A stretch of 64,000 bases of DNA from a virus: the IMG/VR virus record IMGVR_UViG_3300016469_000426, positions 3,785 through 67,784 of that record; one strand, written 5' to 3'. Within the stretch, counting starts at the first letter, position 1, and every line of letters starts with the position of its first letter. The notes under the pieces are model-generated. The model did not search any database. It saw only the letters and a program-made list of their open reading frames with translations, and was not told the origin of the DNA. This document shows, one piece after another, positions 1-64,000 of this stretch. A program made the position numbers and the translations under genes.

Positions 1-1869
1 AACTAGAGAATTACCACCTTCGCAATTTACATATCTAACTCTACATGGACTACCTTCTGGAGCTGTAATTTGATAACAGGTACATACCGGTAACAAACTT
101 GCTGTTACAGCATTAGGAGCAGTGCAACTAATAGGGTTAAATACTTCAATAATAGCTTCAACACAAGTAGGAGGACAACATTGTTGTAAGAAACACTTGC
201 ACAAATCCGGGTCATAGATAGCCTTTAAATCAAGAATTTGTTTCTTGATTATCCAGATATCAGGATCGTGGTCACAACAAATAGTTATTCCATATCTCTT
301 GGCCACCATTTCATCATATATCTGCTCAGCGAATTTACAGCTGATCTTTTCTGTGTATTCTGGAGGACAGCCTGGAGTATAGTAACCTGGTTTTATCCTT
401 CTAGGATGTAACTCAAAAGGCGGAGGGGGTGGAGGTAGACATGCGTTACAGTCTTCAACACAGTTTCGGATCTCCCATCCGGATGGTAAAAGAATACCGT
501 CCAAACAAGGACCTATAGCTGTAATAGTAAAACAGTAGCAATTTGTAATACCTTGTGTGGTAATACAAATTTCAACTACTTGACCAGCAAAAGCACTAAG
601 ATTTGGATCATTACTGTTAAACCCTGGAATAGCTCCTGTACATTCAACAACGCTATAACACTGGGGAGGATTACAAGATAGACAATCTACAAAGCTGATG
701 ATCTGCGCATCAGAATCAATGACAGTTGCTCCTTGACAATCTGAAGCCAAAGTTACGGTCCAACATGTATTTCCATAAAGATCCGGAATCTGTATAACTT
801 GTCCTACAAAAGGATCTAAAGATTCCCAATCTAAAAGAAGAGGAGCAAGTGTTCCAGAACAATGTGTTAAAGTATAGCAAGTGGGTTGTCTAAACCAAGT
901 CCAAACAGCATTTATTCCATAAGGAGAAGTCTCAGAAAGTGTTCCGGATGTTGCTCCATTACTAGTAAAAAGAATATTGGCATTAGTTGAAAAAAAACCG
1001 TTTTGATTCTGGTAAAAGTGTCCAGCCAAATGTTCAGGTCCACCTACTAAAAATGGAGAAAGAACACTCCAAGTGGTTCCTCCATCAATACTTTTGATAA
1101 TAATATCATTAGCACCAAAAGCCCATAATTCATTATCGTTAATCCAAGTAAGGTGTCGACCATCACGGATCCAATCAAATACTTGATTAAAAGTATTACC
1201 AGCATCTATAGATTGAAACATTCTTCCCCTACCGCATGCAACAATAGTTTGTTGATCAGAAGATAGGTGAATACCGACCATCCCTTGAGCATTTCCACTA
1301 GAACCTACTATGAAGTTTCCTCCATTAAGTACGGTCCAAGTTACACCACCATCGTATGTTATAAGTACATGTTCTCTAGCACCAACGACTCCTATAAGTG
1401 GTGTAATAAAATGAACGCTAAGAAGAGAAGGTATTTGAGGAGGACAAGCAATGCATTCCTGCAAAGCCGGAACTTGAGTAGATAAGTTAAAGGTCAAACC
1501 TCCATCTGTACTTACAGCAAGATATCCGTTATCTCCTACAACAAATATGTTATTCGAATCGAGTACGAATACTTCCCACCAACTATAGGTGCCACCTACA
1601 TTTTGGTTTAGATTATAATTTCCACCGGGAATATACCAAGAAGCACCTCCATCAGTGGAAACATAAATACCGTATAGACTATCTTGGAATAAACCTTCTC
1701 CAACAACGAAAACTTTGTCTCCGTTATTAGGATCGGTTTCTACATCAAATAGTTCTCCGAAAAGAGGTAATGAATTTGAAACAGAGACATCTACCCAAAG
1801 ACCAGTAAGGTCGTCAAGTCTTCTGACTCCGCCATTATCACCAACGGTATATGTTTTAGCTATAGCCAT
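1..1869 (-). CDS. BNR/Asp-box repeat (beta-propeller-like) protein with Pro/Cys-rich C-terminal part; putative tail or receptor-binding protein. N-terminal portion only; gene continues past window start
   Basis: Minus ORF with ATG at 1869-1867 (TAATG overlap with upstream gene), open to nt 1; hand translation shows five S-x-D-x-G-x-T-W/F repeats (STDGGASW, STDGGLTF, TYDGGVTW, SIDAGNTF, SIDGGTTW), then PPPPPP and >30 Cys. Confidence 0.6.
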   Translation of the reverse strand, partial: MAIAKTYTVGDNGGVRRLDDLTGLWVDVSVSNSLPLFGELFDVETDPNNGDKVFVVGEGLFQDSLYGIYVSTDGGASWYIPGGNYNLNQNVGGTYSWWEVFVLDSNNIFVVGDNGYLAVSTDGGLTFNLSTQVPALQECIACPPQIPSLLSVHFITPLIGVVGAREHVLITYDGGVTWTVLNGGNFIVGSSGNAQGMVGIHLSSDQQTIVACGRGRMFQSIDAGNTFNQVFDWIRDGRHLTWINDNELWAFGANDIIIKSIDGGTTWSVLSPFLVGGPEHLAGHFYQNQNGFFSTNANILFTSNGATSGTLSETSPYGINAVWTWFRQPTCYTLTHCSGTLAPLLLDWESLDPFVGQVIQIPDLYGNTCWTVTLASDCQGATVIDSDAQIISFVDCLSCNPPQCYSVVECTGAIPGFNSNDPNLSAFAGQVVEICITTQGITNCYCFTITAIGPCLDGILLPSGWEIRNCVEDCNACLPPPPPPFELHPRRIKPGYYTPGCPPEYTEKISCKFAEQIYDEMVAKRYGITICCDHDPDIWIIKKQILDLKAIYDPDLCKCFLQQCCPPTCVEAIIEVFNPISCTAPNAVTASLLPVCTCYQITAPEGSPCRVRYVNCEGGNSLV

Positions 1870-2084
1870 TAAGGTAAGCGATTATGAGGTGGAATATATT
1901 TCACAGAAACATTGCTAGGAGCTACCTGTTGTTTTGGAGCTTGAGTGGGCGTGGTAGATGGTACGACTTTACCAATTTTTGCTTCATAAGAAGTAAGACA
2001 GTTTGAACAAACAGTTTTACCATCTGAAGCTTTGCGAGATTGGCATCCGCAAGATAATTTAGTGTTACAATTAGGACAAGTCAT
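1869..2084 (-). CDS. small Cys-rich (zinc-ribbon-like) protein
   Basis: 71 aa ORF, CPNC...CGC...CSNC pattern. Confidence 0.4.
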   Translation of the reverse strand: MTCPNCNTKLSCGCQSRKASDGKTVCSNCLTSYEAKIGKVVPSTTPTQAPKQQVAPSNVSVKYIPPHNRLP

Positions 2085-2102
2085 ATGTTGGTTTGTTGAT
2101 TA

Positions 2103-2654
2103 CTAGCACGATTTACAAGTCATCTTATCAAGAAGCTTTACTGCGTAGTTAAAAAGCTCCATACCTTTTTGAGGTTGATGACAAAATTCAACTTGGGCTT
2201 TTGCAGCATCAAGATACATTCGAATCATATTTAGCTGCTTAAGCTTTTCTTTTTTCTCGGCCGGAGGATCGCATGCAGCTACATCCAGATCACAGAGAAT
2301 GTTGTAGTATCTCCACATAGCTTTAGTCATGCGAAGGTGATTATACTCTACGTAAACTAAATCATTCGGTGATACGCTATACTTAATAATGTAAATTCCA
2401 TCTGGGAGATCACTGAAAACCGTACCGCATTGAGCAGTCTGAATTTCAAGATCACATGCTGTCAAATTTACAATAAATCCTGGTTGAATAACAGATTCAT
2501 CAAAAGTTACTGGTCGATTGAAGCCTGGTAAAGTGACCTGAAGAACAGGACACGCAACCTGCACTTGACTATTGTAAACGCTTGTGTCTACAATACGAAG
2601 GATACACTTATTCATTGTATCCGGTGCTTCAAGACTTAAAGAGTGTTGTGCCAT
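2103..2654 (-). CDS. hypothetical structural-module protein
   Basis: 183 aa ORF co-oriented in tight gene array. Confidence 0.45.
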   Translation of the reverse strand: MAQHSLSLEAPDTMNKCILRIVDTSVYNSQVQVACPVLQVTLPGFNRPVTFDESVIQPGFIVNLTACDLEIQTAQCGTVFSDLPDGIYIIKYSVSPNDLVYVEYNHLRMTKAMWRYYNILCDLDVAACDPPAEKKEKLKQLNMIRMYLDAAKAQVEFCHQPQKGMELFNYAVKLLDKMTCKSC

Positions 2655-2739
2655 TATTATCTATTGTAGACGTTAATAAACAAAAAAGGGAGAGGAGAAA
2701 TAAACTCTCACTCTCCCGTATTTTGAAGTAATATGTTCC

Positions 2740-4071
2740 TTAGATAGGAACCACGTTACATGGTGTACAATCGTACACATCCAATGTTACGCAGTTCGCA
2801 CAGTTTTCAAGCCATGTTGTGAGGAACGTCTCAAGAGCAGCATTACGGCCGGTTGAGATAATCTCCAACATGTACTGGTCGTTATCAAACACACCTGTTG
2901 GGTTGTTCAAACGAGGAACATTGTGAAGGATGAAGTAACGAGTGTAAAGCGCATTACGATTTACAGAGTTCAAGATTTGGTCACCCTGAGTGATTTCACG
3001 GATACGAATATCAGTCGCGAAGAAGTTTTGCAGATAAGACTCAGAAAGAATCAAGTCGCGAACAACTTGCTCTCCGAAGCCCATTCCTTGAAGACCGCGA
3101 CACTCTTGGTATACGCAAAGACCTTCGAACACGCAAGGATCTCCGTTGTAATCCACAAGAGATGCGTAGATCAACACTGGCTCTTTTTCGAAGAAGTCAG
3201 TCAGCTGGAAAGAGCAGTTTCCAAACTTTGTTTCTACGTAAGCTCCGAAGAGACGAAGACCAGCACATGCATTTGCAGTGTGTCCAGGAGACACATAAGC
3301 ACTCCACCATTGAGCCGGCGTAATAGCATTACCCTGTGGGTCAACAGTGCTGTTTGGCGGGAACCATGCTGTTCCGGCTTCGTCATAAACAATTGGGAAC
3401 AAGAATGGAGTTAAGTACTGGTTTTCAACGATAGCTTGAGCCCACTGGATCATTACTAAAGTTGAATCAACCGGAGTAGGTGTAGGACCTGTGCAACATC
3501 CGGTGTAGGCCATCACGGTCTGGTAAGCCTGGTGATTCAGGTAACGCAGAGCTGGAGATCCCTTCACATCAATGCGAAGGTAATAGGTCTCATCACAAAG
3601 GAACTTTTTGCAGCAAAGAGGATCCAATGGTGAAAGAGTTTCAGTGTACGGAGTGTTTCCGATAGAAGTCACAGACTGCTGAGGAGCACACTCTTCCACT
3701 ACGTACGCCTTACTGATGTACTTAGGGTTGATAATTTTTGACTTGTTGGACTCTTTATAACCACCATGGAAAGGTCCGATCTTGTCATTTGCTAACAGGG
3801 AACCTGAAGCAAGAACAAGAGGACAACAAGCATTGTTTGACGCAAAGGTCAAATCAACAGACTGATACGTCTTAGGATCAAAGAATCCATAGGATCCTGG
3901 TCCATAGATCGTGTTGGGTGCACCAACAGTATTACCAAGTGCAGAAGATGGAATCCCTGCTACTGTGATAAAACCATTCGTCATGTTGACGTTCGGGTTT
4001 TGACCGGCCCCAGCTCCGGTTACCTGCGTTCCTAAGAAGCGCTTGGTAAAGGCATGATTAAAATACGCCAT
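2740..4071 (-). CDS. hypothetical Cys-rich structural protein
   Basis: 443 aa ORF, many Cys pairs (CC, CxxC), tight spacing. Confidence 0.5.
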   Translation of the reverse strand: MAYFNHAFTKRFLGTQVTGAGAGQNPNVNMTNGFITVAGIPSSALGNTVGAPNTIYGPGSYGFFDPKTYQSVDLTFASNNACCPLVLASGSLLANDKIGPFHGGYKESNKSKIINPKYISKAYVVEECAPQQSVTSIGNTPYTETLSPLDPLCCKKFLCDETYYLRIDVKGSPALRYLNHQAYQTVMAYTGCCTGPTPTPVDSTLVMIQWAQAIVENQYLTPFLFPIVYDEAGTAWFPPNSTVDPQGNAITPAQWWSAYVSPGHTANACAGLRLFGAYVETKFGNCSFQLTDFFEKEPVLIYASLVDYNGDPCVFEGLCVYQECRGLQGMGFGEQVVRDLILSESYLQNFFATDIRIREITQGDQILNSVNRNALYTRYFILHNVPRLNNPTGVFDNDQYMLEIISTGRNAALETFLTTWLENCANCVTLDVYDCTPCNVVPI

Positions 4072-4153
4072 GTGTAATTGGATTTTAAGGTTACAAACAA
4101 ACTATTATAATATAGCAAAATCTTGTCACTTGTGCAAGACTCTGCAGATTTTT

Positions 4154-4687
4154 TTACAATCCTTCTCCCATCTCGTTATCGAGTAAGCGTAAAGCTAATG
4201 GATCAGATCCGAAAGTCATAAGCTTATCGAGCCAAGTTTGGGTTTTGTCATGCTCTTCTACCTGTTCTTTTAAGTAAGAAAGAGCTAATTCGTATAACAT
4301 GTGATCTGCTTGTTTAAAAGCATCGGCTGCTAAAGCCTTTATCTGCTTGGTAACAACGATTTCATGTTCAAAGCTATCTCTGATAATTTCAGCCAAACAT
4401 CCAGGAAACTCTGTCTTCGGCTTTTGTAACATAGGTGTTGCCGGCGTTACACCCATAGCCAGAAGATAATTACGGGCCCAATCGGCATGAGCCATTTCCT
4501 CATCAGAATATTTTTTCCACAACTTAGCAGCACCTGTGTAACCTTCGTTATTAAGGCACATAGACATTGCTAGGTATAAACGGGCAGAAGCCTCTTCTTG
4601 CTCTATTCGAAAATTGAGAAGTTTCTCACTCGCTTCACTTAAGAGTGGATTACGAGATTTACGCATAGGACGTTTTAGTGCTTCCAT
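4154..4687 (-). CDS. ferritin-like (non-heme ferritin family) protein
   Basis: 177 aa; di-iron ligand pattern LNxxIxxExxAxxxYLxMS...GxAxxxxxxSxEEMxHAxxxxxYLxxxG and E.E..I..L...A.....D......L..Y..EQ.EE matches bacterial FtnA layout. Confidence 0.75.
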   Translation of the reverse strand: MEALKRPMRKSRNPLLSEASEKLLNFRIEQEEASARLYLAMSMCLNNEGYTGAAKLWKKYSDEEMAHADWARNYLLAMGVTPATPMLQKPKTEFPGCLAEIIRDSFEHEIVVTKQIKALAADAFKQADHMLYELALSYLKEQVEEHDKTQTWLDKLMTFGSDPLALRLLDNEMGEGL

Positions 4688-5391
4688 TAGTTATTTTGTT
4701 CTACAGATTGAGATGCTCTCTGCATTTGGTTCAACGATTCGATATCACCGGCAATAATTTTAACAGCTTCGTCTATGAATACTTCCACCATGTCGTCTTT
4801 AAACTCGCAGGGAATATCGACCGTGCTTGTTTGTTGAGTATAAGGATCTACACAGTTTAACATCTGTATTCTCACCGGTTGTCGATAATAGTACAATTCA
4901 GTATTAACGACGGCAAATTTATTATCCGTATAAATACGGACCTTATTGTCAATAAGCGTACAAAAGGTTTCTCCCCATTCATAGCTAGGTTGCTTATTCT
5001 TATCTCGAAGTAACTCGTCTACGTTTGCTTCTTCAGCAAGATAAATAATCATTCGACGAGGTTTATCACAACAAGGATTTACAACTTGAGCTGAGATTCT
5101 TTTCCACTCCATATAATCTCCGGGAAGAGCGGGAGATTCATAAAAAAGTTGACGGTCTGTCATCACTAAAGGGAGAGGCTTGAGTAATCTCTGAAGATCA
5201 TCAATTCTTCTTTTAGATTGTTCATCTCCCTCTTGTTTAATATTAGTACCATGAAGATTTCTACGACACCATTCCACTTGGCCTTTGTTAAAAGCCTCAA
5301 CAACTTGCCAGCATTCGATATTATCATAATCGTTACTGGCAAGTTTGTTAAGACGTTGCTTAACCTTTAGGAATATGGTATTGTTATCCAT
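4687..5391 (-). CDS. hypothetical protein
   Basis: 234 aa ORF, ATGA overlap with ferritin-like gene. Confidence 0.5.
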   Translation of the reverse strand: MDNNTIFLKVKQRLNKLASNDYDNIECWQVVEAFNKGQVEWCRRNLHGTNIKQEGDEQSKRRIDDLQRLLKPLPLVMTDRQLFYESPALPGDYMEWKRISAQVVNPCCDKPRRMIIYLAEEANVDELLRDKNKQPSYEWGETFCTLIDNKVRIYTDNKFAVVNTELYYYRQPVRIQMLNCVDPYTQQTSTVDIPCEFKDDMVEVFIDEAVKIIAGDIESLNQMQRASQSVEQNN

Positions 5392-5403
5392 CCTTCAGAT
5401 TAC

Positions 5404-5567
5404 TTTTTAGTCGATCCGCCTTTTTTGTAGGAAGATGCAGATCCTCCGGTTTTACGTTTTCCCATAGAAGCCGCAGCACGTTTTTCGTCTGCACGAGTTT
5501 CAGGTTTGTTAGTTGCTTTGGAACCGGGTTTTTCTCCGCCCATAGCCATCTTTTTCTTTGCTGACAT
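5404..5567 (-). CDS. small highly basic Lys/Gly/Ser-rich protein (not in ORF track, <60 aa)
   Basis: Hand-read minus ORF MSAKKKMAMGGEKPGSKATNKPETRADEKRAAASMGKRKTGGSASSYKKGGSTKK. Confidence 0.25.
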
Positions 5568-5585
5568 ATGTGTTGATTTTAGTGG

Positions 5586-5750
5586 TTACTTGTTTTTCTT
5601 TGGCACGTCACAAGCCGTTTTATTCAAACCGCCAGTATAACGCGTTGGATTTTGCACAACTTCAGGAGCTTTATTCATTCCTCCTTTGTAGCGTGTCGGG
5701 TTTTGTACAACCTCTGGACACTTATTGCTGTTCTTCATATTTCCAGCCAT
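5586..5750 (-). CDS. small protein with internal tandem peptide repeat PEVVQNPTRY(K/T)GG(M/L)NK x2
   Basis: Hand-read minus ORF of 54 aa between two longer genes. Confidence 0.25.
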   Translation of the reverse strand: MAGNMKNSNKCPEVVQNPTRYKGGMNKAPEVVQNPTRYTGGLNKTACDVPKKNK

Positions 5751-5767
5751 GGTATCGTGTTTTTATG

Positions 5768-6784
5768 TTATTTTTTCCAGTATGCCTCTACCACACTTAA
5801 AAGTTCTGCAAGAACCTTATCGTTCATAGGATTCTTCAGATACTCCAAACATTCATGTGCGTTGCGTCCCATCATACTCATAGTATTCATATGGTAAATC
5901 ATACCATCAGATTTAGGGGCAATCAATTTGTAGAAGCTTGCATCTCGGATAAGAGCTTTCAGCTTTAAAGTTTCGATGTCGAGTTCTGAAGCCGCTAAGA
6001 ATTGTTCAGCCGCTCTACGCAAGTTTTTCTCAACCCCTTCTCCTGTAATGAATCGATCCATGTTGTCATAGATCACATCATTCGGAGTAGACTTCTTGTA
6101 CTGAACGCTATTTCCATCAACTACCTTAGCTACATACATAAGCTTGTTCTGATTGTTCTTAAACATCTTCTCAAGTTCTGCAAGAGCTTTGTTACGAAGT
6201 TTCTTAACTTCAGTTTTAGTAGCTACAGTATGAATGTCCTTATCCAGGTAAAACTTTGGTGCAACTGCTCGACTTCGTGCATCTTCATAACTCTTGGCTA
6301 CAATTGAAAACCCTCCGGCTTCAATTGCACACACCTTAATCATATCCCAAGGGTTATGTTCAGGATCAAGAGGAACAGGTTGGTTACCACAACGAACTGT
6401 GATCTTTTCCCAGAATTCATAATTATCTGGACGAAGAAGTTTTACCTTATTCCAAAAATCCGGATCTTTAGGATCCAGAATATTGGCGTTAAGCTCAGCT
6501 TCAAGTTGAGCAACCTTTTTGTTTATTTCTCTGATACGAGCTTCTCTTTCTTCTTCAGGAAGAACTTTCACATCAGGAGCAAAAGGATTCAATCCTGTAA
6601 CATAACGCTTAGTACCGTTCATCTCAATACAAGCAAGTTGTTCTTCATGAAAAACTCCCTCATAAACTACCATTTGGTAATTCTGAAGACCTAAATTCTC
6701 AACATTCGGGTCAAAGAACGGTCTAATTGCAATCTTCCCTTGGTCTGAAACCGTAGGAACTTCTGTCATAGTAATCTTACTCAT
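5768..6784 (-). CDS. hypothetical protein downstream of capsid gene
   Basis: 338 aa ORF. Confidence 0.5.
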   Translation of the reverse strand: MSKITMTEVPTVSDQGKIAIRPFFDPNVENLGLQNYQMVVYEGVFHEEQLACIEMNGTKRYVTGLNPFAPDVKVLPEEEREARIREINKKVAQLEAELNANILDPKDPDFWNKVKLLRPDNYEFWEKITVRCGNQPVPLDPEHNPWDMIKVCAIEAGGFSIVAKSYEDARSRAVAPKFYLDKDIHTVATKTEVKKLRNKALAELEKMFKNNQNKLMYVAKVVDGNSVQYKKSTPNDVIYDNMDRFITGEGVEKNLRRAAEQFLAASELDIETLKLKALIRDASFYKLIAPKSDGMIYHMNTMSMMGRNAHECLEYLKNPMNDKVLAELLSVVEAYWKK

Positions 6785-6813
6785 ACGTTGGTTTGTTGGT
6801 TTGTGTAATATTG

Positions 6814-6907
6814 TGCCTAGATCAGGATCGAACCTACCGTAACTCTATTTCAAGTAACCATCTAGGCATGTGCGCCATTGAGAGAGGGATCGGAAGTACC
6901 CTCTCTC
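6814..6907 (-). other. two tandem perfect 9-bp-stem hairpins immediately downstream of capsid gene; the distal one is tRNA-like
   Basis: gagagaggg/ccctctctc (6880-6907) and tgcctagat/atctaggca (6814-6868); the latter encloses GGTTCGATCC T-loop-like motif in minus sense. Confidence 0.35.
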
Positions 6908-6917
6908 GGCGCGGGTA

Positions 6918-8543
6918 TTAGAATGATCCACCTGTAATCGGGTTTCTCATCACGATTTTCAAAACTTTAGTTGGGTCTTTTACCCAGATTGCCGGCATCG
7001 TTTGGGTCATGTATACACGGTACCCGTTGAACTGTCCAGAAGACTGGAAGCCTTGAGTACGTCCCATGTAGTCCATGGTTCCGTTTTGATACCACCACTT
7101 CAACTGGTTATCCCAAGCAAGCTTCAACATGAAGATGTTGTCGTTTCCGGTATCAGTGATGTCGAAGATCACGAAACTGTAAGAAGACAATGGGTTACCA
7201 TCGATGATCGGATTCTCGATGTCGTTAGTATGAAGGTTGTCGAATGCTGGGTTCAGCACGAACTTCACGTTCGCAAGGAACGGAATTACGTAGCTGGTGT
7301 AAGCGAATCCGAAGCCGAGATCCATACCTTGACCTGAGATAGCTCCGATACCGTTATTCTGAGCAGCTTGAATAACAAGACCGGAGTTAGATGCTTCTTT
7401 CTTGATAGCCTCGTTAACAAGGCGCATACCGCCCATACCGGTTTGAACAATAAGCTGACGCTTAGGATCTGGACCCTGGAATTCCACACGACCAGCATAG
7501 AAGTTGTACAACTCGGCACGGAACAACTCAAGGTTGAACGAACTTTTGTTGTACACACGCTTGAACGAGTTGTCCAACTGCTTCCAAAGACCCACAGACA
7601 TACGGATATCATCCGGACCGTCTTGCTTAACACGACCACCATGACCCCACATCAAGTAGGTTTCGATGTCAGTGGCAATCTTTGTAAGGTGGGCAGCTTC
7701 CATCGTGGTAAGGAATGTACGGGTCAAAGTACCATTGGCCATAGCACGCTTCACGTAATCTTTACCCATTTTGGAAGCCATTTGCTCAATGGTTGCAATT
7801 GATGGGTCCAAACTCTTGTCAAAGTTACGCCAGATTTCAGTTACCGGAACTGTACCATCAGCTTTCATACCACCACGAGCCATAAGGTCTGCGCGGCTAG
7901 AAACGCTATAGTGAACATGAGCTTCTGAACCTCCTACGAAGTTATAGAACTCACGGAATCCTGAGCGAGTTGTGATGTCAGAAAAACGCTCCCCGTATTC
8001 TCCGCGAGCAGAACCTTTACGGAAAATTTTAGTACCGTTTGCAAGGTACTTGTTGTCAAGGAACTTGTAGTTGTCGTTGTTCACCAACTGAACTGTATAA
8101 ACAAAACCGTCTCCCAAAGGAAGGATGTCATCAGCAGTGATGTACATTTCACAACCGTTGTACTTGTCGTAGGTGATGATATCACCGTGACCAAACTCAC
8201 GACGGTTGATTTTGATTTTGAAGGTTGTACCATCAATACCTTTTTGGGCGTTGTTCGGTTCAATGTCTTCGATGATGTACGGAAGATCCTGGCTTACCGG
8301 AGTTTGCCATTTGTACTCACCGCGGGCATTGTCAACCATGATGATGTTTTTACCACCAAAAGATGACAGCTGGTACAGAGGCATTTCTACCTTCTGGGTC
8401 ATAGCCCAGATATCCACTGGACCTAGGTCCATAGGCTCTGCATCTTTCAGCATGTTCACCAAGTGGTAGCTGTCTACGTGAGAACTAGCCTGGTAGTTCG
8501 TGTCACGTAAGAAGAGACCATTGTTTAAAACTGGAGTGCTCAT
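6918..8543 (-). CDS. putative major capsid protein
   Basis: 541 aa ORF directly downstream of acidic scaffold-like gene, portal and terminase (canonical order); size and position only, no motif. Confidence 0.5.
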   Translation of the reverse strand: MSTPVLNNGLFLRDTNYQASSHVDSYHLVNMLKDAEPMDLGPVDIWAMTQKVEMPLYQLSSFGGKNIIMVDNARGEYKWQTPVSQDLPYIIEDIEPNNAQKGIDGTTFKIKINRREFGHGDIITYDKYNGCEMYITADDILPLGDGFVYTVQLVNNDNYKFLDNKYLANGTKIFRKGSARGEYGERFSDITTRSGFREFYNFVGGSEAHVHYSVSSRADLMARGGMKADGTVPVTEIWRNFDKSLDPSIATIEQMASKMGKDYVKRAMANGTLTRTFLTTMEAAHLTKIATDIETYLMWGHGGRVKQDGPDDIRMSVGLWKQLDNSFKRVYNKSSFNLELFRAELYNFYAGRVEFQGPDPKRQLIVQTGMGGMRLVNEAIKKEASNSGLVIQAAQNNGIGAISGQGMDLGFGFAYTSYVIPFLANVKFVLNPAFDNLHTNDIENPIIDGNPLSSYSFVIFDITDTGNDNIFMLKLAWDNQLKWWYQNGTMDYMGRTQGFQSSGQFNGYRVYMTQTMPAIWVKDPTKVLKIVMRNPITGGSF

Positions 8544-8572
8544 GTGTGATTAGATTTGATTGTTATTTATGG

Positions 8573-9844
8573 TTATCGCTTGAAAAAGTTTTGGCTCGGT
8601 CTCTGAAGCTTCTGTCCTGCACGCTTTGCTGTTTCGTCATCGTCATCATGTGACGGTACAGAAGAACCGGCTTTCTTAGCCTCTTCTGATTTCAACATTC
8701 GTACTGTTTTCTCAGTCGCATCTTTTTTACCATTCTCTCTTACCTTGGTGCGGTAACCTTCTGGATCAGACAACAGCCATAGAGCCTCCGCGATTAACGC
8801 ATGGTTAGGTTCTACATACTGATGTTTTTCTAGAAGATGTCCAAGGAGATTGGTAGGTCTACCCGAGATCGAAGGGTAGTTTGGTTGAACTAGACCAGCA
8901 TATAACATGCTTTGGGTCTTTTTGTCGAGCTTCAGGCCGTTCAATTCGCCTGGTTCAAGTACTTTGTACACGTTATCCATGTACATTTTTGCTTGCTGCT
9001 GTTGTTGTTTACGCAAGTTTTCTTGCTGTTGTAGCTGGCGGCCTACAATTTGTTGTTGCATTGCATCCAACTTCGGCTTGAACTTTTGAGCTTTTGCTCC
9101 TAGTTCATCACGGTCTTTCCAGCTGTTAATCTCCTCTTCAATTTCTTCAGAGGTACCAAACTGGGTTGCGTGAAGGTAAGCACGTACAATTTGTTCCTGA
9201 TCGTTTTCACGTTGAGGATCCAACTGGCGTACTTCTTCTACCTGGGCCAATGTACGGAACAAGCTTTTGAAATCTGTTCCACCATCTGCATAATACTTAG
9301 CAGCTACTTGAAGCTCTTCAGGAAGGTTATCGAAGAATTCTAATGGTACTTCTTCACGGAGCTTACGTTCTTTCTCAGCCATGTTAGCTTCGAAGAGCTC
9401 TTTAAAGTCTTGCACAGTGTATTTCTCGATTGGCTTGTCATCATCAAACGGAATAAGTTGCTTGCTTTCGATGAGCTGTTTTGTAAGCTCGATCATAGCA
9501 TTTTTATCCATTTTAGGACGACCGCCTTTATCTCCTTCCGGATTATCAAGATCGCTCAGGTCAATGTCGGGATTCGGATTCGGATTACCCTTATCTTTTT
9601 CAAGATCTCCTTTATCAGGATTTGGGTCATCATTACCCGCCCCGCCTTGATCATCGTCATCATCATTGTCAAGGAACGACATGTCTACAGGTTTCGCTGT
9701 AAAGATGCTTGGCTTTTCAACCGGCTTCTTTCCATCATTGCCAGGCAGCATTACCTGCTCGGCCCCTGGTGTACCTAAGATCTCATTAATGTCGACATCC
9801 ACGGTTGTTACGGTTGTTGTACCGTTTTCGTTATTATCTGCCAT
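8573..9844 (-). CDS. acidic low-complexity protein, scaffold-like
   Basis: 423 aa; DDDDD, NPNPNP, QQQ and coiled-coil stretches; between portal and capsid candidates. Confidence 0.4.
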   Translation of the reverse strand: MADNNENGTTTVTTVDVDINEILGTPGAEQVMLPGNDGKKPVEKPSIFTAKPVDMSFLDNDDDDDQGGAGNDDPNPDKGDLEKDKGNPNPNPDIDLSDLDNPEGDKGGRPKMDKNAMIELTKQLIESKQLIPFDDDKPIEKYTVQDFKELFEANMAEKERKLREEVPLEFFDNLPEELQVAAKYYADGGTDFKSLFRTLAQVEEVRQLDPQRENDQEQIVRAYLHATQFGTSEEIEEEINSWKDRDELGAKAQKFKPKLDAMQQQIVGRQLQQQENLRKQQQQQAKMYMDNVYKVLEPGELNGLKLDKKTQSMLYAGLVQPNYPSISGRPTNLLGHLLEKHQYVEPNHALIAEALWLLSDPEGYRTKVRENGKKDATEKTVRMLKSEEAKKAGSSVPSHDDDDETAKRAGQKLQRPSQNFFKR

Positions 9845-9962
9845 AATCTGTTGGTTGGTTATTGTCTGACTGACATTATAATATACGCAAAAATACGTTT
9901 TTAAACTCTATACGTTTACACCTTGAAGCTTTAGATGCAAGATTTGGCGCACTATATGACTA

Positions 9963-12734
9963 TCAACTCTTTTTCTTGTCACTTGCTTTTTTGCCTGCGT
10001 CATATTTGTTCTTATTGGTACGAGCAATATCTAGATCCATCTGCTTCATATCTTTCTGTACCTGAAGCTTTTCTCTTTCAAGATCCATCTTTTCACGATG
10101 TTGTTGTTGTTTTATCGTTTCCTTGTTCTGATCAAAGCTCATCACTTGCTGAAATTCATCTCGCTTCCTGATATCATCCATGGTATCGCGGAAATCGCTC
10201 TGCATGTTTTGGTTGATGTCTTGCATAGCACCATAACCGGCAGCTCGAATCTCGGCCACAAGGATATCCTTACGACGATCTTTCTCAGCTTCCAGAGCAT
10301 CATGATCAAGCTCCATCTGCTTCTCTTTACTACGCTGCTCAGCTTCCATTTGCTTCATCTTCTCTTCATGTTGCATTTGTTCTTGACGTTGAGCAGTAGC
10401 TTTACGTTCTGTCTCTTTAAGAACAGTGGTAAGCTCAGATAAAGAGTCAGACTGGATAATATTTCCTAAGTCATAAATTGTAGCACCAGAAGTATTATTA
10501 CCAATAGCAAGTTGTTTCATCTGTTCAATTACAGCACGGTGATTAGCTTTGGTTGTACAGTAAACATTTATATCTCGTAGTAAAAGATCTGTACCATTGA
10601 TTGCAAAGTTTACCTGTTCATCTTTAGTGGTCATATACTGCAGACGAAGTGATGGTTTCTTCGAGTGATAATACTGAGCAAGGTCGGTTCTCATTTGATG
10701 AACACGAGGCATCAAATAATCACTGTGCTGAATGAAATACATTTCAGTCTGAGCGTAGGAACCAGCAATAGCTTGTTCTATACCTTTAGCTGTTTCAGTT
10801 TGACCGATCTGTTGACCCAAGCGCTGCGGTGTTATACCAATAGTTTCAAAGGCCTGTTGCTTGAAGTAATTTGCCAACTGGATCCTTGACATCATACGCT
10901 GTGTCTGTTCCAGGTTAAGTGTTTGGAAATGCTGGAAGTTAAGAGCGTTTTCTGTATTAGTGATCGAGGTATCCAGAGGCAACATCTGAAAATTCTTCAT
11001 TGCCACATAAGCTTTGGCCAGATTATTCTTACCCCAATCTTCACCCAGTGAATGGCGGGGTAGCGCGTTCTGATCCAACAGAATTACGGTCCCCAACTCA
11101 TCCACCAGGATATCCGCAATCTGATTGTTTACTATATTGTACCCAATCTGATAAGGCTTCATCAGGTCTACAAGAGCTGTAGAACGAGTATTACGATCGG
11201 AAAATACAGATCCCTCAACAGGTAGTTTACATCCGTAAAGGGTGTTGTCTCCTTTAAACTGGAATTTCAGAGGACCAATCTTGTTCTGGTTAATACCAAG
11301 GTACATCGGATTAACTCCTCCCGGGTTATTCATACCCCAGAAGCTTGGATGATTAGGTCCAATTTTCACTCCACCCCACGTTTGATTAATCCATATCCAG
11401 TCGATATGCTCACCAAAAACGAGGGTGTCTTTATTTTTATTCTTGATCAGAGTATTGTTGTACAAAGGTTTATCTGTGATACGATAGCTCTCGTCAACAA
11501 TATCTGTAATAGTTTCTCCGTTTTCTGTGATTTTAGTTAGATGACCAACCTTACGCTGAGACTTCCAATAAGCAGTAGTAACGCGTAACATGAAAGCCAT
11601 ACCCATGTCGAAATAGTCCTCCGACTCTCCGAGAATCCAGTTGATAATATCCCCTCCGTTATACACGAAGTTGTCATACATGGAAACAAACTGACGATAG
11701 GCAAGACCAGGCATGTTGGTATTCCATTCATGCGTTTTGGTAGCATCGTAGTAGGATCCGTCATTCTGGTATCCTTGTAGAGGATATCCTGCAGATCTTA
11801 CCGGATAAATGGCTTCAAGAGATTCAAGCTGTTCTTGCGTCATTAAGTAACCATACTTGTCGATTACATCAGCCACAGTCATCATCTCAATCTTACCTAC
11901 CCAGTTTCCTTGGGAGATATAGCGGATATCAGGAGATTTATGGTAAAAGGTTAGAACCGGGTTCCATAACTCGATCTCATAATCATCTTCGCCCATTCTG
12001 AAATGCCAGAACTCACGATCGGTAATTAAGCTATCGCGAAAACCGCGTTCTTCAAGCTCGTCCATTTTAAAGCGCTCTTCATCAATCTTGTGTTGATGGG
12101 CAGCCCATTGCTCACAAAGACTACGGTAGCTTTTATCAAAAAAACTCTGGATCTCTGGGAGCGACTTCAGATTTTCAGGAGCCATTTGCTGTTGCATATG
12201 CTGCTGAATCTCCGGATCATTAGGATCAGCTCCTTGCTCAATCATCTTAGTAATAAGCTTGTTTTGAGCATCTTGTAAAAGAACGTTTTCGATGGCCTGT
12301 CTTTTCAGCTCCATCTTTTCGTTGTAGGTGTATTCATCAACACCTCTGAAGGTTACTCGTGAATTACGTTTAGCAAACTCCGCGGTAAGGACGTTGATGA
12401 CATTGGGAATGATCGGGTAAAACTTAAGCTCCAAAGCACTGAAATCCTCTTCGATAAGAGTATCTACGATTTCTCGCATTTCGTTATCCTGCTCAACAAT
12501 ATAGTCTGTTTTGTCGATGATACCTTTGGCCAGCTTGTAGTTTTTCATTAACCGGCGAGCGTTTCGACGGATCTGTTTAAGACCTTGCCATTCCAGCCAG
12601 TCCATGTTCCAGGCGGTCCACTCATCATCCTTCTCTTTTCTCGGAAGAAACTGAATAGGCTGAGTAATAGAACCCATGCGGTTGTATTCCGCCTTGGCTC
12701 CAGCCTTTAACTGCATCGCATTTAATACTTTCAT
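9963..12734 (-). CDS. putative portal protein with C-terminal coiled-coil/charged extension
   Basis: 923 aa ORF immediately downstream of large terminase; position and size based. Confidence 0.5.
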   Translation of the reverse strand: MKVLNAMQLKAGAKAEYNRMGSITQPIQFLPRKEKDDEWTAWNMDWLEWQGLKQIRRNARRLMKNYKLAKGIIDKTDYIVEQDNEMREIVDTLIEEDFSALELKFYPIIPNVINVLTAEFAKRNSRVTFRGVDEYTYNEKMELKRQAIENVLLQDAQNKLITKMIEQGADPNDPEIQQHMQQQMAPENLKSLPEIQSFFDKSYRSLCEQWAAHQHKIDEERFKMDELEERGFRDSLITDREFWHFRMGEDDYEIELWNPVLTFYHKSPDIRYISQGNWVGKIEMMTVADVIDKYGYLMTQEQLESLEAIYPVRSAGYPLQGYQNDGSYYDATKTHEWNTNMPGLAYRQFVSMYDNFVYNGGDIINWILGESEDYFDMGMAFMLRVTTAYWKSQRKVGHLTKITENGETITDIVDESYRITDKPLYNNTLIKNKNKDTLVFGEHIDWIWINQTWGGVKIGPNHPSFWGMNNPGGVNPMYLGINQNKIGPLKFQFKGDNTLYGCKLPVEGSVFSDRNTRSTALVDLMKPYQIGYNIVNNQIADILVDELGTVILLDQNALPRHSLGEDWGKNNLAKAYVAMKNFQMLPLDTSITNTENALNFQHFQTLNLEQTQRMMSRIQLANYFKQQAFETIGITPQRLGQQIGQTETAKGIEQAIAGSYAQTEMYFIQHSDYLMPRVHQMRTDLAQYYHSKKPSLRLQYMTTKDEQVNFAINGTDLLLRDINVYCTTKANHRAVIEQMKQLAIGNNTSGATIYDLGNIIQSDSLSELTTVLKETERKATAQRQEQMQHEEKMKQMEAEQRSKEKQMELDHDALEAEKDRRKDILVAEIRAAGYGAMQDINQNMQSDFRDTMDDIRKRDEFQQVMSFDQNKETIKQQQHREKMDLEREKLQVQKDMKQMDLDIARTNKNKYDAGKKASDKKKS

Positions 12735-12739
12735 GGCTC

Positions 12740-14947
12740 TTATCTGATGTTTTTAAACGGGTTCCTAGGCGGTTTCTTTCCTGAACTCGCTGAGCTCCCC
12801 CCGATATGCCGGAAAGGGCTACTAGGTAATTTAAACAAATTCTGGGACTTTTCCAAGGGTTTCTTGCTCACGTTATCCACGCGTTTACGGTAACCACGGT
12901 TTGCTTGTTGCACTTTAGCAAAAGCGATTAGAGCGGCCAAAGATACTAAACGGTCAACGTTGACGTCGTCATCGTAATGTTCCATCTCAACCATGGCCAT
13001 GATATCAGGTATTCTTTCGATACCATACTTCCTTTTGACAATAGTACCATCTTCTTTGGTCTCTACATCAATCTCTTCTTTCAAGTACTCGATCAAATAA
13101 CTCAGCATGTGATTCTTGAAGAGAGTTCCTGTGTTCTTCCAACCGTAATCTTGAAACACATTAGTATTAGCACCGAGGTCTTTCAAAAAGGCTATCTGGC
13201 TTTTTGGTACAAGGTATCGCTGAAGACGCCTTGAAATCATGTGTCGGATAAAATGACTGACGTTGTTCTCAACAATGGTCCAGGCATTATACCACTCAAT
13301 AATTATTTCGAGGCGCTCATGAGTTTTATTGATATCATCAAATCGGCCACACCAAGAAGCAACGATTCCATCGTGTTCAACAAATGTTTCTGTCTGATCA
13401 CCGTTTATCCGGGTAACTTCGATCGGATTCTTATACACGTATATTGAACAAAGAGATTCTGATGTAGTAGTTTTTCCTTCTGAAACCGGGTCGACAGAAG
13501 CATAATATGTTCCCCATGGAGCAGTAGGATCAGGTCTTTCATAAACCACGATTACACCTGTTTTATCCTCAATGTCTTTTGTAATAGGGAATTCTGTGAT
13601 TGGTAACTTGTTGCTTATTTTGGCTTGGACCTTCCCATACTCGTCTCGCTGTAGATCTAAAAACTCAATAGGGTATTCCTTATCGAGGATACGTCTTTTT
13701 TGAGCACCAACTAGGTTAAGCGGGAACTTAGATACTTTTCTGTAAGCAAATGCCTCAGCAATATTTTTTGGATGCTGGGAAATACGGAGCTGGTATTTTT
13801 CTGGTGAAAGATCTCTCTTCCACTTTCCACGTTCTAGATCGATAGCCTTTACAGCTTCTTCAACAAGAGAGTTACCATACTGATCTATGTAAGGAGGCAT
13901 AGACCATTGCTCTGGAATAAACAATCCGGTGAGTCCTACAGTCCCTTCGTGATCGAGCAGATTTGACTCCACGGCATAAATACTATTCGCTCCTGGTTTA
14001 AGAACCATCTCTTTCAAAGGTTGACATTGATCAAGGTCACCCACAGATCCTGCAGCAATGAAAGTTCCAGTAGTAATGTGTCCAGATTGAAGCGCAGGGA
14101 AAAGAAACTCTACTGTTGTATCCATCTTGGGTGCGATACCAGCCTCCTCGTGGAAAAAGTAGGTACATGGACCACCGACACCAGATGTGGCATCCTTCTC
14201 AAAAGTTACCATTGAAAGCACACCCTTCAAACCTTTCATGTACTTTCTACCTCGAGTATCTGTTTCTTCAATCTGTTGTTGCCACATACCAACCTTACCT
14301 GGATTCATAGGTCTGTACCAGGCGGTGTGTTCATTCAAAAAAGACGAGTACTCGTTCAAGAACTTCCAAGAGCCTTTCTCATTCACATAGTCTTTTAAAG
14401 AAGCACCCATTTTAAGAATAGGCGTCTCCTCGAACCAGATTTGATTTATGAGTTTAGCACAGTGAAAGTATGAAGAAGCGATCTGACGTTTCTTTAAGAT
14501 AGCACAGTGGAGATAGTTCAGTTCAGCAAGAATTTCATACAAAGCCATGTGATACTGCGCATCGCGTACATCCGGAAAGTCGAACCTTCTAGTCTCCTTG
14601 TTGTTGATTGGGAGAAAGTTGATCCACATGTAGTAATCTCTAGTGAGATACCAAACCTTATCTCCGTTACGGAATATGACGCCTTTTCTACACTTAGTTT
14701 TTTGATCATCCCAATACTTGAGGAAATCTTTACTACGGAAGGGCGCTGCACAGTAGAAGCCTTGTCGATTATACCGACGACCCTCTTCATTGAAGAGGAA
14801 ACTGGTCTCGTCAAATCCATATTGACCCGGTTCTTTAAAGCAGGATCGCACAAAGATTCTAAACTCTTCCCGAGTTTCAAAGAGAGTAGGTTCTACCCAC
14901 TCACCATCTTTCCAAGTAGGAATCTCTATGTAAGAATTATTGATCAT
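12740..14947 (-). CDS. putative terminase large subunit
   Basis: 735 aa; Walker-B-like YFFHEEAG, RNaseH-fold nuclease-like GTYYASVDPVSEGK...LCSIYVY; sits upstream of portal. Confidence 0.55.
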   Translation of the reverse strand: MINNSYIEIPTWKDGEWVEPTLFETREEFRIFVRSCFKEPGQYGFDETSFLFNEEGRRYNRQGFYCAAPFRSKDFLKYWDDQKTKCRKGVIFRNGDKVWYLTRDYYMWINFLPINNKETRRFDFPDVRDAQYHMALYEILAELNYLHCAILKKRQIASSYFHCAKLINQIWFEETPILKMGASLKDYVNEKGSWKFLNEYSSFLNEHTAWYRPMNPGKVGMWQQQIEETDTRGRKYMKGLKGVLSMVTFEKDATSGVGGPCTYFFHEEAGIAPKMDTTVEFLFPALQSGHITTGTFIAAGSVGDLDQCQPLKEMVLKPGANSIYAVESNLLDHEGTVGLTGLFIPEQWSMPPYIDQYGNSLVEEAVKAIDLERGKWKRDLSPEKYQLRISQHPKNIAEAFAYRKVSKFPLNLVGAQKRRILDKEYPIEFLDLQRDEYGKVQAKISNKLPITEFPITKDIEDKTGVIVVYERPDPTAPWGTYYASVDPVSEGKTTTSESLCSIYVYKNPIEVTRINGDQTETFVEHDGIVASWCGRFDDINKTHERLEIIIEWYNAWTIVENNVSHFIRHMISRRLQRYLVPKSQIAFLKDLGANTNVFQDYGWKNTGTLFKNHMLSYLIEYLKEEIDVETKEDGTIVKRKYGIERIPDIMAMVEMEHYDDDVNVDRLVSLAALIAFAKVQQANRGYRKRVDNVSKKPLEKSQNLFKLPSSPFRHIGGSSASSGKKPPRNPFKNIR

Positions 14948-15449
14948 ATGCTAAACCGGCACCACCTCTTGTGTGAGTTTTTTGTTCTTCTTGTAGGTCT
15001 TTGTACACCCCCTTAAAGGATAATCTAATACCCTCAAAATTTTTGGCGGCGGCGACCAATGAGTTGATGTTACCATCTCGTCCATGAGTAATAGGCGTAG
15101 TCTCCATGTATTTAGCTAATCGATCCATCATCTTAGCCATACCATTATAAGCTCTGACAGTGGGTGTCTCATACAATTGTCGACACCTATCTTTAGCTAT
15201 AACGACCAAGTCATCTTCTGTAGAAAAGTCAGCCTTTATCTCTTGCAATATGATGTCTTCCTTATCTTCATCAGGCACGTTAAAGAATGGATTGACTTCC
15301 GGATTAGGACATGTCATGTAGAATAGATACTTGTACACCTCTATGTAAGTATCCGGATAAGCGTCCATTATGTTCTTGAGAAAACTCAAGGCATAACAAT
15401 GTTCCGTTGGAACAAGCTTATCATCCTGCACGTCAAATAATCTTATCAT
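14937..15449 (-). CDS. hypothetical protein (possible small terminase by position)
   Basis: 170 aa ORF directly upstream of and overlapping large terminase start. Confidence 0.3.
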   Translation of the reverse strand: MIRLFDVQDDKLVPTEHCYALSFLKNIMDAYPDTYIEVYKYLFYMTCPNPEVNPFFNVPDEDKEDIILQEIKADFSTEDDLVVIAKDRCRQLYETPTVRAYNGMAKMMDRLAKYMETTPITHGRDGNINSLVAAAKNFEGIRLSFKGVYKDLQEEQKTHTRGGAGLAYDQ

Positions 15450-15841
15450 GATTTCAGAGCTACTAAAGTATTAATCCTTTGAAGAACTTCTTCAGATGTA
15501 TGACCATCCCAGGTTGGAGCAAGATCTCTAGCTTTTACAAAGCTAGTCTTATCCCAATAACTCATAGGAAGATGATACGTAATTTGTTTACCAGGTTCTT
15601 CATCGATACCTAAGATAAACCAATCCGGGAATCTTGTGCCATCCGAGTGCCATTGAGATTTCCATACACGAGATGCTTCTCCTACATCACAAAGCATTTT
15701 ACACAAAGCAACATAAAGAATAATTCGGTGGTCATACAGTTCACCGAAGGAGTGATATCCATCTCTGATATCATTTGTTTTTATGAGCTTATCATCTGCA
15801 AGCTCTTTGATGAGAATGTTTAGTGCGTGTGTTTTATCCAT
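15446..15841 (-). CDS. hypothetical protein
   Basis: 131 aa ORF. Confidence 0.45.
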   Translation of the reverse strand: MDKTHALNILIKELADDKLIKTNDIRDGYHSFGELYDHRIILYVALCKMLCDVGEASRVWKSQWHSDGTRFPDWFILGIDEEPGKQITYHLPMSYWDKTSFVKARDLAPTWDGHTSEEVLQRINTLVALKS

Positions 15842-15856
15842 CTTGAAGAACTGTGT

Positions 15857-16690
15857 TTATTTGTTTTTGAGTGTTGGACGATTCTCGTGTAACCAGTTGA
15901 TCATGGCTATGACCTCTGATTTAAGATAAGGTACGTCATAAGGAAAGATTTCCTTTACAATAGGGTTACCTTGATCATCTTTTTTAGCAATAGGATAACC
16001 GTATTTATCTAACCCTTCTTCTTCAAATATGACGTGATGTAGTGTGAGTTTCCCAGGTTTAAGCTGAGGATTGTGCTTTATGATTATGTACATGTATACA
16101 CTAAGTTGTAAAGCATAGTGGTAGTAGTTACAATCATCCAGATGAGCACAAGGACCCAGCATTTTTTGGAAGATTCCATTGTAACTTTTGAAGCTCTTGA
16201 GCTTTATCTCTTTGTTAGTCTTATAATCGATGATATCAACCGTAGATTTGATAACTTCTACTCGGTCGGATTGACCACATAGACCTGCAGACTTCAGGTA
16301 AACGAAATGCTCTGGATAAATGCCTTCCACCAATCTTTGTTCTGGAGCTATCTTAAGTTCTCCATTATAGATGGGTTTTATGATAGGTATTTCTACACCG
16401 GCTCTTTGAATAGTAAGATGAGAGCTTATATCTTTTTCACGTTGATCGTGATACCATGTACCTAAGTCAGTTGCTCGTTTCCCTTCCGATTCCCAAGCAG
16501 CTACTATCTCTTCAACAGGTAGCTTGTACCACTTAGATTTAGGATTACGAGCTGATTTCACAGCTTGAGCTGCTGCATCAAACTTAGGTTTAAAGAGACC
16601 GACGAACGATGTAACACTCATCCAGTCTATGTTTTCTTCAGGATTTATGCTCTTGTAGCTGTGATCCTTCGCTTGGAATATTACTGACAT
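15857..16690 (-). CDS. PD-(D/E)xK family nuclease (RecB/Cas4-like fold)
   Basis: 277 aa; VDIIDYKTNK (D-x-x-D-YK) and QLSVY (QxxxY) motifs. Confidence 0.5.
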   Translation of the reverse strand: MSVIFQAKDHSYKSINPEENIDWMSVTSFVGLFKPKFDAAAQAVKSARNPKSKWYKLPVEEIVAAWESEGKRATDLGTWYHDQREKDISSHLTIQRAGVEIPIIKPIYNGELKIAPEQRLVEGIYPEHFVYLKSAGLCGQSDRVEVIKSTVDIIDYKTNKEIKLKSFKSYNGIFQKMLGPCAHLDDCNYYHYALQLSVYMYIIIKHNPQLKPGKLTLHHVIFEEEGLDKYGYPIAKKDDQGNPIVKEIFPYDVPYLKSEVIAMINWLHENRPTLKNK

Positions 16691-16856
16691 CTTGAGTTGG
16701 TTTTTGAGTTGACATATAACAAGCCGGCGGTAAACCGCTCAGCTTATTGATTATTCTAGCACCTCTACAAGTAGGACAAACCGGTATTGTATTAAAGGTA
16801 CCTGGACTAGGATCTACACCTGTCCCATTACATACTGGACATTTCTGAAAGCTCAT
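16638..16856 (-). CDS. small zinc-ribbon protein
   Basis: CPVCNG...CPTC pattern, 72 aa. Confidence 0.4.
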   Translation of the reverse strand: MSFQKCPVCNGTGVDPSPGTFNTIPVCPTCRGARIINKLSGLPPACYMSTQKPTQDVSNIPSEGSQLQEHKS

Positions 16857-17097
16857 ATTTTTGTTCTATTATAGTCTCGACCACGGTTAAGTTTTCTTCA
16901 TCTGGAGAATCTATCATCTGATCTAGGGTTATCTCCTCTTCCCTAGTTATCTTACCCTCTTTACGAAGTTCCGTCACAAACCCTTTTAAGATTGAACGTC
17001 GAGTAGGTCCTGTATATACAATGTTGACAACTCTTGTTGGATCTTTCACTATTACTCCTTGAAATGATAACATCATTTGTGCCCACGCATCCTTCAT
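16828..17097 (-). CDS. small protein carrying the shared IT.EE..L..M..S.D.EN module
   Basis: ...ITREEEITLDQMIDSPDEENLTVVETIIE near C-terminus. Confidence 0.45.
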   Translation of the reverse strand: MKDAWAQMMLSFQGVIVKDPTRVVNIVYTGPTRRSILKGFVTELRKEGKITREEEITLDQMIDSPDEENLTVVETIIEQKYELSEMSSM

Positions 17098-17099
17098 AA

Positions 17100-17432
17100 T
17101 TATGATTTGTCAGGATCAAAATCGATTTCCTTGTAAAGCTTATCTTCTTCATCCTGTTCCAGGACAGCTTGCCATTTAGCACCATCCGGATGAGGACACT
17201 CAGAAGATAATGACCTCGTTTTAAAAGCGAGCTTGCAGCCGCATACACTACAGCAAGGTTGTGTACCAGGCACCATGCATTTGCTTCCCTCATTGTCTAC
17301 TAGAGGACATTTAGCACAAGTATCAAGACGCTCTTTAGCAATCTTCTCTACGTACTCTTTCTTGAATAGAGAGTTTCCTACTCCTTCAAGAATTTGTTTC
17401 CGGTGATTCCAGATTTCTCTTATGTTCAGCAT
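17100..17432 (-). CDS. Cys-rich metal-binding protein
   Basis: CAKCP...C...CCSVCGC...C, 110 aa. Confidence 0.45.
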   Translation of the reverse strand: MLNIREIWNHRKQILEGVGNSLFKKEYVEKIAKERLDTCAKCPLVDNEGSKCMVPGTQPCCSVCGCKLAFKTRSLSSECPHPDGAKWQAVLEQDEEDKLYKEIDFDPDKS

Positions 17433-17802
17433 TGCGTTTTTCTTTTATCTGCTGCTTGCGACATCGATCTTCTTCAACCATCTTTTGCATCTTTGATATC
17501 TGCTCCATTCGTTGTTCGACCTCTGCTCTCACAGCATGTCTTTGAAATGTCATCTTCTCAGGATTGTGCTTAGTAAGCACTTTCTGATAATCATCTTTTG
17601 CTTCTTGAAGCTTCCAGCTTTTTATCCGGAAAGTTCCGAAGTTTGCTACTTCTACTCTTGGGCCACGCAGATCACTCAGAGCTTTACGAACTTCTTTCCA
17701 ATAGAAGTCGACGATATCTTGTACAAGATTCTCATCTGCACCTAAGGCTTCTGCCGTTTGCTTGACACACTCTTTAGGCTTCTTGGGATTCAACATGCAC
17801 AA
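17386..17802 (-). CDS. HU-like DNA-binding domain protein
   Basis: ...LSDLRGPRVEVANFGTFRIK matches the HU/IHF G-F-G-T-F core; basic coiled C-terminus. Confidence 0.45.
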   Translation of the reverse strand: MCMLNPKKPKECVKQTAEALGADENLVQDIVDFYWKEVRKALSDLRGPRVEVANFGTFRIKSWKLQEAKDDYQKVLTKHNPEKMTFQRHAVRAEVEQRMEQISKMQKMVEEDRCRKQQIKEKRNAEHKRNLESPETNS

Positions 17803-18145
17803 ACTTACAGTCTAAAAGTACGTTTCCAGTAGCTTGAATCTTCAGATCAGGATGAACCATTATTCTCTTTTTGTTCTTCCCTTCTTTGACGATGAACCCT
17901 TCATTCTCCATTTTCACCAAACAGTTTCGTACGGTCTGAGTAGTCTTGAAGATACCTTCAGTACTAGCCAAAGTACAGAACTCTGTCAGGTCATACTCAC
18001 CTTTTACAGCGAGTAGTGTCAAACAGTCCAGCTGTGATTCACTCAATGCTGCCTTTGTCAGGTAGCAATGAGTGATCAGCTGGAACTTAACTATGTCCCA
18101 TAGAGAAAGCCTAGCCCGCTTTTCTACGAGGTTAACCTTTGCCAT
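17774..18145 (-). CDS. winged-helix DNA-binding protein (MarR/ArsR-like)
   Basis: TQTVRNCLVKMENEGFIVKEGKNKK wHTH-like segment. Confidence 0.4.
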   Translation of the reverse strand: MAKVNLVEKRARLSLWDIVKFQLITHCYLTKAALSESQLDCLTLLAVKGEYDLTEFCTLASTEGIFKTTQTVRNCLVKMENEGFIVKEGKNKKRIMVHPDLKIQATGNVLLDCKFVHVESQEA

Positions 18146-18156
18146 GGTTTGTTGGT

Positions 18157-18759
18157 TTAAAAATCTACTCCTTCTTCAAGCAGAGTGTAGGTGAAGCTAT
18201 CACCGTTTCCTGCTGCTATATTCTTTTTGGCTATAGATAGAACATAAGCCAGATCCTTTTTGTATCGGTGTACTTGACACGCAGCACTGTTGTTCTTCAC
18301 GTTCACAGAATCATATCCGTGATGCTGGTTCACGCCAAAGAAACCTTCCATGATAGACTTAGGATCAAAGTCCATTATGTTGTCCTTGTTGCGGTCGCGG
18401 TAAAGCTTGACTTTGTTACCGGTTTGAACGAAGGCTTCGTACTGAGCAGCGCCATGCTTTCCGATCTTCCATACTCCACGATATTGTCCGCGGGCGAGAA
18501 TACCACAACCGGCCGGATTAAGAAGCTTCTGCTGCATGTAGTAAATACCAGGATCCGTAGTAAACTGATCATTTACCCAGATCATGTTCTTTCCGTTCTC
18601 TTGCCAGCATAGGATAAAAAAGTCATCCCAGTTGTCAACCTTACGATTTTTGGAACGTACACCGATCATGTTTACATTCATGTTTCCGGTGAAGAACTTA
18701 AAGCCAGCTTTCTCTACAGCAGCTTTTACTTTAGCATAGGTGAAATCTTCCTTTTTCAT
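18157..18759 (-). CDS. hypothetical protein, weak peptidase-like features
   Basis: 200 aa; NQHHGYD and SAACQVH motifs, no secure family assignment. Confidence 0.35.
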   Translation of the reverse strand: MKKEDFTYAKVKAAVEKAGFKFFTGNMNVNMIGVRSKNRKVDNWDDFFILCWQENGKNMIWVNDQFTTDPGIYYMQQKLLNPAGCGILARGQYRGVWKIGKHGAAQYEAFVQTGNKVKLYRDRNKDNIMDFDPKSIMEGFFGVNQHHGYDSVNVKNNSAACQVHRYKKDLAYVLSIAKKNIAAGNGDSFTYTLLEEGVDF

Positions 18760-19049
18760 GCTTCCTCCTTTTTAAGTTGACGAGCAGGTCTTTCTTCTTC
18801 TGAAGCTGGATCTGGCGGGTTAGGTGTTTGCTCCTTTTCTTGAGGAGGGCCTGCCATAATTTGAGCAATACGCATTGTCATGGTGACACGCTTAGCTCGT
18901 GCTTCTTCGATATCAGCAAGGAGAGTCTCATATTCTTTCTGAGACTTGAGCAAAGGAATTTGCTCTTTGTAGTACTGAATCATCTTCTCTCGGTAAGCCT
19001 TTAACTCAGCTTCCGTAGGTTCTCTGTCTTGTTGGTTGGTTTCTGACAT
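18756..19049 (-). CDS. acidic coiled-coil protein
   Basis: 97 aa, Glu-rich, overlaps neighbours by 4 nt. Confidence 0.4.
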   Translation of the reverse strand: MSETNQQDREPTEAELKAYREKMIQYYKEQIPLLKSQKEYETLLADIEEARAKRVTMTMRIAQIMAGPPQEKEQTPNPPDPASEEERPARQLKKEEA

Positions 19050-19183
19050 GACTGATTATGTTGGTTAAACTAACGCGAATGTACGCATAAAAGTTTAAAC
19101 TTGCACCATTTACTTACCGACAGGAGAAAAAAAAGGGACCGGAAGATCCGATCCCCTAGGGATATTGAGGAGGCAAAAAGCTC

Positions 19184-19858
19184 TTATTGAAGGTTATACC
19201 CTACAAAACCGAACCAACGACGAGGGCCGGTAAATCGGTAATAATAATGTTGTCCTGTTACAGGACGAAGAATTGGAGCTATGAAAGGTGTATTTATACC
19301 CTGAGCCTTGTCATAAGGAACTCGAAGGGTATTCCATGCTTCGGCCCATTCTGCTCCAGGAGTTAAACCTGTATCCAGAGTGGTTCCATCAGCAGCTTTA
19401 AGCTCTGTCGAATCGTCCCAGAATGTTCCCATCAAAGCTTCGTAACCATCGATCTCAGGCTTACTCCATGGACCAACTTGGTCAAATGGGTAAACGATAT
19501 TGAAGGAGCGAGAAATGGCAATCTGCAGCTCTTCCCATTCAGCTTCACTGAAAGCGACTACCATACCTAGTGTAAGAGAACGATTGTTCTGATTAGGCGT
19601 ATACTGTTTAGAGAATACTTCGCTGGCCGGAGGGGTTGTTCCCTCTAGCTGATTAGCAATCAAAAGCTCTCTCTGATAAACATCAGCGAAGAATTCTACA
19701 GCATCCGTATAAGGATTCTGATACTTGCTGGCTTTCTTTGCGGGAAGCTTATAGGTCCCTCCTGTAGAATAGCGTGTTCCCTTACGGTTGTTAGCCAAAA
19801 GAAGCGCTGTAGGGATCAATTTGTCTTGTGCTGCCATGATTTGTTGTTTACTTTTCAA
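19184..19858 (-). CDS. hypothetical structural protein
   Basis: 224 aa ORF. Confidence 0.45.
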   Translation of the reverse strand: MKSKQQIMAAQDKLIPTALLLANNRKGTRYSTGGTYKLPAKKASKYQNPYTDAVEFFADVYQRELLIANQLEGTTPPASEVFSKQYTPNQNNRSLTLGMVVAFSEAEWEELQIAISRSFNIVYPFDQVGPWSKPEIDGYEALMGTFWDDSTELKAADGTTLDTGLTPGAEWAEAWNTLRVPYDKAQGINTPFIAPILRPVTGQHYYYRFTGPRRWFGFVGYNLQ

Positions 19859-20438
19859 GTAGATCGGAACCTTTGCCTTTGTAGCAGATCCAACTCATAT
19901 CCTGGTAAAACCGGTATGATCTTGCTGGACTCATGCTATACCAGTTTTCCAAGAGACCTGTACCTACGTACATAATCCAGCTGGTAAACTCTGAGCAATA
20001 GAACGAGTTACTGTTCTTAGTTCCGTACCACTTACCTGATAATATAAGCAAAATCTGGTAGAATACCAAAGAAAAGTAGTCATATCTCAGACCGAGCTTC
20101 GACTTGATTATAGTCTTTAGCTCTTCTTTACTTTTTGTTCCATGGTTAACATAGAACTTACCAGGAATACGAGTGATGCAAAGTTTTTTATCCATGACCC
20201 AGTCTTTAAACTTGGTCTTCTTTATTTCCGGATCTGCTTCGTATACATAAAGCTCTGATCCATGCCATACAGCAATAGCTGTATGAGAATAGTATGCAGC
20301 TTCTGGTCCATAGCGAAGCTTTTGCATAAACCGGATAGCAGCTGCTAAATATCTTTGCGGCTTTTTCCAGTTGAAGGGAGAGTGTACATGAAGAACATCC
20401 AGATCTTCAATATACATTACACTATCAATGTTGGTCAT
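19848..20438 (-). CDS. permuted papain-fold (NlpC/P60 or YiiX-like) hydrolase; endolysin candidate
   Basis: His in HTAIAVW followed by Cys in FYCSEFTSW, the order seen in permuted NlpC/P60 amidases. Confidence 0.4.
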   Translation of the reverse strand: MTNIDSVMYIEDLDVLHVHSPFNWKKPQRYLAAAIRFMQKLRYGPEAAYYSHTAIAVWHGSELYVYEADPEIKKTKFKDWVMDKKLCITRIPGKFYVNHGTKSKEELKTIIKSKLGLRYDYFSLVFYQILLILSGKWYGTKNSNSFYCSEFTSWIMYVGTGLLENWYSMSPARSYRFYQDMSWICYKGKGSDLLEK

Positions 20439-20853
20439 CGCGTTTAGCTTTAAGGAAACCGGTAAGCTCTGCCAGAGAAGTATTCATAGTCTGTTGCATT
20501 GTTACAACACTATCAATCTTGTCTGAAAGCTTATCGTGTGCAAGTTTCTCCTCTTCTCGAATCTCATTCATCCGGGCATAGATCTGGTTCTCCTTTTTCT
20601 CGACTTCTTCTTTGTTGGTCTTGATGATATCCATGATCATCTGTATATTGGCTTTTTTACTATTCTTGGCGTGCAGGAATTTTTCCTCAACCGCTTTTTT
20701 GTACTCATCAAGATCCTTCTTTAAGGTAGCAGTTTCTTCTGCAGACTTCTCAGAAGTACGCTTAAGGGCATAGAGAAACCCTAAGATAGAGATGACAGCT
20801 ACTACGATAGTTATCACATCCTTGATATTAAATGTTAAGTCAGCAGCATTCAT
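20425..20853 (-). CDS. N-terminal TM plus coiled-coil protein (holin/spanin-like)
   Basis: ITIVVAVISILGFLYAL TM then KKDLDEYKKAVEEK coiled coil. Confidence 0.4.
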   Translation of the reverse strand: MNAADLTFNIKDVITIVVAVISILGFLYALKRTSEKSAEETATLKKDLDEYKKAVEEKFLHAKNSKKANIQMIMDIIKTNKEEVEKKENQIYARMNEIREEEKLAHDKLSDKIDSVVTMQQTMNTSLAELTGFLKAKRDDQH

Positions 20854-20862
20854 ATTTATACA

Positions 20863-21207
20863 CTATCTATTATCAACTATTGCAAGCACACAAGCTTCAT
20901 CTGTACAAGCTGTTACTTGAGCTTTTAAAACAGAACCAGATTGTAGTTGAGCATTCTTATAGTTAACCGCGCTCAAATAGAAGTTAGTCTTGTTAGCTAG
21001 CGAGAGAGTGTACAGGTTCTCATTTATATCCATGATCGCCAGGGGAAAAAGCTGATCTGGCAGATTAGGAAAGTTAGACCAGTTAATCTGAGCGGTAAAG
21101 CTCATAGAAAAAGTATGGCCATCAAATGGAAATCCCATTGCGATAAGCTCCTGAGTACGGAGATTTATCTCATTATACCTGATATCTTTTATCTCTTGCA
21201 GTGTCAT
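20863..21207 (-). CDS. hypothetical protein
   Basis: 114 aa ORF. Confidence 0.4.
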   Translation of the reverse strand: MTLQEIKDIRYNEINLRTQELIAMGFPFDGHTFSMSFTAQINWSNFPNLPDQLFPLAIMDINENLYTLSLANKTNFYLSAVNYKNAQLQSGSVLKAQVTACTDEACVLAIVDNR

Positions 21208-21800
21208 AATAATTCAGCTGTTGCGTCAATGAATGTGAGAGTATGTGTAATACCAGCGCCAGTAACAGTTTGATATTGCATATCGAGACTGTTAGCTATT
21301 GCTTTATTCCAAAGACCGGGTGCAATTGTTTTCACAGTAAGAATCTCCAGGGGAGTTCCTACCGAGTCGTCAGTTCTTTGAATACGAGCAAAAACTTGTG
21401 CAGTATTACCAGCTCTGAAATTGATCTCTACTTGAATAGTGTATGTGTCAATTGTACGAGCAGCATTACCCATAGATGTTGCAGTGAAAAGAAGAGTAAT
21501 GCCTCCTGTAACAACTTGCCATCTTGTAGTAGAAACCCCTACGGTCTTTGTATAGTTAGCTGTAAAAGAAAAACGCAGTGTGCGACCATCTTTAATCTGA
21601 GCATTTACCGGAATAGGGATGCTAATAACATTAGCCATTGCTGTGACACCAACTCTGCTAGCTACCACATCAGCAGTCCAAGCAACAGAGTTCGCATCTT
21701 GGAAAGTTTTGAAAGTATTGTTCGCAGATGGTGAGGAACCGAGACGTATAGCCTGGCTCTGATTAAATGTGAACAGTTGTTTTATGTCGCTCCAGCTCAT
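21204..21800 (-). CDS. hypothetical tail-associated protein
   Basis: 198 aa, Thr/Ser/Asn-rich beta-type composition. Confidence 0.45.
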   Translation of the reverse strand: MSWSDIKQLFTFNQSQAIRLGSSPSANNTFKTFQDANSVAWTADVVASRVGVTAMANVISIPIPVNAQIKDGRTLRFSFTANYTKTVGVSTTRWQVVTGGITLLFTATSMGNAARTIDTYTIQVEINFRAGNTAQVFARIQRTDDSVGTPLEILTVKTIAPGLWNKAIANSLDMQYQTVTGAGITHTLTFIDATAELL

Positions 21801-21802
21801 GA

Positions 21803-22825
21803 TTATACTACGCTAGTAATTAATAAATCTGTACCTGTTCCATTATAAGCAATTACTGCAAGAGTATCATCTTCGGCACCGGCAGCAAATGATACTTGCT
21901 CACCAGGAAGAAGAGTTGCTCCAAGAACTGTTGCGTTACCTGATCCTGCGTTGTAGAAAGATGCGGAACGAGCGCCGGCCGCTACGTTTCCTGGACCGGC
22001 TGCACGAGTCATTGTCGGAGTTCTTACAACTGCAGTAAACTTGCTGTCTAAAGAAGTGAGTGTTGCCTCAGATGCACGAGTAGACAATAACACGTCTAGG
22101 TTATCAGTCTTGGCCTTGATCAATAGCAATGTCGCTTCAGTAGCTCTGGTAAGTAATGTGGCTTCAGAAGCACGAGTACTTAATGCCACATCCAGGTCAG
22201 CATTGATCGCCGTTACTTGAGTAAGAACGGATGAAAGAGTAGCCTCACTTGCGCGTGTTGACAAAGCCACGTCAAGATCCGCATTGATAGCTGTAAGCTG
22301 AACCAATACAGAAGCAAGAGTAGCTTCAGTAGCGCGAGTTGAAAGATTCACATCCAGTCTACCGGAAATGGTAGTTAGGATGGTATTAGTTGCAAGAAGG
22401 GTAAGCTCCGAAGCTCTTGTTGAAAGAGCAACGTCCAAGTCAGTGTTAATAGCTGTGACCTGGGTCAGAATGTTATCAAGAACATACTGAGGATTCACAA
22501 TCTCAAGCGGGCCAATTGGAACAACCACTGCACCTGCAGCGTTGTAATAAATTGGTGGATCAAATGTGTGAGTAGTAGTATTCCAGATTCTGATCTGAAT
22601 ATACGTTGGATAAGGAGCTGGTGCACCAAGATCAAGAACAAGAAGTTGTTCAAATTCCTTACCATTCTGAATGGCGCTTAGAACTTGAACCAAGGTGGCC
22701 TCAGTAGCCAGACCTCCAGGAGGTGCTACAGATGCAGAAATGGCTCCCAATAACTGTAAAGCACTTATTTGATAGCCGAAATTATTACGCGGTCCGGCTG
22801 GATTATTCAACATTCCCTTACTCAT
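21803..22825 (-). CDS. tail fibre-like protein with tandem LSTRA(S/T)EATL repeats
   Basis: DLDVALSTRASEATL unit repeated ~7x in protein. Confidence 0.55.
   Translation of the reverse strand: MSKGMLNNPAGPRNNFGYQISALQLLGAISASVAPPGGLATEATLVQVLSAIQNGKEFEQLLVLDLGAPAPYPTYIQIRIWNTTTHTFDPPIYYNAAGAVVVPIGPLEIVNPQYVLDNILTQVTAINTDLDVALSTRASELTLLATNTILTTISGRLDVNLSTRATEATLASVLVQLTAINADLDVALSTRASEATLSSVLTQVTAINADLDVALSTRASEATLLTRATEATLLLIKAKTDNLDVLLSTRASEATLTSLDSKFTAVVRTPTMTRAAGPGNVAAGARSASFYNAGSGNATVLGATLLPGEQVSFAAGAEDDTLAVIAYNGTGTDLLITSVV
22050..22485 (-). repeat. imperfect tandem DNA repeats encoding ~27-aa units (VLTQVTAINADLDVALSTRASEATL)
   Basis: Repeated gcacgagt.../gcgcgtgt.../gcgcgagt... blocks; coordinates approximate. 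Confidence 0.45.
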
Positions 22826-22836
22826 AATTGGATGTT

Positions 22837-23127
22837 TTAAAGAGATTCAATGTGTTCACCAAATCCTATAAGATCTTTATGCATTACTGCCCACTTGAAA
22901 TTTGCAACTACGCCTTTTACGAGAAGCACTTCTTCTGTGGTCAGTTCCATTGTTTTACCTGGATTCTCCAGCTTATCGAGAATCTTGATACGATTACGCA
23001 TATCACCTATTGTAATTCCTTCTGAAGAAGCTGCACCCAAACAGACCTTTAAAAGATCAGCATAAGTCATTGGTGTGGCGTTTTCGCCTACTGTAATTTT
23101 TGTTTCAATATTCTGAAAGGTTGCCAT
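22837..23127 (-). CDS. hypothetical protein
   Basis: 96 aa ORF. Confidence 0.4.
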   Translation of the reverse strand: MATFQNIETKITVGENATPMTYADLLKVCLGAASSEGITIGDMRNRIKILDKLENPGKTMELTTEEVLLVKGVVANFKWAVMHKDLIGFGEHIESL

Positions 23128-23152
23128 GTATGTTGGTTTATTTTATTACTGA

Positions 23153-23392
23153 TCAGGTATTAGGATACTTCTCTGCTGAGAAGGTTGCAGCTTGCGTTTC
23201 AACAGATGCTGCCATTTCTACTCCAGTCATGGTAATAGGGCATTCAGCAAGAATAGTATCTTGCTTTGTGAAACCGTAAGTATCACCCACTACACCAGTA
23301 GTAACATTAGCATAGATCACAACTGTTGAAGGATCTCCTTGTTTTGTTTTTGGTGCACCTACCCAGGTCACATCTTTTACTTCGTATTGCAT
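23153..23392 (-). CDS. hypothetical protein
   Basis: 79 aa ORF. Confidence 0.4.
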   Translation of the reverse strand: MQYEVKDVTWVGAPKTKQGDPSTVVIYANVTTGVVGDTYGFTKQDTILAECPITMTGVEMAASVETQAATFSAEKYPNT

Positions 23393-23410
23393 AATATTGA
23401 GTTTTTATAG

Positions 23411-25006
23411 TTAAGCTAGTTCTACAGATAGTACTCCAGCATTAGTAAAGATACGATACCTGTTACCATTAGTTCTGTCTAACACAATGAAACCGCGATT
23501 ATTGGTGAGAGTTTCAACATCTCCGTTTACAGTAAGTTTAGATGTGATACCAGCATTAGTACCAATACCTACGTTTCCGGAACCATTCAGGTAAGAATCT
23601 GCTGTTTTAGATAAAGCAAAGCTTGGAGTAGTAGAGAGCCATCCCAAGAATAAAGCATCATCATGAGTACTTTCCATGTATCCGGAAGAGTAATTACCGT
23701 ATCCCATTACAATAGCTCCTCTATGAGAAGCTTTAGTAAAATACCCAACAGCTACACCATTTTGTGCACGAGCTTCAGCAAAAGAACTTAAGCTTAGTGA
23801 ATCTACAGAATTAGCTATGGTAGATACCCCGATGGCAATAGAATTTGCACCTGAAGCGGCAGCTAGATAAGCTATAGCCACCGAAAAGTTTCCAGAAGCA
23901 GTACATTGGGTACCAAGAGCCAGTGCCGCAAAAGCAGAGGCTGTACCAAAAGAACCGATAGCTGCGGCATAATCTGCTGTAGCAACAGATTGTGTACCTA
24001 GAGCTGTAGTTGATGGCCTTGTTCCGGAAGAATAAATCCCCATTACTACCGCGTTTGCACCTGTTGCGCTGGCCTCCTGTCCTATTACGATAGAAGCTCC
24101 GCTACCTAATGTGGTATTAGCATTAATACCCATGATAATACCACCATCATCTCTCAGATATGCAAGAGCTGCATCAGCAAAATTACGAATGTGTAAACTG
24201 TAAGTAGAATTACCAGCTCCAGCTCCTTTAACATTAAAAGTAGCATTACCGGTAATAGCATTCACCATTACTTTGGTATTCTGAATATAAATTTCTGGAA
24301 CTACACTGATTGCAGGAGAAGCCCCATCTACAATAAGAGCAATACTAGATATGTTGCTCTCGTTAGAAATTACAAGATTACCGGTGGTGCTTTTTGAAAG
24401 AACATATGCTCCTTGATACCAAGTCCCGACCTCATCTGTTTTCCCGTGAAGTGTAAGATGTGCAGTATCTGAACCACCAACCATGTATGATAAACGAGCA
24501 TATCTTGTAGGTCCAGTTTCCAACATCGCAGTTACAGGCTGACCTGCTCCGCTTTTATTTACATGTAGTTCATAAAGAGGAAGAATATTGATACCAACTT
24601 TTGCGTCATTGAGTGTTCCAAACTGAAGACTATGCCCACCAAAATTTACTGATCTTGGACCAGTAAATGTTCCATTACTGTTATAGATATTTACACTTAC
24701 CGGTGGAGGTAAAAGATCTATGAAATCTTCAATACTAACTGCAAAATTTTGGTAACTGCTTTGATTTCTGGAATCTTTTACTTTTTTACCAATGACCAAA
24801 AGATCTGCATTTTCTAGTTGCAATTCTGTAATCAAACGGCCGTTAGCTATAATGGCGGGAAAGTTTACAACATCCATGTGATAACTGTATTTACTATAAT
24901 ATACAGAATTATCATCACTTTGCCAAATTTTTTGTTGCCCGGGAACGATTTGAACGTCCGTTCTCTGGTCCAAAACCAGATGTCCTGCCGCTAGACGACC
25001 GGGCAT
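23411..25006 (-). CDS. tail fibre / receptor-binding protein
   Basis: 531 aa, Gly/Ala/Ser/Asn-rich beta repeats (GANSIAIGV, GNVGIGTNAG). Confidence 0.55.
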   Translation of the reverse strand: MPGRLAAGHLVLDQRTDVQIVPGQQKIWQSDDNSVYYSKYSYHMDVVNFPAIIANGRLITELQLENADLLVIGKKVKDSRNQSSYQNFAVSIEDFIDLLPPPVSVNIYNSNGTFTGPRSVNFGGHSLQFGTLNDAKVGINILPLYELHVNKSGAGQPVTAMLETGPTRYARLSYMVGGSDTAHLTLHGKTDEVGTWYQGAYVLSKSTTGNLVISNESNISSIALIVDGASPAISVVPEIYIQNTKVMVNAITGNATFNVKGAGAGNSTYSLHIRNFADAALAYLRDDGGIIMGINANTTLGSGASIVIGQEASATGANAVVMGIYSSGTRPSTTALGTQSVATADYAAAIGSFGTASAFAALALGTQCTASGNFSVAIAYLAAASGANSIAIGVSTIANSVDSLSLSSFAEARAQNGVAVGYFTKASHRGAIVMGYGNYSSGYMESTHDDALFLGWLSTTPSFALSKTADSYLNGSGNVGIGTNAGITSKLTVNGDVETLTNNRGFIVLDRTNGNRYRIFTNAGVLSVELA

Positions 25007-25015
25007 TGTAATCAG

Positions 25016-25087
25016 AGACCCTGGAGAGATTCGAACTCCCGACCATCTGATCCGTATTCAGAAGCGCTTCCGCTGCGCCACAGGGTC
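25016..25087 (-). tRNA. tRNA-Arg (anticodon ACG)
   Basis: Hand-folded: acceptor GACCCTG/CAGGGTC, T-loop TTCGAAT, anticodon loop ATACGGA. Confidence 0.7.
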
Positions 25088-25094
25088 AAATTGG

Positions 25095-25167
25095 GGTGAC
25101 CGGCGAGATTTGAACTCGCAACCTTCTGCGCCACAAGCAGACGTTCCACCGATTGAACTACGGCCAC
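25095..25167 (-). tRNA. tRNA-His (GTG)
   Basis: Acceptor GTGGCCG/CGGTCAC, loop TTGTGGC. Confidence 0.7.
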
Positions 25168-25169
25168 AG

Positions 25170-25243
25170 AGCCCGAGGACGGAATCGAACCGCCGACCCT
25201 CTGTTTACAAAACAGTAGCTCTAACCCGCTGAGCTACTCGGGC
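25170..25243 (-). tRNA. tRNA-Thr (TGT)
   Basis: Acceptor GCCCGAG/CTCGGGC, loop TTTGTAA. Confidence 0.7.
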
Positions 25244-25251
25244 TAATATTG

Positions 25252-25324
25252 TATCCCGGACGGGATTTGAACCCGTGTGACCAGACTGAAAACCTGGGAT
25301 CCTAGACCACTAGATGACCGGGAC
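25252..25324 (-). tRNA. tRNA-Glu (TTC)
   Basis: GTCCCGG acceptor, 3-bp D-stem, loop TTTTCAG. Confidence 0.7.
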
Positions 25325-25389
25325 ATGTGAGTGTTCGGGAGACCTGGTACTATATCTCCTCCTTTATCAGGCGTCATTATCACTCGTTG

Positions 25390-25463
25390 TTGCGGGAATG
25401 GGATTCGAACCCATGTCGTTCGGCTTATGAGACCGAGCTGGAACCGCTCCAGTCCACCCCGCA
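25390..25463 (-). tRNA. tRNA-Met/Ile2-type (CAT), atypical 4-nt acceptor-to-D linker
   Basis: Acceptor TGCGGGG/TCCCGCA, loop CTCATAA, D-stem CTGG/CCAG. Confidence 0.55.
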
Positions 25464-25471
25464 TTATTTTG

Positions 25472-25545
25472 TAGGCCCTACCGGGTTTGAACCGGTGACC
25501 TTTACCTTATAAGAGTACTGCTCTGACCAGCTGAGCTAAGGGCCT
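25472..25545 (-). tRNA. tRNA with anticodon TAT (Ile, AUA-reading)
   Basis: Acceptor AGGCCCT/AGGGCCT, loop CTTATAA, one G-A mismatch at top of anticodon stem. Confidence 0.5.
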
Positions 25546-25554
25546 ATTACTTGG

Positions 25555-25626
25555 AACCCCTGACCAGACTCGAACTGGTAACCTTGAGCTTAGAAGTCTC
25601 TTGCTCTTCCATTGAGCTACAGGGGC
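25555..25626 (-). tRNA. tRNA-Arg (TCT), weak anticodon stem
   Basis: Acceptor GCCCCTG/CAGGGGT, loop CTTCTAA. Confidence 0.5.
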
Positions 25627-25634
25627 AGCTTCAG

Positions 25635-25706
25635 TTCCCCCGCCGGGAGTCGAACCCGGCCCCATAGATTAAAAGTCTATTGCCTACACCAGTTTGCTAC
25701 GAGGGA
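25635..25706 (-). tRNA. tRNA-Lys (TTT), weak D-stem
   Basis: Acceptor TCCCTCG/CGGGGGA, anticodon stem ATAGA/TCTAT, loop CTTTTAA. Confidence 0.55.
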
Positions 25707-25808
25707 ATGTTAAATCATGCTGACTTACGTCTGCACTTTATCTTCTTTCGTATCAAGCTGTTGTATAACATGACTGTTAAATCTTCTTTTTTGCTTTGTT
25801 AATTGTTG

Positions 25809-25886
25809 TAGGAACAGAAGGATTCGAACCTTCGACTGACCCTGCTTGTAAGGCAAGCGCTCTGAACCGGGCTGAGCTATGCTCCT
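25809..25886 (-). tRNA. tRNA-Val (TAC), 7-nt variable loop
   Basis: Acceptor AGGAGCA/TGTTCCT, loop CTTACAA. Confidence 0.6.
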
Positions 25887-25894
25887 ATTTTAGT

Positions 25895-25965
25895 TGACAT
25901 GGCAGGGATTGAACCTACGACCTCCCGCGTATCAGGCGGATGCTCTACCGCTGAGCTACATGTCA
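25895..25965 (-). tRNA. tRNA-Ile (GAT)
   Basis: Acceptor TGACATG/CATGTCA, loop CTGATAC. Confidence 0.7.
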
Positions 25966-25972
25966 ATGTTTG

Positions 25973-26045
25973 CGGACTGTATAGGGTTCGAACCTATGAC
26001 CCTCGCCTTAACAGGGCGCCGCTCAGCCAACCGAGCTCACAGTCC
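25973..26045 (-). tRNA. tRNA-Asn (GTT)
   Basis: Acceptor GGACTGT/ACAGTCC, loop CTGTTAA. Confidence 0.65.
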
Positions 26046-26049
26046 ATTG

Positions 26050-26126
26050 CGGTCTATGTCGGAGTCGAACCGACCTGATGTCCCGCGTGACAGGCGGGTG
26101 TCCACAACCAAGCAGACCCATAGACC
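26050..26126 (-). tRNA. tRNA-Asp (GTC), 7-nt variable loop
   Basis: Acceptor GGTCTAT/ATAGACC, stem CCCGC/GCGGG, loop CTGTCAC. Confidence 0.6.
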
Positions 26127-26131
26127 ATTAG

Positions 26132-26205
26132 AGCGAGTGATGAGGCTCGAACTCACAACACCCTGCTTGGAAGGCAGGTACTCTAGCCAATTGAGCTACA
26201 CTCGC
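26132..26205 (-). tRNA. tRNA-Gly (TCC)
   Basis: Acceptor GCGAGTG/CACTCGC, loop CTTCCAA. Confidence 0.7.
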
Positions 26206-26318
26206 AGTATCAACACTGATGAGGCTTTTTCAGAACTTAAGCTACACCCAGCATAGCATACGGCCTTTAACCGTTCCTCATCCTCCCGCTTCTGGATTAC
26301 AGGAGTTGTTTCAACTTG

Positions 26319-26393
26319 TGGAATGGCTGGGATTTGAACCCAGGACCTTCTGCTTGCAAAGCAGCTGCTCGACCAGACCGAGCTCCGCACCCC
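26319..26393 (-). tRNA. tRNA-Ala (TGC) with G3-U70
   Basis: Acceptor GGGGTGC/CCATTCC (G3.U70, one C-C mismatch), loop TTTGCAA. Confidence 0.55.
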
Positions 26394-26447
26394 TAGTGAC
26401 CCTTTTCTTTAATTTTCAGTTTGTGGCGGCCGATCCATATCTGCTAG

Positions 26448-26520
26448 TCGGAGTTGCTGGACTCGAACCAACGGTCTCCTGGTCCCAAACCAGGCGCGAT
26501 ACCAACTTCGCTAAACCCCG
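26448..26520 (-). tRNA. tRNA-Pro (TGG)
   Basis: Acceptor CGGGGTT/AACTCCG, loop TTTGGGA. Confidence 0.7.
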
Positions 26521-26523
26521 TAA

Positions 26524-26560
26524 ACAAAAAAAGCCCCTGATTTCTCAGAGGCTCTTTCTT
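26524..26560. terminator. hairpin flanked by A7 and T-rich tracts (bidirectional terminator-like) inside tRNA array
   Basis: agcccctga tttc tcagaggct, flanked by aaaaaaa and ctttctt. Confidence 0.4.
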
Positions 26561-26751
26561 ATCAAGTTAATCCAAAATTCTTATTTCATGATGGACACAA
26601 CAAGAGCCTCTACGCAATTCGGTTCGTCACCTTTGCGCACGATATTCATTTGGGCCGTATGTTGTATGTTTCTCATTTGCGTTACAAATATACAAACAAT
26701 TTATACATGTGCAACACAACATGTATATTTTTTTTTGATTTTCTTTATATG

Positions 26752-26825
26752 TACTCCCGACCGGACTCGAACCGGTAGCTTACGGATTTTAAGTCCGCTG
26801 TGTTTACCCATTTCACCACGGAAGT
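26752..26825 (-). tRNA. class-I tRNA with anticodon TAA (Leu codon UUA) but short variable loop and Gln/Glu-type 3-bp D-stem; identity uncertain
   Basis: Acceptor ACTTCCG/CGGGAGT, stem GCGGA/TCCGT, loop CTTAAAA, variable AAGCT. Confidence 0.5.
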
Positions 26826-26829
26826 ATTG

Positions 26830-26907
26830 TACCCTCTGAGAGACTCGAACTCTCACCCGAAGACTAGATCCTAAGTCTAGCGCGTCTACCAATTTCGCCA
26901 AGAGGGC
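26830..26907 (-). tRNA. tRNA-Leu (TAG) with short (9-nt) variable arm
   Basis: Acceptor GCCCTCT/AGAGGGT, stem CTAGA/TCTAG, loop CTTAGGA. Confidence 0.55.
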
Positions 26908-26914
26908 GTATTAG

Positions 26915-27000
26915 CGGAGAACAGTGGCCCTGATCCACAATCGTAATATTACGATCAGACTGCTTAGCAGGCAGCTCCTACCCAGGTAGGTTTATTCTCC
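26915..27000 (-). tRNA. tRNA-Ser (GCT)-like, class II, atypical T-loop
   Basis: Acceptor GGAGAAT/GTTCTCC, loop CTGCTAA (as in E. coli Ser-GCU), long variable hairpin ATCGTAATATTACGAT, T-loop ATCAGGG. Confidence 0.45.
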
Positions 27001-27004
27001 ATTG

Positions 27005-27077
27005 AGGTACCGGCGTGATTCGAACACGCGTACTCGAGTTTTGCAGACTGAGGACTAAACCGCTCATCCACGGTACC
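27005..27077 (-). tRNA. tRNA-Cys (GCA)
   Basis: Acceptor GGTACCG/CGGTACC, loop CTGCAAA. Confidence 0.6.
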
Positions 27078-27083
27078 TTGTTG

Positions 27084-27156
27084 CACATGAGGAAGGGGTC
27101 GAACCTCCGACACCTGGTTTTGGAGACCAGTGCTCTACCATCTGAGCTACTCATGT
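27084..27156 (-). tRNA. tRNA-Trp (CCA)
   Basis: Acceptor ACATGAG/CTCATGT, loop CTCCAAA. Confidence 0.7.
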
Positions 27157-27160
27157 ATAG

Positions 27161-27251
27161 CGGAAAGCGGAGGACCCGACCCCCAGTCCAGTTACCCAGA
27201 CACCCGGTTTTCAAGACCGGTCGCGGCTCCAATGCCACTGCTTCACTTTCC
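27161..27251 (-). tRNA. tRNA-Ser (TGA), class II, atypical T-loop
   Basis: Stem CCGGT/ACCGG, loop CTTGAAA; similar to E. coli Ser-UGA; T-loop TCGGGT. Confidence 0.5.
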
Positions 27252-27256
27252 AATTG

Positions 27257-27340
27257 TGGGACCCGGTGGACTCGAACCACTCCTCCGAAGAGACCGAATT
27301 TACAGTCCGGCTGCCGTATCCAAGACGACTTTCAGTTCCC
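27257..27340 (-). tRNA. tRNA-Tyr (GTA), class II
   Basis: Stem CCGGA/TTCGG, loop CTGTAAA, variable hairpin CTCTTCGGAG. Confidence 0.6.
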
Positions 27341-27348
27341 ATGTTTTG

Positions 27349-27421
27349 TGGAGCCACCTGGTATCGAACCAGGATCTCAGGATTTTCAGTCCCACGCATA
27401 GACCGTCTTTGCTATAGCTCC
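27349..27421 (-). tRNA. tRNA-Phe (GAA)
   Basis: Acceptor GGAGCTA/TGGCTCC, loop CTGAAAA. Confidence 0.7.
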
Positions 27422-27450
27422 AAAAAAAAAGCCCGGATATTACTCCGGGC
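27422..27450 (-). terminator. Rho-independent terminator (minus orientation) upstream of tRNA array
   Basis: gcccgga tattac tccgggc followed on minus strand by T9. Confidence 0.55.
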
Positions 27451-27591
27451 CTTGTTCCATAATGCTTAACCTCAATACGAGACATTACTTCAATAGCTAC
27501 CCGGACCACCCTTAGGCGATAACCAGCAATAACTAAAGAGTAACGATTGTCTCATGGCACAAAGATAAGCATATTTTTCAAACACACAAGA

Positions 27592-28296
27592 TTAGTGGTA
27601 AGTTTTTATAGCATCTAAAACATCTGCTTCTGTTTTGATCCATCCCCTTTCTATAGCATTCACTACATATTTTTCAATTTGAGTTATAGTTTTAAGCTGA
27701 GCAGAGTTTGCGAGATTTCTCATGCCTCCTGCTTGGTGATAACCAAAAACTCTAGTGTTAATGGCTTTATAAACATTTTGATAAGTTAGCGCAGTAGCTT
27801 TACCGTTCAACATTCCGTTTATAGCTCCGTTAAGCGGTCTTACTTCAGTACCGGCCTCGATGCGATCAAATATCAAAGTATCGGTTAACCATATTACAAC
27901 CTTAGCATAGATCATGGGGTTGAGCTCCATAGCAAGAAGTACCCAGATATAGGGATCTGCCATTACAGTCTTGTTGCTTCCACGACCCGTAGTCTTCCAT
28001 ACTTCAAGACCTTTAAGAACGTTGACAATACCTTCTCTATCAACCATTTCGGTAAAACTAAGAAAACTTAGTTTTATGAGACCTCTCTCATACAGAAGGT
28101 GATAGGCCCTTTCCTTAAAATCTTTGGTTTGTAAAATCATGGTCAGGTTCTTATCACTCCACCCATGTTGCCACCTACCTTTTTCATAGGCGGCTTGTAG
28201 ATCAGACACAGATAAAAATCCCGGCTTTGTATTCTGCCGGATAGCCACACCAAACAACTCCCTGTCAGTGCTAGATAATGTTACGTTGGTTTTCAT
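27592..28296 (-). CDS. KilA-N/Bro-N-like DNA-binding domain protein (antirepressor-like)
   Basis: 234 aa; N-terminal FGVAIRQNTKPGFLSVSDLQAAY pattern resembles Bro-N/KilA-N. Confidence 0.35.
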   Translation of the reverse strand: MKTNVTLSSTDRELFGVAIRQNTKPGFLSVSDLQAAYEKGRWQHGWSDKNLTMILQTKDFKERAYHLLYERGLIKLSFLSFTEMVDREGIVNVLKGLEVWKTTGRGSNKTVMADPYIWVLLAMELNPMIYAKVVIWLTDTLIFDRIEAGTEVRPLNGAINGMLNGKATALTYQNVYKAINTRVFGYHQAGGMRNLANSAQLKTITQIEKYVVNAIERGWIKTEADVLDAIKTYH

Positions 28297-28441
28297 AAAG
28301 CCGAAAGTATGAATTCTTACTTATAAAGAAGGGATCATATATGACCTTTTATAAAAACTGTGTGGTAAAGTTATGAACATCCTGATATCTATTGATAGTT
28401 CTTGAACCGGCCTCAGGAATCTTGGAAGGATGAGAGTGTTA

Positions 28442-28453
28442 GGAGGGCCCTCC
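28442..28453. promoter_or_regulatory. perfect 12-bp palindrome GGAGGGCCCTCC in divergent control region
   Basis: Seen directly; lies between divergently transcribed modules. Confidence 0.35.
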
Positions 28454-28457
28454 AATC

Positions 28458-28466
28458 AACCCCCCT
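28458..28466 (+). promoter_or_regulatory. CAACCCCC motif copy 1
   Basis: caacccccc. Confidence 0.4.
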
Positions 28467-28703
28467 CGGTGTTTGGAAAGCGGGGGTACCCCGGGGTGCT
28501 TGACAGATCAAATCTGATTTCATGGGACATGAGGAAAAAGAATTCTTACAGGAGAATGTTTTCTGTGGCCTGATAGGATGAGAACATCTGGATGGTCTTG
28601 ATCATCCTTGTCTTGGTCATGTCTTGTGATGTCCAACGCACAAGGCCTGTGCTTGATTATACATTGATCTATGCACCTCGGGAACAAAAGCATATAAGGC
28701 GAT

Positions 28704-28711
28704 CAACCCCC
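28704..28711 (+). promoter_or_regulatory. CAACCCCC motif copy 2, 37 nt upstream of ATG 28748
   Basis: followed by TAAATGTTTAACC. Confidence 0.45.
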
Positions 28712-28747
28712 TTTAGCCTGTAAATGTTTAACCTTAATACCATCACC

Positions 28748-28972
28748 ATGAACAGTGTATTCAATTTTGAAAACGTTAACGGTCAGCGTAAGAAAACCGA
28801 GACAATTACTTACCGTAATGGTAACGTAGTAAAGAGAGTGTTTGACCACGTCAGCGATATCGTGCCAAGCGATATCATTCACGTTACAGATAATGCTCCT
28901 GTTGGTAAGATACCTGTAATGCCAATCGAGCATCGCGAGGTAGCCTTGTACAGACAGCACTACAACTGTTAA
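28748..28972 (+). CDS. hypothetical small protein
   Basis: ORF; start chosen at ATG following catcacc leader. Confidence 0.45.
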   Translation: MNSVFNFENVNGQRKKTETITYRNGNVVKRVFDHVSDIVPSDIIHVTDNAPVGKIPVMPIEHREVALYRQHYNC

Positions 28973-28975
28973 GAG

Positions 28976-29010
28976 AATAGCCAGGCCAAAGGGTCTGGCT
29001 TTTCTTTTCC
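28976..29010 (+). terminator. Rho-independent terminator
   Basis: agccagg ccaaagggt ctggct tttcttttcc. Confidence 0.45.
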
Positions 29011-29024
29011 ATGTTTCACATGTT

Positions 29025-29032
29025 CAACCCCC
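29025..29032 (+). promoter_or_regulatory. CAACCCCC motif copy 3
   Basis: 23 nt upstream of ATG 29055. Confidence 0.45.
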
Positions 29033-29054
29033 TTCGGGGATAAAACCCATCATC

Positions 29055-29357
29055 ATGAGAATATCCTTTGACCAAATGCGTACCATGAGATATGGTATCC
29101 ATTCTATAGGCACACATGTTCACGCAAAGCTACGCTACACAGCAGAGCTTACCGACAGAATGCTCACAGACAATGAGCTTCGTCCATACATGAATGACCT
29201 AACTGTCATGTTCAATAAGTCTAGGACGCATGCCCACATCGCATTCATAGCACATCAGAATGCTGGACTTGCACAATTGCTTTACCGCGTTGAACAAAGA
29301 CAAAGAGCTAAGCTTGCTATAGAGAAAGCGAGCAGAGTAATCGAGAGCCAGGCCTAA
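29055..29357 (+). CDS. hypothetical protein
   Basis: 100 aa ORF. Confidence 0.45.
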   Translation: MRISFDQMRTMRYGIHSIGTHVHAKLRYTAELTDRMLTDNELRPYMNDLTVMFNKSRTHAHIAFIAHQNAGLAQLLYRVEQRQRAKLAIEKASRVIESQA

Positions 29358-29372
29358 GCCTGGTTCTCTTCA
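29347..29372 (+). terminator. terminator-like hairpin plus T-rich tail overlapping gene end
   Basis: gccaggc ctaa gcctgg ttctctt. Confidence 0.35.
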
Positions 29373-29377
29373 TTAGT

Positions 29378-29384
29378 CAACCCC
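29378..29384 (+). promoter_or_regulatory. CAACCCC motif copy 4 (4 C)
   Basis: 26 nt upstream of ATG 29410. Confidence 0.4.
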
Positions 29385-29409
29385 TTAATCATCTCAAATA
29401 ACCATCACC

Positions 29410-29709
29410 ATGACAGCAACTCTTATTGACCCAAACTATGTTCTCAGCGATGAGAAGAAGACCAAGGTCTGTATGATTACAGACATCAACAAAGCCAACA
29501 AGCTATTACTTGGTCGCAATATCGATACTCAAGAGTTCGATATGCTTTACGATTCAGATGTGCACACACTGAGCGAAGTACTCAGACGTGTAGGCGAGGC
29601 TATCCGGTTCCGCATGAACGTGATCAACATAGCTCGTGAGCTATTTGAGATCAGCGAAGCAGCGAAACAATACCGTGAGAGACGGCGTTACGAGGAGGAC
29701 GGGAATTAA
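29410..29709 (+). CDS. hypothetical protein
   Basis: 99 aa ORF. Confidence 0.45.
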   Translation: MTATLIDPNYVLSDEKKTKVCMITDINKANKLLLGRNIDTQEFDMLYDSDVHTLSEVLRRVGEAIRFRMNVINIARELFEISEAAKQYRERRRYEEDGN

Positions 29710-29727
29710 TCCCGTTCTCTTTTTATC
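29697..29727 (+). terminator. terminator
   Basis: acggga attaa tcccgt tctctttttatc. Confidence 0.45.
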
Positions 29728-29732
29728 TGAGC

Positions 29733-29740
29733 CAACCCCC
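29733..29740 (+). promoter_or_regulatory. CAACCCCC motif copy 5
   Basis: followed by TATAAATATA then catcaccATG. Confidence 0.45.
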
Positions 29741-29765
29741 TTATTGATTATAAATATACATCACC

Positions 29766-30032
29766 ATGAAGAAGACAAGTAATGTAAGCAAGGTGTTACT
29801 CGTGACCTTGCTGGTAGCTGCAGTTGCATCTGCGGGCATCGAGTTATCTATCTGGTACTTCGGAGTAAAAGAGACCATGGTAGCGCTTGGAATCGTTGGT
29901 GGTATCGCATTCGCAATGATCATCTTCGGCCGTGAGAAGACAAGCTCACACTGGGTTGAAGATAATCGTGAGAGAATGTGGCATCAACAAAGGCTTACTG
30001 AAGAAGCCTTCAGGCAAAAGTACTGTAAGTAG
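29766..30032 (+). CDS. small two-TM membrane protein
   Basis: VLLVTLLVAAVASAGI and LGIVGGIAFAMIIFG hydrophobic helices. Confidence 0.5.
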   Translation: MKKTSNVSKVLLVTLLVAAVASAGIELSIWYFGVKETMVALGIVGGIAFAMIIFGREKTSSHWVEDNRERMWHQQRLTEEAFRQKYCK

Positions 30033-30220
30033 TACACTGGGTAGGGCAATAGCTCTACCCTTATCCTTCCGATTATCAGGTGATGGATAATGACACTGGG
30101 ACGCTCCTCATATGGAGGAGCTCTCAGCTGTCTTAAGTTTGGGACACGAGCCGCTCGCACTGATTACTTCAGGAACGCTCACCCAACGCACATGCCATCG
30201 CTTCATCCAATACACAAGAA

Positions 30221-30228
30221 CAACCCCC
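30221..30228 (+). promoter_or_regulatory. CAACCCCC motif copy 6
   Basis: followed by TAAATATTGTTTAACC. Confidence 0.45.
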
Positions 30229-30270
30229 TTTGGGTAGTAAATATTGTTTAACCATCTAAATCCAATCATC

Positions 30271-30654
30271 ATGAAAGCAACACTTGCACGCTCTTACAAG
30301 AGCAAGAACGGTAACACCGTATTCGTTTACGGCGTATCAGGCAAAGCAGACGAACTCGAAGCCTTTGCCAAAGCACAGGGCGATAACCATCGCGTTGACG
30401 AACAAACGGGTAAACCGCTTTGGTTCACCACACGTTGTATCGGCCAAACAGGTGAACTCATCATTACCACGAACGGTAAGGTCGTTCCCGACATGAGCGC
30501 CTTCGACCAGGCAGCCAGCCTTGCCAAGCAATACGGCGGTAACTTGGGCGACCAGCTTGCCAAAGCCGCAGCAGAGCAATTGCTCGGACATCGCGGCAAC
30601 ACAGCCAGCGTACCGCAGAACACACCTCAGGACACACCTGAAGAACAGTTCTAA
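30271..30654 (+). CDS. hypothetical protein, paralog A of duplicated pair
   Basis: MKATLARSYKSKNGNTVFVYGVSG...; ~70% identical to 31584..31970 product. Confidence 0.55.
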   Translation: MKATLARSYKSKNGNTVFVYGVSGKADELEAFAKAQGDNHRVDEQTGKPLWFTTRCIGQTGELIITTNGKVVPDMSAFDQAASLAKQYGGNLGDQLAKAAAEQLLGHRGNTASVPQNTPQDTPEEQF

Positions 30655-30660
30655 CAGAGA

Positions 30661-30695
30661 AGACACCCTTAACCGGGTGTCTTTCTTTTTTTTCC
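30661..30695 (+). terminator. Rho-independent terminator
   Basis: agacaccc ttaacc gggtgtct ttcttttttttcc. Confidence 0.6.
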
Positions 30696-30792
30696 TTCAT
30701 CAAAGATCTCCTACCAACAGGAGGTCACCTCGAGAGAAAGAAAGTTTTTACTATCATCCTCTCTGTCTGCCTCCATGACTCGCCGGCTCAAC

Positions 30793-30799
30793 CAACCCC
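30793..30799 (+). promoter_or_regulatory. CAACCCC(A) motif copy 7
   Basis: 21 nt upstream of ATG 30821. Confidence 0.35.
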
Positions 30800-30820
30800 A
30801 TTTCTTCATATCTTTGTGTC

Positions 30821-31123
30821 ATGGCTAAATCAACACGCAACAGCAATGCAGGGAAGTCGACAGGGAAGTCTGCCTCTGCCAAGTACTTTGCTTCTCACCC
30901 TGAAGCACGCGCTAAGAAGAACGAGTACAACAAGAAGTACCACGCAACCACCGAGCGAAAGAACTATCGTGAAGAACTCAACAAGGTTAACCGCCGGAAC
31001 AACGATGCCGGTTATGGCGACAACAAAGACTTAAGCCACACTAAGTCGGGTAAGCTCGTCCAGGAAAACCGATCATCTAATCGCGCTCGCAACGGTAAGA
31101 ACGGGAAATCCTCCAAGAAATAA
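30821..31123 (+). CDS. highly basic Lys/Arg/Asn-rich protein (nucleic-acid-binding candidate)
   Basis: 100 aa, pI clearly basic. Confidence 0.45.
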   Translation: MAKSTRNSNAGKSTGKSASAKYFASHPEARAKKNEYNKKYHATTERKNYREELNKVNRRNNDAGYGDNKDLSHTKSGKLVQENRSSNRARNGKNGKSSKK

Positions 31124-31140
31124 CCCCTTTCGCCAATCTA

Positions 31141-31168
31141 TAATCTTAGCTTACTAATCTTAGCTTAC
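31141..31168. repeat. perfect 14-bp tandem direct repeat taatcttagcttac x2
   Basis: Seen directly in 460-nt non-coding hub. Confidence 0.5.
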
Positions 31169-31272
31169 TACTCTATACTATATTACTCTTTACTGGTATT
31201 GTTAGGCGAGAAATGAACACGCCTAAGTGTCTGTGATTCTGCCATATAGCAGCCTTCCCGCTCACTTATCAA

Positions 31273-31288
31273 CCGACAAATTTGTCGG
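31273..31288. promoter_or_regulatory. 16-bp perfect palindrome CCGACAAATTTGTCGG (operator candidate, copy 1)
   Basis: Related copies at 32048 and 32155. Confidence 0.45.
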
Positions 31289-31319
31289 AAAAGCATTTGC
31301 TCTGTACTTGATCTCTTCC

Positions 31320-31327
31320 CAACCCCC
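31320..31327 (+). promoter_or_regulatory. CAACCCCC motif copy 8
   Basis: upstream of a 16-codon mini-ORF. Confidence 0.35.
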
Positions 31328-31494
31328 TTCTCCTTAGAACTTTTAGGTATGATTGAGAGTCGTCTGGTATGGCCTGACTATCTCATGATGCCATGAGTTA
31401 TTAACGCGAGAACGTTCAGAAGTGAGAGACATGTCAGTAAGTGGTGTCTTGAGCCGGCATTCTCGCTCACTTATTAACATCTTCAAGCTCCTAC

Positions 31495-31502
31495 CAACCC
31501 CC
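31495..31502 (+). promoter_or_regulatory. CAACCCCC motif copy 9
   Basis: upstream of paralog B; followed by TAATGTTTAACC. Confidence 0.45.
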
Positions 31503-31583
31503 TTTTCTCAGGACACATTGGCTCCATAGTCAGGATATGGAGATATGTGAGACATAATGTTTAACCCAAAAATCCAACTCAAG

Positions 31584-31970
31584 ATGAAAATCAAGTTGAT
31601 CCGCTCGTACAAGAGCAAAAACGGCAACACAGTGTTTGTGTATGCTGTAAGTGGAACCCAAGAGCAACTCGAGGCGTTCGCAAAAGCCCAAGGTGACAAT
31701 CACCGCGTGGATGAAGTAACCGGAACACCGTTGTGGTTCACAACTCGTTGCGTAGGTCAATCAGGAAACCTGATTATCACCACCAACGGTAAAGTTGTAC
31801 CTGACATGTCTGCGTTTGACCAGGCTGCAAGCTTGGCTGCACAGTACGGTGGTAACTTCGGTGACCAGTTGGCCCGTATGGCTGCTGAGCAATTGCTTGG
31901 CGGCGGTGCGAAGAGCACAGCTGTTGAAGCGAAGGCCGAACCGAAAGGTGAGGACATCAGTAAGCTGTAA
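31584..31970 (+). CDS. hypothetical protein, paralog B of duplicated pair
   Basis: MKIKLIRSYKSKNGNTVFVYAVSG...; alternative start 31557. Confidence 0.55.
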   Translation: MKIKLIRSYKSKNGNTVFVYAVSGTQEQLEAFAKAQGDNHRVDEVTGTPLWFTTRCVGQSGNLIITTNGKVVPDMSAFDQAASLAAQYGGNFGDQLARMAAEQLLGGGAKSTAVEAKAEPKGEDISKL

Positions 31971-31992
31971 AAGCGAGCTGATTTGCTTATAG

Positions 31993-32030
31993 GAGCTACC
32001 TTGAGAGATCTTGGTAGCTCTTTTTCTTTC
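31993..32030 (+). terminator. Rho-independent terminator
   Basis: gagctacc ttgagagatctt ggtagctc tttttctttc. Confidence 0.6.
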
Positions 32031-32047
32031 CCGACAAGGGTAAAACT

Positions 32048-32063
32048 CCGACAAAATTGTCGC
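32048..32063. promoter_or_regulatory. palindrome CCGACAAAATTGTCGC (operator candidate, copy 2)
   Basis: One-position variant of copy 1. Confidence 0.4.
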
Positions 32064-32154
32064 AAAATCGAGCACGCCAACTCGTAACTTATTGAAGATG
32101 AGAGAGAATGTGAGTGGGTATTAAACTCCCACTCCTTTCTCCACCTTCAAAACA

Positions 32155-32170
32155 CCGTCAAATTTGTCGC
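32155..32170. promoter_or_regulatory. palindrome CCGTCAAATTTGTCGC (operator candidate, copy 3)
   Basis: Half-site variant. Confidence 0.35.
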
Positions 32171-32224
32171 TAAGACAGACGACGACCTCGCACTATATAA
32201 CTATCACCACCTAATAACAAGCTT

Positions 32225-32470
32225 ATGGCTTTATCTGAAGACTCGATACGTTACCTATACTATCGTTATCAGGATCTTCTTAAAGATCTCAAGTATGAAA
32301 GAGACATTGCTCTAAAGCTAGGGGATAAAGAGCTATATGAAGTGCTAAGAGAGGCTATCGACCACGTTGAAGATTCTCAGAAGAAGGTTGATAACCATAT
32401 CCGCTTAACAAACGGCTCCAAAATCGTCCAACAGTTTAACAACTTACTGAAAGATGACTCGCTCAGCTGA
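32225..32470 (+). CDS. hypothetical protein
   Basis: 81 aa ORF. Confidence 0.45.
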   Translation: MALSEDSIRYLYYRYQDLLKDLKYERDIALKLGDKELYEVLREAIDHVEDSQKKVDNHIRLTNGSKIVQQFNNLLKDDSLS

Positions 32471-32681
32471 AGACGCTCTTGTAGAAGAGCATGAGAGATA
32501 CATGAAAGAAGTATCTGAGTCCGGCATGCCTTTGTGGATGCTGGATTACTACGCCAAGAGCAATGCTCAGTGGCAGGAAGAAGAACATCTCAAGAACCAA
32601 CTCAAAAACCCACACCATGAAGCCGACAAGGAAGATTCTCCGCCTCATGATGGAGGCGATGATCCCCATCTTTTTATATGA
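32454..32681 (+). CDS. hypothetical acidic protein (overlaps next ORF in another frame)
   Basis: 75 aa ORF. Confidence 0.3.
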   Translation: MTRSAEDALVEEHERYMKEVSESGMPLWMLDYYAKSNAQWQEEEHLKNQLKNPHHEADKEDSPPHDGGDDPHLFI

Positions 32682-32856
32682 GATAGGGGCAATAGGTTTC
32701 TGGTTACTAATATTTCCGTCGGGTACCCTGAGCGAAGTGCATTACCTTGCATGGAGACAGGATATACCCATTCTACTGGTCCTGTACAGTTGTCTGTACT
32801 TCACGGCCGGACTATGGTACCACTTTTATGCACATAGAGGTGAAGATGGAGATTAG
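32617..32856 (+). CDS. small membrane protein
   Basis: ATG after caccATG leader; IPIFLYEIGAIGFWLLIF and ILLVLYSCLYFTAGLW helices. Confidence 0.4.
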   Translation: MKPTRKILRLMMEAMIPIFLYEIGAIGFWLLIFPSGTLSEVHYLAWRQDIPILLVLYSCLYFTAGLWYHFYAHRGEDGD

Positions 32857-32952
32857 GTACACCAGCCAAAAAGTTTGTACAATCCTGGAAGATAATCCAG
32901 GGTTGCTAATGCATCATAATCCGGTTCCCAAGGCCGGACATCTGTAATATCC

Positions 32953-33348
32953 ATGAGCTCACCGATCAGCACTACATCGGAACACTCGCTTGATACCAAG
33001 CTATTACATATGAATGCAGAGGGGCAACCAATTAAACTAACGCGTATGAATGAGTATCTCGAACTGAGAAAAGAACTGAAAGATATCATCACTGGCCTAC
33101 TAGCCATGAAAGATCTTCAAGATCCCGACGGTGATCCTGCCGGTATACTTATTCAGAACTCAGCTACAGAGTACTGGTTACAGACCAGATACAATGCCTT
33201 TCTTAGGCTGGAAATATGTACTAAGTCCATGAACCAGTTCTTTACCAATGATGAGTTCCGACGACTCATACAAATGATAAGATCTGAGGACTCAGAGAAT
33301 GTTCATGTGGCTCGAGCCATACTGGATGAAAAGATTAAGACATTATAA
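32953..33348 (+). CDS. hypothetical protein with shared C-terminal module
   Basis: ...FRRLIQMIRSEDSENVHVARAILDE. Confidence 0.45.
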   Translation: MSSPISTTSEHSLDTKLLHMNAEGQPIKLTRMNEYLELRKELKDIITGLLAMKDLQDPDGDPAGILIQNSATEYWLQTRYNAFLRLEICTKSMNQFFTNDEFRRLIQMIRSEDSENVHVARAILDEKIKTL

Positions 33349-33546
33349 CATTGTTTCGCTAGGCAAGGCGAGACTGGTTGAAATACCTAATCTCCCAATC
33401 CGAATTCCATGAATGTAAAGAATCCTCTTGCACCTTCCTCTGGCGTTGCCGAGGGGTTGTCAGTCTCCAATGAGCTGGAGCAGTAATAGCGGGTGCAAGG
33501 CGCAGAACAGGATTGAGGATCAAAGCAGTCGCCAAATTGCTAAGAC

Positions 33547-33798
33547 ATGGAAAGCGAAACATCCCATTATAAACCAACTCAAACCCAACTCATTATGCAA
33601 GCTCAAGTTAAACTCTCAGATGCCTTATTCTCTACAGCAGAAGCCGTAGTAGCAATGGGCAAGAAGTCTGGTCTTGACATTAAGATCACCGACGTCTACA
33701 AAAAGGAAAACCTCGAAGGGTTAGCCATGATCTCAGGATTAATACGTCAGCTTGCAGAAAAAAGCAAAGGCGTCACGATTGAAGTACTTAATACTTAA
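33547..33798 (+). CDS. hypothetical protein
   Basis: 83 aa ORF. Confidence 0.4.
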   Translation: MESETSHYKPTQTQLIMQAQVKLSDALFSTAEAVVAMGKKSGLDIKITDVYKKENLEGLAMISGLIRQLAEKSKGVTIEVLNT

Positions 33799-33941
33799 AC
33801 TTGGGTAAAACACCCATGGATGATCTGCCTGAGTAAGATATCCGACTCACTAAAAGAGTCAAGACGTGAGGGTCGCACCCTTACCGGGCGCCTGGGCTAG
33901 GATCGGGGCGCCATTTTCTCTAACTATTAACTCAAATCATT

Positions 33942-34385
33942 ATGAAAAAGATACTCATACTTAGCTTAGCCATCATGGCTTTTACTGCTTGTAAGAAGGA
34001 GGAGAAGGCACCAACGCCTGCTCCTACACCTTCTACTACTACCTTGAATGCAACAGAGACTAGCTTAGCTGGCTCATGGGTGGTAACATATGAAGCACTG
34101 CTTGACACAGCAGGGAATATTATTCCGGGAAGTGTTATCACACGCACTGATACAACTAACTGCAGACTAGACCTGTTTACAACTCTGAATGCTACTGTAG
34201 GTAACAACTACAAGGATGGATATCAGGGATTGGCATGCATCTACGCAGTAACATACTGGAAAGCCACGCCCACTCATCTCGATTTATTCGGGACGCTTTA
34301 CTACATACGCACACTCACTTCCAGCATCCTCGAACTTACTTTTACAGCGGGTCCCAATACAGCAATCTTACACCTTGAGCGATGA
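33942..34385 (+). CDS. lipoprotein
   Basis: MKKILILSLAIMAFTAC signal peptide plus lipobox Cys. Confidence 0.6.
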   Translation: MKKILILSLAIMAFTACKKEEKAPTPAPTPSTTTLNATETSLAGSWVVTYEALLDTAGNIIPGSVITRTDTTNCRLDLFTTLNATVGNNYKDGYQGLACIYAVTYWKATPTHLDLFGTLYYIRTLTSSILELTFTAGPNTAILHLER

Positions 34386-34675
34386 AAAAGTTTTTAGCCC
34401 TATTGATCATATCACTATTCTTTATTTTGATGATGATGCTCATGAGTGGATGTGTAAACATGCCTCATAAAAGATACAAGATTGAATACTCTCCAGGTAA
34501 ACACAGCCGGTACATCTATACCAATTCTTACACTATCGATGAGAATGGATGCTTACATGTAAATGATGAAGGTTATATAGGTGGATGTGGATGTGGTGAA
34601 CCGGATATCATATGCGGTGACTTCACTATCACAGATAGAGGAGAACAAGGTGAATACAGCACAGTAGTTAATTAG
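34382..34675 (+). CDS. lipoprotein, Cys-rich mature part
   Basis: MKKFLALLIISLFFILMMMLMSGC lipobox; ATGA overlap with upstream gene. Confidence 0.55.
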   Translation: MKKFLALLIISLFFILMMMLMSGCVNMPHKRYKIEYSPGKHSRYIYTNSYTIDENGCLHVNDEGYIGGCGCGEPDIICGDFTITDRGEQGEYSTVVN

Positions 34676-35012
34676 TACTCGAGGATACGGCTCGCCTGCA
34701 GTAAGTCGCACGCGTAGTAAGTCGTAAAGCGAAGTCCGCCCTCGGGCAAACAATATTGCCGACCGGTCTAGGTTCGCCAGAAACAAGCCGTGACGTTGAG
34801 TATCCGGTATGCAACCTGGCTTGCCAGGATAACATCAGTGATCAGTGACTAGGTACGTGGAAACGGAAGGGTTCTCACCTGCAGGTAGACACGTCGGCAA
34901 CACCATTCCTGATTAAGCTTCATCGAGCACGTTTAATCAGAGGTCCGGTCTCAGCTACCTCCAAGAGATCGGACCACACTATTAAAGTTACACTCTCAAA
35001 ATAACCTAAGCC
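34676..35012 (+). ncRNA. ORF-free GC-richer structured region (candidate ncRNA)
   Basis: 337 nt without ORF, repeated gtaagtcg and cctgcag elements. Confidence 0.25.
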
Positions 35013-35315
35013 ATGAAAAAGAAAACCATTTTTGTAGTGTATACCAACGAAAAGGTAAACGCTAAAGAGGCAGGACGCTTAAAGCGATATGCCTTTAACA
35101 CGACAGCTCCAATCAAAGTAGGAGACATGTTGCAATCTCCAGAGTACTCAACCAAAATGCAGGTTGTAAACATACTGGACAGCGCTCATAAATATTTCAA
35201 CGGTTCCACCGGTGAATTGAGTGACAAGTTCAACTCAACAAGTCAGTGGGAGATTCGTGACTTCATTATCCGCGAGGACTCCGAGACCGCTGTCTACGGA
35301 AAAATCATTAAATAA
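35013..35315 (+). CDS. hypothetical protein
   Basis: 100 aa; preceded by aaaataacctaagccATG leader variant. Confidence 0.45.
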   Translation: MKKKTIFVVYTNEKVNAKEAGRLKRYAFNTTAPIKVGDMLQSPEYSTKMQVVNILDSAHKYFNGSTGELSDKFNSTSQWEIRDFIIREDSETAVYGKIIK

Positions 35316-35580
35316 TTGCCGGTGTTACCAGTGATGACGATCGCTGGATACGAAGTCTGTGAGAGCCCCGCTGGTGCATCGCAGTTAGCTGATCAGGCTA
35401 AAGCGGGATGACAGCCGGCAATACCCATTGGGGAGGAGGGGATGGGCAACCGCCCTCACTCATCACACTCCCTATAAGATTAAACCTGCTATAGATATAC
35501 TCCTGTAACACATGATGTCGTGATGCTCATGGGTAGAGGTATGTATAGCAGGTTTTCAATTAACCATTAAACCATTCACC
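35316..35580 (+). ncRNA. ORF-free structured region with long-range pairing (candidate ncRNA or ORF-less intron)
   Basis: ttgccgg...ccggcaa pairing enclosing ~95 nt; G-rich ggggaggaggggatggg. Confidence 0.25.
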
Positions 35581-35844
35581 GTGAAACTTATTGATAAACT
35601 CAAAAAACAGGTCAACGCCGCAGCAAAGGTAAAACCTGTAAAGAAAGGTGAGAAGCGATTGCTTTTCGTCTTCAAGGAAGAACATTACAAGAAAGAGATA
35701 TCTTCCGCCCAAGGATTCGGATCACAAGATCTTAAACCCAGCTATCTGGAACTGTACACCTACTTACTCGCTAAATACAAAGGAGCTCTTATCACCGAGG
35801 TAAGTAATCCGAGCAAGAAAGAAGTGAGTGTTTACATCAAGTAA
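35581..35844 (+). CDS. hypothetical basic protein (GTG start per ORF track)
   Basis: 87 aa ORF. Confidence 0.35.
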   Translation: MKLIDKLKKQVNAAAKVKPVKKGEKRLLFVFKEEHYKKEISSAQGFGSQDLKPSYLELYTYLLAKYKGALITEVSNPSKKEVSVYIK

Positions 35845-35871
35845 TAATTTTACCAACTCAACCCGCACTCT

Positions 35872-37287
35872 ATGGAAAACACAATGTTCAAACCTATACT
35901 TAAGACAGCGCCTGATCCAAAAAGAATGGAGCTGTTTGCCTGGATGTGCAAGAAAATTGAGAGCATGAGAAACCCTCTGCACAAGAGGACAGAGACCGAT
36001 GAAGTTATTACTTACACATACGGGACTATCGCCGATTCTAAATACGACGAGAAGATAAAGATGATAAAAGAAAATCATCCCAGCACAGTAGTAACTCCTC
36101 ATTATGAAATCGATCCGATAAGCCTCAGCCCAGAACCATCATGGCAATTCAAACGTGTTACCAAACACTTTTTGACAGTGCTATATGATAAGCACACTGG
36201 AAAGATATCTCTCTCAGACTTCGAAGTAGGTATGGCCTATAATCACAAGATTAAAAAGTATTACCCACTAAAGAAGAATCGTCCCATCTTTTGCTACAGC
36301 GATAAGCTTTACACATTCGTACACCCTTACAAAAAGAGTATGAAGGTTAAAGTAATGCCTGTAACTGGAGCTTTGATCAGCGAAAGTAGTGGAACGGATA
36401 AACTCACAAAGCTTTTTGCTGAAAAGTTATACGATCTGGACCGGTATGAAGAAGACATTACACTACCAATCACACTCAAATACTACGAGGGAACCACTAA
36501 TGAATACGAAGTAATAGAAAAACGTATGGGAATCAAGATACCTAAACGTCTCCGTGCTGCGTATCAACCTTATGCCCTCTATCAAGTTCTTCGCGTACTT
36601 CGTAATAAGAACGAGATAACAACGCTCAACATGTGGGTTGTCCAATCTAAAAATTCTTCTGTTGGAGGATTATTCCAAGGTGATTCCGGATGGTATGACA
36701 GGGGTGAAGCTATCTATAGACTGATGGCTTTACATATGCTCAACGATCCATCATCTTCATGGTTAATTCGAGACTGGGTAAAAGATCACATCAAACTTGG
36801 CAAAAAGCTAAGTCTTACTGTAAGATCTAAAATCCGGATCGAGGATGAGCACCAGAAGATGAGCAGGGAAATTTCTCGCAAAGAACTTAGTCCAATCAAG
36901 GTAGCAAAGAACTACCTGAAGATGTACAAAGCGTGGCCAATCCCTAACTCGGAGTTAATAACTACAAGAGAAAGACTCCGTGAAGAATCTGATATACAAC
37001 AACACTGTGTAGCCACATACGGTAACCAGATTAACTCGGGATCATGCGCAATCATTTCTATCTTATACAACGAGAAGAGATACACTCTTCAAGTTGCACG
37101 CGTTACCGTAGGTAAAAATCTTTATGACTACAGAAACGCTCAATTAAGAGGATATAGAAACGAGGATGCACCACAAGAACTACACGACCTTATTGATAAA
37201 TTCTTCTTGTCCATACGTCATCCTTATAATAAGATGATTGCTCCTGTACAGAAGAACCAAGATCAGTATGAGGATCTACCATTCTAA
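35872..37287 (+). CDS. PcfJ-like domain protein
   Basis: 471 aa; C-terminal ...ELITTRERLREESDIQQHCVATYGNQINSGSCAII resembles PcfJ core. Confidence 0.4.
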   Translation: MENTMFKPILKTAPDPKRMELFAWMCKKIESMRNPLHKRTETDEVITYTYGTIADSKYDEKIKMIKENHPSTVVTPHYEIDPISLSPEPSWQFKRVTKHFLTVLYDKHTGKISLSDFEVGMAYNHKIKKYYPLKKNRPIFCYSDKLYTFVHPYKKSMKVKVMPVTGALISESSGTDKLTKLFAEKLYDLDRYEEDITLPITLKYYEGTTNEYEVIEKRMGIKIPKRLRAAYQPYALYQVLRVLRNKNEITTLNMWVVQSKNSSVGGLFQGDSGWYDRGEAIYRLMALHMLNDPSSSWLIRDWVKDHIKLGKKLSLTVRSKIRIEDEHQKMSREISRKELSPIKVAKNYLKMYKAWPIPNSELITTRERLREESDIQQHCVATYGNQINSGSCAIISILYNEKRYTLQVARVTVGKNLYDYRNAQLRGYRNEDAPQELHDLIDKFFLSIRHPYNKMIAPVQKNQDQYEDLPF

Positions 37288-37313
37288 ATTATTGGGCGCG
37301 CCGGCTAACTATT

Positions 37314-37790
37314 ATGGTGATGGTTATGCCGGCGCTGTCCTTATTACTAACAATCAAAACCATTATCATGCGAGAATTAGACCCACTATGGGACGAAGGA
37401 GATTATCCTGTAGAAGAAATAAATCCGGATGCAGATCACCTGAACGATGCTCTCGGCATTTCTGAGAAAAAAAGTTTAGAACTCAGAATACTAGCTATGA
37501 AGAGTGTGCTCAAGCATAAGAATATTCATAAAGCTATGGAGGATGTGAGTGAAATATGCGTTCATCCTAATGAGCTTGCATACGGTAGCTACATCATAGG
37601 AGCCGAGGTAACCGTCTTCAAAAGTTTAGGAAATATCTACGAAGGAAAAATGTTGGCGGTCATAGAACAAATGGAAGCTCGACTCAGAGGTGAAGACAAA
37701 CAAGAGGAAAGCTTGCATGAGGTCGACCTGAACTTTCCGGAAGAAGAAGAGGAAAAAGAAGAGCCTCTTGTATTTGATGACGAAAACTAA
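37314..37790 (+). CDS. hypothetical protein with acidic tail; paralogous to next gene
   Basis: EICVHPNELAYGSYI vs ECVHANELFFVSHV in 37820..38164. Confidence 0.45.
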   Translation: MVMVMPALSLLLTIKTIIMRELDPLWDEGDYPVEEINPDADHLNDALGISEKKSLELRILAMKSVLKHKNIHKAMEDVSEICVHPNELAYGSYIIGAEVTVFKSLGNIYEGKMLAVIEQMEARLRGEDKQEESLHEVDLNFPEEEEEKEEPLVFDDEN

Positions 37791-37819
37791 CTATTTGTAA
37801 ATTTGCAAAATCTAAGCCC

Positions 37820-38164
37820 ATGAAAAAGATCAAAAAAATTTGGAACTCTCTCTTTAAACGCCCCAGATACATTGATGTAAAGTCTGGAGAGAAAGGTAAT
37901 CTTGTTGTTATTGAGATTGAAAAAGAAACCGGAAGCCTTACCGAAGGTTTAGGTGTTTCTCCGGAGAGAGCTAATCACCTGAGCAAACTTACACACGAGG
38001 TATTTCATAAATCTGATAACATTGTCGAAGTACTTGCTACCGTAAGTAAGGAGTGTGTCCATGCAAATGAGTTGTTCTTCGTATCACACGTAACAGCTAA
38101 TCTGCAGCGTGATAACCACCCTCCACGTTTTATCCAGGCTATCCTGGGTGGACGTAAGGGATAA
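37820..38164 (+). CDS. hypothetical protein
   Basis: 114 aa; preceded by caaaatctaagcccATG. Confidence 0.5.
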   Translation: MKKIKKIWNSLFKRPRYIDVKSGEKGNLVVIEIEKETGSLTEGLGVSPERANHLSKLTHEVFHKSDNIVEVLATVSKECVHANELFFVSHVTANLQRDNHPPRFIQAILGGRKG

Positions 38165-38188
38165 TTGAAATCAACATTCGCTGAGAAA

Positions 38189-38218
38189 GGGTCGGAGTGA
38201 TGGCCGACCCTATTCTTA
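38189..38218 (+). terminator. terminator-like hairpin
   Basis: gggtcgg agtgatgg ccgaccc tattctt. Confidence 0.4.
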
Positions 38219-38237
38219 AAGTTGCCCTGATGAGTCT

Positions 38238-38837
38238 TTGAAAATTAACAAAAAGGTGTATCTTTGCGGCATGACTTCAGCCGTATACATCATCAGAAAT
38301 ACTGTAAACAGCAAGATTTATGTCGGAAGTTCTCAAGATCTAAAAGGAAGATGGAAAACCCATCTTGATAAACTTCGTATAGGTAGGCATCACAACAAGA
38401 GACTTCAACACCATTACAATAAATACGGAGAACAATCTCTCATCATGGAAATTCTGGAAGAGGTATCGCACAATCTCTTAATACTTAGGGAACAGTACTG
38501 GATGGACAAACTGCAACCTTGGTTTAATCTTTGTCCTATAGCTGGAAGCTCCAAAGGAAGGGTATGTACTCAAGAACATAGAGCAAACTTATCTAAGGCT
38601 CACATTGGCAAAAAACATTCCGTAGAAGCCAGATCAAAAATGTCCGCTTCTCATAAAGGTACCAAGAAACCTTGGGCAAGAGGTAAAGGCAAATTAACTA
38701 TAGGACAGGTGCTGAAAATAAGAGATGAGCTCAGTATCAAATCTTGTGCTCAACTCGCAAAAGAATATGGAGTGAAGAGTTCAGCTATTAGCAAAATCAA
38801 ACAGGGTAGAACCTGGAACACCCTTTCTTTGTCCTGA
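38238..38837 (+). CDS. GIY-YIG homing endonuclease (I-TevI-like, with NUMOD3 repeats and C-terminal HTH)
   Basis: VYIIRNTVNSKIYVGSSQDLKGRWKTH (GIY-x10-YIG...R...H); three KGK/GK...S.E.R.K.S repeats; ...KSCAQLAKEYGVKSSAISKI. Confidence 0.8.
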   Translation: MKINKKVYLCGMTSAVYIIRNTVNSKIYVGSSQDLKGRWKTHLDKLRIGRHHNKRLQHHYNKYGEQSLIMEILEEVSHNLLILREQYWMDKLQPWFNLCPIAGSSKGRVCTQEHRANLSKAHIGKKHSVEARSKMSASHKGTKKPWARGKGKLTIGQVLKIRDELSIKSCAQLAKEYGVKSSAISKIKQGRTWNTLSLS

Positions 38838-39436
38838 TGATGTCAGGGGTGTATAAATATCAGACGAAACACTATGTGTCGGCAATGCACGAAGTTTAGC
38901 CGCCTAGACGCCATTCGAGCGAAGGCTGCCGGATACCTGGATCCGTGACAAAACCACAAGGTGGTCGAGTCTAAACCAGGAGAAATTGCTGGGAGCAAAA
39001 GTCGGGTGAGATTGTAAATCATCTCACTCGGCACTCTCAGCTTCTCATTAAAGGCTGCATACCGCACTTTAAAACAACGATCTGTTAAATCGAAAAGACG
39101 CAGCCTGCTCCTCTTAAGGACTCCGAACAGCACCTACAAACCACTTGCCTTTTAAGCAAACCCGGTGGAGTCCGCCCCTTTTTAAGGGATGCTTGCAGCA
39201 CTAAAAACCCATTTGAAACATGGCTTAGTGGCATCCTGCACCTATTGACTATAATGGATACATCAGCACTCTGAAACTATAAATCAGAGAGCCCGAAAGG
39301 GCAAACCTGGGAGAACCCTTTGCTCAATTAGCTAAGGTGGGTACCGTATCCTGTTATGTAGTCAACCCCACCGCCCGTGAAAAGGTGGTGGGTTCTCCCT
39401 CAATCCTCAAGTAACAACCATTAAATCTAAGCCGTA
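38838..39436 (+). ncRNA. 600-nt ORF-poor, highly structured region downstream of GIY-YIG gene
   Basis: GNRA hairpin gcccGAAAgggc, GGGAGAACCC...GGGTTCTCCC long-range repeat, GGACTCC...GGAGTCC. Confidence 0.3.
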
Positions 39437-40546
39437 ATGAGCAGACTTGTTAATGCAGCACGTAGCTATGACGCTACAACAAATAAAGGAGCAGTTACTC
39501 ACTCTACCTCCTTGAACTTCTGTCTCGATATGTTCTTCCTTGCAGGAGCATCTCGCAATATGGACGAGAAGTCTATGATCACCATCTTTGAAAGAGCTTA
39601 TGCTCAAGATCCAAACATTGCGGCCAAGATTTTATTCTGGTCTCGTGATGCTCGTGGTGGTGCAGGTGAGCGCCGATTCTTTCATACAATTATGCGACAT
39701 ATTCTGGATAAATATCCTGAGGTTGCAGACAAACTAATGGTACATGTACCAGAGTTTGGGTATTGGAAGGATGTGTTCGCAATAGAGAAACCGAACGAGA
39801 ACAACCTTAACTGGTTGAAACATTCTCTTGAGGAATCTCCTAATGCGAATCTCTTGGCCAAATGGTTCCCGCGCAAAGGTCCATGGTTTGTAGCCATGCA
39901 TCGTTATCTTGGTATGACGCCTAAAGAATTTCGCAAGAAACTCGTGGCAATGACTAAGGTAGTAGAAACGCAGATGTGTAACCAAGAATGGAAAGGTATC
40001 AAGTACGAAGCAGTACCTTCTATCGCGATGAATAAATACCGCAAGGCATTTTTCAAACACGATGAAGAACGTATGAAAGCATACGTTGAGGCCGTACATT
40101 CAGGTGAAGCTAAGATTAACGCATCAGTACTATTCCCTCATCAATTGTATCAAGCAATTAATAAAGGGGAGAATGAGCGTGCAGTCGAAGCACAGTGGAA
40201 TAACCTACCAGATTATATGGAAGGATCAACAGAACGCATCACTCCGGTGTGTGATGTATCTGGAAGTATGATGGGATTACCTATGGACGTAAGTGTAGCG
40301 CTGGGGATTTATATCTCTGAGCGTAACAAAGGTATCTTCAAAGATGCCTTCTTGACTTTCTCTGAAAGACCTGAGATGCAATACCTGAAAGGGTCACTTG
40401 CTCAAAGAATGCGTCAGCTGAATCAAGCTCCATGGGGTGGTACCACAAATCTGCAGTCGACCTTTGACTTAATCCTCAACAGTGCAATCAGAGAGAAAAT
40501 CTCTGAGGATGAAATGCCAACCAAGATCTTAATCATCTCGGATTAA
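39437..40546 (+). CDS. vWA-domain protein, 5' exon (frame stops at TAA 40544-40546 at intron start)
   Basis: MIDAS motif DVSGSM; ends ...KILIISD; preceded by taaatctaagccgtaATG. Confidence 0.65.
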   Translation: MSRLVNAARSYDATTNKGAVTHSTSLNFCLDMFFLAGASRNMDEKSMITIFERAYAQDPNIAAKILFWSRDARGGAGERRFFHTIMRHILDKYPEVADKLMVHVPEFGYWKDVFAIEKPNENNLNWLKHSLEESPNANLLAKWFPRKGPWFVAMHRYLGMTPKEFRKKLVAMTKVVETQMCNQEWKGIKYEAVPSIAMNKYRKAFFKHDEERMKAYVEAVHSGEAKINASVLFPHQLYQAINKGENERAVEAQWNNLPDYMEGSTERITPVCDVSGSMMGLPMDVSVALGIYISERNKGIFKDAFLTFSERPEMQYLKGSLAQRMRQLNQAPWGGTTNLQSTFDLILNSAIREKISEDEMPTKILIISD

Positions 40547-41504
40547 TCTTAGTCCCTCTCAGTAGAAATACTGATGAGAAAACGCTTTAAATTGCGGGAA
40601 ACTCTTTAGAACTCTAATTACCAACTCATCACAGTAATGTAGATGAGGGTGTTACTAATCATAACAGTATGGTAAAAACATTAGAGATTAGACAATCCGC
40701 AGCCAAACTTGTAAAATTATTTGTGTACGTGGAATTTAAACTGTATATTTGTTGTATGAAAACAAGACAATATACACTAGATGAAGACTTCTTCTCTGTC
40801 ATAGACAGTGAAGAAAAGGCTTATTGGTTAGGCTTTATATTTGCAGATGGTTCAGTAACTGTCCGGAGTGCTGGACAAGCCGTACTGCAAATAAAATGTC
40901 ATATTAAAGACGCAGCTCATCTAAATAAATTCCACAAGGATATTGGTACAAACAAGCCTATTAAATATTATAGTCAGAAAACAGTCTACTCAAATAGTAA
41001 GTATGCTCAATCAGCTTTAATATCTAATACACTTGTACAAGATTTAATCTCAAAAGGATGTGTTCCCAGAAAGAGTTTGATTCTCAAATGGCCTAACAAT
41101 CTTACAGAAGAATTAGCTCCTCATTTTATGAGAGGTTATTTTGACGGAGACGGCTCAATATGTGAAACAACTCAGAAAACCAAGCATGGTATCTGGAAAC
41201 ACCCTGCAATCAGTATTTGCGGAACAAAAGAGTTCCTTACCGAGTTTGCTAAAAGATTGAATATTGAAAAGTGTATCTATCCTGAGTACAGAAAAAAAGA
41301 CAAAAATTGTTGGTCTCTCAAGCTCAGCTCAAAAAAAAGATGTAAATCTTTCTTTGACTTGCTTTATAAAGATCAACATGTATGTCTATCTAGAAAACTT
41401 GAAAAGTTTTTAGAATTACAAGGAGGTTCAACGACTACAATAAGCGCACCTACACAGGTGATGGTATAGTCTGATCTTACATGAGAATGTAAGCTAACAT
41501 AATG
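40544..41504 (+). mobile_element. group-I-like intron interrupting vWA gene, carrying LAGLIDADG endonuclease
   Basis: Exon 1 ends on U (40543), downstream in-frame continuation MEFDSACSY... begins after G 41504; boundaries inferred from protein continuity. Confidence 0.5.
40669..41469 (+). CDS. LAGLIDADG homing endonuclease (double-motif)
   Basis: AYWLGFIFADGSV and MRGYFDGDGSI motifs. Confidence 0.8.
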   Translation: MVKTLEIRQSAAKLVKLFVYVEFKLYICCMKTRQYTLDEDFFSVIDSEEKAYWLGFIFADGSVTVRSAGQAVLQIKCHIKDAAHLNKFHKDIGTNKPIKYYSQKTVYSNSKYAQSALISNTLVQDLISKGCVPRKSLILKWPNNLTEELAPHFMRGYFDGDGSICETTQKTKHGIWKHPAISICGTKEFLTEFAKRLNIEKCIYPEYRKKDKNCWSLKLSSKKRCKSFFDLLYKDQHVCLSRKLEKFLELQGGSTTTISAPTQVMV

Positions 41505-41795
41505 ATGGAGTTTGATTCAGCTTGTAGTTATCGTAGATCAGGAACAAACCTAGATATCATCCGCGAAAAGTACCAGCAAGCTGGTTACAAGATGCCGGAG
41601 ATTATCTTCTGGAATGTAAATGGTCGTATCGGCAATTCTCCTGCACAGAAGAGTGATAAGGGAATCGGTCTTGTATCAGGATTCAGCCCGTCTATCTTGA
41701 AGTCAGTATTGAAAGGTGAGATCTACTCTCCTGAACAACTGATGATGGATACAGTGAATGTTGATCGATACAGACTCATCCAGGTAACTGAATAA
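41505..41795 (+). CDS. vWA-domain protein, 3' exon
   Basis: In frame with exon 1 after removing 40544..41504; exact 3' splice site within +/-3 nt. Confidence 0.5.
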   Translation: MEFDSACSYRRSGTNLDIIREKYQQAGYKMPEIIFWNVNGRIGNSPAQKSDKGIGLVSGFSPSILKSVLKGEIYSPEQLMMDTVNVDRYRLIQVTE

Positions 41796-41844
41796 GATCG
41801 GAGTATTATCCCGCTTGGCAACAGAAGGGATATCATGATATTGC

Positions 41845-41882
41845 GAGAGAGCTGTGACTTCACCACAGCTCTCTTGTTTTTC
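41845..41882 (+). terminator. Rho-independent terminator after vWA gene
   Basis: gagagagctgtg acttcacc acagctctct tgttttt. Confidence 0.55.
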
Positions 41883-41958
41883 ATCTTTGAGTAAAGAGGA
41901 ACAACTCAAAGCTCTGAAGGAAAGCTCGTTCCTCGAAAAACCATCTAAAAATCTAAGC

Positions 41959-42732
41959 ATGAAAATTGAACAAGTGCGAAAGCACCCAGCGCACGCGCTG
42001 CTTGCTGCAACTATCGGTGAAAAAGCAGCCGATGAAGCCATCATCAAAATGATGGAGGAAGAAATCAAGAAGAACCAAGCAGAGACTGAGTTCTCTACCG
42101 GAACTAAACGTATCATTCTTCCAGCCACAATGAATAAGTTGCAGGCAGCAAAAGAATTGAAGCGTCAGTGGGATGACGAAGAACAGGTAATTAATGTGGA
42201 CAGAATGTTCGGTGAATGGAACTGGAGAGATGTCCTTGTTGCAGTAAAGAAAGCTGCAGAACGTCACTTTGGTTGGATCCAAGGTAAGACTGTACATACC
42301 TTCTTCGGTACTCAGCGCCCTACAGACATTGAGATTGTCGTTGATATCAAAGACGGCAAGAAAATTACTGAGACCTGTTTCTACGGACAGTTCACCGCAA
42401 CTGTTTGGGAAGATGCAGTGGTCGAAGTAGGACCGAGCCACATCAGCGCAACTGTGAAGAAGCGCTATGCTCATGAAGCAAAAGAATTTTTCGACCTGAT
42501 CCAGAAAATCCTGGACACTGAGTCGATCTACCGTGGACGTGCAATCACTGTTACAAAGCAGACTTCACCATGGGGTGAGATCTCTTTGGATTTCGATATC
42601 TTCGAGATGAAGGTATCCGACAAGATTGTATTGAACGAAGACGTGGACACTGTTGTTCGCAACTTCATCATTGACGATCTTGGTGAAGATGGCAAGCGTT
42701 GCTATCTTTTCTCAGGTGGTTATGGAAATGGT
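41959..42732 (+). CDS. AAA+ ATPase, 5' exon (ends GGYGNG, first half of Walker A)
   Basis: Start after ctaaaaatctaagcATG; ...DGKRCYLFSGGYGNG then ORF frame runs into intron (stop 42751). Confidence 0.65.
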
Positions 42733-43756
42733 AGAATCAGAAATTTTGCGTAACTTTGTCACATGACAAAGTATGAACAAGGTGAAGAGTTATACAGACA
42801 AGGTATGTTCTTAAAAGACATTGCTCTGGAGCTAAAAATATCAGCTCATAGACTATCTGTATATCTCAGGAAAAGAGGTGTTCCGAAGAACCCTCATCAT
42901 TACAAGGCAACTGTAAAGTCTACTCTTAGAACCGACATCTTCAAAGATATCGATACTAAGGAGAAAGCCTATTGGCTCGGTTTTATCTTTGCTGACGGGT
43001 ATGTTTCAGAAAGAAACGTTTTTGAAGTGGCGCTATCCATTAAGGATATCTCTCACTTAGAAAAGCTAAAGCTCTTTCTAGGGATAAGCAATCCTATAAA
43101 GATTACAGACACAAGTTGTAGATTATATGTAACTGACAAGACTTTTGTTGCACACCTTAATAAGCACGGTGTTGTACCAAGGAAATCTCTTATCCTCAAG
43201 TATCCATCAATTGATCGAGCCTTTGACAAAGCTTTCATGATGGGCTATTTTGATGGAGACGGATGTCTTACATATAATCGTGTTAGAAAAAGACTTCAGC
43301 TCAGTCTAATAGGAACACCAGAGTTCCTAGAAGCATATAAGAAGAGACTTTCTACTACAGCAAAGCTGACTCTTTATCAGGATAAAAGACATAAGCCACA
43401 AACAAGATATATCTCCGCAGCTGGAAAACACGCTGTAGAAATCTATCAGCAACTTGTAGATGATTCCCCTATACACCTTGAGAGAAAACGCAAAGTATTC
43501 TCTGCCGCGCTAGGTAGTAATACTTAGTGTTATTAACGGGTAAAAACGGTGAAGGCTGAAATGCTAATACCGTGCTAAGACTTCTGATTACGAAAGGCAG
43601 AAGTACAGTGTAACGCATAGTCGGTGAATAAATATAATCCGACCAAGAGTATCCGTCACCCAAACAGTAAAGCTGTGGGTGAAAATGTATGCTGAGCTCA
43701 CACGAAAGACAAGTGTGAGAATCACAGGATAAAAAGCCTGTGAGATAACAAAACTG
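42733..43756 (+). mobile_element. group-I-like intron in AAA+ ATPase gene, carrying LAGLIDADG endonuclease
   Basis: 5' exon ends on U (ggT|aga), intron ends on G 43756; 244-nt structured tail after HEG ORF; splicing fuses GGYGNG|KT. Confidence 0.65.
42763..43527 (+). CDS. LAGLIDADG homing endonuclease with N-terminal HTH
   Basis: AYWLGFIFADGYV and MMGYFDGDGCL motifs. Confidence 0.8.
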   Translation: MTKYEQGEELYRQGMFLKDIALELKISAHRLSVYLRKRGVPKNPHHYKATVKSTLRTDIFKDIDTKEKAYWLGFIFADGYVSERNVFEVALSIKDISHLEKLKLFLGISNPIKITDTSCRLYVTDKTFVAHLNKHGVVPRKSLILKYPSIDRAFDKAFMMGYFDGDGCLTYNRVRKRLQLSLIGTPEFLEAYKKRLSTTAKLTLYQDKRHKPQTRYISAAGKHAVEIYQQLVDDSPIHLERKRKVFSAALGSNT

Positions 43757-44422
43757 AAAACAGAAACAGCTATGCGTATCGGTTCAGCCGGCCTTACAAA
43801 AGGTATGGCGTACTTCTACTGCAAAGATGCCGATGTATTCCACATGCTTCTTGGCCAAGCTAAGAACTACCAGCCGTGCATCGTGTTCCTTGAGGACGTG
43901 GATGAAATCGGTGCAGGTACCAAGCGTGATGCCGACATGAATAAGATCCTGAATACTCTGGATGGTGTACAGACTAAGGGTAACAACCTTACTGTAATCT
44001 TTACAACCAACCATGAGAAGCGTATCAACCCGGCTCTCCGTCGCCCAGGTCGTATTGACCTTGTGGTGAACTTTGAGAATCCGGACAAAGTTGCCGTTGC
44101 AGAAATCTATCATCGTTATCTGGCTCCATTGGATACAGAAAAGTTGTTGGATTACAACGTGCTTGCTGATCGCACTCCGGACTGTCCTGGTGCAGTTGTT
44201 GCTGAAATTGCTAAGCGTGCAGTTAAACTCTGCAAGAAGCGTGGCGCAGTAAATGATGACCTGGTAAAAGCAGCAGTTGATTCCATGAAGCATCATTTGA
44301 AACTGATGAAAGAAGAAGTGGAAGAACCACGTACTGGTGACATGACCATCACGGTTAAGAATGCCAGCATGAACGTTTCTGAAGCAGCTTCTAAGAATGG
44401 AGCGGCTGTCAAAGCCAATTAA
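43757..44422 (+). CDS. AAA+ ATPase, 3' exon
   Basis: Begins KTETAMRIG...; Walker B CIVFLEDVDE, sensor-1 TTN, Arg finger ALRRPGRID. Confidence 0.65.
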   Translation, partial: KTETAMRIGSAGLTKGMAYFYCKDADVFHMLLGQAKNYQPCIVFLEDVDEIGAGTKRDADMNKILNTLDGVQTKGNNLTVIFTTNHEKRINPALRRPGRIDLVVNFENPDKVAVAEIYHRYLAPLDTEKLLDYNVLADRTPDCPGAVVAEIAKRAVKLCKKRGAVNDDLVKAAVDSMKHHLKLMKEEVEEPRTGDMTITVKNASMNVSEAASKNGAAVKAN

Positions 44423-44474
44423 TATTGTGAGAGAATGGGCTGGCAATTAGGCTAGCCCATACTCTTTTTACACT

Positions 44475-44666
44475 ATGAAAAACGTGTTCTTATTTCTCGT
44501 AGGAGCGATCGTTGTTATCGTTCTGAACGGGCTCTACTTTGAATACTGCGTGAGTAGAGAAATGCCATTGTTCTTGTCTACAGTTGCTACTATAGTTATT
44601 CTATTAGTAGATGTGCTGGCAATGGTATACGCGGTAAAGTTACTAATCAAAATACTCAAAATCTAA
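44475..44666 (+). CDS. small two-TM membrane protein
   Basis: 63 aa, hydrophobic. Confidence 0.45.
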   Translation: MKNVFLFLVGAIVVIVLNGLYFEYCVSREMPLFLSTVATIVILLVDVLAMVYAVKLLIKILKI

Positions 44667-44670
44667 GCAC

Positions 44671-45654
44671 ATGATCTCATTGATTATTATCCTGCTTTCA
44701 ATCGTTGTCGCTGTTGGATGGCTTATCTCCACACGAAGTAATGCGTTCGGACCGGAACAAAAAGATCGTTACGGCGATGTTACCCGACCTTTCAATCCAA
44801 AGTGGTTATTTACTCCGATCGCCATTGTTGTAGTAGGACTCCTGACCGGAATGATTCAGCCTTATTCCCTTGAAAGAGTAGACTCTGGACATATCGGTAT
44901 TAAAGTGAAATTGACCGGTAATGAACGCGGCGTATCTGATTACACATACAAAACTGGATGGGTCGTATACAATACCTGGACGGAGAACCTATATGAGTTC
45001 CCCACCTTTCAGCAGCATATTGAATACGATAATCAGATTGTGATAACCAAAGGAGGATTTCAGGCTACTATTAAACCAACATTCAACTATTCACTCAAAG
45101 CCGATGCCGTAGGGGATATGTTCTCTGAACTACGCCTCGACATAAAAAGTATTGAGAAGGGATGGTTAATGACAGCTATTGTTGGATCTGTTAATGATGT
45201 GGCCAATCGGTGGGCAGTGGATGACATTTTCAATAAACGAGAAGAGTTTGAATCTGCAATCGTAGCTGAATGTAATAAGCGTGTATCCAAATGGTTCAGA
45301 GTAAGTCAGCTTAGAACTAATATTGTTCCCCCTGAAGCGCTAAAAGCATCCATCGAGGCAAAGACTAAAGCTGTGCAAGATGCCCAAGCTAAAATGCAGG
45401 AAGCATTAGTAGCAGAAGCAGATGCAAAGAAAAAGATTGCTATTGCCAGAGGTGACTCAGCACAAGCTGTAATTAAAGCATCCGGTCTAGCTGAATCCGA
45501 GATAATCGAAGCTCGAGGTACGGCAGAAGCTATGCGACTTAAACAAAAAGAGCTTAATGCTCTCTATGTGGAGTTCATTAAAGCTCAGAACTGGGATGGT
45601 AAACTACCAACAACTGTATTAGGGAATAGTACCCCTATGATCAACGTTAAGTAA
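44671..45654 (+). CDS. SPFH (band-7/prohibitin/HflKC-like) domain membrane protein
   Basis: N-terminal TM; SGHIGIKVKLTGNERGV...NQIVITKGGFQATIKP core; Ala/Lys/Glu coiled-coil tail. Confidence 0.6.
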   Translation: MISLIIILLSIVVAVGWLISTRSNAFGPEQKDRYGDVTRPFNPKWLFTPIAIVVVGLLTGMIQPYSLERVDSGHIGIKVKLTGNERGVSDYTYKTGWVVYNTWTENLYEFPTFQQHIEYDNQIVITKGGFQATIKPTFNYSLKADAVGDMFSELRLDIKSIEKGWLMTAIVGSVNDVANRWAVDDIFNKREEFESAIVAECNKRVSKWFRVSQLRTNIVPPEALKASIEAKTKAVQDAQAKMQEALVAEADAKKKIAIARGDSAQAVIKASGLAESEIIEARGTAEAMRLKQKELNALYVEFIKAQNWDGKLPTTVLGNSTPMINVK

Positions 45655-45701
45655 GGGCCAACGGTCCAGCCTATGACACGACCGATAATATCAACTCAAA
45701 A

Positions 45702-46112
45702 ATGAAAACTCTGTTTACACTCATTCTTTCGTTAATCTGTATGATTACAGTAGCTAACGAATCCGCTGCAATCAAATCCCTCACTCTTGATGGTCAATAT
45801 CTTGCAGAAAGAAACATTAAATGCGAAGTGTTTTTGTTACGACCAGACAGCACGATGAAATTAACCGAGACTATAAAAAGTCAGAGGTACTTCAGTGTAC
45901 AACTGGAAACATCGCTAAGCTATGTATTAAAATTTACTTCAAAGGATGCTAAGGTTAAGTATCTATACATCCCTGAAGTAATACCCGGTAAGTTCATATT
46001 CAGTGTAGATTTTGCAAGTAAAAGTTCGGCTACATTGAGATACGATGAAAAAACCCGGAAAATGAAGCTCGAGAAAACGGACAGACGCAAAATACCTATA
46101 CGTGAACAATGA
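45702..46112 (+). CDS. secreted protein (signal peptide)
   Basis: MKTLFTLILSLICMITVANE. Confidence 0.45.
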   Translation: MKTLFTLILSLICMITVANESAAIKSLTLDGQYLAERNIKCEVFLLRPDSTMKLTETIKSQRYFSVQLETSLSYVLKFTSKDAKVKYLYIPEVIPGKFIFSVDFASKSSATLRYDEKTRKMKLEKTDRRKIPIREQ

Positions 46113-46545
46113 AGATTACATAGAGGTAAAGATTCACAAGGAGCAAATCAGAACCCAGCTAAAAAAGATGCTGGGTTCTGAATACTCCGACTTGATATCC
46201 CAAGTAATCGTCGACAATCTGTCGGTGACAGAAGTGGGTCTCTCACAACTGTACAAGTCCTTCAGTGGACTGAAAGACGAATTCAAATTCAAGGTCGGAC
46301 AGAAGGTACTCCTAAACAAGTCGAATCTCTACTCGTGGAGAATAGACGAAGGAAAAATGATGGAAGCTGGTATGCTCAAACAAGGTAGAATAACCTGTAT
46401 GATAACCAAGCTTACCAAAACTCAAGAGAAGCCATACACTGTAAAGTATACTTATCTTGACTCTTCAGGAAAAGAAGGAGAAGACACTATAAATGTAGAT
46501 GAATCCGGAATGTTTCCTGTAGACGAATACCCTCTTGACCAATAA
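46102..46545 (+). CDS. hypothetical protein
   Basis: 147 aa ORF. Confidence 0.45.
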   Translation: MNNEDYIEVKIHKEQIRTQLKKMLGSEYSDLISQVIVDNLSVTEVGLSQLYKSFSGLKDEFKFKVGQKVLLNKSNLYSWRIDEGKMMEAGMLKQGRITCMITKLTKTQEKPYTVKYTYLDSSGKEGEDTINVDESGMFPVDEYPLDQ

Positions 46546-46556
46546 TACCTGATAAC

Positions 46557-46796
46557 ATGGAAAAGTTTGGCATCGTAAACAGTGATATCGTATCCGACCC
46601 GAACCTCTCGCTAAGAGCAAAAGGATTATACGCTATCCTGTCAAAGTATGCTGACTCAGAAAGGAAGTGCTATCCATCCATGAACACTCTGGCCGCAGAG
46701 GCCGGAACATCAGTGCGCACAATAGAGCGATTACTTAAAGAACTTAAAGAAAACGACTATGTCACTAGAGAAGGAAAATTCTTCAGGCTCAAGTAA
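46557..46796 (+). CDS. winged-HTH DNA-binding protein (replication-initiator N-terminal HTH type)
   Basis: LSLRAKGLYAILSKYADSERKCYPSMNTLAAEAGTSVRTIERLLKELKENDYV. Confidence 0.5.
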   Translation: MEKFGIVNSDIVSDPNLSLRAKGLYAILSKYADSERKCYPSMNTLAAEAGTSVRTIERLLKELKENDYVTREGKFFRLK

Positions 46797-47029
46797 AGCG
46801 CACAAACGCTATGTATACCTGAACAAATTCACAGACTACAGGGACAACACGGATCGAAAGTTTAACATTGTTGAAAACAACATGCGAGAAACTAAAAGAA
46901 AGATCCGCACGCTCACAATCTGGGCGACTGTCCTTACTATCATCCTCCTTGCTCAACTCGCCATCCAACTCACCACCTGAAAAAACATTTGCCCGTGTCG
47001 CAAACTTTGCTATATTTGCAACGGGAACC

Positions 47030-47323
47030 ATGATCTATCAACTACCAAATGGCAAGATCATACACTTATCTGTAGAAGAATATCTGGATCTTACTGATCA
47101 GGATATCCAATACCTCATGAGTGTTAATGCCGGGGACCACCCGACGTCTCCATGGCATGGCTCCGCTATCAAAAAGCGTAAACAAAGACCATCAGAAGAA
47201 GAAGATATCGATTCTTCTATCGACTATATGCCAGAACTTGATGAACCACTCGGACCCTCTGGCTCAGAAGAACCTTCTTATGAAGAAGAGTTCCCTGACT
47301 TTCCTGATGATTCCCCAGTATAG
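47030..47323 (+). CDS. acidic protein
   Basis: Start at MIYQLPNG after gaaccATG; Asp/Glu-rich tail. Confidence 0.4.
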   Translation: MIYQLPNGKIIHLSVEEYLDLTDQDIQYLMSVNAGDHPTSPWHGSAIKKRKQRPSEEEDIDSSIDYMPELDEPLGPSGSEEPSYEEEFPDFPDDSPV

Positions 47324-47437
47324 CCTCGTCGTTTCCTGACAACGACAACTATTATAAGACCGGATGAGCTGCCGGTCTTTTGCATTTATATGCACTCAAG
47401 CCAGCTCTCAATAATCAACTCACAAAATCAATTTACC

Positions 47438-47905
47438 ATGAACTCGAAAGTAAGAGTAACCGCTGATGCGGCCGGGAACGTTATTGTTCCATCAAAAAAC
47501 AACCCTGAGTGGGGTCACATTCGTGTTGAACAAACACGTATGGTGATTGACGAGCGCGGATTTGCTCGTAGAAAAACTGTTTCTGCCCTTATCCCGGGTA
47601 CCATTGCTGACCTTAAAGGGTTTGGCTGGTCTAAGGATCAGGAAGTAGAAGGAAAGATCATCGTAAAGGAGCGCCTTGAGCCCTTCAATACTGAAGATCC
47701 TGAACGCGATTATAAAGTCGCTGGAGAAACAAAAGTAGTATGTTGCCTTGATGGTCAACCAATCTACCGTAAGTCGTTCTACACCCTAAATGTGAACGCT
47801 CACGATGAAACCATCGAGCACAACAATGGCGATGCCATCAAAGCGGCTTATGCCGAACTTGCTGAAGCCAAGAAAGGTTCAGGCGAGTCTATCGATAAGC
47901 TGTAA
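47438..47905 (+). CDS. hypothetical protein
   Basis: Start at tttaccATG; 155 aa. Confidence 0.5.
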   Translation: MNSKVRVTADAAGNVIVPSKNNPEWGHIRVEQTRMVIDERGFARRKTVSALIPGTIADLKGFGWSKDQEVEGKIIVKERLEPFNTEDPERDYKVAGETKVVCCLDGQPIYRKSFYTLNVNAHDETIEHNNGDAIKAAYAELAEAKKGSGESIDKL

Positions 47906-47919
47906 TCGAATAAGAAGAT

Positions 47920-47960
47920 GAGGCGTAGGGACTAAACACCCCTATGCCTCTCTTTTTTTT
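47920..47960 (+). terminator. Rho-independent terminator
   Basis: gaggcgtaggg actaaacac ccctatgcctc tcttttttttc. Confidence 0.6.
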
Positions 47961-48010
47961 CTGTCGCCACAAAGAATTTTGCGAATGTTGAATCAGTTAA
48001 ACCATCACCT

Positions 48011-48523
48011 ATGACAAAAAAACACCCATCAAAGCAGGTTTTTCCGCCACCTGGAAAGGCGGATTATCAAGGTAGACTAAGCGACTACCAGGTAGAAGGA
48101 ACTTTATATCGTGGTAAGAGGTATCAGCAAATAGAACATGATCATCTCAACAGCCGACAAAACTTCCTTTACCATAGAGCCCTGTTTGGATTGAGTGTGT
48201 ACACGCAATTGGAGATCAAAGAGATGCGCAAAGACCAAAGAGAGCGTATCAAGAAAGTGCACAAGAGAACCCGACTTGTGCTGAATGTTTGGAAACAAGA
48301 ACTCATCAACCAATTCACCAACAACTTTTTCATCAAGTATTTTCCAAAGAGTCCTCTTACGAAGTCTCTTGTAGAAGGTACTACCATAGATCCAACATTC
48401 AAGTGCAGTATTAGTCTTGAAGCCTTAAAGATTGACAAGAGGCAGGTAGTGGATAAACTCATTAATGAGGGTATCCTTCCACACAATTTCTACGAACTCA
48501 AACCGGACCCAGTATGCAAGTAG
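48011..48523 (+). CDS. hypothetical protein
   Basis: 170 aa ORF. Confidence 0.45.
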   Translation: MTKKHPSKQVFPPPGKADYQGRLSDYQVEGTLYRGKRYQQIEHDHLNSRQNFLYHRALFGLSVYTQLEIKEMRKDQRERIKKVHKRTRLVLNVWKQELINQFTNNFFIKYFPKSPLTKSLVEGTTIDPTFKCSISLEALKIDKRQVVDKLINEGILPHNFYELKPDPVCK

Positions 48524-48753
48524 AATTTTTGGTGAACGGTGGCGTATCGCTACTGCTTAGCCCCGAAAACGAAATGGAAGAGCATTTGCTCAAGCAAATG
48601 ATGAAGCAGGACAATGAGCTAACCGAGATTCGGTCAAGTGTTGTAGTGCTGAACAAGACCTTCCGAAACGGAATCCTTGTAGCCAAGAAAACAAGCAACA
48701 AGAAGGAAGAAGAACCAAGTAAAGAAAATGAAGGCAAAGAAGAAACCGTGTGA
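48514..48753 (+). CDS. hypothetical protein
   Basis: 79 aa ORF. Confidence 0.4.
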   Translation: MQVEFLVNGGVSLLLSPENEMEEHLLKQMMKQDNELTEIRSSVVVLNKTFRNGILVAKKTSNKKEEEPSKENEGKEETV

Positions 48754-49171
48754 TGGTTGCGGGAATGATAAGGTGATTTGGAAAAATCACCAGGGGAAGC
48801 GTTACTGTAAGCAGTGCTGGAGTGCTCATTCAGTTACTACTCAGCCTAAACCAACGGCTAAACGGAAAGCGCTTCCTCATCGTTCCCAAAAACGTATAAA
48901 AGAGGAAGCAGAATATTCTCAGAAGAGAAGGGTGTTTTTACTAAATCATCCGATGTGTGAAGCTCATCTGTTAGGAATCTGTACTCAACATGCAACCGAT
49001 GTTCATCATAAAGCCGGTCGCACCGGAACTCTTTACCTCGACGAAAAATACTGGTTAGCCACATGTCGCAGTTGCCACATGTGGATTGAAACACACCCGA
49101 AGGAAGCCCGGGAAATGGGGCTTTCATTATCAAAGCATAATCAGAATGAGCAAGAAGAAGGAACTCCCTAA
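48728..49171 (+). CDS. HNH-type nuclease domain protein (NinG/Rap-like)
   Basis: N-terminal CDGCGN...CKQC zinc ribbon; C...HATDVHHKAGR...CRSCHMWIETH. Confidence 0.45.
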   Translation: MKAKKKPCDGCGNDKVIWKNHQGKRYCKQCWSAHSVTTQPKPTAKRKALPHRSQKRIKEEAEYSQKRRVFLLNHPMCEAHLLGICTQHATDVHHKAGRTGTLYLDEKYWLATCRSCHMWIETHPKEAREMGLSLSKHNQNEQEEGTP

Positions 49172-49406
49172 GATAGGTTCCAAGATGTACGCTATTCATC
49201 GTAAGTACATCGATGAAAATCTTAACTGTCGTGTGCTTGTTGCCACTGTGCGAACATACGAAAGAATAAACGGTCAAATTCGACCTGTATTGAACGTTGT
49301 GGGTAATCCTAAGCAGGAAGTCCACCATGACACTCATTATGTCTACGAAGACTTACCAGCCTGTATGAAAGCCTTGAAAGGAGGTAAACGTGGAGCATCC
49401 AAGTAG
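49146..49406 (+). CDS. hypothetical basic protein
   Basis: ORF overlapping upstream gene end. Confidence 0.35.
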   Translation: MSKKKELPKIGSKMYAIHRKYIDENLNCRVLVATVRTYERINGQIRPVLNVVGNPKQEVHHDTHYVYEDLPACMKALKGGKRGASK

Positions 49407-49689
49407 AACTTATCTTAAGAGGATCATGAAGAACTTCTGGAAGACTAAGTGGGTACCCGGTAGATCTCCTGAAATTTGGGCGAATGTTTATCAACGAAAT
49501 TGTCGCGATAGAGAAAGGATCGGACAGGCATTGCTAAAGCTTGAGCTGGAAAAACGTATTACACCTGAAGAAAAAGCTAATCTATCAAAGATGCTCGAAT
49601 CGCCTGATCATGAAAATATCTATATGGCTATATCTGTTATGGCCGGTTTAGCTCCTAGGAAATTTCAACGGAGAGAAAGGAATCGTTAA
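49390..49689 (+). CDS. small protein with shared module
   Basis: ...ITPEEKANLSKMLESPDHENIYMAISVMAGL. Confidence 0.5.
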   Translation: MEHPSRTYLKRIMKNFWKTKWVPGRSPEIWANVYQRNCRDRERIGQALLKLELEKRITPEEKANLSKMLESPDHENIYMAISVMAGLAPRKFQRRERNR

Positions 49690-50705
49690 TGGATGTACAA
49701 GATAAGATTGCTCGTGACGAATATGAGGTAATGAAGGCCAAGTTATCTCAAATGGTAGGAGGAGACCCTCAAAAGTTGGAGATTCTTCTTAACACAAAGC
49801 TTATGCGTTGGCTTAAAGGTAAAAATCAGTGGAGGTACAAACACACATTTGCAACCGGTAAAAGAGCTGGTCAAACACACGAATTCGTTTACAACGGTCG
49901 CATAAAACGTGATGTAAGAACTGCCAAGATTTTGTTACCTAAAGAGATTGAGAAGCTTTATGCTGCTCAGATCATAACAGAAGAGGAACGCGCAAATTTT
50001 AAGGCAATGTTGAAGTCTCCAGATGATGAAAACATTCTCATGGCTGAACTTAGTATTAACGAGCTTCGAAAGAAGCGTCTGGCAAAAGAAGCCAGAAAAA
50101 AGAATAAGAGCATAATGAAAACGCTACAAGAAATCTTTGCGCAAGACATGGCACAATTTCGGTACGAGATTAAAAACTTTATAGAAAACTTCTTTGAAGA
50201 AAATAAAGAGGTTCGTCCAATAGTGTTTGTACTCGAAAGAAGTGAAAGTAAAACCAAGTTCGGAATCCTTGCTGGTATTGGTCAGTTGTTTACAAGCGAT
50301 GAAGGAAAAAATCAAGCTGCTGAAATTCTTCGTGAATTCATTAAAGAACATAAAGTAATCGCAATGGCTACAGCTTTTGAAGGTTGGATGCGTGCAGTAC
50401 CGATTGAAGATAAGGATGAAGTCCTTGATGAAAACGGAAACTACCGTAATGACGTTCCGCGTCCTTCAGAAGCACCGGATCGTGTAGAAGTGCTCATGAT
50501 AAATTTCGAAACTCACAATCAGGAATCGAAAGTTTTCTACAAGATTAATCGTGAAGAAGCTGAACCAAAATTAGAGATTATGCAAAATCTAGATTGGTCA
50601 GAGAAAACTGGCAAATCTAAAGGAAGATTTGATGATCTTCTTAGTGAGAACTATACAGAAATGGCAGAACATCTCCGCGAAAGTATAGAAAAGAGCATGA
50701 ATTAA
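49689..50705 (+). CDS. hypothetical protein with shared module
   Basis: ...IITEEERANFKAMLKSPDDENILMAELSINEL; 338 aa. Confidence 0.5.
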   Translation: MDVQDKIARDEYEVMKAKLSQMVGGDPQKLEILLNTKLMRWLKGKNQWRYKHTFATGKRAGQTHEFVYNGRIKRDVRTAKILLPKEIEKLYAAQIITEEERANFKAMLKSPDDENILMAELSINELRKKRLAKEARKKNKSIMKTLQEIFAQDMAQFRYEIKNFIENFFEENKEVRPIVFVLERSESKTKFGILAGIGQLFTSDEGKNQAAEILREFIKEHKVIAMATAFEGWMRAVPIEDKDEVLDENGNYRNDVPRPSEAPDRVEVLMINFETHNQESKVFYKINREEAEPKLEIMQNLDWSEKTGKSKGRFDDLLSENYTEMAEHLRESIEKSMN

Positions 50706-50785
50706 TCTTGATTTGCAAGAACAGTAAAGATCGTCCTGGTCTTGCAAAATAATTATTGGCGATCGACAAGAGTAACATTAATCAA

Positions 50786-50977
50786 ATGAAAACCGGAACA
50801 GTAAAGTTCTTTAAAGAAGACAAAGGCTACGGCTTTATCACTGATGACGCATCTCAAACAGAAGTATTTGTGCACATCACAAATTGTAAGGGTGACATCA
50901 AAACTGGAGATCGTGTAACCTTCGAGGTCACCAAAGGAAAGAAAGGTGATCAAGCTACCAATGTAAGTAAAATCTGA
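50786..50977 (+). CDS. cold-shock protein (CspA family)
   Basis: MKTGTVKFFKEDKGYGFITDD...VFVHI. Confidence 0.75.
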   Translation: MKTGTVKFFKEDKGYGFITDDASQTEVFVHITNCKGDIKTGDRVTFEVTKGKKGDQATNVSKI

Positions 50978-50978
50978 C

Positions 50979-51281
50979 ATGGGTAAGCTAAAGCAGCTAT
51001 CTCTCGATCATCGAGGGTATGAAATCAGAGGTGAAGTCCTGATTAAAGCCTGGGGAGGAAAGATGGGTACAGTGTCAATGACTCCTGTATTTTTACCTGC
51101 TTTAAAATTAACTCACAACGCCATTAAGCGCTCCGTCAATGACGGAGGCTTTGGCTGTGAGAGAATAGAACAAGCAACCGTTATGATCTATGACGTATAC
51201 GGTTTCACACCAGCGTACAAACAATTCAATCGAGTCATAGAACTCGACTTCCTACAATGCCGGGAAGCATTCACAGGCTAA
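50979..51281 (+). CDS. hypothetical protein
   Basis: 100 aa ORF. Confidence 0.45.
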   Translation: MGKLKQLSLDHRGYEIRGEVLIKAWGGKMGTVSMTPVFLPALKLTHNAIKRSVNDGGFGCERIEQATVMIYDVYGFTPAYKQFNRVIELDFLQCREAFTG

Positions 51282-51282
51282 T

Positions 51283-51699
51283 TTGTCAACAGTTATGAGC
51301 AAGAAAAATGAACTAGGAGTAGCTTTAGTCAAAGAAGCCTGTCGTTTATGCGGAACCATCTATGATGGACCAATTGTGATGAATACAAGGCTGACTGTAT
51401 CCATGGCTGAAAAGGTAGAAGCAATGCATGGCAAGGTAATCGGATTTCTTCCCGAACCCTGCGATCAATGTAAAGACCTAATGAGCAAGGGATTTCTTAT
51501 CATCGGCGTAATAGAAGAAAAGACTGATGATAAAGATAATCCTTGGCGCTCTGGTCATCAATGGGTATTGCGCATGGACAAAGCTCGAGAAATATTTACA
51601 AAAGACGTCTGCGATAAAGGAGCGGCTTTTATTGATATTTCCTTAGCCAAAGCTTTAGGATTGCCTGTAGCAGATGTGACACCAAAAGCAGAGTCATGA
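51283..51699 (+). CDS. hypothetical CxxC...CxxC protein
   Basis: 138 aa. Confidence 0.45.
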   Translation: MSTVMSKKNELGVALVKEACRLCGTIYDGPIVMNTRLTVSMAEKVEAMHGKVIGFLPEPCDQCKDLMSKGFLIIGVIEEKTDDKDNPWRSGHQWVLRMDKAREIFTKDVCDKGAAFIDISLAKALGLPVADVTPKAES

Positions 51700-52034
51700 A
51701 AACACTACACTTTGAAAAGGAAAAAGGAGGATGGTTCATCGTCCTACCCGAATGGACAGGAAGCAAAGCTGACTTGGCCATGGTTGCCGGAGCCGACAAA
51801 CTTTTGGATGTATTAGCTCTAGGAGCTGATAAGGTATCTTTAAAAGTAGCTCAAGCACCAATCGATGATTTTTATCGTCTCACTCTAAAAGAGTATACAC
51901 CAAAAGAAGGAGGAGCGATATACAAGACATACGGTAACAAAGATTTCCCTAAGGAGATCTGGTTATGTGATGTCACCAAATTTGTGTTCGGTGGTTATAT
52001 GCCAACAGAACTATACTTCAGGAGAATCTACTAA
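51696..52034 (+). CDS. hypothetical protein
   Basis: 112 aa ORF. Confidence 0.45.
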   Translation: MKTLHFEKEKGGWFIVLPEWTGSKADLAMVAGADKLLDVLALGADKVSLKVAQAPIDDFYRLTLKEYTPKEGGAIYKTYGNKDFPKEIWLCDVTKFVFGGYMPTELYFRRIY

Positions 52035-52045
52035 ACAACTATAGC

Positions 52046-53143
52046 ATGGAAACAAGAGACCAAATCAAAACTCGTGTACAAGGTGAAGCTCTTGCTAAAG
52101 TGCTACCTCTACGAAGAGCCGGTGTATATTTATCGATGGGTGTTGGAAAAACCTTACTTGGTATTAAGCACATGGCTGAAAATTACACAGACTACTCCAA
52201 GTTTTTGATTGTTGCACCGAAGATCTCTATACACGATGAGTGGATAGAACAGGCTAAACAATACGGCTATGAGTATCTTATACCACATATGCACTTTACC
52301 ACATATCTATCTCTCCCAAAGCAGGATTTGGATTACGATGTAGTATACCTAGATGAATGTCACTCATTGCTCTTTTCACATGAGGAATGGTTGCGCGAAC
52401 ATCCAGGTAAAATACTCGGATTAACCGGAACACCGCCAAGGTATGAGAGATCAGAGAAAGGTAAAATGGTATCGCAGTTCTGTCCGATTGTCTATGAGTA
52501 TGAAATGGAAGATGCAGTGGGTGATAAGGTATTGAACGACTACAAGATTATTATCCATATGCTCTCACTGGATCCTAATAAGACTATGCGTGTAGAGCGT
52601 AAAGGAAAGGTATGGTATACGTCTGAACTTGCAACTTATCAGTACTGGAGTCAAAGACTTGATGCAGCTGCTCACAAAAAAGAACAGCAGATCATGAGTG
52701 TGATGAGGATGAAGTCTATGATGGATTTTCCAAGTAAGGAGGTACTAGCAGCAAAAATTGCCTCTCAAATAACGGACAAGCACATAATCTTTGCTAATAC
52801 GCAGGATCAAGCAGACAGATTGTGTTCTCACAGTTACCATAGTGGTAACCCTGATTCAGAGGATAACCTCATCCTGTTTAAGAAGGGAGAAATAAATCGA
52901 CTCTCAGCTGTACTACAGTTGAATGAAGGTGTAAACATCCCTAACCTTAGAGAGGGTATAATCCTGCATGCTTATGGAAACGAGCGAAAAGCTTCTCAGA
53001 GAATCGGAAGATTGCTGAGATTAAATCCGGATGATGTCGCAACAATCCATATCCTATGCTATCGAGACACTGTTGATGAAAGGTGGGTCAAATCCGCTCT
53101 TGAAGACAGAGATCCTAGCAAAATTTCTTACCAGCAATGGTAA
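52046..53143 (+). CDS. SF2 (DExH-box) helicase
   Basis: Walker A LSMGVGKT, motif II DECH, motif III LTGTP, motif VI QRIGRLLR. Confidence 0.6.
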   Translation: METRDQIKTRVQGEALAKVLPLRRAGVYLSMGVGKTLLGIKHMAENYTDYSKFLIVAPKISIHDEWIEQAKQYGYEYLIPHMHFTTYLSLPKQDLDYDVVYLDECHSLLFSHEEWLREHPGKILGLTGTPPRYERSEKGKMVSQFCPIVYEYEMEDAVGDKVLNDYKIIIHMLSLDPNKTMRVERKGKVWYTSELATYQYWSQRLDAAAHKKEQQIMSVMRMKSMMDFPSKEVLAAKIASQITDKHIIFANTQDQADRLCSHSYHSGNPDSEDNLILFKKGEINRLSAVLQLNEGVNIPNLREGIILHAYGNERKASQRIGRLLRLNPDDVATIHILCYRDTVDERWVKSALEDRDPSKISYQQW

Positions 53144-53144
53144 A

Positions 53145-53315
53145 GCTACCGTGGCGGAATTGGCAGACGCTCCACTTTGAAGCGCGGCATGTGCTTCCCG
53201 GCACCTAATAATGCTCAGCTGAGTGGTACGTAGGGATAAAGACTCTACTCCTTGAGGGTAGGACCTTGATCAGGTGACGACGGTCATGCAGGTTCGACTC
53301 CTGCCGGTAGTACCA
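53145..53315 (+). ncRNA. tRNA-like element with encoded CCA and ~95-nt internal insertion (intron-containing tRNA or tRNA-like RNA)
   Basis: 5' GCTACCG + D-arm GCGGAATTGGCAGACGC at 53145-53170; 3' GCAGG TTCGACT CCTGC CGGTAGT A CCA at 53288-53315; acceptor halves complementary. Confidence 0.35.
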
Positions 53316-53336
53316 ACTTCTAAAAAAATCATCTCT

Positions 53337-53708
53337 ATGTCAAACAGAAGAAAGCCAGCTGGGGCTAAAAAGCCAGCAAAATCAGCCGTTGTAAAAAAGG
53401 CAGATCTCGGGGATAACCCTTTCGAGATTGAATCGGGTGTTGTATTAACTGCTAATCGTTCTTCATCAAGCTTACACATTCAGCAGTTACTTGAACGAGT
53501 AAGAGAACTTCCTGTAAGCAAAGAAGTCTCGATTCTTATTCCCAAGAGTATTGCAGAGAAAGCTTCAGATGCTTCGAATCTTGTATTAGGTGTAAGGCGA
53601 CTTATTGCTGAAGATGCAAGTTTTCCCAAGAACTTTACGATAACTCTGAAAACCTTTAAGGATAATCAGGGTAACTATCTGAATGCTCGCATATGGAGGA
53701 TTCACTAA
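53337..53708 (+). CDS. hypothetical protein with basic N-terminus
   Basis: Start at internal ATG after tRNA-like element. Confidence 0.4.
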   Translation: MSNRRKPAGAKKPAKSAVVKKADLGDNPFEIESGVVLTANRSSSSLHIQQLLERVRELPVSKEVSILIPKSIAEKASDASNLVLGVRRLIAEDASFPKNFTITLKTFKDNQGNYLNARIWRIH

Positions 53709-53908
53709 AAGATCAGCGCCGATACGAAACTGCTCAACGAATCTACGACACAATGCTTATGGACATCAACCTTAAAGATAACCAAGGTAATGTCGATTAT
53801 GATGAGGTGGCAGACAAAGCCGTTAGAGCAGCTGATGCATTCATAAACAGACTATATTTGCATCATGAATCAGAAGGAAGGAATAGGGGCTCTAGCAAAA
53901 GCTCTTGA
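53693..53908 (+). CDS. hypothetical protein
   Basis: 71 aa ORF. Confidence 0.35.
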   Translation: MEDSLKDQRRYETAQRIYDTMLMDINLKDNQGNVDYDEVADKAVRAADAFINRLYLHHESEGRNRGSSKSS

Positions 53909-54054
53909 AGGTTTTGACAAAAGACACTGTCCTTCAGGTGAACTACATGTATTCCAGATGATAAAGGGCTCCGGAAAAAAAACCGGAGTCCCAACCTGGA
54001 AATGTGTTCGATGTGACAAGAAGGTCAAGTCTAATTAATCTTTATATTTGCGCT

Positions 54055-54348
54055 ATGCCAGTAACATCAGTAGAAATCCCCCAACAAGATGGCAGCAAGA
54101 GAAGGCTGCAATTTTATACTGAGCAACATCCAACCGGATTATTCGTAGGAGTAAGACAATGCGATCAGGAATGGATACCATTCGGAGAGCCTGCTGAAAC
54201 CACAGATCCTCGCTCAGAAGAAACTTACCACAAAGAACTGCGTCAAGCAGCTGTGGAAAAAGGACAATTCGTAGCTCAGTATTCAACTAACCCGGAGTGG
54301 AATCCAGGTTATACACCACCAGAAGATGGAGATCAAAGTACCCTTTAA
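54055..54348 (+). CDS. hypothetical protein
   Basis: ORF, start at gcgctATG. Confidence 0.4.
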   Translation: MPVTSVEIPQQDGSKRRLQFYTEQHPTGLFVGVRQCDQEWIPFGEPAETTDPRSEETYHKELRQAAVEKGQFVAQYSTNPEWNPGYTPPEDGDQSTL

Positions 54349-54637
54349 GGTCATCTGTATAGATGACAAATTCCGACCAGATGGAATCCCTACATCGAAG
54401 TGGGTAAAACATGGTCAGGAGTATACCGTTATAGAGGTAACGAAGATGCTTATTCAGGGAGGCATGCTTGGATACAAGCTTCAGGAACTAAACATTGACG
54501 ACTGCTTCCCTTATCAATACTTTGCAGCGAGACGTTTCGGAATCGTTGTAACAAATGATATGTTGCTTGAGATGCAACTGGAGAAACTCTTGGAGGAAGC
54601 TAAGAAGGAAGCAGCAGAACAACTGCAGCCAGCATGA
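54326..54637 (+). CDS. hypothetical protein
   Basis: 103 aa ORF. Confidence 0.45.
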   Translation: MEIKVPFKVICIDDKFRPDGIPTSKWVKHGQEYTVIEVTKMLIQGGMLGYKLQELNIDDCFPYQYFAARRFGIVVTNDMLLEMQLEKLLEEAKKEAAEQLQPA

Positions 54638-55143
54638 CACTACAAGAAACACTTACTGATCCAAAGATCGAGTATGAATCTTATATAACGGGCCCTAAAG
54701 GGGCTCGTTTTGTTTTGTACCCGGTGAAGGATAAACATACCACAGAAGATGTGAAAAGAGCCAGGCAATGGCTCTATCGAGAAAAAGATGTGGTAAGCCT
54801 TCAGATAAGGTGGAAAAGAGAAGGAGATGATGCTCCGCCACCTGAGAAAATACCAGACTACATTATGCTCAAAGAGCTTAAAAAACAGCTGGGAGAAAAA
54901 GAATCTTACATCGAAGAGCTTGAAGATAAGATCAAGCAGATGACGATCAGCTATAATCAAGAGCTGGATCGTGACGCACGCAAGCAAGTAAAAAGCGAAA
55001 CTCTATACAAACAACTTAACGCTCAACTCGAGAAGGAAAAGAAGACAAATAACAATCTCAGAGCTACCATATCGGAGCTCGTAACTAAACTCAACAAGTA
55101 TGAGCACAATAATGGGACAAACACCCAAGGAAACCTGGGATGA
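54634..55143 (+). CDS. coiled-coil protein
   Basis: 169 aa, heptad-rich. Confidence 0.45.
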   Translation: MTLQETLTDPKIEYESYITGPKGARFVLYPVKDKHTTEDVKRARQWLYREKDVVSLQIRWKREGDDAPPPEKIPDYIMLKELKKQLGEKESYIEELEDKIKQMTISYNQELDRDARKQVKSETLYKQLNAQLEKEKKTNNNLRATISELVTKLNKYEHNNGTNTQGNLG

Positions 55144-55324
55144 CTTTACCGCGATAGGTATAGCGGAAGGCTTCATCGAAGAAAAAGATGAAAAGAAGAT
55201 TATCTCGGCATGGCAGCACCTTGTTGATACAGGTTTAGCTTGGCGTCTCCAAGGCTGGTTCGGCCGGCAAGCAAATGCAATGATAGAGCAGGGACTCATT
55301 AAACCCGCAGGAAGTGACCGCTGA
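55100..55324 (+). CDS. hypothetical protein
   Basis: 74 aa ORF. Confidence 0.35.
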   Translation: MSTIMGQTPKETWDDFTAIGIAEGFIEEKDEKKIISAWQHLVDTGLAWRLQGWFGRQANAMIEQGLIKPAGSDR

Positions 55325-55350
55325 TTCAGGTCTACACAAAAAGCTAAGTT

Positions 55351-55572
55351 ATGATTGTCAAAATACAATCCAGCCAGTTTTCCTCCGATGGAATAGGGCG
55401 CTGTCTTATTTACGATCGTTCAAGAAGGGTCTATTATGAGACTGATAAGCGTGATGAAGTCGAGCCTTTAATGAAGGTGCTTAAGGGTCGCCCAAAGGCT
55501 TACTTCAACGCTGAACTCAACAAAGAGGGGAAAGTTATTGTCAAAGATGAAGCACCTAATCAAGACTGGTAA
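55351..55572 (+). CDS. hypothetical protein
   Basis: 73 aa ORF. Confidence 0.45.
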   Translation: MIVKIQSSQFSSDGIGRCLIYDRSRRVYYETDKRDEVEPLMKVLKGRPKAYFNAELNKEGKVIVKDEAPNQDW

Positions 55573-56303
55573 TGGAAACACAAACTCAAAAACAAGCACG
55601 AAGATCATTCGGTAAACCTTATGATTGTCTTAAACCATGGCCAGAAGATTGCGGAGTGCAATGCGGCGATTCAGGTATTGTCCTAGGTGGAAAAGGTTCC
55701 TTAGGTAAAGTACTAGGAGGAGAAGATCCTCTAAAAGAATTATCTGAAGCTGCAGCTCACGAAGAAACTTACACTACAGCTTTCTTTGAGGCTTTTCCTA
55801 AGAATCCTTCATGTTTCATCAGAGGTGAAGGTAAAACCATAGAAGAAGCTGAAGAAAAAGCTTATCAGAAATGGCTCGGTATTCTCAACTGTCCCGGACA
55901 TGAGTTTGAAGCTCGTGGTAGAAAAGATGGTTACGGATATTGTAAGCATTGCACACTCTCTAAATCGGGAGTTCTTCCTATACTGAACAAGTGTTGTAAG
56001 TGTAAAGTTCCTACTAACTGGATGAGTGATACCAAAGGTAACATCTATTGCAAGAAGCATGCGCAGAATATTCCTAAGAAATACCTCAGCAGATGGCTAC
56101 AGGAAAAGCGTACTCCTCGCAAGATAAAGAAGCTTTACAAGAAAGCCTTTGCAATCTTATTGACTCGAGAAGGAAAATCCTTCAAGAAGATCAAGATGCA
56201 AGGTAAGTATGCAGAAGTTCTCGTAGCTGACTCTAAATGGCAGCTCGCTATTCCTTTCAGAAGGAGAAAGCTCATAGAAATTGCGAGAAGAAAAATATCA
56301 TGA
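55572..56303 (+). CDS. Cys-rich basic protein
   Basis: 243 aa; CPGH...CKHC...CCKCK. Confidence 0.45.
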   Translation: METQTQKQARRSFGKPYDCLKPWPEDCGVQCGDSGIVLGGKGSLGKVLGGEDPLKELSEAAAHEETYTTAFFEAFPKNPSCFIRGEGKTIEEAEEKAYQKWLGILNCPGHEFEARGRKDGYGYCKHCTLSKSGVLPILNKCCKCKVPTNWMSDTKGNIYCKKHAQNIPKKYLSRWLQEKRTPRKIKKLYKKAFAILLTREGKSFKKIKMQGKYAEVLVADSKWQLAIPFRRRKLIEIARRKIS

Positions 56304-56472
56304 AACTAAAGATGCCCCGGCGATATACGGACCGGTTGGAGACTCACCATCTCCGGAATGGTAAAGTGGTGTGGAATAAACCCTGTGTCACGGTCACTGC
56401 ATGCAAACCGTTGTAAACAGACTGGTACTATACCGGATCGTACCCGGATCAGGGTCTAAAAACAAAAAAAAA

Positions 56473-56934
56473 ATGGGAAGCAATAATCACTTACACAAAG
56501 AAGAATGTGAAGCATGTGCAAACGGAATGGATGCTGTGCTAGAAAAAGAGCGTAAAAGTATGGAAACTATGGGCTGGTATGCACATTATGTACCAGATGC
56601 TCATGACTGTCCTTTTGGAAAAAATTACCATACACATGGTTTACCAGAAAGTTTTAATCATCCAGATTTGCAAATCTGTTTAGGTATGAGACCTGAAACA
56701 GCACATATGATTATCTCAAATGCTGTGGAAGAAATCAAGAAAGGTAAAAAGTACGAGCACGGGAAAAGATATGATGACTTAATTGTCGCTACAGATCCTA
56801 ATCTCAAATATGACGTACTTGTATTAGAAGCTGAAGAGTGTGAGCGTCCAGTACTTCGTCTAATTATGCCGGATAAAGCTGGTACTTTTGATGGAGAACT
56901 CGCAGCACAAATGGAAGGCTGTAAAGAAATGTAA
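56473..56934 (+). CDS. hypothetical protein
   Basis: Start at A9-ATG; 153 aa. Confidence 0.45.
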   Translation: MGSNNHLHKEECEACANGMDAVLEKERKSMETMGWYAHYVPDAHDCPFGKNYHTHGLPESFNHPDLQICLGMRPETAHMIISNAVEEIKKGKKYEHGKRYDDLIVATDPNLKYDVLVLEAEECERPVLRLIMPDKAGTFDGELAAQMEGCKEM

Positions 56935-57012
56935 CAACTCAAGTAGTATATTGACCTCTCATGCCTAGAAATAGGCTGACGCCCATGAATGGCAAAAGAG
57001 CTCTGTTACAAT

Positions 57013-57080
57013 GGAGGACGTAGCTCAGTTGGTAGAGCAACGGTTGCCGTGGGTCGTAGGTTCGAGTCCTACCATCCTCC
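57013..57080 (+). pseudogene. tRNA-like sequence with truncated anticodon arm (tRNA pseudogene or tRNA-derived element)
   Basis: GAGGACG TA GCTCAGTTGGTAGAGC (canonical D-arm) then ACGG-TTG-CCGT mini-hairpin, T-arm GTAGG TTCGAGT CCTAC, acceptor CATCCTC; ~68 nt. Confidence 0.4.
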
Positions 57081-57123
57081 CTAACTTAAAACAACAGTTA
57101 TTCACTAAAAAACGTAGAAGAAG

Positions 57124-57282
57124 ATGAGAAACCTAATCATCGCAGCGGTAGTACTTGTATCATGTAGTACACCAAAGCAACCTGAGTACACACCCGAAGA
57201 GTTAAAGAACACTAAAGAATTGGATTCCATGCAGAAGAAGTTGGATTCTATCGAACACGTTAAAGATTCATTAGGAATATGA
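57124..57282 (+). CDS. small lipoprotein (52 aa, below ORF-track cutoff)
   Basis: MRNLIIAAVVLVSCSTPKQ... lipobox. Confidence 0.4.
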   Translation: MRNLIIAAVVLVSCSTPKQPEYTPEELKNTKELDSMQKKLDSIEHVKDSLGI

Positions 57283-57743
57283 GCGAAGAAAAACAACCAC
57301 AGGAAGGCCGCCACGTAAACAGACATGCTTGCAGAAGACTGGTGTATCCTAGATTAAAGAAGCAGACCAGACCATCTATTAGAATTGCTCATCAAAGATG
57401 GTTAATGGTGATGAGACCCAAACTTCACGGGGTGAACGCGGAGAACTAAATCTCCAGGAGGAAGTAAAAATATGGGCACATGGCGCGACCGATGTGACAG
57501 CCGAAAAGTTGCAATACTTTTCCCCAGCGTAAGCTCATGGGTTAATGAGTGGCGTCTCTGCAACGGGACAACTAGAGAGGGAAACTAAGTCTAAACTGCG
57601 GTGAGGTACAACTCATCTAGGCTCGTATCCTAGTGCCCGGACTGAATCTCGAGGGCCAACCAGGGCGCATAAGCGGCGGGGGCTAACCCGAGGGGGCTGA
57701 TTAGGGTTCGATTCCCTTTGTGTCCACTAAAAATCTAAGCAAC
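57283..57743 (+). ncRNA. 460-nt ORF-free structured region containing a T-arm-like AGGG-TTCGATT-CCCT
   Basis: G-rich hairpins ggcgggggctaacccgaggggg; T-arm-like motif at 57695-57712. Confidence 0.2.
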
Positions 57744-58073
57744 ATGATGCATTTTACTTTTACTGGTGTAAGCCAGATCGAGCTTTCCTATGAGAAGGGA
57801 GCTCCAAAATCAAAGCACGTAGCAACTAATATTCGCTTGGAGGTATCAGAAAACTTGGACAAGAAACAATATCTTGATCCGGAAGGAAGACCTACAGCTG
57901 AAGGATGTCGTGCTTTAACCCATGCCTTAATCCAAGGTTTGGTAGCAAATATTCACAACGCTCATCAAAAAGGCTGGAGGGATTCAGCTGAGCATCTGCG
58001 TCATGTAATACAAGAGCTTGAAAGAGGTTTTGTTCAGGTAGCAGATGTGCAAGATGGCACAATGGATCAGTAA
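57744..58073 (+). CDS. hypothetical protein
   Basis: Start after ctaaaaatctaagcaacATG. Confidence 0.45.
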   Translation: MMHFTFTGVSQIELSYEKGAPKSKHVATNIRLEVSENLDKKQYLDPEGRPTAEGCRALTHALIQGLVANIHNAHQKGWRDSAEHLRHVIQELERGFVQVADVQDGTMDQ

Positions 58074-58075
58074 CT

Positions 58076-58453
58076 ATGAAAGCATTTGGACTAGAACTCC
58101 GCAAAGCTGGAGACTTTAAGAATCTTTACAGAGATGTGGATGCTATCCTATCTCGTGTACCTCCTGGAGGAATAAACGGTAACATCCAGTTTAACGCTGT
58201 TGCTCATTCTTTACACGCCATGATGAAGCCCGGAAAGTGGTTAGACATCTGCGCTATAAGAGAAGCATCTGAATTAACTGGTATTCATATCTCCTCAGAA
58301 CGTTTGAGTGTTTATCGCTTAGCACACTGTATCCATTGGAATGATATGGATCCTGAGTATCGACAAACCTTAATGGCTATGATACTGGATGATTTTCGCT
58401 CAGTACTGTGTCCTGATCAAGTAGAAATCGTAGTAAAACATGACGACGGATGA
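58076..58453 (+). CDS. hypothetical protein
   Basis: 125 aa ORF. Confidence 0.45.
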   Translation: MKAFGLELRKAGDFKNLYRDVDAILSRVPPGGINGNIQFNAVAHSLHAMMKPGKWLDICAIREASELTGIHISSERLSVYRLAHCIHWNDMDPEYRQTLMAMILDDFRSVLCPDQVEIVVKHDDG

Positions 58454-58688
58454 GTGGTTGTCTCTACAACCAGGAGATGTAATCTCCAACCAAAAAGGAA
58501 CCAACTGGAGGGTTGTTTTGAGCAGCAAAAACGGGTCAATAAGAATACCCTCTGATAGAGATTGGGGTAGAAGAGGCTATACAGTATACGGTAGAGGGGA
58601 TAAACGTCTCTTCAAGAAAACAGGACTAAGAGTAAAACTGATAAGAAGATGGCACACTATTACTATTGCAAAGGATGTGACCAAGTAA
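58440..58688 (+). CDS. hypothetical protein
   Basis: 82 aa ORF. Confidence 0.4.
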   Translation: MTTDEWLSLQPGDVISNQKGTNWRVVLSSKNGSIRIPSDRDWGRRGYTVYGRGDKRLFKKTGLRVKLIRRWHTITIAKDVTK

Positions 58689-58846
58689 TAGTCCGCAAGG
58701 AGCCTATTACAACATCTTACTGCGAAACTTCTGGCAAAACTATCAAGATGAAGGCTCTTACTCCAGAAGAAGTTAAAGACCTCCGCTTTTTGCAGAAGAA
58801 GGCAAAGAAATGAACCGAGTCAAACCGGAGTACAGGGCAACGGTAT

Positions 58847-59155
58847 TTGATGAGCAGATCAGATACCGTCCCTTTTACACAAAAGCTTATGACACTTAAA
58901 GAATACATCAATCAAAAAGATCCTGAGAGGATGCCTCATGTAATACTCAAGATCGAAGAGTATACTGAAGGTGTAAGAAGAAAAACTCGGATGGGTGATA
59001 TTCATACTCAGATCTTTATTACATCACCGTTATTCCATGAAGCTTTCCCTGAAGCACGTGGAGAATATTTGATGATGGGTAAATGGCCAAGACTCTACGC
59101 TGTAGACTCAGACGGTAATCCGAAAGGAGCAAGTTGTTTTAGAATAGAACTATGA
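58847..59155 (+). CDS. hypothetical protein
   Basis: 102 aa ORF. Confidence 0.4.
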   Translation: MMSRSDTVPFTQKLMTLKEYINQKDPERMPHVILKIEEYTEGVRRKTRMGDIHTQIFITSPLFHEAFPEARGEYLMMGKWPRLYAVDSDGNPKGASCFRIEL

Positions 59156-59361
59156 GCATGGAAGAAACAAAGAACAAATGGTGGGGATATGTCCACACCT
59201 CAGGTAGCCTTCAAGCAAAGCGCTACTTCGGGCCTGAAGATATTCAGGAAGCTAATGAGAGCCCCTTTTGTAAACAAGTAGTGGGGCCTTTCGACGCTAA
59301 AGATCGTGATGAAGCTTTAGAGATCGTTAAACAGAAAGTGCTGAAGCCAGATGTGTCGTAA
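59152..59361 (+). CDS. hypothetical protein
   Basis: 69 aa ORF. Confidence 0.4.
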   Translation: MSMEETKNKWWGYVHTSGSLQAKRYFGPEDIQEANESPFCKQVVGPFDAKDRDEALEIVKQKVLKPDVS

Positions 59362-59710
59362 ATGTATAGAAAAGCGTCAAGAAGAGCAGTTAAAACGTGC
59401 TAAGCTTGAAAGAAAAGAACGCGCAAAGGAAAAAGCATATTTGCTATTGAAGGCAGATCTTATAGCCGGCAGTCAATATGACTCGCTCTGTAAGATGATA
59501 GATTCTTCCGATGATGAAAATCTCACATTAGCAGAAAACATTATAGTGAACGTAAAAAGATCATCTGTTCGATACACCATCGAAGATGTTATTAAAGCTG
59601 TGGATACTTGTTATGTGATGGCCTCTAATAGTAGTCGTGAAGAAGTCTATGAAGAAGTAAAGATCAAACTCTCTAATGTTATACAAAATGAGATATCGCA
59701 GATACAGTGA
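59351..59710 (+). CDS. hypothetical protein with shared module
   Basis: ...YDSLCKMIDSSDDENLTLAENIIVNV. Confidence 0.45.
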   Translation: MCRKCIEKRQEEQLKRAKLERKERAKEKAYLLLKADLIAGSQYDSLCKMIDSSDDENLTLAENIIVNVKRSSVRYTIEDVIKAVDTCYVMASNSSREEVYEEVKIKLSNVIQNEISQIQ

Positions 59711-59776
59711 AAGAAGTACTCATGCTCTTATCATAGCATATGTTGCTCTGTTGATAGCTCTATTATCTTTAGTGCG

Positions 59777-60028
59777 ATGAAGGTAAACCTTAAGGAACAC
59801 TGGCAAATGAAGGAAACTCTAAAGTATATCCAGAGTGTACTTCGTGATCAGCCGGTAACAAAAGGTCTGGCCAGAAAGCTAGACAAAAGTATTCTCTTCT
59901 ACGAAGAAATAGAAGTAGACCTGGAACTAGGTGGTGAATCGATCATTGAGTTGGACCAGGAGCGTCTTGAAGCAATTCAAGAGCGCAATAAAGCACAATC
60001 ATTTATGAACCAAGCAGATGATTTATGA
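59777..60028 (+). CDS. hypothetical protein
   Basis: 83 aa ORF. Confidence 0.4.
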   Translation: MKVNLKEHWQMKETLKYIQSVLRDQPVTKGLARKLDKSILFYEEIEVDLELGGESIIELDQERLEAIQERNKAQSFMNQADDL

Positions 60029-60252
60029 GCCAAAACCAAGTAGAAAAAATGGTAGAGGAACCAGAACCAACGGAAAGCAGAGCCAGATGGATTGATACAC
60101 ACAGATTGTATCAGCATCTTTTACACTTGCACAATATGCAAGCTATAACACCTGACCAATACAAAACCTTATACAAACAGATAAATTCTCGAGATGAAGA
60201 GAACCTAGTTGTAGCACAGGAAAGTATTGCACAGTTGATCAGCAGTCTATGA
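60025..60252 (+). CDS. small protein with shared module
   Basis: ...ITPDQYKTLYKQINSRDEENLVVAQESIAQL. Confidence 0.45.
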   Translation: MSQNQVEKMVEEPEPTESRARWIDTHRLYQHLLHLHNMQAITPDQYKTLYKQINSRDEENLVVAQESIAQLISSL

Positions 60253-60434
60253 CAATTGAGCAACGAAATAACGCAATCACAGCTTTCATGGGTGGTCCAA
60301 GTAATGTACAAACCTTACTTCGAGCTCTTGAAGATTTTCTGTAGATGGAATGAAGTTTATCCTGACAAATTCTATGAAGAAGTGGAGGGTATAAACATGG
60401 ACGAACAAAAAGCTATAATCGAAACCTTGTAAGT

Positions 60435-60842
60435 ATGAGTGAGAAACACAACATATTCCACGGACAATTCGTAAAGAATATCTATGGAGAACTTGTACCT
60501 GCTACAACAGCAGATGCTACACGTTACGGAGAATTCAAGAAAGGTATCGTAGATGGGCAAACCATTGAGATCTTTATGGAGTCTAACGTTGACAATGGTA
60601 GTGTACCTCAATTAGCAAAAATCCATGCATGTATTCGAGAACTTGCAAAAGAAATCGGTTATAGCTTTGAGGATATGAAGCTGGAGGTAAAAAGACAGGC
60701 CGGATTATGTATAAGAAAACACTTAGGTGGTGATACCTTTATGGTGTGTAAATCTTTCGGAGATTGTTCCAAGGATGAATTAGCCCTTGCAATTGAGGCT
60801 ATTATTGAGATTGGAGATACTGTGGGAATGAATCTGCGTTAA
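60435..60842 (+). CDS. hypothetical protein
   Basis: 135 aa ORF. Confidence 0.45.
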   Translation: MSEKHNIFHGQFVKNIYGELVPATTADATRYGEFKKGIVDGQTIEIFMESNVDNGSVPQLAKIHACIRELAKEIGYSFEDMKLEVKRQAGLCIRKHLGGDTFMVCKSFGDCSKDELALAIEAIIEIGDTVGMNLR

Positions 60843-61135
60843 TCAACACCTTCTTCTGGAATCTCAATCTCTTCATCTTTTAAGAGGTTCTGCTCTTTAG
60901 CAGCATTCTCAATCTCCCAGATGAGAATGGTCAAAGTTTGTATGTGATACTCAAACTCACTTTTAGCCTGTTCATTTTTAGCTAGAGCTTGCATGGCAGC
61001 TACTAACTCTGAATGAGGTTTAGAGTTTCCATAGTGAACAACTAACTGTTGAACACGAGCATAGAAACTGCCGGGGATTTCGAGCTTAATCTTAGCATCG
61101 AAGGGGATTGTGCTTACCTTATACTTTTTTGCCAT
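60839..61135 (-). CDS. hypothetical protein (convergent to neighbours)
   Basis: 98 aa minus ORF in gap between plus genes. Confidence 0.35.
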   Translation of the reverse strand: MAKKYKVSTIPFDAKIKLEIPGSFYARVQQLVVHYGNSKPHSELVAAMQALAKNEQAKSEFEYHIQTLTILIWEIENAAKEQNLLKDEEIEIPEEGVD

Positions 61136-61178
61136 GCCTCAAAGATAGGCATAATTCGCTAAACTTTACAAGTGTAAC

Positions 61179-61427
61179 ATGAGTAATCTAGAAAGTGTAA
61201 ACTTACAAGAAGTACAGATGAAACTGTACGAGAGGTTAAAACCCTCAGGCTGGGGAGATAAGCTTAAAGGCTTTCTCCTTAGCGATGATTTCGGAAAGAT
61301 ACTAGAGGTGCTACTTGCTGAGGCAAGAGATAATCGAAGGTTTACTCCCGTAATCAAGCAGCTATTTAGAGCATTCGAAGAATGCCCTTATAGCGATCTC
61401 AAGGTAGTCATGATCGGTCAGGATTAG
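61179..61427 (+). CDS. ung: uracil-DNA glycosylase (family 1), 5' exon ending ...KVVMIGQD
   Basis: FTPVIKQLFRAFEECPYSDLKVVMIGQD matches the UDG ...F.AF..TP...VKVVILGQDPYH block; frame stops at TAG 61425-61427. Confidence 0.7.
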   Translation: MSNLESVNLQEVQMKLYERLKPSGWGDKLKGFLLSDDFGKILEVLLAEARDNRRFTPVIKQLFRAFEECPYSDLKVVMIGQD

Positions 61428-62280
61428 TTGCACAGATCAACAAAAAGCTATACCTTCGTCAACAAAACTGTTGTGTATGGTATATGAGAGAATAGCTCCA
61501 ATGAGAAACTATGACAAGACAACTGATACGCGTAAGTGTAAGAAGTGTAATGAGTGGAAACCTCTATCAGAGTTTAGTAGTAGAGTAAGGATCGCAAGCC
61601 CTACTACCAAAGACCTTGTTAAGAAGGTACCTACATTATACTATAGAAGTGAGTGTAAAAGTTGTTCACTTCTATCAATACGTAAACCTGAATACTGTGG
61701 ACCTGATGCTCGTAGGAAACAACATGCATTAGATCCTCGTAAAGTGATGCTTGTTCATGCTCGAATCAGAGCTAAGAAGAAGGGTCTAGTATTTGGTATT
61801 ACTTACGATGATATCATAGTTCCTAAAGTCTGTCCATTACTTCAGATACCTATCCAAGTATCTAAGGGAAAAATAGGACCTGGTAGTCCTAGTATAGATC
61901 GCTTAGACCCTACAAAAGGTTATGTGAAGGGAAATGTCATGGTTATCTCTCATAAAGCAAATACTGCAAAGAATACACTAACTCTTGCAGAGCTTGAATT
62001 GTTGGTCCGTAACTTAAAACGGGTCCTGAATAAAGAGGAAGAATTGCTGGAAAGCTAATGAAATATGGGGCTCGGCATGGTAACCAGTCCATAGTCTAAG
62101 GAGGGAAGTACTCCTGTGGGCTCCACCATATTTTTATGCCAATCAGCAGCCGAGCCCAAGGGGAGACTTGGGAAGGTTCAGAGACTAGGGACACTACGGT
62201 GAGCCCAGAGCATCCTCCACTCAATAGAGTGATGATATAGTCCGATCCTCGTGGAAACATGAGACAAATGGATATAGCCG
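61425..62280 (+). mobile_element. group-I-like intron in ung carrying HNH endonuclease
   Basis: 5' exon ends on U 61424, intron ends on G 62280; 222-nt structured tail after HEG. Confidence 0.6.
61471..62058 (+). CDS. HNH homing endonuclease
   Basis: SIDRLDPTKGYVKGNVMVISHKANTAKN HNH core; N-terminal CKKC...C zinc motif. Confidence 0.7.
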   Translation: MCMVYERIAPMRNYDKTTDTRKCKKCNEWKPLSEFSSRVRIASPTTKDLVKKVPTLYYRSECKSCSLLSIRKPEYCGPDARRKQHALDPRKVMLVHARIRAKKKGLVFGITYDDIIVPKVCPLLQIPIQVSKGKIGPGSPSIDRLDPTKGYVKGNVMVISHKANTAKNTLTLAELELLVRNLKRVLNKEEELLES

Positions 62281-62748
62281 TATCCATATCCAAACGTAGC
62301 AGACGGAATAGCTTTTTCATGCGGAAACGATGGAAAAGTTCAGGCCTCTTTACGATACATGTTCAAGGAAATAGAAGATACCGTTTATCCGGAAGGATAC
62401 ACATGGGATCCTGATCTGGCCCGCTGGTCAAAGCAAGGAATCTTAATGCTCAACATTGCTCTTACTACAACAATAAACCGAGTAGGTCAACACTATATAT
62501 TGTGGCAACCTTTTCTGGCATACTTGTTCGATATCTTATCGTTCAACAACCCAGGGCTTGTGTATGTGTTTATGGGTAAGAAAGCACAAGAATGGGCCAA
62601 ATCTATTCCTGAGAATAACTGGAAGCTGATGTGTAGTCACCCTGCATCCGCAGCACATCAGAACCAGGAAAAGTGGGATTCAGGTGACATATTCAACAAG
62701 ACAAGCGATCTAGTTCTTAAACACTACAAATACAAAATCATATGGTAG
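62281..62748 (+). CDS. ung: uracil-DNA glycosylase, 3' exon
   Basis: (Y)PYPNVADGIAFSCG...SLRYMFKEIEDT...WSKQGILMLNIALTT...HPASAAHQ aligns with UDG HGPNQAHGLAFSV...PPSLLNMYKEL...QGVLLLN...HPSP; 3' splice site 62281 or 62284. Confidence 0.65.
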   Translation, partial: YPYPNVADGIAFSCGNDGKVQASLRYMFKEIEDTVYPEGYTWDPDLARWSKQGILMLNIALTTTINRVGQHYILWQPFLAYLFDILSFNNPGLVYVFMGKKAQEWAKSIPENNWKLMCSHPASAAHQNQEKWDSGDIFNKTSDLVLKHYKYKIIW

Positions 62749-63146
62749 AAAGACATGCCAAAGGTGTAGACTGTAAACAAAAACATGTTGTGGAAGTAAC
62801 TGACCGTAAACAGGTAACATGTCCTCGATGCAAAATCCTTCTCACAAATCCCGAGATAGCTAAAGCATTTGAAGAACAAGCTTTCATGGAAAAGCTAGAG
62901 CTAAATCAGAGGATGAGAAGAATAGCTCAGGAACGTCTAGAGAGTATAGAATCTAAGGTAAAGGTAGATTTTTACACTGGACAACGCGCTTTTCGGATAA
63001 TATGTCCTCAGTGCGGAAGAGATATGCATCGAAGACAAAATAAGAAGAATGGAAGGCACTTTTGGGGGTGCACAGGATATCCTCGCTGTAAGGCTACAAG
63101 AAACGACTCTTCAGTTCAGAATGAAATAAACCAAAGCTCCACCTAG
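62742..63146 (+). CDS. topoisomerase-type C4 zinc-finger protein
   Basis: GRHFWGCTGYPRCKATR, plus CPRC and CPQC pairs. Confidence 0.5.
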   Translation: MVERHAKGVDCKQKHVVEVTDRKQVTCPRCKILLTNPEIAKAFEEQAFMEKLELNQRMRRIAQERLESIESKVKVDFYTGQRAFRIICPQCGRDMHRRQNKKNGRHFWGCTGYPRCKATRNDSSVQNEINQSST

Positions 63147-63521
63147 GATTACACTGGTAGATCCCCATCCAAACTTAAGCCATTTACGCTTGGTTTCAGA
63201 GCTCTCAAGTCTAAGGTTTATCTCCTTGATTTCTTGCTCTTTAACCTCGATGATCTTATCCTTAAGAACAAGCTGTCCTGAAAGCTGAGCAATCTCATAG
63301 TCTTTCTCCTTGATCAAGGTATCCCGGTTTGCAAGCTTAGCATTTGCATTGGACAATAAAGTATCACAAGCCCTGGCCTCAACCAGGGTTGCAGCTATAT
63401 GCTGGAGCTCGGTAATCCCGTAACACCTAACGGTATCGGGATTTGGTTTTCCAGTTTGTGCGGATGATGCTGTCCAATTCATCAGGAGTAGCAGTGCTGT
63501 AAATAAACTTGATCTTATCAC
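63111..63521 (-). CDS. secreted coiled-coil protein with C-terminal TM (spanin-like)
   Basis: Signal MIRSSLFTALLLLMNWTASSAQ; C-terminal WGSTSVILGGALVYFIL. Confidence 0.35.
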   Translation of the reverse strand: MIRSSLFTALLLLMNWTASSAQTGKPNPDTVRCYGITELQHIAATLVEARACDTLLSNANAKLANRDTLIKEKDYEIAQLSGQLVLKDKIIEVKEQEIKEINLRLESSETKRKWLKFGWGSTSVILGGALVYFILN

Positions 63522-63759
63522 GGGTCTTTGAAATTACGATTGGGTCAATGGCAAGTAGGCTATCAAATGACTTCTGCAGCTTCTCCTGGCGAACATGACT
63601 TGAATCAATGTTCCTTTGTAGAAGAATGAGAGAATCTCGTAATACTTGCTCCTTACCGATCACCTCAATAACCTGAGGTTTACGGAAGAAGATTATAGCC
63701 AGGAGAATAATAATAATTCCCAGAAGGCTGACGTATGCTATGATGTTAGCCTTACTCAT
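63427..63759 (-). CDS. N-terminal TM protein
   Basis: IIAYVSLLGIIIILLAIIFF; overlaps next ORF. Confidence 0.35.
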   Translation of the reverse strand: MSKANIIAYVSLLGIIIILLAIIFFRKPQVIEVIGKEQVLRDSLILLQRNIDSSHVRQEKLQKSFDSLLAIDPIVISKTRDKIKFIYSTATPDELDSIIRTNWKTKSRYR

Positions 63760-63995
63760 TATTGTTCTTCTGTACTTACGTTTGGGTCTGGACCCTCATC
63801 TTTCTTTATCTGCATCTCCTTAAAATTACTGACAGAATAAGTAATAATAAGAGAAGTAATCATGCCACAGAGAATCCCTATTACGGTAGATAAATTCTCC
63901 GAATTAGTGTACACAATGCAAAGCAAAGATGTAAGCCAGAAAAAGCCTACAGCTAACAACTTACGTAAGGAGTGCCCACCAGGCTTGTTATTCAA
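63759..63995 (-). CDS. two-TM holin-like protein
   Basis: LLAVGFFWLTSLLCIVY and VIGILCGMITSLIITYSV helices, charged C-terminus. Confidence 0.35.
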   Translation of the reverse strand: MNNKPGGHSLRKLLAVGFFWLTSLLCIVYTNSENLSTVIGILCGMITSLIITYSVSNFKEMQIKKDEGPDPNVSTEEQ

Positions 63996-64000
63996 GCCGT

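Follow-up and report, generated by a model that had tools for sequence, protein, structure and literature searches.

A possible transcription-control architecture around a duplicated gene at the head of the rightward genes of an uncultured crAss-like phage

Cellulophaga phage phi14:2 is the only crAss-like phage that has been studied experimentally. Its early genes are read by the virion polymerase, no early-promoter motif common to them was found, and its early intergenic regions are highly transcribed as non-coding RNA (bioRxiv 10.1101/2020.03.07.982082). The 64-kb stretch of phage DNA analysed here (the window) resembles phi14:2 in that its small early genes form a rightward block in which the intergenic regions are unusually long, but the region lacks sequence homology to that phage: a comparison found no F protein (the family described below), CAACCCC motif, palindrome or gene in common.

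Judging by its capsid gene, the source of the window is an uncultured crAss-like phage. The gene at 6918-8543 carries a Crass_capsid domain (PF23898, E = 3.5e-32), and the nearest deposited capsid, that of Leptolyngbya phage Lbo-JY46, has 29% identity to it. A megablast search with the segment from 29.0 to 33.5 kb gave no match among 50,697 deposited phages. No lysogeny genes were seen, and the phage is presumably lytic. The coding strand switches at approximately 28.3-28.7 kb, and the region studied here, which holds two paralogous genes (A and B) and a set of palindromes, lies directly to the right of the switch and is part of the first rightward gene block.

This block begins with a run of single-gene cassettes from 28457 to 32022, of which A and B are two. 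Each cassette is headed by a motif on the + strand, (C)CAACCCC(C)TT(C)TTG. The CAACCCC core occurs nine times on this strand within 3.1 kb, against 0.12 expected (Poisson P ~1e-14), and seven of the nine copies lie 28-89 nt 5' of an ATG. In the upstream part of the array (28457-30060, + strand) it starts at 28457, 28704, 29025, 29378 and 29733; all of these except 28457 are followed by the ATG of a small ORF 30-44 nt on and then by a terminator hairpin. After the copies at 28457 and 31320 there is no convincing ORF. Further along the + strand, the promoter-like motif CAACCCCCTTTG (30221-30232) starts 50 nt 5' of the ATG of A, and CAACCCCATTTC (30793-30804) starts 28 nt 5' of that of a 100-aa ORF. 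Intrinsic terminators end six of the seven gene-bearing cassettes, the 100-aa ORF being the exception. The terminator of A (30656-30688, + strand) is a G+C-rich hairpin followed by T8. That of B (31991-32022, + strand) is a predicted fold whose stem shows a compensatory double change in two related phage loci, L002 and L009; the arms GGAGCTACC/GGTAGCTC of the window are replaced by GGAGCCACC/GGTGGCTC in L002.

In related loci, the CAACCCC motif was found 160 times on the + strand and 21 times on the - strand, with an extended consensus. We infer that it is a compact promoter, possibly for a phage-specific polymerase. As in the class II/III promoters of T7 and the early promoters of N4, one gene after another is preceded, at a short and fixed distance, by a short conserved motif; the motifs are confined to one strand, terminators lie in between, and too little room is left for a two-hexamer promoter. 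N4 promoters, however, are hairpins, and T7-type promoters are read by a single-subunit polymerase, which is not known in crAss-like phages. A scan for sigma-70-type promoters gave no excess over shuffled sequences, and the Bacteroidetes TTG / TAnnTTTG promoter scheme, fitted by eye, did not work. Comparison of CCAACCCCTTCTTG with described promoters matched no known class. This counts against the architecture proposed below, as do the outcome of the sigma-70 scan and the lack of both this motif and the palindrome in phi14:2.

Paralog A (F1; 127 aa, 30271-30654, + strand) and paralog B (F2; 128 aa, 31584-31970, + strand) had been described as two proteins of about 127 aa with about 70% identity, which is accurate: they are 72% identical over their full length and 79% over a 114-aa core, and their genes are 72% identical over 299 nt. 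They belong to a family, F, with 777 proteins in a word-index search and 579 representatives of 50%-identity clusters in a profile search. Paralog A had no tblastn match among the 50,697 deposited phages, and neither paralog matched anything in Pfam, PHROGs, NCBIfam or the PDB by sequence profile. The conserved core of A comprises approximately 105 aa and was modelled well (pLDDT above 90 for residues 1-50 and above 85 to residue 70), but three fold searches with this core model gave no significant match, and an OB-fold core was not detected in A or B by sequence or by structure. The remainder of A, ending in PEEQF, is an acidic tail that is predicted to be disordered (pLDDT below 50 for residues 106-127). 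Other members likewise have acidic tails ending in F or L (EEQF, DLGDL, DMGDL and, in one long member, DDLPF). Longer members were checked for fused domains, and their extra length turned out to be longer acidic tails only. A conserved ATGTTTAACC box was considered as an N-terminal extension of A and B and rejected, as its frame is kept in neither L006 nor L018.

Single-strand-binding proteins with acidic C-terminal tails include gp2.5 of phage T7, gp32 of phage T4 and bacterial SSB. Family F resembles these in its predicted small, beta-rich core with conserved aromatic and basic residues, followed by the disordered acidic tail, and this combination weakly suggests that F may be a nucleic-acid-binding protein of the single-strand-binding type. 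In any case F is a very strongly conserved, duplicated early protein family that has neither an annotation nor a fold match.

Between the two paralogs lies C100 (30821-31123, + strand), a basic protein of 100 aa that matches phrog_6437 (E = 7.8e-20) and whose homologues include gp50 of Syn5 and proteins of P60 and Flavobacterium phages. No hairpin was found after its stop codon, so that C100 is without a terminator. The order F, small basic protein, F is kept in 47 of 104 related loci, although the C100 gene is deleted in L001. In a phylogenetic tree F1 and F2 cluster by subclade. These comparisons indicate that the F-C100-F trio is common to a broad clade of aquatic phages and that gene conversion keeps the two F copies similar. 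The original prediction placed a non-coding hub, the spacer at 31124-31583, between the paralogs; the interval between A and B is not spacer throughout, as it also contains the terminator of A, a promoter-like motif and the C100 gene.

The spacer between C100 and B had been taken as one iteron-containing hub. Its individual elements are all present, but they are better divided into three parts, namely a variable 14-bp repeat, a conserved regulatory module and two tandem CAACCCC motifs. The predicted perfect 14-bp direct repeat, TAATCTTAGCTTAC in two tandem copies (31141-31168), occupies the place that the distal palindrome has in related modules. It has three copies in L001 and L143, is diverged in L002 and L009 and is absent in distant relatives. 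The module begins with the box GTATTGTTAG (31196-31205, + strand), which lies 78-79 nt 5' of a proximal palindrome in the window as well as in L001, L006, L019 and L205. The inverted repeat TTAGGCG/CGCCTAA (31202-31226, arms 31202-31208 and 31220-31226) is found where it had been predicted. Such 7-nt inverted pairs are expected by chance at an estimated rate of roughly 0.8 per 460 nt, so the pair is near chance level; its 3' arm is disrupted in L001 and L143, and it is probably not functional. The predicted repeat CGCTCACTTAT, at 31259 and 31464, can be extended to 22 nt at 86% identity, with one copy (31252-31273, + strand) 5' of the distal CAACCCC motif and the other (31457-31478, + strand) 5' of the proximal one.

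Two CAACCCC motifs in this spacer are found in 14 of 29 non-redundant loci. In these loci the distal motif lies 174-268 nt from the ATG of F2, and the leader between the proximal motif and the ATG measures 85-93 nt across all 14. In the window the distal motif, CAACCCCCTTCTCC, heads a unit of 175 nt without an ORF (31320-31494, + strand), which could be a tandem promoter with a long leader or a small non-coding transcript; an ORF of 15 aa within it is not kept in L001. The proximal motif, CAACCCCCTTTTCTCAGGACA, heads the 89-nt leader of B (31495-31583, + strand), which is 100% identical in L009 and 94% in L001. The end of this leader, AATGTTTAACCC..AAA..CAAGATG, is conserved, and leader ends are kept even between lineages whose proteins share 57-70% identity with paralog A.

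Three palindromes of the form CGACA-N4-TGTCG lie around paralog B. The first, CCGACAAATTTGTCGG (31273-31288), is the perfect 16-bp palindrome that had been predicted in the spacer, and its centre is ~38 nt 5' of the CAACCCC at 31320. The two near-identical ones predicted just after B were also found. Palindrome 2, CCGACAAAATTGTCGC (32048-32063), lies 79 nt after the stop codon of B and aligns with the distal site of the module; palindrome 3, CCGTCAAATTTGTCGC (32155-32170), aligns with the proximal site and is accompanied by a degenerate second site at 32179-32192. The palindromes thus do not bracket the pair of paralogs, as had been claimed, but B alone, and this arrangement is better described as two copies of the module, one upstream and one downstream of B. 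The expectation that the palindrome is commoner than chance was borne out. A search of the 64-kb window allowing at most one mismatch found three sites, all within 900 bp; none of 1000 block shuffles put three sites into 1 kb, and 3.3% of them gave two within that distance.

Four or more further phage lineages (L019, the L006 clade, L205 and L208) also carry the palindrome, with the sites in non-coding DNA and in pairs or triplets. Exact sites number two in L019, one in L006 (plus two with one mismatch), two in L205 (plus one) and one in L208, against ~0.5 expected in 531 kb. Among at least 12 distinct sites in five lineages the half-sites CGACA and TGTCG are kept and the centre varies (AATT, AAAT, ATTT, CAGG, TCAG, CCTA). 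The spacing of the module is fixed: the distal site is followed after 51-56 nt by GTATTGTTAG and after a further 78-79 nt by the proximal site. In L006 and L205 pairs of sites are 22-23 bp apart, and in L208 a palindrome with the same core as palindrome 2 is located 78 nt past the F stop codon. Among closer relatives, palindrome 1 is perfectly kept in L001, L002 and L009, and palindrome 3 is invariant in L001, both despite diverged flanks; the variant half-site of palindrome 3, in which a G is changed to T (CGTCA), is also present in L205 at 6170. The centre of palindrome 2 differs among close relatives (AAAATT or AATTTT). Not every site can be essential, as L001 has a degenerate palindrome 2 and L143 a degenerate palindrome 1; this is a point against the architecture proposed below. 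When viral contigs were scanned for CGACAAATTTGTCG as an exact 14-mer, more than 119 unrelated single matches were returned, and the scan was uninformative because a 14-mer is too short for a collection of this size.

Downstream of B, a purine-rich stretch is followed by a hairpin (GAGTGGG at 32112-32118 and CCCACTC at 32128-32134) and then CTTTCTCC (together 32100-32140, + strand). This element is kept 3' of F2 in other clades, and L019 has an equivalent, GAGAGGG/CCCTC, in the same place. The promoter-like box GCACTATATAACTA (32190-32203, + strand) would open the next gene block. A pattern derived from it, [ACT]TATAT[AG][AG]CTA, follows the last F gene in 20 of 50 loci, at 199-237 nt from its stop codon, and in 531 kb it was counted 49 times on the + strand and five times on the - strand; within the window, exact-pattern matching turned up a single other good copy of the box, at 9949. 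The first slot after the box is variable: the window has an 81-aa ORF (32225-32470, + strand) that is unique to it, and its closest relatives have other ORFs instead.

The claim that the palindromes are operator sites for a dimeric regulator agrees well with these data: their half-sites are conserved, the centre is variable and the spacing fixed, the sites cluster, and promoter-like motifs adjoin them. Binding itself is our inference. Similar features are known from the operators of lambda (OR/OL), 434 and P22, which are palindromes of 14-16 bp whose half-sites are conserved and whose central spacer tolerates change; there, too, several close sites lie by promoter-like elements with a distal site approximately 100-150 bp off, so that looping is possible. 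Unlike those phages, the window has no identified repressor gene and no visible lysogeny genes, its motifs are not of the sigma-70 type and the position of the module changes between lineages. A search of the neighbouring ORFs for DNA-binding domains, helix-turn-helix or other, found none, and the genes beside the module differ between lineages, none of them being linked to the palindromes as a regulator, which also speaks against this reading.

On balance, we lean slightly towards reading the repeats and palindromes as a transcription-control architecture of this first rightward block. Paralog B would be under two tandem CAACCCC motifs. The proximal one would give rise to the leader of ~89 nt with its fixed length and conserved ends, and the distal one, 175 nt further upstream, would carry an inserted control module made up of palindrome 1 and the GTATTGTTAG box. 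The module is present a second time beyond the terminator of B, where palindromes 2 and 3, at 107 bp from each other, flank the box GCACTATATAACTA, which would start the next gene block. A putative dimeric DNA-binding protein encoded by the phage would bind the CGACA-N4-TGTCG sites, probably cooperatively and with looping between distal and proximal sites, and would thereby control how active the distal promoter of B is and when expression passes from the cassette array to the genes further downstream.

A further point against this architecture is that a sequence-specific hairpin, too, could show a conserved stem around a variable centre. Each site can form a stem of 5-6 bp with a loop of 4 nt, and the few sites are all in the early region. 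The palindromes could then be hairpin promoters, that is, as in coliphage N4, extruded DNA stem-loops recognised by an RNA polymerase packaged in the virion, or RNA stem-loops that a protein binds or cuts. In vitro, the crAss-like virion polymerase gp66 transcribed DNA that had been denatured (single-stranded), and a search for a linear early-promoter motif of this enzyme found none (bioRxiv 10.1101/2020.03.07.982082). Still, we consider this improbable. With three palindromes to nine cassettes, they are too few to serve as the general early promoter; their distance to the next ATG varies where N4-type promoters keep it fixed, and the stems are conserved in sequence without covariation. Close pairs at 22-23 bp and a fixed distance to another box are moreover typical of cooperative binding to duplex DNA. 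The sites are followed by AAAAGC, AAAATC and TAAGAC; as there is no T-run 3' of any of them, they were also rejected as intrinsic terminators. Another possibility is that the 175-nt unit without an ORF, and the similar one at 28457-28703, encodes an abundant small non-coding RNA, with palindrome 1 as its control site. The unit is headed by a promoter-like motif of its own and lacks a conserved ORF, the layout with two motifs is found in 14 of 29 loci, and most genes of phi14:2 are transcribed less strongly than its early intergenic regions (bioRxiv 10.1101/2020.03.07.982082). Moreover, the units are 86-90% identical in L001 and L143 compared with 75-89% at third codon positions of A and B, but this is only a small excess over synonymous sites. 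The proximal motif is not preceded by a terminator, and the internal sequence cannot be aligned between clades. Folding of the spacer and of the unit as RNA was not unusual (z-scores of -0.34 and -0.87), and RNAalifold on four close relatives gave only one covarying pair in the unit, with several pairs broken. Rfam matches in the 64-kb window were restricted to tRNAs and a group I intron, all away from this region. A small RNA therefore seems rather unlikely. For the leader of B a structured RNA was rejected, as RNAalifold on 23 diverse leaders found no consensus pairs; for the 175-nt unit the structural case is weak.

The original prediction also considered an origin-like region, and we judge a replication origin here to be very unlikely. 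The repeats would serve as iterons and the palindromes as binding sites of an initiator, with activation by transcription as in T7 or lambda. The spacer, like the iteron origins of lambda (ori) and of plasmids (oriV), is non-coding and contains short direct repeats and palindromes; it lies near the strand-switch point, and iterons of the lambda type are also palindromic and closely spaced, as are the pairs at 22-23 bp in L006 and L205. Unlike those origins, it lacks conserved repeats, an AT-rich unwinding element, an initiator gene and a skew signal. The 14-bp repeat has only two or three copies, differs between near-identical phages and is absent from distant relatives, and the spacer holds no set of at least three phased, conserved direct repeats by which iterons are recognised. 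Its GC content is 42.4%, compared with 42.2% for the window, and the AT-richest 100-nt stretches are at 27.5-28.4 kb. No DnaA-like box is present in 28-32.8 kb, the sole matches (with one mismatch) being at 26931 and 32826. No initiator gene adjoins the region, and the module shifts relative to the genes between lineages. The cumulative GC skew has its minimum at approximately 34-36 kb, 3-4 kb to the right of the spacer, in a measure that is confounded by the direction of transcription. Finally, the palindromes and repeats might be products of chance or by-products of neutral duplication without function. This probably applies to the TTAGGCG/CGCCTAA pair and the slippage-type 14-bp repeat, but for the set as a whole it is extremely improbable: the clustering of the palindromes was never reached in 1000 shuffles, the geometry of the module is fixed and the palindrome is shared with lineages so distant that their F proteins have only 57-69% identity to paralog A.

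A more far-reaching version of the transcription-control reading is speculative, and we would not expect all of it to hold. In it, CCAACCCC(C)TTCTTG would be the early promoter that the virion polymerase of this clade recognises, the CGACA-N4-TGTCG module would close the early array and open the next block, and F would be a single-strand-binding-type factor of new fold that is tuned via the 89-nt leader. Transcription control in crAss-like phages is almost unknown and their early-promoter signal is so far undefined. The locus offers three short DNA elements (the cassette motif, the operator palindrome and the downstream box) that are conserved across an uncultured aquatic clade. If the cassette motif is not such a promoter, the locus would be an ordinary, though neatly organised, phage regulatory region; if it is a true promoter for a phage polymerase, early genes would become predictable straight from metagenomes.

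The window derives from an uncultured phage that is a relative of the Crassvirales; it encodes a Crass_capsid domain (E = 3.5e-32), and the closest deposited capsid shares just 29% identity with its own. Genes run leftward up to position 28296 and rightward from ~28.7 kb, and an array of 23 tRNA genes (24934-27421, - strand) lies just left of this switch point. An extra tRNA-like Rfam match at 57014-57080 (+) had no ARAGORN call. The last leftward gene (27592-28296, - strand) has weak PHROG matches to an 'amidase' family (E = 1.6e-10) and a transcriptional regulator family (E = 1.3e-3) and is a candidate regulator adjoining the divergent region. Judged by eye, the N-terminus of its product resembles a Bro-N/KilA-N DNA-binding domain. 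The window also carries a group I intron (61973-62264) and several homing endonucleases, among them a GIY-YIG/NUMOD3 enzyme (38238-38837) and two of the LAGLIDADG type (40669-41469 and 42763-43527). Such homing elements are dense across 38238-43527 and 61973-62264, and a DUF2828/DUF7788 gene (39437-40546) beside the LAGLIDADG pair appears interrupted.

The region of interest, with its paralogs and palindromes, lies 2-4 kb inside the rightward arm. Paralog A spans 30271-30654 (127 aa) and paralog B 31584-31970 (128 aa); the two share 72% identity over their full length and 79% across a 114-aa core, which bears out the tandem pair of ~70% identity in the original prediction. They belong to a family, here called F, with 777 word-index matches and, in a separate profile search, 579 representatives at 50% identity; searches of Pfam, PHROGs, NCBIfam, PDB sequences and 50,697 deposited phage genomes gave no hit to it. 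The F core of ~105 aa contains 43 invariant residues across 28 diverse members, and an AlphaFold model shows a confident beta-rich core, two helices and a disordered tail. The tails are acidic with F or L as last residue (one ends in ...DDLPF), and longer members differ merely by longer acidic tails; this composition faintly recalls single-strand-binding proteins. Between the paralogs lies a gene for a 100-aa basic protein, C100 (30821-31123, phrog_6437), with homologues in Syn5, P60 and Flavobacterium phages. Of 104 loci, 47 have the order F, C100, F, and many others are truncated contigs. In a neighbour-joining tree the first and second copies (F1 and F2) group by subclade and not by position, which points to an ancient tandem pair whose copies gene conversion has kept alike. 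In nature the trio can do without its middle gene, since the close relative L001 (3741-4400, compared with window 30655-31583) has a clean deletion of nearly the whole C100 gene, sparing the promoter-like motif, the start codon and the last 20 nt; its F genes are ~92% identical to those of the window at the nucleotide level. The contigs of another relative, recovered in two independent assemblies (k141_2702770 and Ga0315900_10000289), end ~29 nt past the same position, ~6 kb right of F2, which suggests that the genome truly ends close to the early region.

Between 28457 and 31495 the + strand carries nine copies of the heptamer CAACCCC, where 0.12 would be expected (P about 1e-14). For seven of them a small ORF starts 28-89 nt downstream, and six of these seven cassette ORFs are followed by intrinsic terminators; in L002 and L009, both close relatives, the paralog B terminator carries a compensatory double substitution. 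The copies at 28457 and 31320 precede no convincing ORF. When 103 related loci were each oriented by the F gene, unique instances numbered 160 on the + strand and 21 on the - strand, giving the extended consensus C-CAACCCC-YTYTTG..A.GAAA. The gap from a terminator to the following motif is often only ~15 nt, and that from motif to ATG ~25 nt, so that a two-hexamer promoter would not fit; a sigma-70 promoter scan gave no excess over shuffled sequence. We infer that the motif is a compact promoter, possibly specific for a phage polymerase. For Cellulophaga phage phi14:2, the sole crAss-like phage examined by experiment, a common early-promoter motif was not found (bioRxiv 10.1101/2020.03.07.982082), and our comparison detected neither CAACCCC motif nor palindrome in that phage. 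The first cassette (28457-28703), lacking a convincing ORF, is 87-97% identical in L001, L002, L009 and L143, and substitutions in its 19-aa ORF include both synonymous and non-synonymous ones; the cassette may represent a second non-coding unit. Left of it (before ~28440) the DNA of the window is unrelated to that of the same four relatives, and this edge may be a recombination boundary. A conserved box, (A/T)TGTTTAACC, with copies at 28724, 30244 and 31557, stands 20-27 nt before the start codons of ORF 28748, A and B. It has an in-frame ATG or TTG, taken as start by mechanical ORF calling; its frame varies in other lineages, which marks it as a non-coding signal.

The 460-nt spacer between C100 and B (31124-31583) had been read as an iteron-containing hub, and the 14-bp direct repeat, the two copies of CGCTCACTTAT, TTAGGCG/CGCCTAA and the palindromes are all present where they had been placed. 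The spacer can be divided into the 14-bp repeat, a conserved module of box and palindrome, and a pair of CAACCCC motifs. The A-B interval further holds a terminator, a promoter-like motif and the C100 ORF. The 14-bp perfect tandem repeat (two copies, 31141-31168) has three copies in L001 and L143, is diverged in L002 and L009 and is missing from distant relatives; it behaves like a slippage repeat rather than an array of iterons. The TTAGGCG/CGCCTAA inverted repeat (31202-31226) is not conserved in relatives and is probably a chance match. Two tandem CAACCCC motifs lie in the spacer, 175 nt apart, a layout found before F2 in 14 of 29 non-redundant loci, where the proximal motif keeps a fixed distance of 85-93 nt from the start codon of F2, as against 174-268 nt for the distal one. 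Both motif regions share a 22-nt repeat that includes CGCTCACTTAT (31259 and 31464), and differ by a 30-nt insertion bearing palindrome 1. The B leader has conserved ends (5' CCAACCCCTTCTTGTCAGGAAAG; 3' AATGTTTAACCCCAAAAATCAA.TCAAGATG) and its conservation exceeds that of synonymous sites; 23 diverse sequences gave no consensus RNA structure. The 175-nt unit, with neither conserved ORF nor significant fold and an interior not alignable between clades, may be a small RNA or, as is slightly favoured, a long leader that starts at a tandem promoter.

Palindromes 1, 2 and 3 (31273-31288, 32048-32063 and 32155-32170) had been thought to bracket the A-B pair; they do so for B and not for A. They are the only CGACA-N4-TGTCG sites with at most one mismatch in the 64 kb, and none of 1000 shuffles placed three within 1 kb. 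In more distant lineages, whose F proteins are only 57-69% identical to paralog A, exact sites number two in L019 (130 bp apart) and one in L208, and with one-mismatch sites three each in the L006 clade and L205; about 0.5 exact sites would be expected in 531 kb. The L208 site lies 78 nt past the F stop codon, which matches the location of palindrome 2 in the window. A box, GTATTGTTAG (31196), precedes palindrome 1 by 78 nt, and this spacing to the proximal palindrome is 78-79 nt in L001, L006, L019 and L205. A distal palindrome stands 51-56 nt upstream of the box in L006, L019 and L205, a position taken in the window by the 14-bp repeat; in L006 and L205 the first proximal site is followed after 22-23 bp by another. 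Directly after the palindrome pair of L019 an endonuclease-VII-like (HNH-type) gene lies on the opposite strand (7515-7868, -), next to apparently structured sequence (7900-8321); this segment may be a mobile insertion beside the module.

The half-sites are kept and the centre varies. Palindromes 1 and 3 are invariant in close relatives despite diverged flanks, and palindrome 2 shows a centre-only change or decay. This pattern is that of duplex operators of a dimeric protein, and comparative evidence supports the putative operator role originally predicted. A function as terminators was ruled out, as no T-run follows the palindromes. The main rival is a sequence-specific hairpin, for example an N4-type promoter; against it argue the paired sites spaced 22-23 bp, the constant spacing between palindrome and another box, and the fact that nine cassettes face only three palindromes.

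Palindromes 2 and 3 flank a conserved purine-rich hairpin element just upstream of the box GCACTATATAACTA (32190-32203). This is the window's version of [ACT]TATAT[AG][AG]CTA, which occurs 199-237 nt past the last F stop codon in 20 of 50 non-redundant loci with a strand bias of 49 + to 5 -. The following gene block, devoid of CAACCCC motifs, begins at this box. Its first gene (32225-32470) is unique to the window and replaced in the closest relatives; the next (32454-32681) is widely conserved. A near-identical copy of the 32190 box, GCACTATATGACTATCAAC at 9949-9967 (+), lies in the gap between the leftward structural genes 8573-9844 and 9963-12734, hence antisense to them.

A replication origin at the spacer, also suggested originally, is not supported, as its repeats are unconserved, local AT enrichment is absent and no DnaA-like boxes were found within the paralog/palindrome region. 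The GC content of the spacer equals the window mean, and the AT-richest stretches lie at 27.5-28.4 kb. The cumulative GC skew reaches its minimum at 34-36 kb, a signal confounded with gene orientation. Instead, a duplicated early gene that lacks annotation is surrounded, in an uncultured crAss-like clade, by a conserved arrangement of regulatory elements. Its predicted parts are the promoter-like motif of the cassettes, two promoters in tandem with a leader of fixed length, a portable operator module, and a box further downstream. As a type of system this is ordinary for phages; its specific motifs and its protein family are undescribed.

What the first reader, a model, noticed from the sequence alone, without database searches (positions are those of the whole stretch)
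39437..41795. vWA (MIDAS) protein gene interrupted by a second LAGLIDADG-bearing intron
Exon 1 carries DVSGSM and ends ...KILIISD exactly at a U followed by TAA. A 961-nt insert holds a free-standing LAGLIDADG ORF with its own start and frame, so it is not an intein. The ORF resuming at 41505 (MEFDSACSYRRSGTNLD...) is in frame and completes the vWA fold. The two LAGLIDADG proteins (40669.. and 42763..) are paralogs, which suggests intron homing between neighbouring genes.
Basis: partly seen in the sequence, partly recalled or inferred. Interest (0 to 1): 0.75.

Follow-up and report, generated by a model that had tools for sequence, protein, structure and literature searches.

The report
Mobile intron splits phage Ro60-like gene
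A phage gene for a Ro60-like RNA-binding protein is interrupted, exactly at its most conserved motif, by a self-splicing group I intron that carries its own homing endonuclease gene; this is a well-known kind of selfish element, here in a new host gene.

Summary
ORF 39437..40543 and ORF 41505..41795 are two exons of one 465-aa gene (Pfam DUF2828 + DUF7788; predicted fold closest to Ro60). They are separated by a 961-nt insert, 40544..41504. Three relatives 92-96% identical in DNA lack the insert exactly. Thirty uninterrupted homologues read ...IISD|MEF... with no gap at the junction. The insert is a group I intron. It has a U·G splice-site pair in P1, helices P2-P9, the P3/P7 pseudoknot and a terminal G. 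In four related introns from viral metagenomes, 42 of 71 predicted pairs show compensatory changes. The LAGLIDADG gene (true start 40756, not 40669) lies in the P6a loop, and its last codons overlap P7, P3 and P8. Rfam scores the intron below threshold only because the ORF splits the core. The same allele recurs in three independent metagenome contigs. Splicing itself is inferred, not shown. One inference fails: the neighbouring LAGLIDADG intron (42733..43756, in the Walker A motif of an AAA ATPase) has an unrelated ribozyme core and a different ORF position, so recent homing between the two genes is not supported. The host is a distant crAss-like phage, a group known to be intron-rich. It is a new member of a known kind.

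The parts
39437..40543 (+). Exon 1 of the Ro60-like gene (369 codons): DUF2828 helical part and the first half of the vWA domain, including the MIDAS motif DVSGS. It ends at the Asp369 codon GAT.
   Evidence: Pfam DUF2828 E 1.1e-36 and DUF7788 profile positions 5-113 of 221. Colinear with intron-less L001, L084 and L098 up to 40542/40543.
40544..41504 (+). Group I intron 1, 961 nt, absent from close relatives.
   Evidence: Exact absence in L001, L084 and L098. Partial RF00028 matches on both sides of the ORF. Consensus fold with four related introns gives 71 pairs, 42 with compensatory changes. G+C is 34-36% against 42-44% in the exons.
40540..40555 (+). P1: GGAU^UAA / UUAGUCC, with the U40543·G40552 wobble at the 5' splice site. 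The 3' strand is the internal guide sequence.
   Evidence: Read from the sequence. The U·G pair is invariant in all five aligned introns while the flanking pairs covary. A synonymous TCT->TCG change next to the site lengthens P1 relative to intron-less alleles.
40556..40578 (+). P2 hairpin with a GAAA tetraloop.
   Evidence: RNAalifold columns 26-45, compensatory changes in 6 of 8 pairs.
40583..40587 (+). P3 5' strand (CGCUU). It pairs with 41442..41446 (AAGCG) and forms a pseudoknot with P7.
   Evidence: Pairs in all five introns with different sequences: CGCUU/AAGCG, GCUU/AAGC, AUUC/GGAU, GCUG/CAGC.
40593..40701 (+). P4 (UGCGGG/UCCGCA), P5 (UCU/AGA) and a three-helix P5 extension (P5a, b, c) with GNRA loops and an A-rich strand.
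   Evidence: RF00028 alignment of AAAUUGCGGGAAA ... CAAUCCGCAGCCAA. RNAalifold shows covariation in P5, P5a, P5b and P5c.
40702..40714 (+). P6 (GCC) and P6a (CUUGUAA) 5' strands. Their partners are 41416..41427 (UUACAAG ... GGU). P6a closes the loop that holds the endonuclease gene.
   Evidence: P6a is 6-15 bp long and covaries among relatives.
40756..41469 (+). LAGLIDADG homing endonuclease gene (237 aa from ATG 40756) with two motifs, YWLGFIFADGSV and HFMRGYFDGDGSI. Its last ~17 codons overlap P6a', P6', P7, P3', P8 and P7'. The stop codon UAG lies inside UAUAGUC.
   Evidence: Pfam PF14528. 171 relatives in IMG/VR whose homology starts at this ATG. The 266-aa ORF product 40669..41469, which contains this gene, is identical in three other contigs.
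41431..41472 (+). Catalytic core, 3' half: P7 5' strand A[C]GACUA (41431-41437), P3' (41442-41446), P8 hairpin CACCU/AGGUG (41447-41460), P7 3' strand UAGUCU (41467-41472).
   Evidence: RF00028 match of 29 bits, E 1.8e-4. RNAalifold recovers P7 and P8. The outer P7 pair covaries A-U to G-C.
41476..41504 (+). P9 hairpin (CUUACAU GAGA AUGUAAG) and the conserved 3' tail CUAACAUAAUG, ending in the terminal G at 41504.
   Evidence: The tail ..AACAUAAUG or ..AUCAAUG is shared with L004, L005 and L006, and every one ends in G.
41505..41795 (+). Exon 2 (96 codons plus stop): the second half of the vWA domain, starting at the invariant Met370.
   Evidence: DUF7788 profile positions 114-193. Colinear with intron-less relatives from 41505. 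Junction alignment.
41843..41877 (+). Intrinsic-terminator-like hairpin after exon 2 (14 bp plus a T run). No comparable site lies on the + strand inside the intron.
42733..43756 (+). Neighbouring intron 2 (1024 nt) in the Walker A motif GGYGNG|KT of the AAA ATPase gene (41959..42732 + 43757..44422). The LAGLIDADG ORF 42763..43527 comes first, followed by a 230-nt ribozyme core.
   Evidence: Absent from L001, L084 and L098. The joined protein is 479 aa and 96% identical to L001's uninterrupted protein. Core alignment A3: 49 pairs, 93.9% paired, 0 of 500 shuffles reach the observed covariation. No RF00028 hit at E<=10.

Best explanation
Window 39437..41795 is a single phage gene for a 465-aa Ro60-like protein (helical ring plus a vWA domain with a MIDAS site). 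A mobile group I intron of 961 nt interrupts it directly after the codon of the MIDAS aspartate, inside the invariant motif ISD|MEF. The expected mechanism is as follows. Exon 1, the intron and exon 2 are transcribed together. The intron RNA folds into the P1-P9 ribozyme. A free guanosine bound in P7 attacks after U40543, which is held by the U·G pair in P1. The freed exon 1 end then attacks after the terminal G41504, joining GAU to AUG and restoring the reading frame. The intron also carries a double-motif LAGLIDADG endonuclease gene in its P6a loop. In a mixed infection this enzyme is expected to cut the intron-less allele near ...CATCTCTGAT|ATGGAGTTTG..., so that repair copies the intron in (homing). 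Four things are shown: the exact insertion polymorphism, the two-exon gene, the covariation-supported ribozyme fold, and the intact endonuclease ORF. Three are inferred: splicing, endonuclease activity and target, and co-transcription.
For: (1) The exon halves fit exactly. Pfam DUF7788 positions 113|114 meet at the junction. Thirty of the 30 closest homologues are uninterrupted and read ISD|MEF with no indel. P0001 is 465 aa and 93% identical. (2) L001 (92% nt) and L084 and L098 (96% nt) lack 40544..41504 to the base. (3) RF00028 aligns to both flanks of the ORF, covering P1, P3, P4 and P6 and then P7, P8 and P9. (4) The ORF-deleted intron aligned with four related introns (L004, L005a, L005b, L006) gives an independent RNAalifold consensus with P1, P2, P4, P5, P5a-c, P6, P6a, P7, P8 and P9. 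That is 71 pairs, 42 with compensatory changes. The U·G splice-site pair is invariant. P3 and the outer P7 pair also covary. (5) In all five introns, at four different insertion sites, splicing after the U·G pair and after the terminal G restores a conserved protein motif in frame. (6) A related intron (L040) passes the Rfam threshold at 58 bits. (7) The only substitution near the site relative to L084 is synonymous and extends P1. (8) The allele recurs at 99.5-99.9% identity in three other contigs from independent samples. (9) There is no terminator inside the intron and a strong one after exon 2. (10) The AlphaFold model of P0001 (pLDDT 86) matches Ro autoantigen 1yvr (E 2.8e-6) and Thermus phage Ro60 9l5y_B (E 4.7e-6), then MIDAS/vWA domains. 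The junction follows beta strand 363-368. (11) crAss-like phages are documented as intron-rich, including LAGLIDADG-bearing introns (PMC7886860).
Against: There is no RNA evidence, so splicing has not been observed. RF00028 stays below its gathering score in the window (29 and 20.3 bits against 50). I found no convincing P10 pairing between the guide sequence and the first bases of exon 2. The covariation rests on five sequences, two of them close to each other, and the automatic alignment mis-registers P3 and P8 for some rows, so P3 was checked by hand. Fold similarity to Ro60 is moderate (TM 0.44), and there is no sequence-level match to any solved structure. None of 32 IMG/VR relatives, nor the 120 listed protein homologues, carries an intron at this site. 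Homing at this site is therefore inferred from presence/absence only.
Confidence: 0.88

Rival explanations
1. The insert is a splicing-dead relic, or a plain endonuclease-gene insertion. The gene would then be a pseudogene, or be expressed as two separate polypeptides (369 aa and 96-97 aa, the second started at ATG 41502 or 41505) that might reassemble.
For: Exon 2 begins with ATG ATG. No RNA data exist. RF00028 is below threshold. No P10 was found.
Against: Every core helix is intact and covaries with relatives. The first ATG is part of the conserved intron tail ..AACAUAAUG, shared by introns in other genes, and the second encodes the invariant Met370, so neither needs to be a start codon. 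No purine-rich ribosome-binding site is visible in the sequence upstream. The break lies in the middle of the vWA sheet, directly after strand 363-368. None of more than 700 homologues is split. A synonymous change improves P1. The exons are 96% identical to intact relatives with no frameshifts.
Confidence: 0.08
2. The insert is an intein, spliced at the protein level.
For: LAGLIDADG domains also occur in inteins, and the insertion is at a conserved catalytic motif.
Against: A TAA stop follows exon 1 directly, with more stops in that frame. The endonuclease ORF is in another frame. There are no Hint/intein matches. The ribozyme core is present.
Confidence: 0.005
3. The insert is an assembly chimera or other artefact of the contig.
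For: The window comes from unknown, probably metagenomic, sequence.
Against: The same arrangement is found at 99.5-99.9% identity in three further contigs from independent samples and assemblers. The boundaries are exact to the base relative to three intron-less relatives.
Confidence: 0.01
4. Introns 1 and 2 are copies of one element that recently homed from one neighbouring gene into the other.
For: The two LAGLIDADG proteins are paralogues (36% identity, E 5e-34). The genes are adjacent and both 5' exons end in G(A/G)U.
Against: nhmmer finds no similarity between the two ribozyme cores in either direction. The ORF positions differ (P6a loop versus 5' of P3). The P7 sequences differ (GACUA/UAGUC versus GCAUA/UAUGC). 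Each intron has closer relatives in other phages than in its neighbour: intron 1's endonuclease is 41-42% identical to those of L004 and L005, and intron 2's core matches L029 at E 4.6e-35.
Confidence: 0.03

Closest known systems
Phage group I introns with an endonuclease gene in a peripheral loop (for example T4 td with I-TevI in P6a, or the SPO1, Twort and Bastille introns), as reviewed in PMC3984707
   Same: It is a self-splicing-type RNA inserted at a highly conserved codon of a phage protein gene. The free-standing endonuclease ORF sits in the P6a loop and runs into the core. It shows presence/absence polymorphism among close relatives and has lower G+C than its host gene.
   Different: The endonuclease is LAGLIDADG, whereas the review lists GIY-YIG, HNH, PD-(D/E)xK and EDxHD as the usual phage types. 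The host gene is a Ro60-like RNA-binding protein rather than a DNA-metabolism or structural gene. The core has a three-helix P5 extension, and no extra helices lie between P7, P3' and P8. I could not assign a subgroup with the tools available.
Intron-rich crAss-like phages (Delta and Zeta groups; PMC7886860) and Jug jumbo gut phages (PMC12880540)
   Same: The host is a Bacteroidota-type phage lineage (TerL about 25% identical to Flavobacterium FpV4-type and Bacteroides crAss-like phages). Several group I introns and homing endonucleases, LAGLIDADG among them, split its genes. This window alone holds three such introns plus one free-standing GIY-YIG gene.
   Different: Those papers report introns mainly in the major capsid protein, polymerase, primase, terminase and nrdD genes. 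I found no report of an intron in a DUF2828/Ro60-like gene. I saw no sign of stop-codon recoding in this window.
Rfam RF00028 (Intron_gpI)
   Same: The 5' and 3' parts of the intron align to the model's P1, P3, P4 and P6 and to its P7, P8 and P9 regions, with the conserved J3/4-P4, J6/7-P7 and J8/7-P7' sequences.
   Different: The scores (20.3 and 29 bits) are below the gathering score of 50, because about 700 nt of ORF interrupt the model. A related intron (L040) and the window's third intron (61973..62264) do pass, at 58 and 73.9 bits.
Ro60 / TROVE-vWA proteins, including Thermus phage phiLo Ro60 (PDB 9L5Y, PMC12135203)
   Same: The predicted fold of the host protein has an N-terminal all-helical ring part and a C-terminal vWA domain with DxSxS. 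The best structural matches are Ro autoantigen and phage Ro60. A conserved non-coding RNA region lies upstream of the gene, which is where the phiLo Y-like RNAs lie.
   Different: The Pfam family is DUF2828/DUF7788, not TROVE. There is no sequence-level match to any PDB entry. The TM-score is only 0.44. RNA binding and a Y RNA partner are untested.

Membership tests
Group I intron | The 5' splice site follows a U that forms a U·G wobble pair with the internal guide sequence in P1. | tested here: met
   GGAU^UAA / UUAGUCC, with U40543·G40552. The U·G column is invariant in 5 of 5 related introns while neighbouring P1 pairs covary.
Group I intron | The intron ends in a G (omega G) directly before exon 2. 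| tested here: met
   G41504 precedes A41505. This is the only junction compatible with the intron-less alleles. The conserved ..AAUG tail is present in relatives.
Group I intron | A conserved core of paired regions P3-P9, including the P3/P7 pseudoknot, supported by covariation. | tested here: met
   RNAalifold gives 71 pairs, 42 with compensatory changes. P3 and the outer P7 pair were checked by hand in five introns.
Group I intron | A guanosine-binding P7 with a G-C pair next to a bulged nucleotide. | tested here: met
   A[C]GACUA / UAGUCU, the same layout as the RF00028 consensus. Binding itself was not tested.
Group I intron | A score at or above the Rfam RF00028 gathering threshold (50 bits). 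| tested here: not met
   29.0 bits (41340..41493) and 20.3 bits (40534..40810). The roughly 700-nt ORF in P6a splits the model. The related intron in L040 scores 58 bits.
Group I intron | Self-splicing with exogenous guanosine. | not testable with these tools
   This needs in vitro transcription and splicing, or RNA sequencing.
LAGLIDADG homing endonuclease | The LAGLIDADG domain, present as two motifs each with its acidic residue in a single-chain enzyme. | tested here: met
   PF14528 at 40.1 bits (cut-off 22.5) and PF00961 at 23.0 bits (cut-off 23.1). The motifs are GFIFADGSV and GYFDGDGSI. There is no match to solved structures by sequence.
LAGLIDADG homing endonuclease | Encoded inside a self-splicing element that is polymorphic (present or absent) among close relatives. 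| tested here: met
   The ORF is in the P6a loop. The intron is absent in L001, L084 and L098 and present in L116, L117 and L118.
LAGLIDADG homing endonuclease | Site-specific cleavage of the intron-less allele. | not testable with these tools
   The candidate target is read from L084: AAGATCTTGATCATCTCTGAT|ATGGAGTTTGATTCAGCTTG.
Ro60-like / vWA (MIDAS) protein, Pfam DUF2828 + DUF7788 | Pfam family matches above the curated cut-offs across both exons. | tested here: met
   DUF2828 at 127 bits (cut-off 29). DUF7788 at 79.9 bits for exon 1 and 71.3 bits for exon 2 (cut-off 27.1), with contiguous profile positions 113|114.
Ro60-like / vWA (MIDAS) protein, Pfam DUF2828 + DUF7788 | A Ro60-type fold (helical ring plus vWA domain) with MIDAS residues DxSxS ... 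T ... D. | tested here: met
   The AlphaFold model of the 93%-identical P0001 has pLDDT 86.2. Foldseek matches 1yvr (E 2.8e-6), 9l5y_B (E 4.7e-6), then MDN1 MIDAS and vWA domains. D273-V-S-G-S277 and D369 are invariant. The assignment of D369 to MIDAS is by analogy with integrin I domains. Metal binding was not tested.
Ro60-like / vWA (MIDAS) protein, Pfam DUF2828 + DUF7788 | A partner non-coding RNA (Y RNA). | tested here: inconclusive
   A conserved non-coding stretch of about 560 nt, preceded by a hammerhead ribozyme, lies upstream. It matches no Rfam family, and binding is untested.
Intein | An in-frame insertion with no stop codons, translated together with the host protein. | tested here: not met
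   TAA lies at 40544..40546, with further stops in that frame. The ORF is in a different frame.

The most novel reading that the evidence does not exclude
The intron may be only one of three homing-endonuclease invasions of a single RNA-centred module. That module consists of a hammerhead ribozyme, a conserved non-coding RNA of about 560 nt, a Ro60-like protein gene and an AAA ATPase gene. The most novel reading not excluded concerns the GIY-YIG gene at 38271..38837. It may have lodged in stem II of the hammerhead in the way endonuclease genes lodge in peripheral loops of group I introns. The ribozyme would then still cleave at 38880/38881, the insertion would be phenotypically silent, and the released RNA would be a Y-RNA-like partner of the Ro60-like protein. 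That would make a self-cleaving ribozyme a second kind of safe harbour for homing endonuclease genes.
Probability: 0.15. Interest if true: 0.7.

Novelty: new member of a known kind. Interest (0 to 1): 0.35.

Why it matters
For annotation, three genes in this window (the Ro60-like gene, the AAA ATPase gene and a uracil-DNA glycosylase-like gene) would be called as fragments unless the introns are recognised. The standard Rfam model misses two of the three introns. For biology, the finding adds a Ro60-like RNA-binding protein to the list of phage genes targeted by mobile introns. It also shows that LAGLIDADG-bearing group I introns form at least two widespread families in viral metagenomes: 171 related endonuclease stretches were found in IMG/VR. 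The endonuclease, with a clean presence/absence pair and a defined target of about 40 bp, is a candidate for a new rare-cutting enzyme. None of this changes the current understanding of group I introns.

Tried and rejected
- Megablast of 39300..42000 against 50,697 phage records found nothing. Only protein-level searches worked.
- Sequence searches of the PDB gave no usable match for the joined protein or the endonuclease. The fold claim rests on a predicted model.
- RF00028 at the gathering threshold finds only the third intron. At E<=10 it gives two sub-threshold pieces for intron 1 and nothing for intron 2.
I used RNAalifold on hand-built mini-introns instead.
- The automatic alignment A1 puts P3 and P8 out of register for two rows. 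I therefore did not run the column-based pair counter on it and checked P3 by hand.
- I looked for a P10 pairing between the guide sequence and exon 2 and found none.
- No gene with exactly the 369-aa exon 1 product is on record. The endonuclease look-up succeeded instead.
- NCBIfam has no model for either LAGLIDADG protein or for the Ro60-like protein. PADLOC has no hit for the Ro60-like protein.
- I considered stop-codon recoding, which is known in crAss-like phages. I rejected it because the stop is TAA, the exon 1 frame hits multiple stops inside the insert (TAA at 40544 and two TAG codons within the first ~70 nt), and long standard-code ORFs fill the window.
- I tested whether tRNA-like Rfam hits in relative L104 explain the upstream non-coding RNA. 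They are ordinary tRNA genes with insertions of about 45 nt and do not align to the window.
- I tested whether a second CUGAUGA box at the end of the GIY-YIG insert rebuilds a compact hammerhead. Rfam finds no hammerhead in 38800..38905 even at E<=10, so this stays speculative.
Full report
**Observation**

- An ORF from 39437 codes for 369 residues. It contains DVSGSM and ends ...KILIISD with the codon GAT (T at 40543), followed directly by TAA.
- A second ORF opens at 41502 with ATG ATG GAG TTT and runs to 41795.
- Between them lie 961 nt (40544..41504) with lower G+C than the flanks (34-36% against 42-44%).
- This stretch holds an ORF, 40669..41469, in a different frame. It matches Pfam LAGLIDADG_3 (E 4.5e-10).

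**One gene in two pieces**

- Pfam DUF7788 aligns to the first ORF up to profile position 113 of 221 and to the second from position 114. The first ORF also carries DUF2828.
- Joining 39437..40543 to 41505..41795 gives a 465-aa protein. It aligns in a single piece over 98-99% of its length to 703 phage records.
- Its best database relative (P0001) is also 465 aa and 93% identical.
- In an alignment with the 30 closest homologues, all uninterrupted, the junction falls inside the invariant string ISD|MEF, with no gap on either side.

**The insert is a precise presence/absence polymorphism**

- A Logan contig (L001, 92% nt identity) and two IMG/VR contigs (L084 and L098, 96%) are colinear with the window. 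They lack 40544..41504 to the base: window TCGGAT|...|ATGGAG against TCCGAC|ATGGAA and TCTGAT|ATGGAG.
- None of 32 IMG/VR loci with this gene is split.
- The intron-bearing allele is not an assembly accident. The identical 266-aa ORF lies in the same context in three more contigs from independent samples, at 99.5-99.9% nt identity.

**The insert is a group I intron**

RF00028 does not reach its gathering score of 50 bits here. It does align to both sides of the ORF:
- 40534..40810 (20.3 bits) covers P1, P3, J3/4-P4 (AAAUUGCGGGAAA) and P4'-P6 (CAAUCCGCAGCCAA).
- 41340..41493 (29 bits, E 1.8e-4) covers J6/7-P7 (UCAACGACUA), P8, J8/7-P7' (GGUAUAGUCU) and P9.

By eye, P1 is GGAU^UAA/UUAGUCC, with U40543 paired to G40552. 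The intron ends in G41504.

For independent support I looked for relatives. The endonuclease has 171 related stretches in IMG/VR. nhmmer finds the intron's non-coding halves next to several of them.

I removed the ORF loop from the window intron and from four relatives: L004, two introns in L005, and L006. These sit in metallopeptidase/vWA genes of the DUF2201 type at three other sites. RNAalifold on the resulting alignment recovers P1, P2, P4, P5, a three-helix P5 extension, P6, P6a, P7, P8 and P9. That is 71 pairs, of which 42 show compensatory changes, and the splice-site U·G is invariant.

P3 is pseudoknotted with P7, so RNAalifold cannot predict it. It pairs in all five introns with different sequences, and the outer P7 pair switches from A-U to G-C.

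In all five introns, cutting after the U·G pair and after the terminal G restores a conserved protein motif in frame. A more distant relative of the 5' half (L040) passes RF00028 at 58 bits.

The only substitution next to the splice site relative to L084 is a synonymous TCT to TCG. It lengthens P1 from GAU/GUC to GGAU/GUCC.

**Where the endonuclease gene sits**

- P6a (CUUGUAA at 40708..40714 with UUACAAG at 41416..41422) closes the loop that holds the ORF.
- The ATG at 40669 lies inside the P5 extension, and homology to relatives begins about 30 codons later. The likely start is therefore ATG 40756 (237 aa).
- The last 17 or so codons (..GGSTTTISAPTQVMV) are read from P6', P7, P3', P8 and P7', and the stop UAG lies within UAUAGUC. 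The same peptide (GSTTTIS) recurs in relatives because it is encoded by the conserved core.
- Both LAGLIDADG motifs keep their acidic residues.
- No terminator-like site lies on the + strand inside the intron, and a 14-bp one follows exon 2.

**The host gene**

An AlphaFold model of P0001, built on 62 homologues, has mean pLDDT 86. Its best matches among solved structures are Ro autoantigen (1yvr, E 2.8e-6) and the Ro60 of Thermus phage phiLo (9l5y_B, E 4.7e-6). MIDAS and vWA domains follow.

The intron sits directly after strand 363-368, at Asp369. By analogy with integrin I domains this is the last MIDAS residue, which is an inference.

**The host genome**

The window encodes a portal protein, a large terminase and a major head protein. 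The terminase is about 25% identical to those of Flavobacterium FpV4-type and Bacteroides crAss-like phages. crAss-like phages are documented as intron- and intein-rich, LAGLIDADG-bearing introns included (PMC7886860), as are Jug phages (PMC12880540). A 2014 review lists GIY-YIG, HNH, PD-(D/E)xK and EDxHD as the usual endonucleases of phage group I introns (PMC3984707), so LAGLIDADG is the less common type.

**The part of the interpretation that fails**

The second LAGLIDADG element (42733..43756) splits the AAA ATPase gene inside Walker A (GGYGNG|KT). It too is absent from L001, L084 and L098. The joined 479-aa protein is 96% identical to L001's intact one.

Its ORF comes first, and a 230-nt core follows. 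That core is homologous to the stretch right after LAGLIDADG ORFs in about 35 IMG/VR loci. On 12 sequences a structure with group I topology has the following support:
- The structure comprises P3, P4-P6, an extra hairpin, P8, P9 and a P7 pseudoknot.
- It is 93.9% paired, against 36-43% for slid controls.
- None of 500 shuffles reaches the observed covariation.

Its P7 reads GCAUA/UAUGC instead of GACUA/UAGUC, and Rfam does not see it at all.

The cores of introns 1 and 2 show no nucleotide similarity, and the proteins are 36% identical. These are two different introns with related endonuclease genes, not a recent hop between neighbours.

**Side findings**

A third intron (61425..62277) splits a uracil-DNA glycosylase-like gene at GQD|PYPYP. 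It carries an HNH-like ORF, and its core scores 73.9 bits against RF00028.

A GIY-YIG gene (38271..38837; TIGR01453, 105 bits) forms the third insert missing from L001 and L084.
- It sits inside stem II of a type I hammerhead ribozyme. That ribozyme is intact in the relatives (RF00163, 26.7 bits, E 0.0024 in L001).
- The ribozyme shows compensatory changes in all three stems across L001, L002, L085 and L110.
- Its predicted cleavage site is C38880|G38881.

About 560 nt of non-coding sequence follow, up to the start of the Ro60-like gene.
- This stretch is as conserved as the coding sequence.
- It is partly supported by covariation.
- It matches no Rfam family.
- Another relative (L099) has a pistol ribozyme in this position.
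- In Thermus phage phiLo, Y-RNA-like RNAs lie in the non-coding region upstream of the Ro60 gene (PMC12135203). This makes a ribozyme-processed Y-like RNA a testable idea here.

**Verdict**

The finding is real and correctly interpreted, apart from the suggestion of homing between neighbouring genes. It is a new member of a known kind: a LAGLIDADG-bearing mobile group I intron in a phage gene, in a new host gene. Splicing and homing remain inferred.

Noticed in passing
window 38221..38886: A type I hammerhead ribozyme (stem I GUUGCC/GGCAAU, core CUGAUGA, GAAA, stem III CAC/GUG, predicted cleavage C38880|G38881) is interrupted in stem II by a 613-nt insert. The insert consists almost only of a GIY-YIG endonuclease gene (38271..38837; TIGR01453, 105 bits). 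Relatives L001 and L084 have the intact 52-nt ribozyme (RF00163, 26.7 bits, E 0.0024). L002, L085 and L110 show compensatory changes in all three stems. Whether the interrupted ribozyme still cleaves is unknown. In the minimum-free-energy fold, its core pairs with the end of the insert.
   Followed up: partly
window 38826..38886: The last bases of the GIY-YIG insert contain a second CUGAUGA box, which holds the ORF's TGA stop. It is preceded by UUGUC, which could pair with GGCAA of stem I, and followed by U-GUC...GAC-GAAAC. This could rebuild a compact hammerhead downstream of the endonuclease gene. Rfam finds no hammerhead in 38800..38905 even at E<=10, so this is speculative.
   Followed up: partly
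window 38881..39436: About 560 nt of non-coding sequence lie between the hammerhead cleavage site and the start of the Ro60-like gene. It is as conserved as the coding sequence in L001 and L084. Its last ~180 nt are conserved across relatives only ~70% identical in protein, including a long-range helix GGGAGAACC/GGUUCUCCC that covaries. It matches no Rfam family. It could be a Y-RNA-like partner or a leader of the Ro60-like mRNA.
   Followed up: partly
window 42733..43756: A second LAGLIDADG-bearing intron lies in the Walker A motif (GGYGNG|KT) of an AAA ATPase gene (41959..42732 + 43757..44422). Its 230-nt core has strong covariation support and group I topology but an unusual P7 (GCAUA/UAUGC). 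RF00028 misses it completely. About 35 IMG/VR loci carry the same core right after a LAGLIDADG ORF, and the exon 2 starts (AAAAC...) suggest that several sit at the same Walker A site.
   Followed up: yes
window 61425..62277: A third group I intron (core RF00028, 73.9 bits, at 61973..62264) splits a uracil-DNA glycosylase-like gene at GQD|PYPYPNVADGIAFSC (exons 61179..61424 and 62278..62748). It carries an HNH-like ORF (61471..62058) that overlaps the 5' part of the core.
   Followed up: partly
window 24934..27421, minus strand: A block of 23 tRNA genes covers most amino acids, with no suppressor anticodon among them. A further Rfam tRNA hit lies at 57014..57080 (+), which ARAGORN did not call.
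   Followed up: no
L099 1616..1684; L104 926..1041 and 1288..1408: A relative of the Ro60-like gene has a pistol ribozyme (42.8 bits, above the gathering score) upstream, where the window has the hammerhead. Another relative has two tRNA genes with ~45-nt insertions (Rfam 47-49 bits; not called by ARAGORN) in the same upstream region.
   Followed up: partly
L090, L094, L095, L097, L099, L100 at about 3760..3930: Six relatives show weak sub-threshold alpha_tmRNA (tRNA-like) matches, overlapping or directly downstream of the stop codon of the Ro60-like gene. The window has a plain terminator hairpin at the equivalent place.
   Followed up: no
L005 1460..2555, 2616..3717 and about 5600..5810: One IMG/VR contig carries two introns of the intron 1 family in a single DUF2201-type metallopeptidase/vWA gene. 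One splits the HELxH zinc motif. A further group I intron lies in the adjacent AAA ATPase gene. This is the same kind of vWA-plus-AAA gene pair as in the window.
   Followed up: partly
L084 728..1543: The closest relative has about 815 nt that the window lacks, between the homologues of 37790 and 37797. This may be yet another mobile insert in this hot-spot region.
   Followed up: no

Follow-up and report, generated by a model that had tools for sequence, protein, structure and literature searches.

The question raised by this locus is how a phage AAA+ ATPase gene could yield a whole protein when a 1,024-nt insertion, 42733..43756 (+), splits it between GGYGNG and KTETAM. In the window, the 64,000-nt stretch of viral DNA that was analysed, exon 1 (41959..42732, +) encodes the N-terminal domain and the first half of Walker A and is colinear with P0001/L001, a homologue from another metagenome. 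Exon 2 (43757..44422, +) encodes the Walker A Lys-Thr, Walker B, sensor 1 and the arginine finger. The upstream frame reads ...CYLFSGGYGNG and then, inside the insert, RIRNFA followed by a stop codon, in line with the original prediction that it runs into stops after GGYGNG. The downstream frame had been described as open from exactly the codons AAA ACA; it opens eight codons earlier, at 43733, preceded by a TAA at 43730-32, and reads ...KL|KTETAMRIGSAG. Walker A GGYGNGKT, VFLEDVDE, TTN and RPGRID stand together in one chain, of 479 aa, only once the exons are joined. Pfam PF00004, the precomputed domain of the intronless homologues, matches exon 2 at 52 bits, a match that covers profile positions 43-130 only, and the spliced protein is colinear with Cdc48/p97 D2 across the junction (RCYLFSGGYGNGKTETA compared with RGVLFYGPPGTGKTMLA).

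The limits of the insertion are given by the intronless allele P0001/L001, whose protein is 99% identical and whose sequence runs uninterrupted (GGYGNGKTETAM). Across the insertion point the P0001/L001 protein reads ...GGTTATGGAAACGGTAAAACAGAAACAGC... without a break, and the DNA alignment to L001 brackets an insertion of exactly 1,024 nt, the length proposed at the outset. Joining U42732 to A43757 restores the P-loop as proposed, giving GGYGNGKT in the 479-aa protein. The placement is ambiguous by 1 nt, because an A is shared at both boundaries and a position 1 nt rightward is equally possible; the boundaries that place a U before the intron and a G at its end are preferred because the P1 pairing fits that choice.

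Homologues of the RNA formed by the final ~256 nt of the insertion occur in over 120 viral contigs and in 32 deposited phage genomes. The 3' 229-256 nt show strong structure (z = −5.2), which bears out the structured RNA predicted after the open reading frame in all but its length, 229 nt (43528..43756) rather than 244. P1 is a helix of 7 bp, in which UGGU|AGA (42729..42735, +), with the 5' splice site after U42732, pairs with UCUGCCG (43501..43507, +). The latter is the internal guide sequence, corresponding to the family-conserved (U)UGCC(G) directly 5' of P2, and it places U42732 opposite G43504 in a wobble pair. At the other end lies G43756 (+), the terminal guanosine (omega-G) of the 3' splice site, where the exon junction is fixed by L001 and the family tail GAUAACAnnnnG ends; both boundaries thus follow the group I rules, as had been claimed. 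P1 also forms in the predicted folding of a minimal ORF-deleted construct. The extension of P1 covaries too: with intron positions +1 to +3 it forms AGA/UCU (window), AAA/UUU (L013 and L150), AAU/AUU (L147) and AUU/AAU (L114). A first guess at P1, pairing GUUAUU (43528-33) with AAUGGU, was abandoned for UCUGCCG (43501-07), which has both the family-conserved position and the covarying extension. P10 pairing is weak.

The remaining helices, all on the + strand, follow in order. P2 (43507..43530) is a hairpin of ~10 bp with a GUAA tetraloop, and other family members have at this position a hairpin with a GNRA-type loop and a stem of different sequence. P3 pairs 43536-41 with 43651-56 and so spans 43536..43656, enclosing P4 (43546-51/43568-73), P5 (43554-56/43563-65), P6 (43574-76/43607-09) and P6a (43580-86/43598-604), all of which, like P3 itself, show covariation. 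P3 also encloses the 5' strand of P7 (A43613, bulged C43614, 43615-19), while the 3' strand of P7, UAUGCU (43688-93), lies beyond it together with J8/7 AAAAUG (43682..43693), so that P7 forms a pseudoknot with P3. Between P7 and P3' stands the extra helix P7.1 (43620-24/43639-43), a group IA feature, perhaps of IA2-like type, which is 99.6% paired with strong covariation and in many relatives contains an inner hairpin. P8 (43657..43681) is a hairpin in which 9/9 counted pairs have changed on both sides, and P9 (43697-703/43713-19) and P9.1 (43723-28/43737-42), together spanning 43697..43742, also covary. A43613-U43693, the bulged C43614 and G43615-C43692 fit the canonical guanosine-binding arrangement and are invariant among 45 aligned sequences; by analogy, G43615-C43692 is presumably the G-binding pair.

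The alignment of these 45 sequences, gathered with a search motif in which the 5' strand of P7 is fixed, argues strongly for the fold. In the pseudoknotted structure 89.6% of cells are paired, as against 33-40% when the partners are slid, and the covariation score is 0.60 against ~0.1 in the slid controls. Changes occur on both sides in 47 of the 58 pairs, and every helix covaries except the invariant P7, whose invariance is partly by construction because the collecting motif fixes one of its strands. In cr6_1 (NC_055894) and Staphylococcus phage ROSA, which were found by BLAST and not by the motif, GCGUA/UACGC replaces GCAUA/UAUGC in P7. Pairing in P3 reaches only 67% in the automatic alignment, probably through misalignment between subfamilies. 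RNAalifold independently recovers P4, P5, P6a, P7, P7.1, P8, P9 and P9.1. Alternative registers for P7 (AGAGU/GCUC-type) were rejected in favour of GCAUA/UAUGC with its bulged C, the register that RNAalifold recovers and that covaries in cr6_1 and ROSA. This covarying fold supports the central claim of the original prediction, a group I intron with a LAGLIDADG endonuclease in Walker A.

The search proposed at the same time as a check, with Rfam model RF00028, proved a poor one: it gave no match at E ≤ 10 on 42650..43850 or on 43480..43800. A run of Rfam on the whole window at the gathering score likewise left the target intron unmatched, and at that score RF00028 matched 0 of 20 family loci. 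This silence is uninformative, because in control searches T4 td scored 40.3 bits, below the gathering score of 50, and T4 nrdB was unmatched. The family model built here, R1, in turn gave no significant match to T4 td or nrdB, and the link to canonical group I introns therefore rests on topology and motif resemblance. R1 does match weakly (19 bits, E = 0.002) a site in L022 where RF00028 exceeds its threshold, and this site adjoins a related LAGLIDADG gene. A recent intron database, which has subtype models of its own, was seeded with RF00028 (PMC11835236). A common phage intron lineage escapes the standard Rfam group I model and may therefore be under-counted in RF00028-seeded surveys; intron censuses of phage metagenomes that rely on this model will come out too low.

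The loop of P1 holds the two-motif LAGLIDADG reading frame that had been predicted in the insert, a single-chain homing endonuclease of 254 aa (42763..43527, +) with the motifs YWLGFIFADGYV and FMMGYFDGDGCL. On the profile Pfam LAGLIDADG_3 (PF14528) it scores 28.7 bits, above the cut-off of 22.5; it falls slightly under the cut-off for PF00961 (21.8 bits against 23.1) and matches PHROG 4645, 'endonuclease', with E = 2.8e-52. Homologues with 34-39% identity occupy the equivalent position in other introns of the family. The endonuclease shares the frame of exon 1, with one TAA (42751-53) between them, and no suppressor tRNA that would read through this codon was found among the 23 tRNAs. At its 3' end the reading frame runs ~27 nt into the ribozyme core, which starts at 43501, and so overlaps the internal guide sequence and P2. 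At its 5' end the ATG (42763-65) lies in the loop and 3' stem of a hairpin (42749..42775, +; −10.3 kcal/mol, z = −2.1) that may have a regulatory role. Because of the overlap and the position of the start codon, a transcript can probably either be translated into the endonuclease or fold as a ribozyme, but not both at once.

Very probably the insertion is a self-splicing group I intron, mobile, IA-type and T4 td-like, which separates the Gly codon of Walker A from the Lys codon in a phage AAA+ ATPase gene, and we infer that 42733..43756 is spliced. In the pre-mRNA, the exon end UGGU and the first intron bases AGA would pair with the guide to form P1, and the core from P2 to P9.1 (43501-43756) would fold round the pseudoknot of P3 and P7. 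P7 would bind an external guanosine, which would attack after U42732; G43756 would next take the same P7 site, and the freed exon 1 would attack after G43756. The ligated exons would read GGU|AAA ACA at the junction (...GGAAAUGGU|AAAACAGAAAC...) and encode GGYGNGKT, so that a normal 479-aa ATPase would be made. What annotation presents as a 264-aa fragment, an 'endonuclease' and a 216-aa 'AAA' fragment would then be one spliced ATPase and an intron-encoded endonuclease. The endonuclease presumably cuts intronless alleles, for example that of L001 at ...GGAAACGGTAAAACAGAAACAGC..., after which repair would copy the intron in. A natural intronless target sequence exists in L001 (GGTTATGGAAACGGTAAAACAGAAACAGCTATG), and the intron-plus and intron-minus pair offers a ready homing site on which a new LAGLIDADG enzyme could be assayed. 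The intron is an ordinary example of a well-known type of phage parasite.

It is improbable that the element is a group I intron or remnant that has lost splicing and has left the ATPase a recent pseudogene. The insertion could be recent, and the exons differ from L001 at only 49/1,440 nt; the codon differences across both exons comprise 40 synonymous and 6 non-synonymous changes. Both exons are open and, on these counts, are under purifying selection. While splicing is here a prediction from sequence, and the close relative L001 manages without an intron, the intron-bearing allele was found on three contigs with its endonuclease reading frame intact. All family-invariant core positions are likewise intact, and the target scores 226.7 bits to R1, a model in which it is itself among the building sequences.

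A reading without RNA splicing, in which an endonuclease cassette has split the ATPase into two separately translated polypeptides that reassemble, is highly improbable. The mobE-split nrdA of phage Aeh1 is a comparable gene in pieces, and gene callers do mark two separate reading frames on other contigs. The break here, however, falls within the eight-residue P-loop, and the C-terminal fragment would be without the P-loop Lys-Thr, because the first start codon of the downstream frame is the M at 43772. Free-standing endonuclease genes exist in this genome, as shown by a GIY-YIG reading frame at 38238-38837 that is absent from L001, yet on this reading the ~256 nt of covarying RNA with its group I pseudoknot and exon-matching guide would be purposeless. 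An intein, a group II intron, an archaeal bulge-helix-bulge intron or a translational bypass has a negligible chance of being the explanation: LAGLIDADG genes are known also from inteins, archaeal rRNA introns and a few group II introns, but the in-frame stop six codons into the insert excludes an intein, there is neither a reverse transcriptase nor a group II boundary sequence (the insert begins AGAAUC), the ~1 kb length rules out bypass, the non-coding part is only ~290 nt and matches no Rfam family, and the fold observed is the group I P3/P7 pseudoknot.

The putative self-splicing intron resides in a distant crAss-like phage that carries other elements of this kind, the window having two more group I introns, one of them above the RF00028 threshold (61973-62264, 73.9 bits). 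A near-identity DNA search of deposited phages (INPHARED) with the region and a 19.6-kb flank found no match, and the window phage is therefore not in INPHARED. A broader reading of the insertion site is offered tentatively. A large IA-type lineage, undetected by Rfam and restricted by its guide, might have repeatedly colonised Walker A Gly|Lys junctions in unrelated P-loop NTPases, with the shared codons acting as a portable landing site. The genes so colonised would be two unrelated AAA+ ATPases, a terminase large subunit and a RecD/Dda-type helicase of a Bacillus phage. Its near-fixed guide, UUGCC, would confine the lineage to GGU|A sites, and P-loop codons held in common (GGU AAR ACN/UCN) could carry it from one non-homologous gene to another and among phages whose hosts are distant. 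A single clade of Walker A-inserted introns was considered and rejected: only 4 of 14 have a P-loop intron as nearest neighbour. The endonucleases of the Walker A introns are no closer to that of the target than is the endonuclease of the window's second intron, which occupies a non-P-loop site. Recurrent placement in Walker A would illustrate cleanly how selfish elements shelter in unchangeable sequences.

A comparison with T4 td, the group IA2 archetype with its endonuclease I-TevI, reveals both shared and differing features. Both are regarded as mobile introns that interrupt an essential phage gene and loop the endonuclease reading frame out of the ribozyme. Both have UAAC in J6/7 followed by P7 and an immediate P7.1, and T4 td shares with the window's family the 3' tail form AACAUAAUG (AACAnAAUG in the sequence match), a U at −1 and a terminal G. 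In contrast, P7 is GCAUA/UAUGC in the window and GACUA/UAGUC in T4 td; the window has a single P7.1, with an optional inner hairpin in its relatives, where T4 td has P7.1 plus P7.2; and the reading frame lies in the P1 loop and encodes a LAGLIDADG enzyme, whereas that of T4 td lies in P6a and encodes a GIY-YIG enzyme. The introns described by RF00028 share their helix order with the target, in which P, Q, R and S-like elements are present. The endonuclease resembles the single-chain LAGLIDADG enzymes (PF14528/PF00961) in being intron-encoded and in carrying two motifs on one chain, and differs from known LAGLIDADG enzymes by an extra ~50 aa at its N-terminus. Its closest solved structure by sequence, 2DCH ('putative homing endonuclease'), shows very weak similarity (E = 0.004).

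A further parallel lies among the crAss-like phages, in whose ATPase genes group I introns have been reported (Yutin et al. 2021, PMC7886860). In cr6_1 the insertion separates gp44 and gp42, labelled 'ATPase', and the homologous reading frame between these two ATPase fragments is annotated as an 'intron-encoded endonuclease'. The cr6_1 intron belongs to the same RNA family (179.9 bits to R1), its core is ~66% identical to that of the window, and its LAGLIDADG reading frame likewise lies 5' of the core. It occupies the same point of Walker A (GTKGTG|KTVMAK). The two hosts are related as Bacteroidota-type, crAss-like phages, but the ATPases themselves differ, that of cr6_1 being 291 aa long with no significant BLASTP match to the 479-aa protein of the window.

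Judged from the sequence and a modelled fold, the 1,024-nt insertion at 42733..43756, which splits an AAA+ ATPase gene (exon 1, 41959..42732; exon 2, 43757..44422), is a mobile group I intron; its splicing, its homing and any regulation are predicted. The original prediction of a group I intron with an endonuclease inside Walker A was right, on the strength of an exact insertion and a covarying group I fold.

The ORF from 41959 runs through ...CYLFSGGYGNG as noted, then reads RIRNFA until a TAA at 42751-53 stops it. Walker B, sensor 1 and the arginine finger lie in a frame that reads ...KL/KTETAMRIG over 43756/43757. This frame had been described as open from exactly AAA ACA; it is instead open from 43733, eight codons earlier, and its first start codon is M at 43772. 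Joining U42732 to A43757 restores the P-loop in a 479-aa protein with GGYGNGKT, which aligns with Cdc48/p97 D2 without a break at the junction. A search with the spliced protein returned 287 relatives, the best of which (P0001, 99% identity) is also 479 aa long and unbroken through ...LFSGGYGNGKTETAMRIG.... It is encoded on a 120-kb contig, L001, that is colinear with the window across many kilobases. The L001 DNA at the site is GGTTATGGAAACGGTAAAACAGAAACAGC, and the window has GGTTATGGAAATGGT, 1,024 nt and then AAAACAGAAACAGC. The DNA alignment thus makes the insertion exact, with a placement ambiguous by 1 nt because an A is common to both ends, and this intronless relative bears out the claim that P-loop reconstitution is beyond chance. 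The insertion is no assembly artefact, since three contigs on record encode an identical endonuclease protein with the genes arranged alike. Between the exons and L001, 46 codons differ; 40 of the 46 differences are synonymous, which places both gene halves under purifying selection. Compared with the intronless allele, substitutions are densest near the insertion site, with 11 in the 120-nt bin 42679-42798 (spliced −54 to +66) and 1-7 in the other bins; the dense bin includes AAT versus AAC in the codon preceding the last exon-1 codon. This clustering, in which the numbers are small, may reflect a co-conversion tract or target-site drift.

The check proposed for group I identity, a search with the Rfam group I intron model RF00028, left the insert unmatched at the gathering score and also in sub-windows of 1.2 kb and 0.3 kb at E<=10, and matched 0 of 20 tested loci with homologous RNAs. 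In a control on phage T4, the td intron scored 40.3 bits where the gathering score is 50, and that of nrdB was unreported at E<=1. As RF00028 is weak on td and silent on nrdB, a missing match says little about phage IA-type introns; the proposed test is incapable of showing group I identity here, and surveys seeded with RF00028 will under-count phage group I introns.

Past the ORF stop codon the RNA measures 229 nt rather than the 244 first given, and the region 43520-43770 folds much better than shuffled sequence (z = −5.2). Homologous RNA lies 3' of the ORF at two of the loci reached via endonuclease relatives (alignment A1). A motif built from invariant stretches of this RNA family found more than 120 viral contigs among the matches listed, and BLASTN placed the RNA in 32 deposited phages, including crAss-like cr6_1, cr7_1 and cr131_1, Staphylococcus phage ROSA, Bacillus phage PJN02, Clostridioides phages and a Leptolyngbya phage. 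The structure tested on a 45-sequence alignment (A2) comprises P3 (43536-41/43651-56), P4 (43546-51/43568-73), P5 (43554-56/43563-65), P6 (43574-76/43607-09), P6a (43580-86/43598-604), P7 (A43613 and 43615-19 with 43688-93, C43614 being bulged), P7.1 (43620-24/43639-43), P8 (43657-62/43676-81, plus an inner stem), P9 (43697-703/43713-19) and P9.1 (43723-28/43737-42). It pairs 89.6% of cells, versus 33-40% in six slid controls, with a covariation score of 0.60 versus about 0.1; 47 of 58 pairs changed on both sides, and 0 of 500 shuffles reached the observed values. RNAalifold, blind to the proposed structure, recovered P4, P5, P6a, P7, P7.1, P8, P9 and P9.1. P7 is invariant in A2, an invariance partly built in because the search motif fixes its 5' strand; the BLAST-found cr6_1 and ROSA RNAs carry a compensated change there, from GCAUA/UAUGC to GCGUA/UACGC. 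P7 has its 5' strand enclosed by P3, and its 3' strand (P7') comes after P8 and an A-rich J8/7; the bulged nucleotide adjoins a G-C pair in P7. In the modelled structure, this helix order is the group I intron signature.

The family conserves (U)UGCC(G) immediately upstream of P2, a covarying hairpin whose loop is of GNRA type; in the window P2 is 43507-30 and its loop GUAA. The window copy of this guide sequence, UCUGCCG (43501-07), pairs with UGGU/AGA (42729-35) to form P1, in which U42732 faces G43504. An extension of P1 with the first intron bases covaries, as AAA with UUU in L013 and PJN02, AAU with AUU in cr6_1 and AUU with AAU in L114. A minimal ORF-deleted construct is predicted to fold to the same P1 and P2. 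This pairing puts the endonuclease ORF in the P1 loop, and its final codons (...S-A-A-L-G-S-N-T) run into the guide sequence and P2.

The predicted LAGLIDADG endonuclease was found as a 254-aa ORF with two motifs; it clears the cut-off of Pfam PF14528, and PHROG 4645 matches it at E = 2.8e-52. The nearest solved structure by sequence is 2DCH, at E = 0.004. Homologues at 34-39% identity hold the same position in other family introns, and a second intron in the window encodes an endonuclease 36% identical to this one. The ORF is in the exon 1 frame with one TAA between, and its ATG lies within a hairpin of modest stability (−10.3 kcal/mol, z = −2.1); analogy with I-TevI suggests that translation may be restrained without competing with ribozyme folding.

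Walker A recurs as an insertion site across the family. Lys-Thr or Lys-Ser codons open the 3' exon after the terminal G in 15 of 86 distinct members, versus about 1 by chance, and the 5' exons in seven reconstructions all end at the Walker A glycine: GGYGNG/KT in the window AAA+ ATPase, GTKGTG/KT in cr6_1, GVKGTG/KT in L142, GSMGTG/KT in L114, ATGIG/KT in L059, SRAVG/KT in the L013 terminase large subunit and GGGGMG/KS in the RecD/Dda-like helicase of PJN02. The interrupted genes encode unrelated, non-orthologous P-loop proteins (AAA+ ATPases, terminase large subunit, RecD/Dda-like helicase); the window ATPase shares no more than 26% identity across 115 aa with that of L142 and has no significant BLASTP match to that of cr6_1. 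By RNA similarity the Walker A-inserted introns are scattered, not one clade. The simplest reading is that a nearly fixed guide would limit the family to GGU/A sites, of which the P-loop Gly-Lys would be the best conserved. Among deposited sequences, the RNA most similar to the target (74.8% identity) is in Leptolyngbya phage Lbo-JY46, where it splits a DNA polymerase gene close to ...RQKAKSA...; at its boundary (1-nt ambiguity), U at −1 and a terminal G are incompatible under the exon reading used.

The window terminase shares about 25% identity with its counterparts in crAss-like and Flavobacterium phages, and 23 tRNA genes covering most amino acids lie in a minus-strand array at 24934-27421, with no suppressor tRNA among them; the intron thus resides in a large and distant crAss-like phage, itself probably infecting Bacteroidota. 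A tRNA-like element at 57014-57080, called by Rfam at 54 bits, was unreported by ARAGORN. The second group I intron (961 nt, 40544-41504; LAGLIDADG ORF 40669-41469) splits the adjacent DUF2828/DUF7788 gene between ...ILIISD and MEFDSA, with Pfam DUF7788 profile positions 5-113 before it and 114-193 after. It includes the canonical motifs AAUUGCGGGAAAC and GAUGGUAUAGUC, with U at −1 and G as the last nucleotide; RF00028 left it unmatched at the gathering score. A third (about 61425-62277; RF00028 61973-62264, 73.9 bits; HNH-type endonuclease ORF 61471-62058) apparently splits a uracil-DNA glycosylase-like gene at ...VVMIGQD/PYPYPN..., with boundaries judged by eye. A free-standing 199-aa GIY-YIG homing endonuclease gene (...KIYVGSS...; 38238-38837) lies within a block of about 600 nt absent from the otherwise colinear L001. 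L001 lacks this gene and both introns near the ATPase gene, and does not extend to the third intron. The gene order at 39437-45654, DUF2828/DUF7788 protein (DVSGSM motif), AAA+ ATPase and Band_7/SPFH protein, is the same in L001; the trio, two of whose three genes contain introns in the window, may be a functional module.

Dense group I introns had been reported earlier for some crAss-like groups, in the ATPase gene ATP_43b among others (Yutin et al., PMC7886860). In the cr6_1 record, the homologous ORF is labelled an intron-encoded endonuclease and is flanked by two ATPase fragments. The family model gave no significant match to the T4 introns and a weak one (19 bits) in L022, at an RF00028-positive intron adjoining a related endonuclease gene. 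Phages are well known to carry, in conserved motifs of their essential genes, mobile group I introns that encode homing endonucleases; what is new here is a further example from a lineage undetected by the Rfam model. In its layout of UAAC, P7 and an immediate P7.1, as well as in its 3' tail AACAnAAUG, this intron resembles T4 td as given in the sequence record, and it is therefore called IA-type and td-like.
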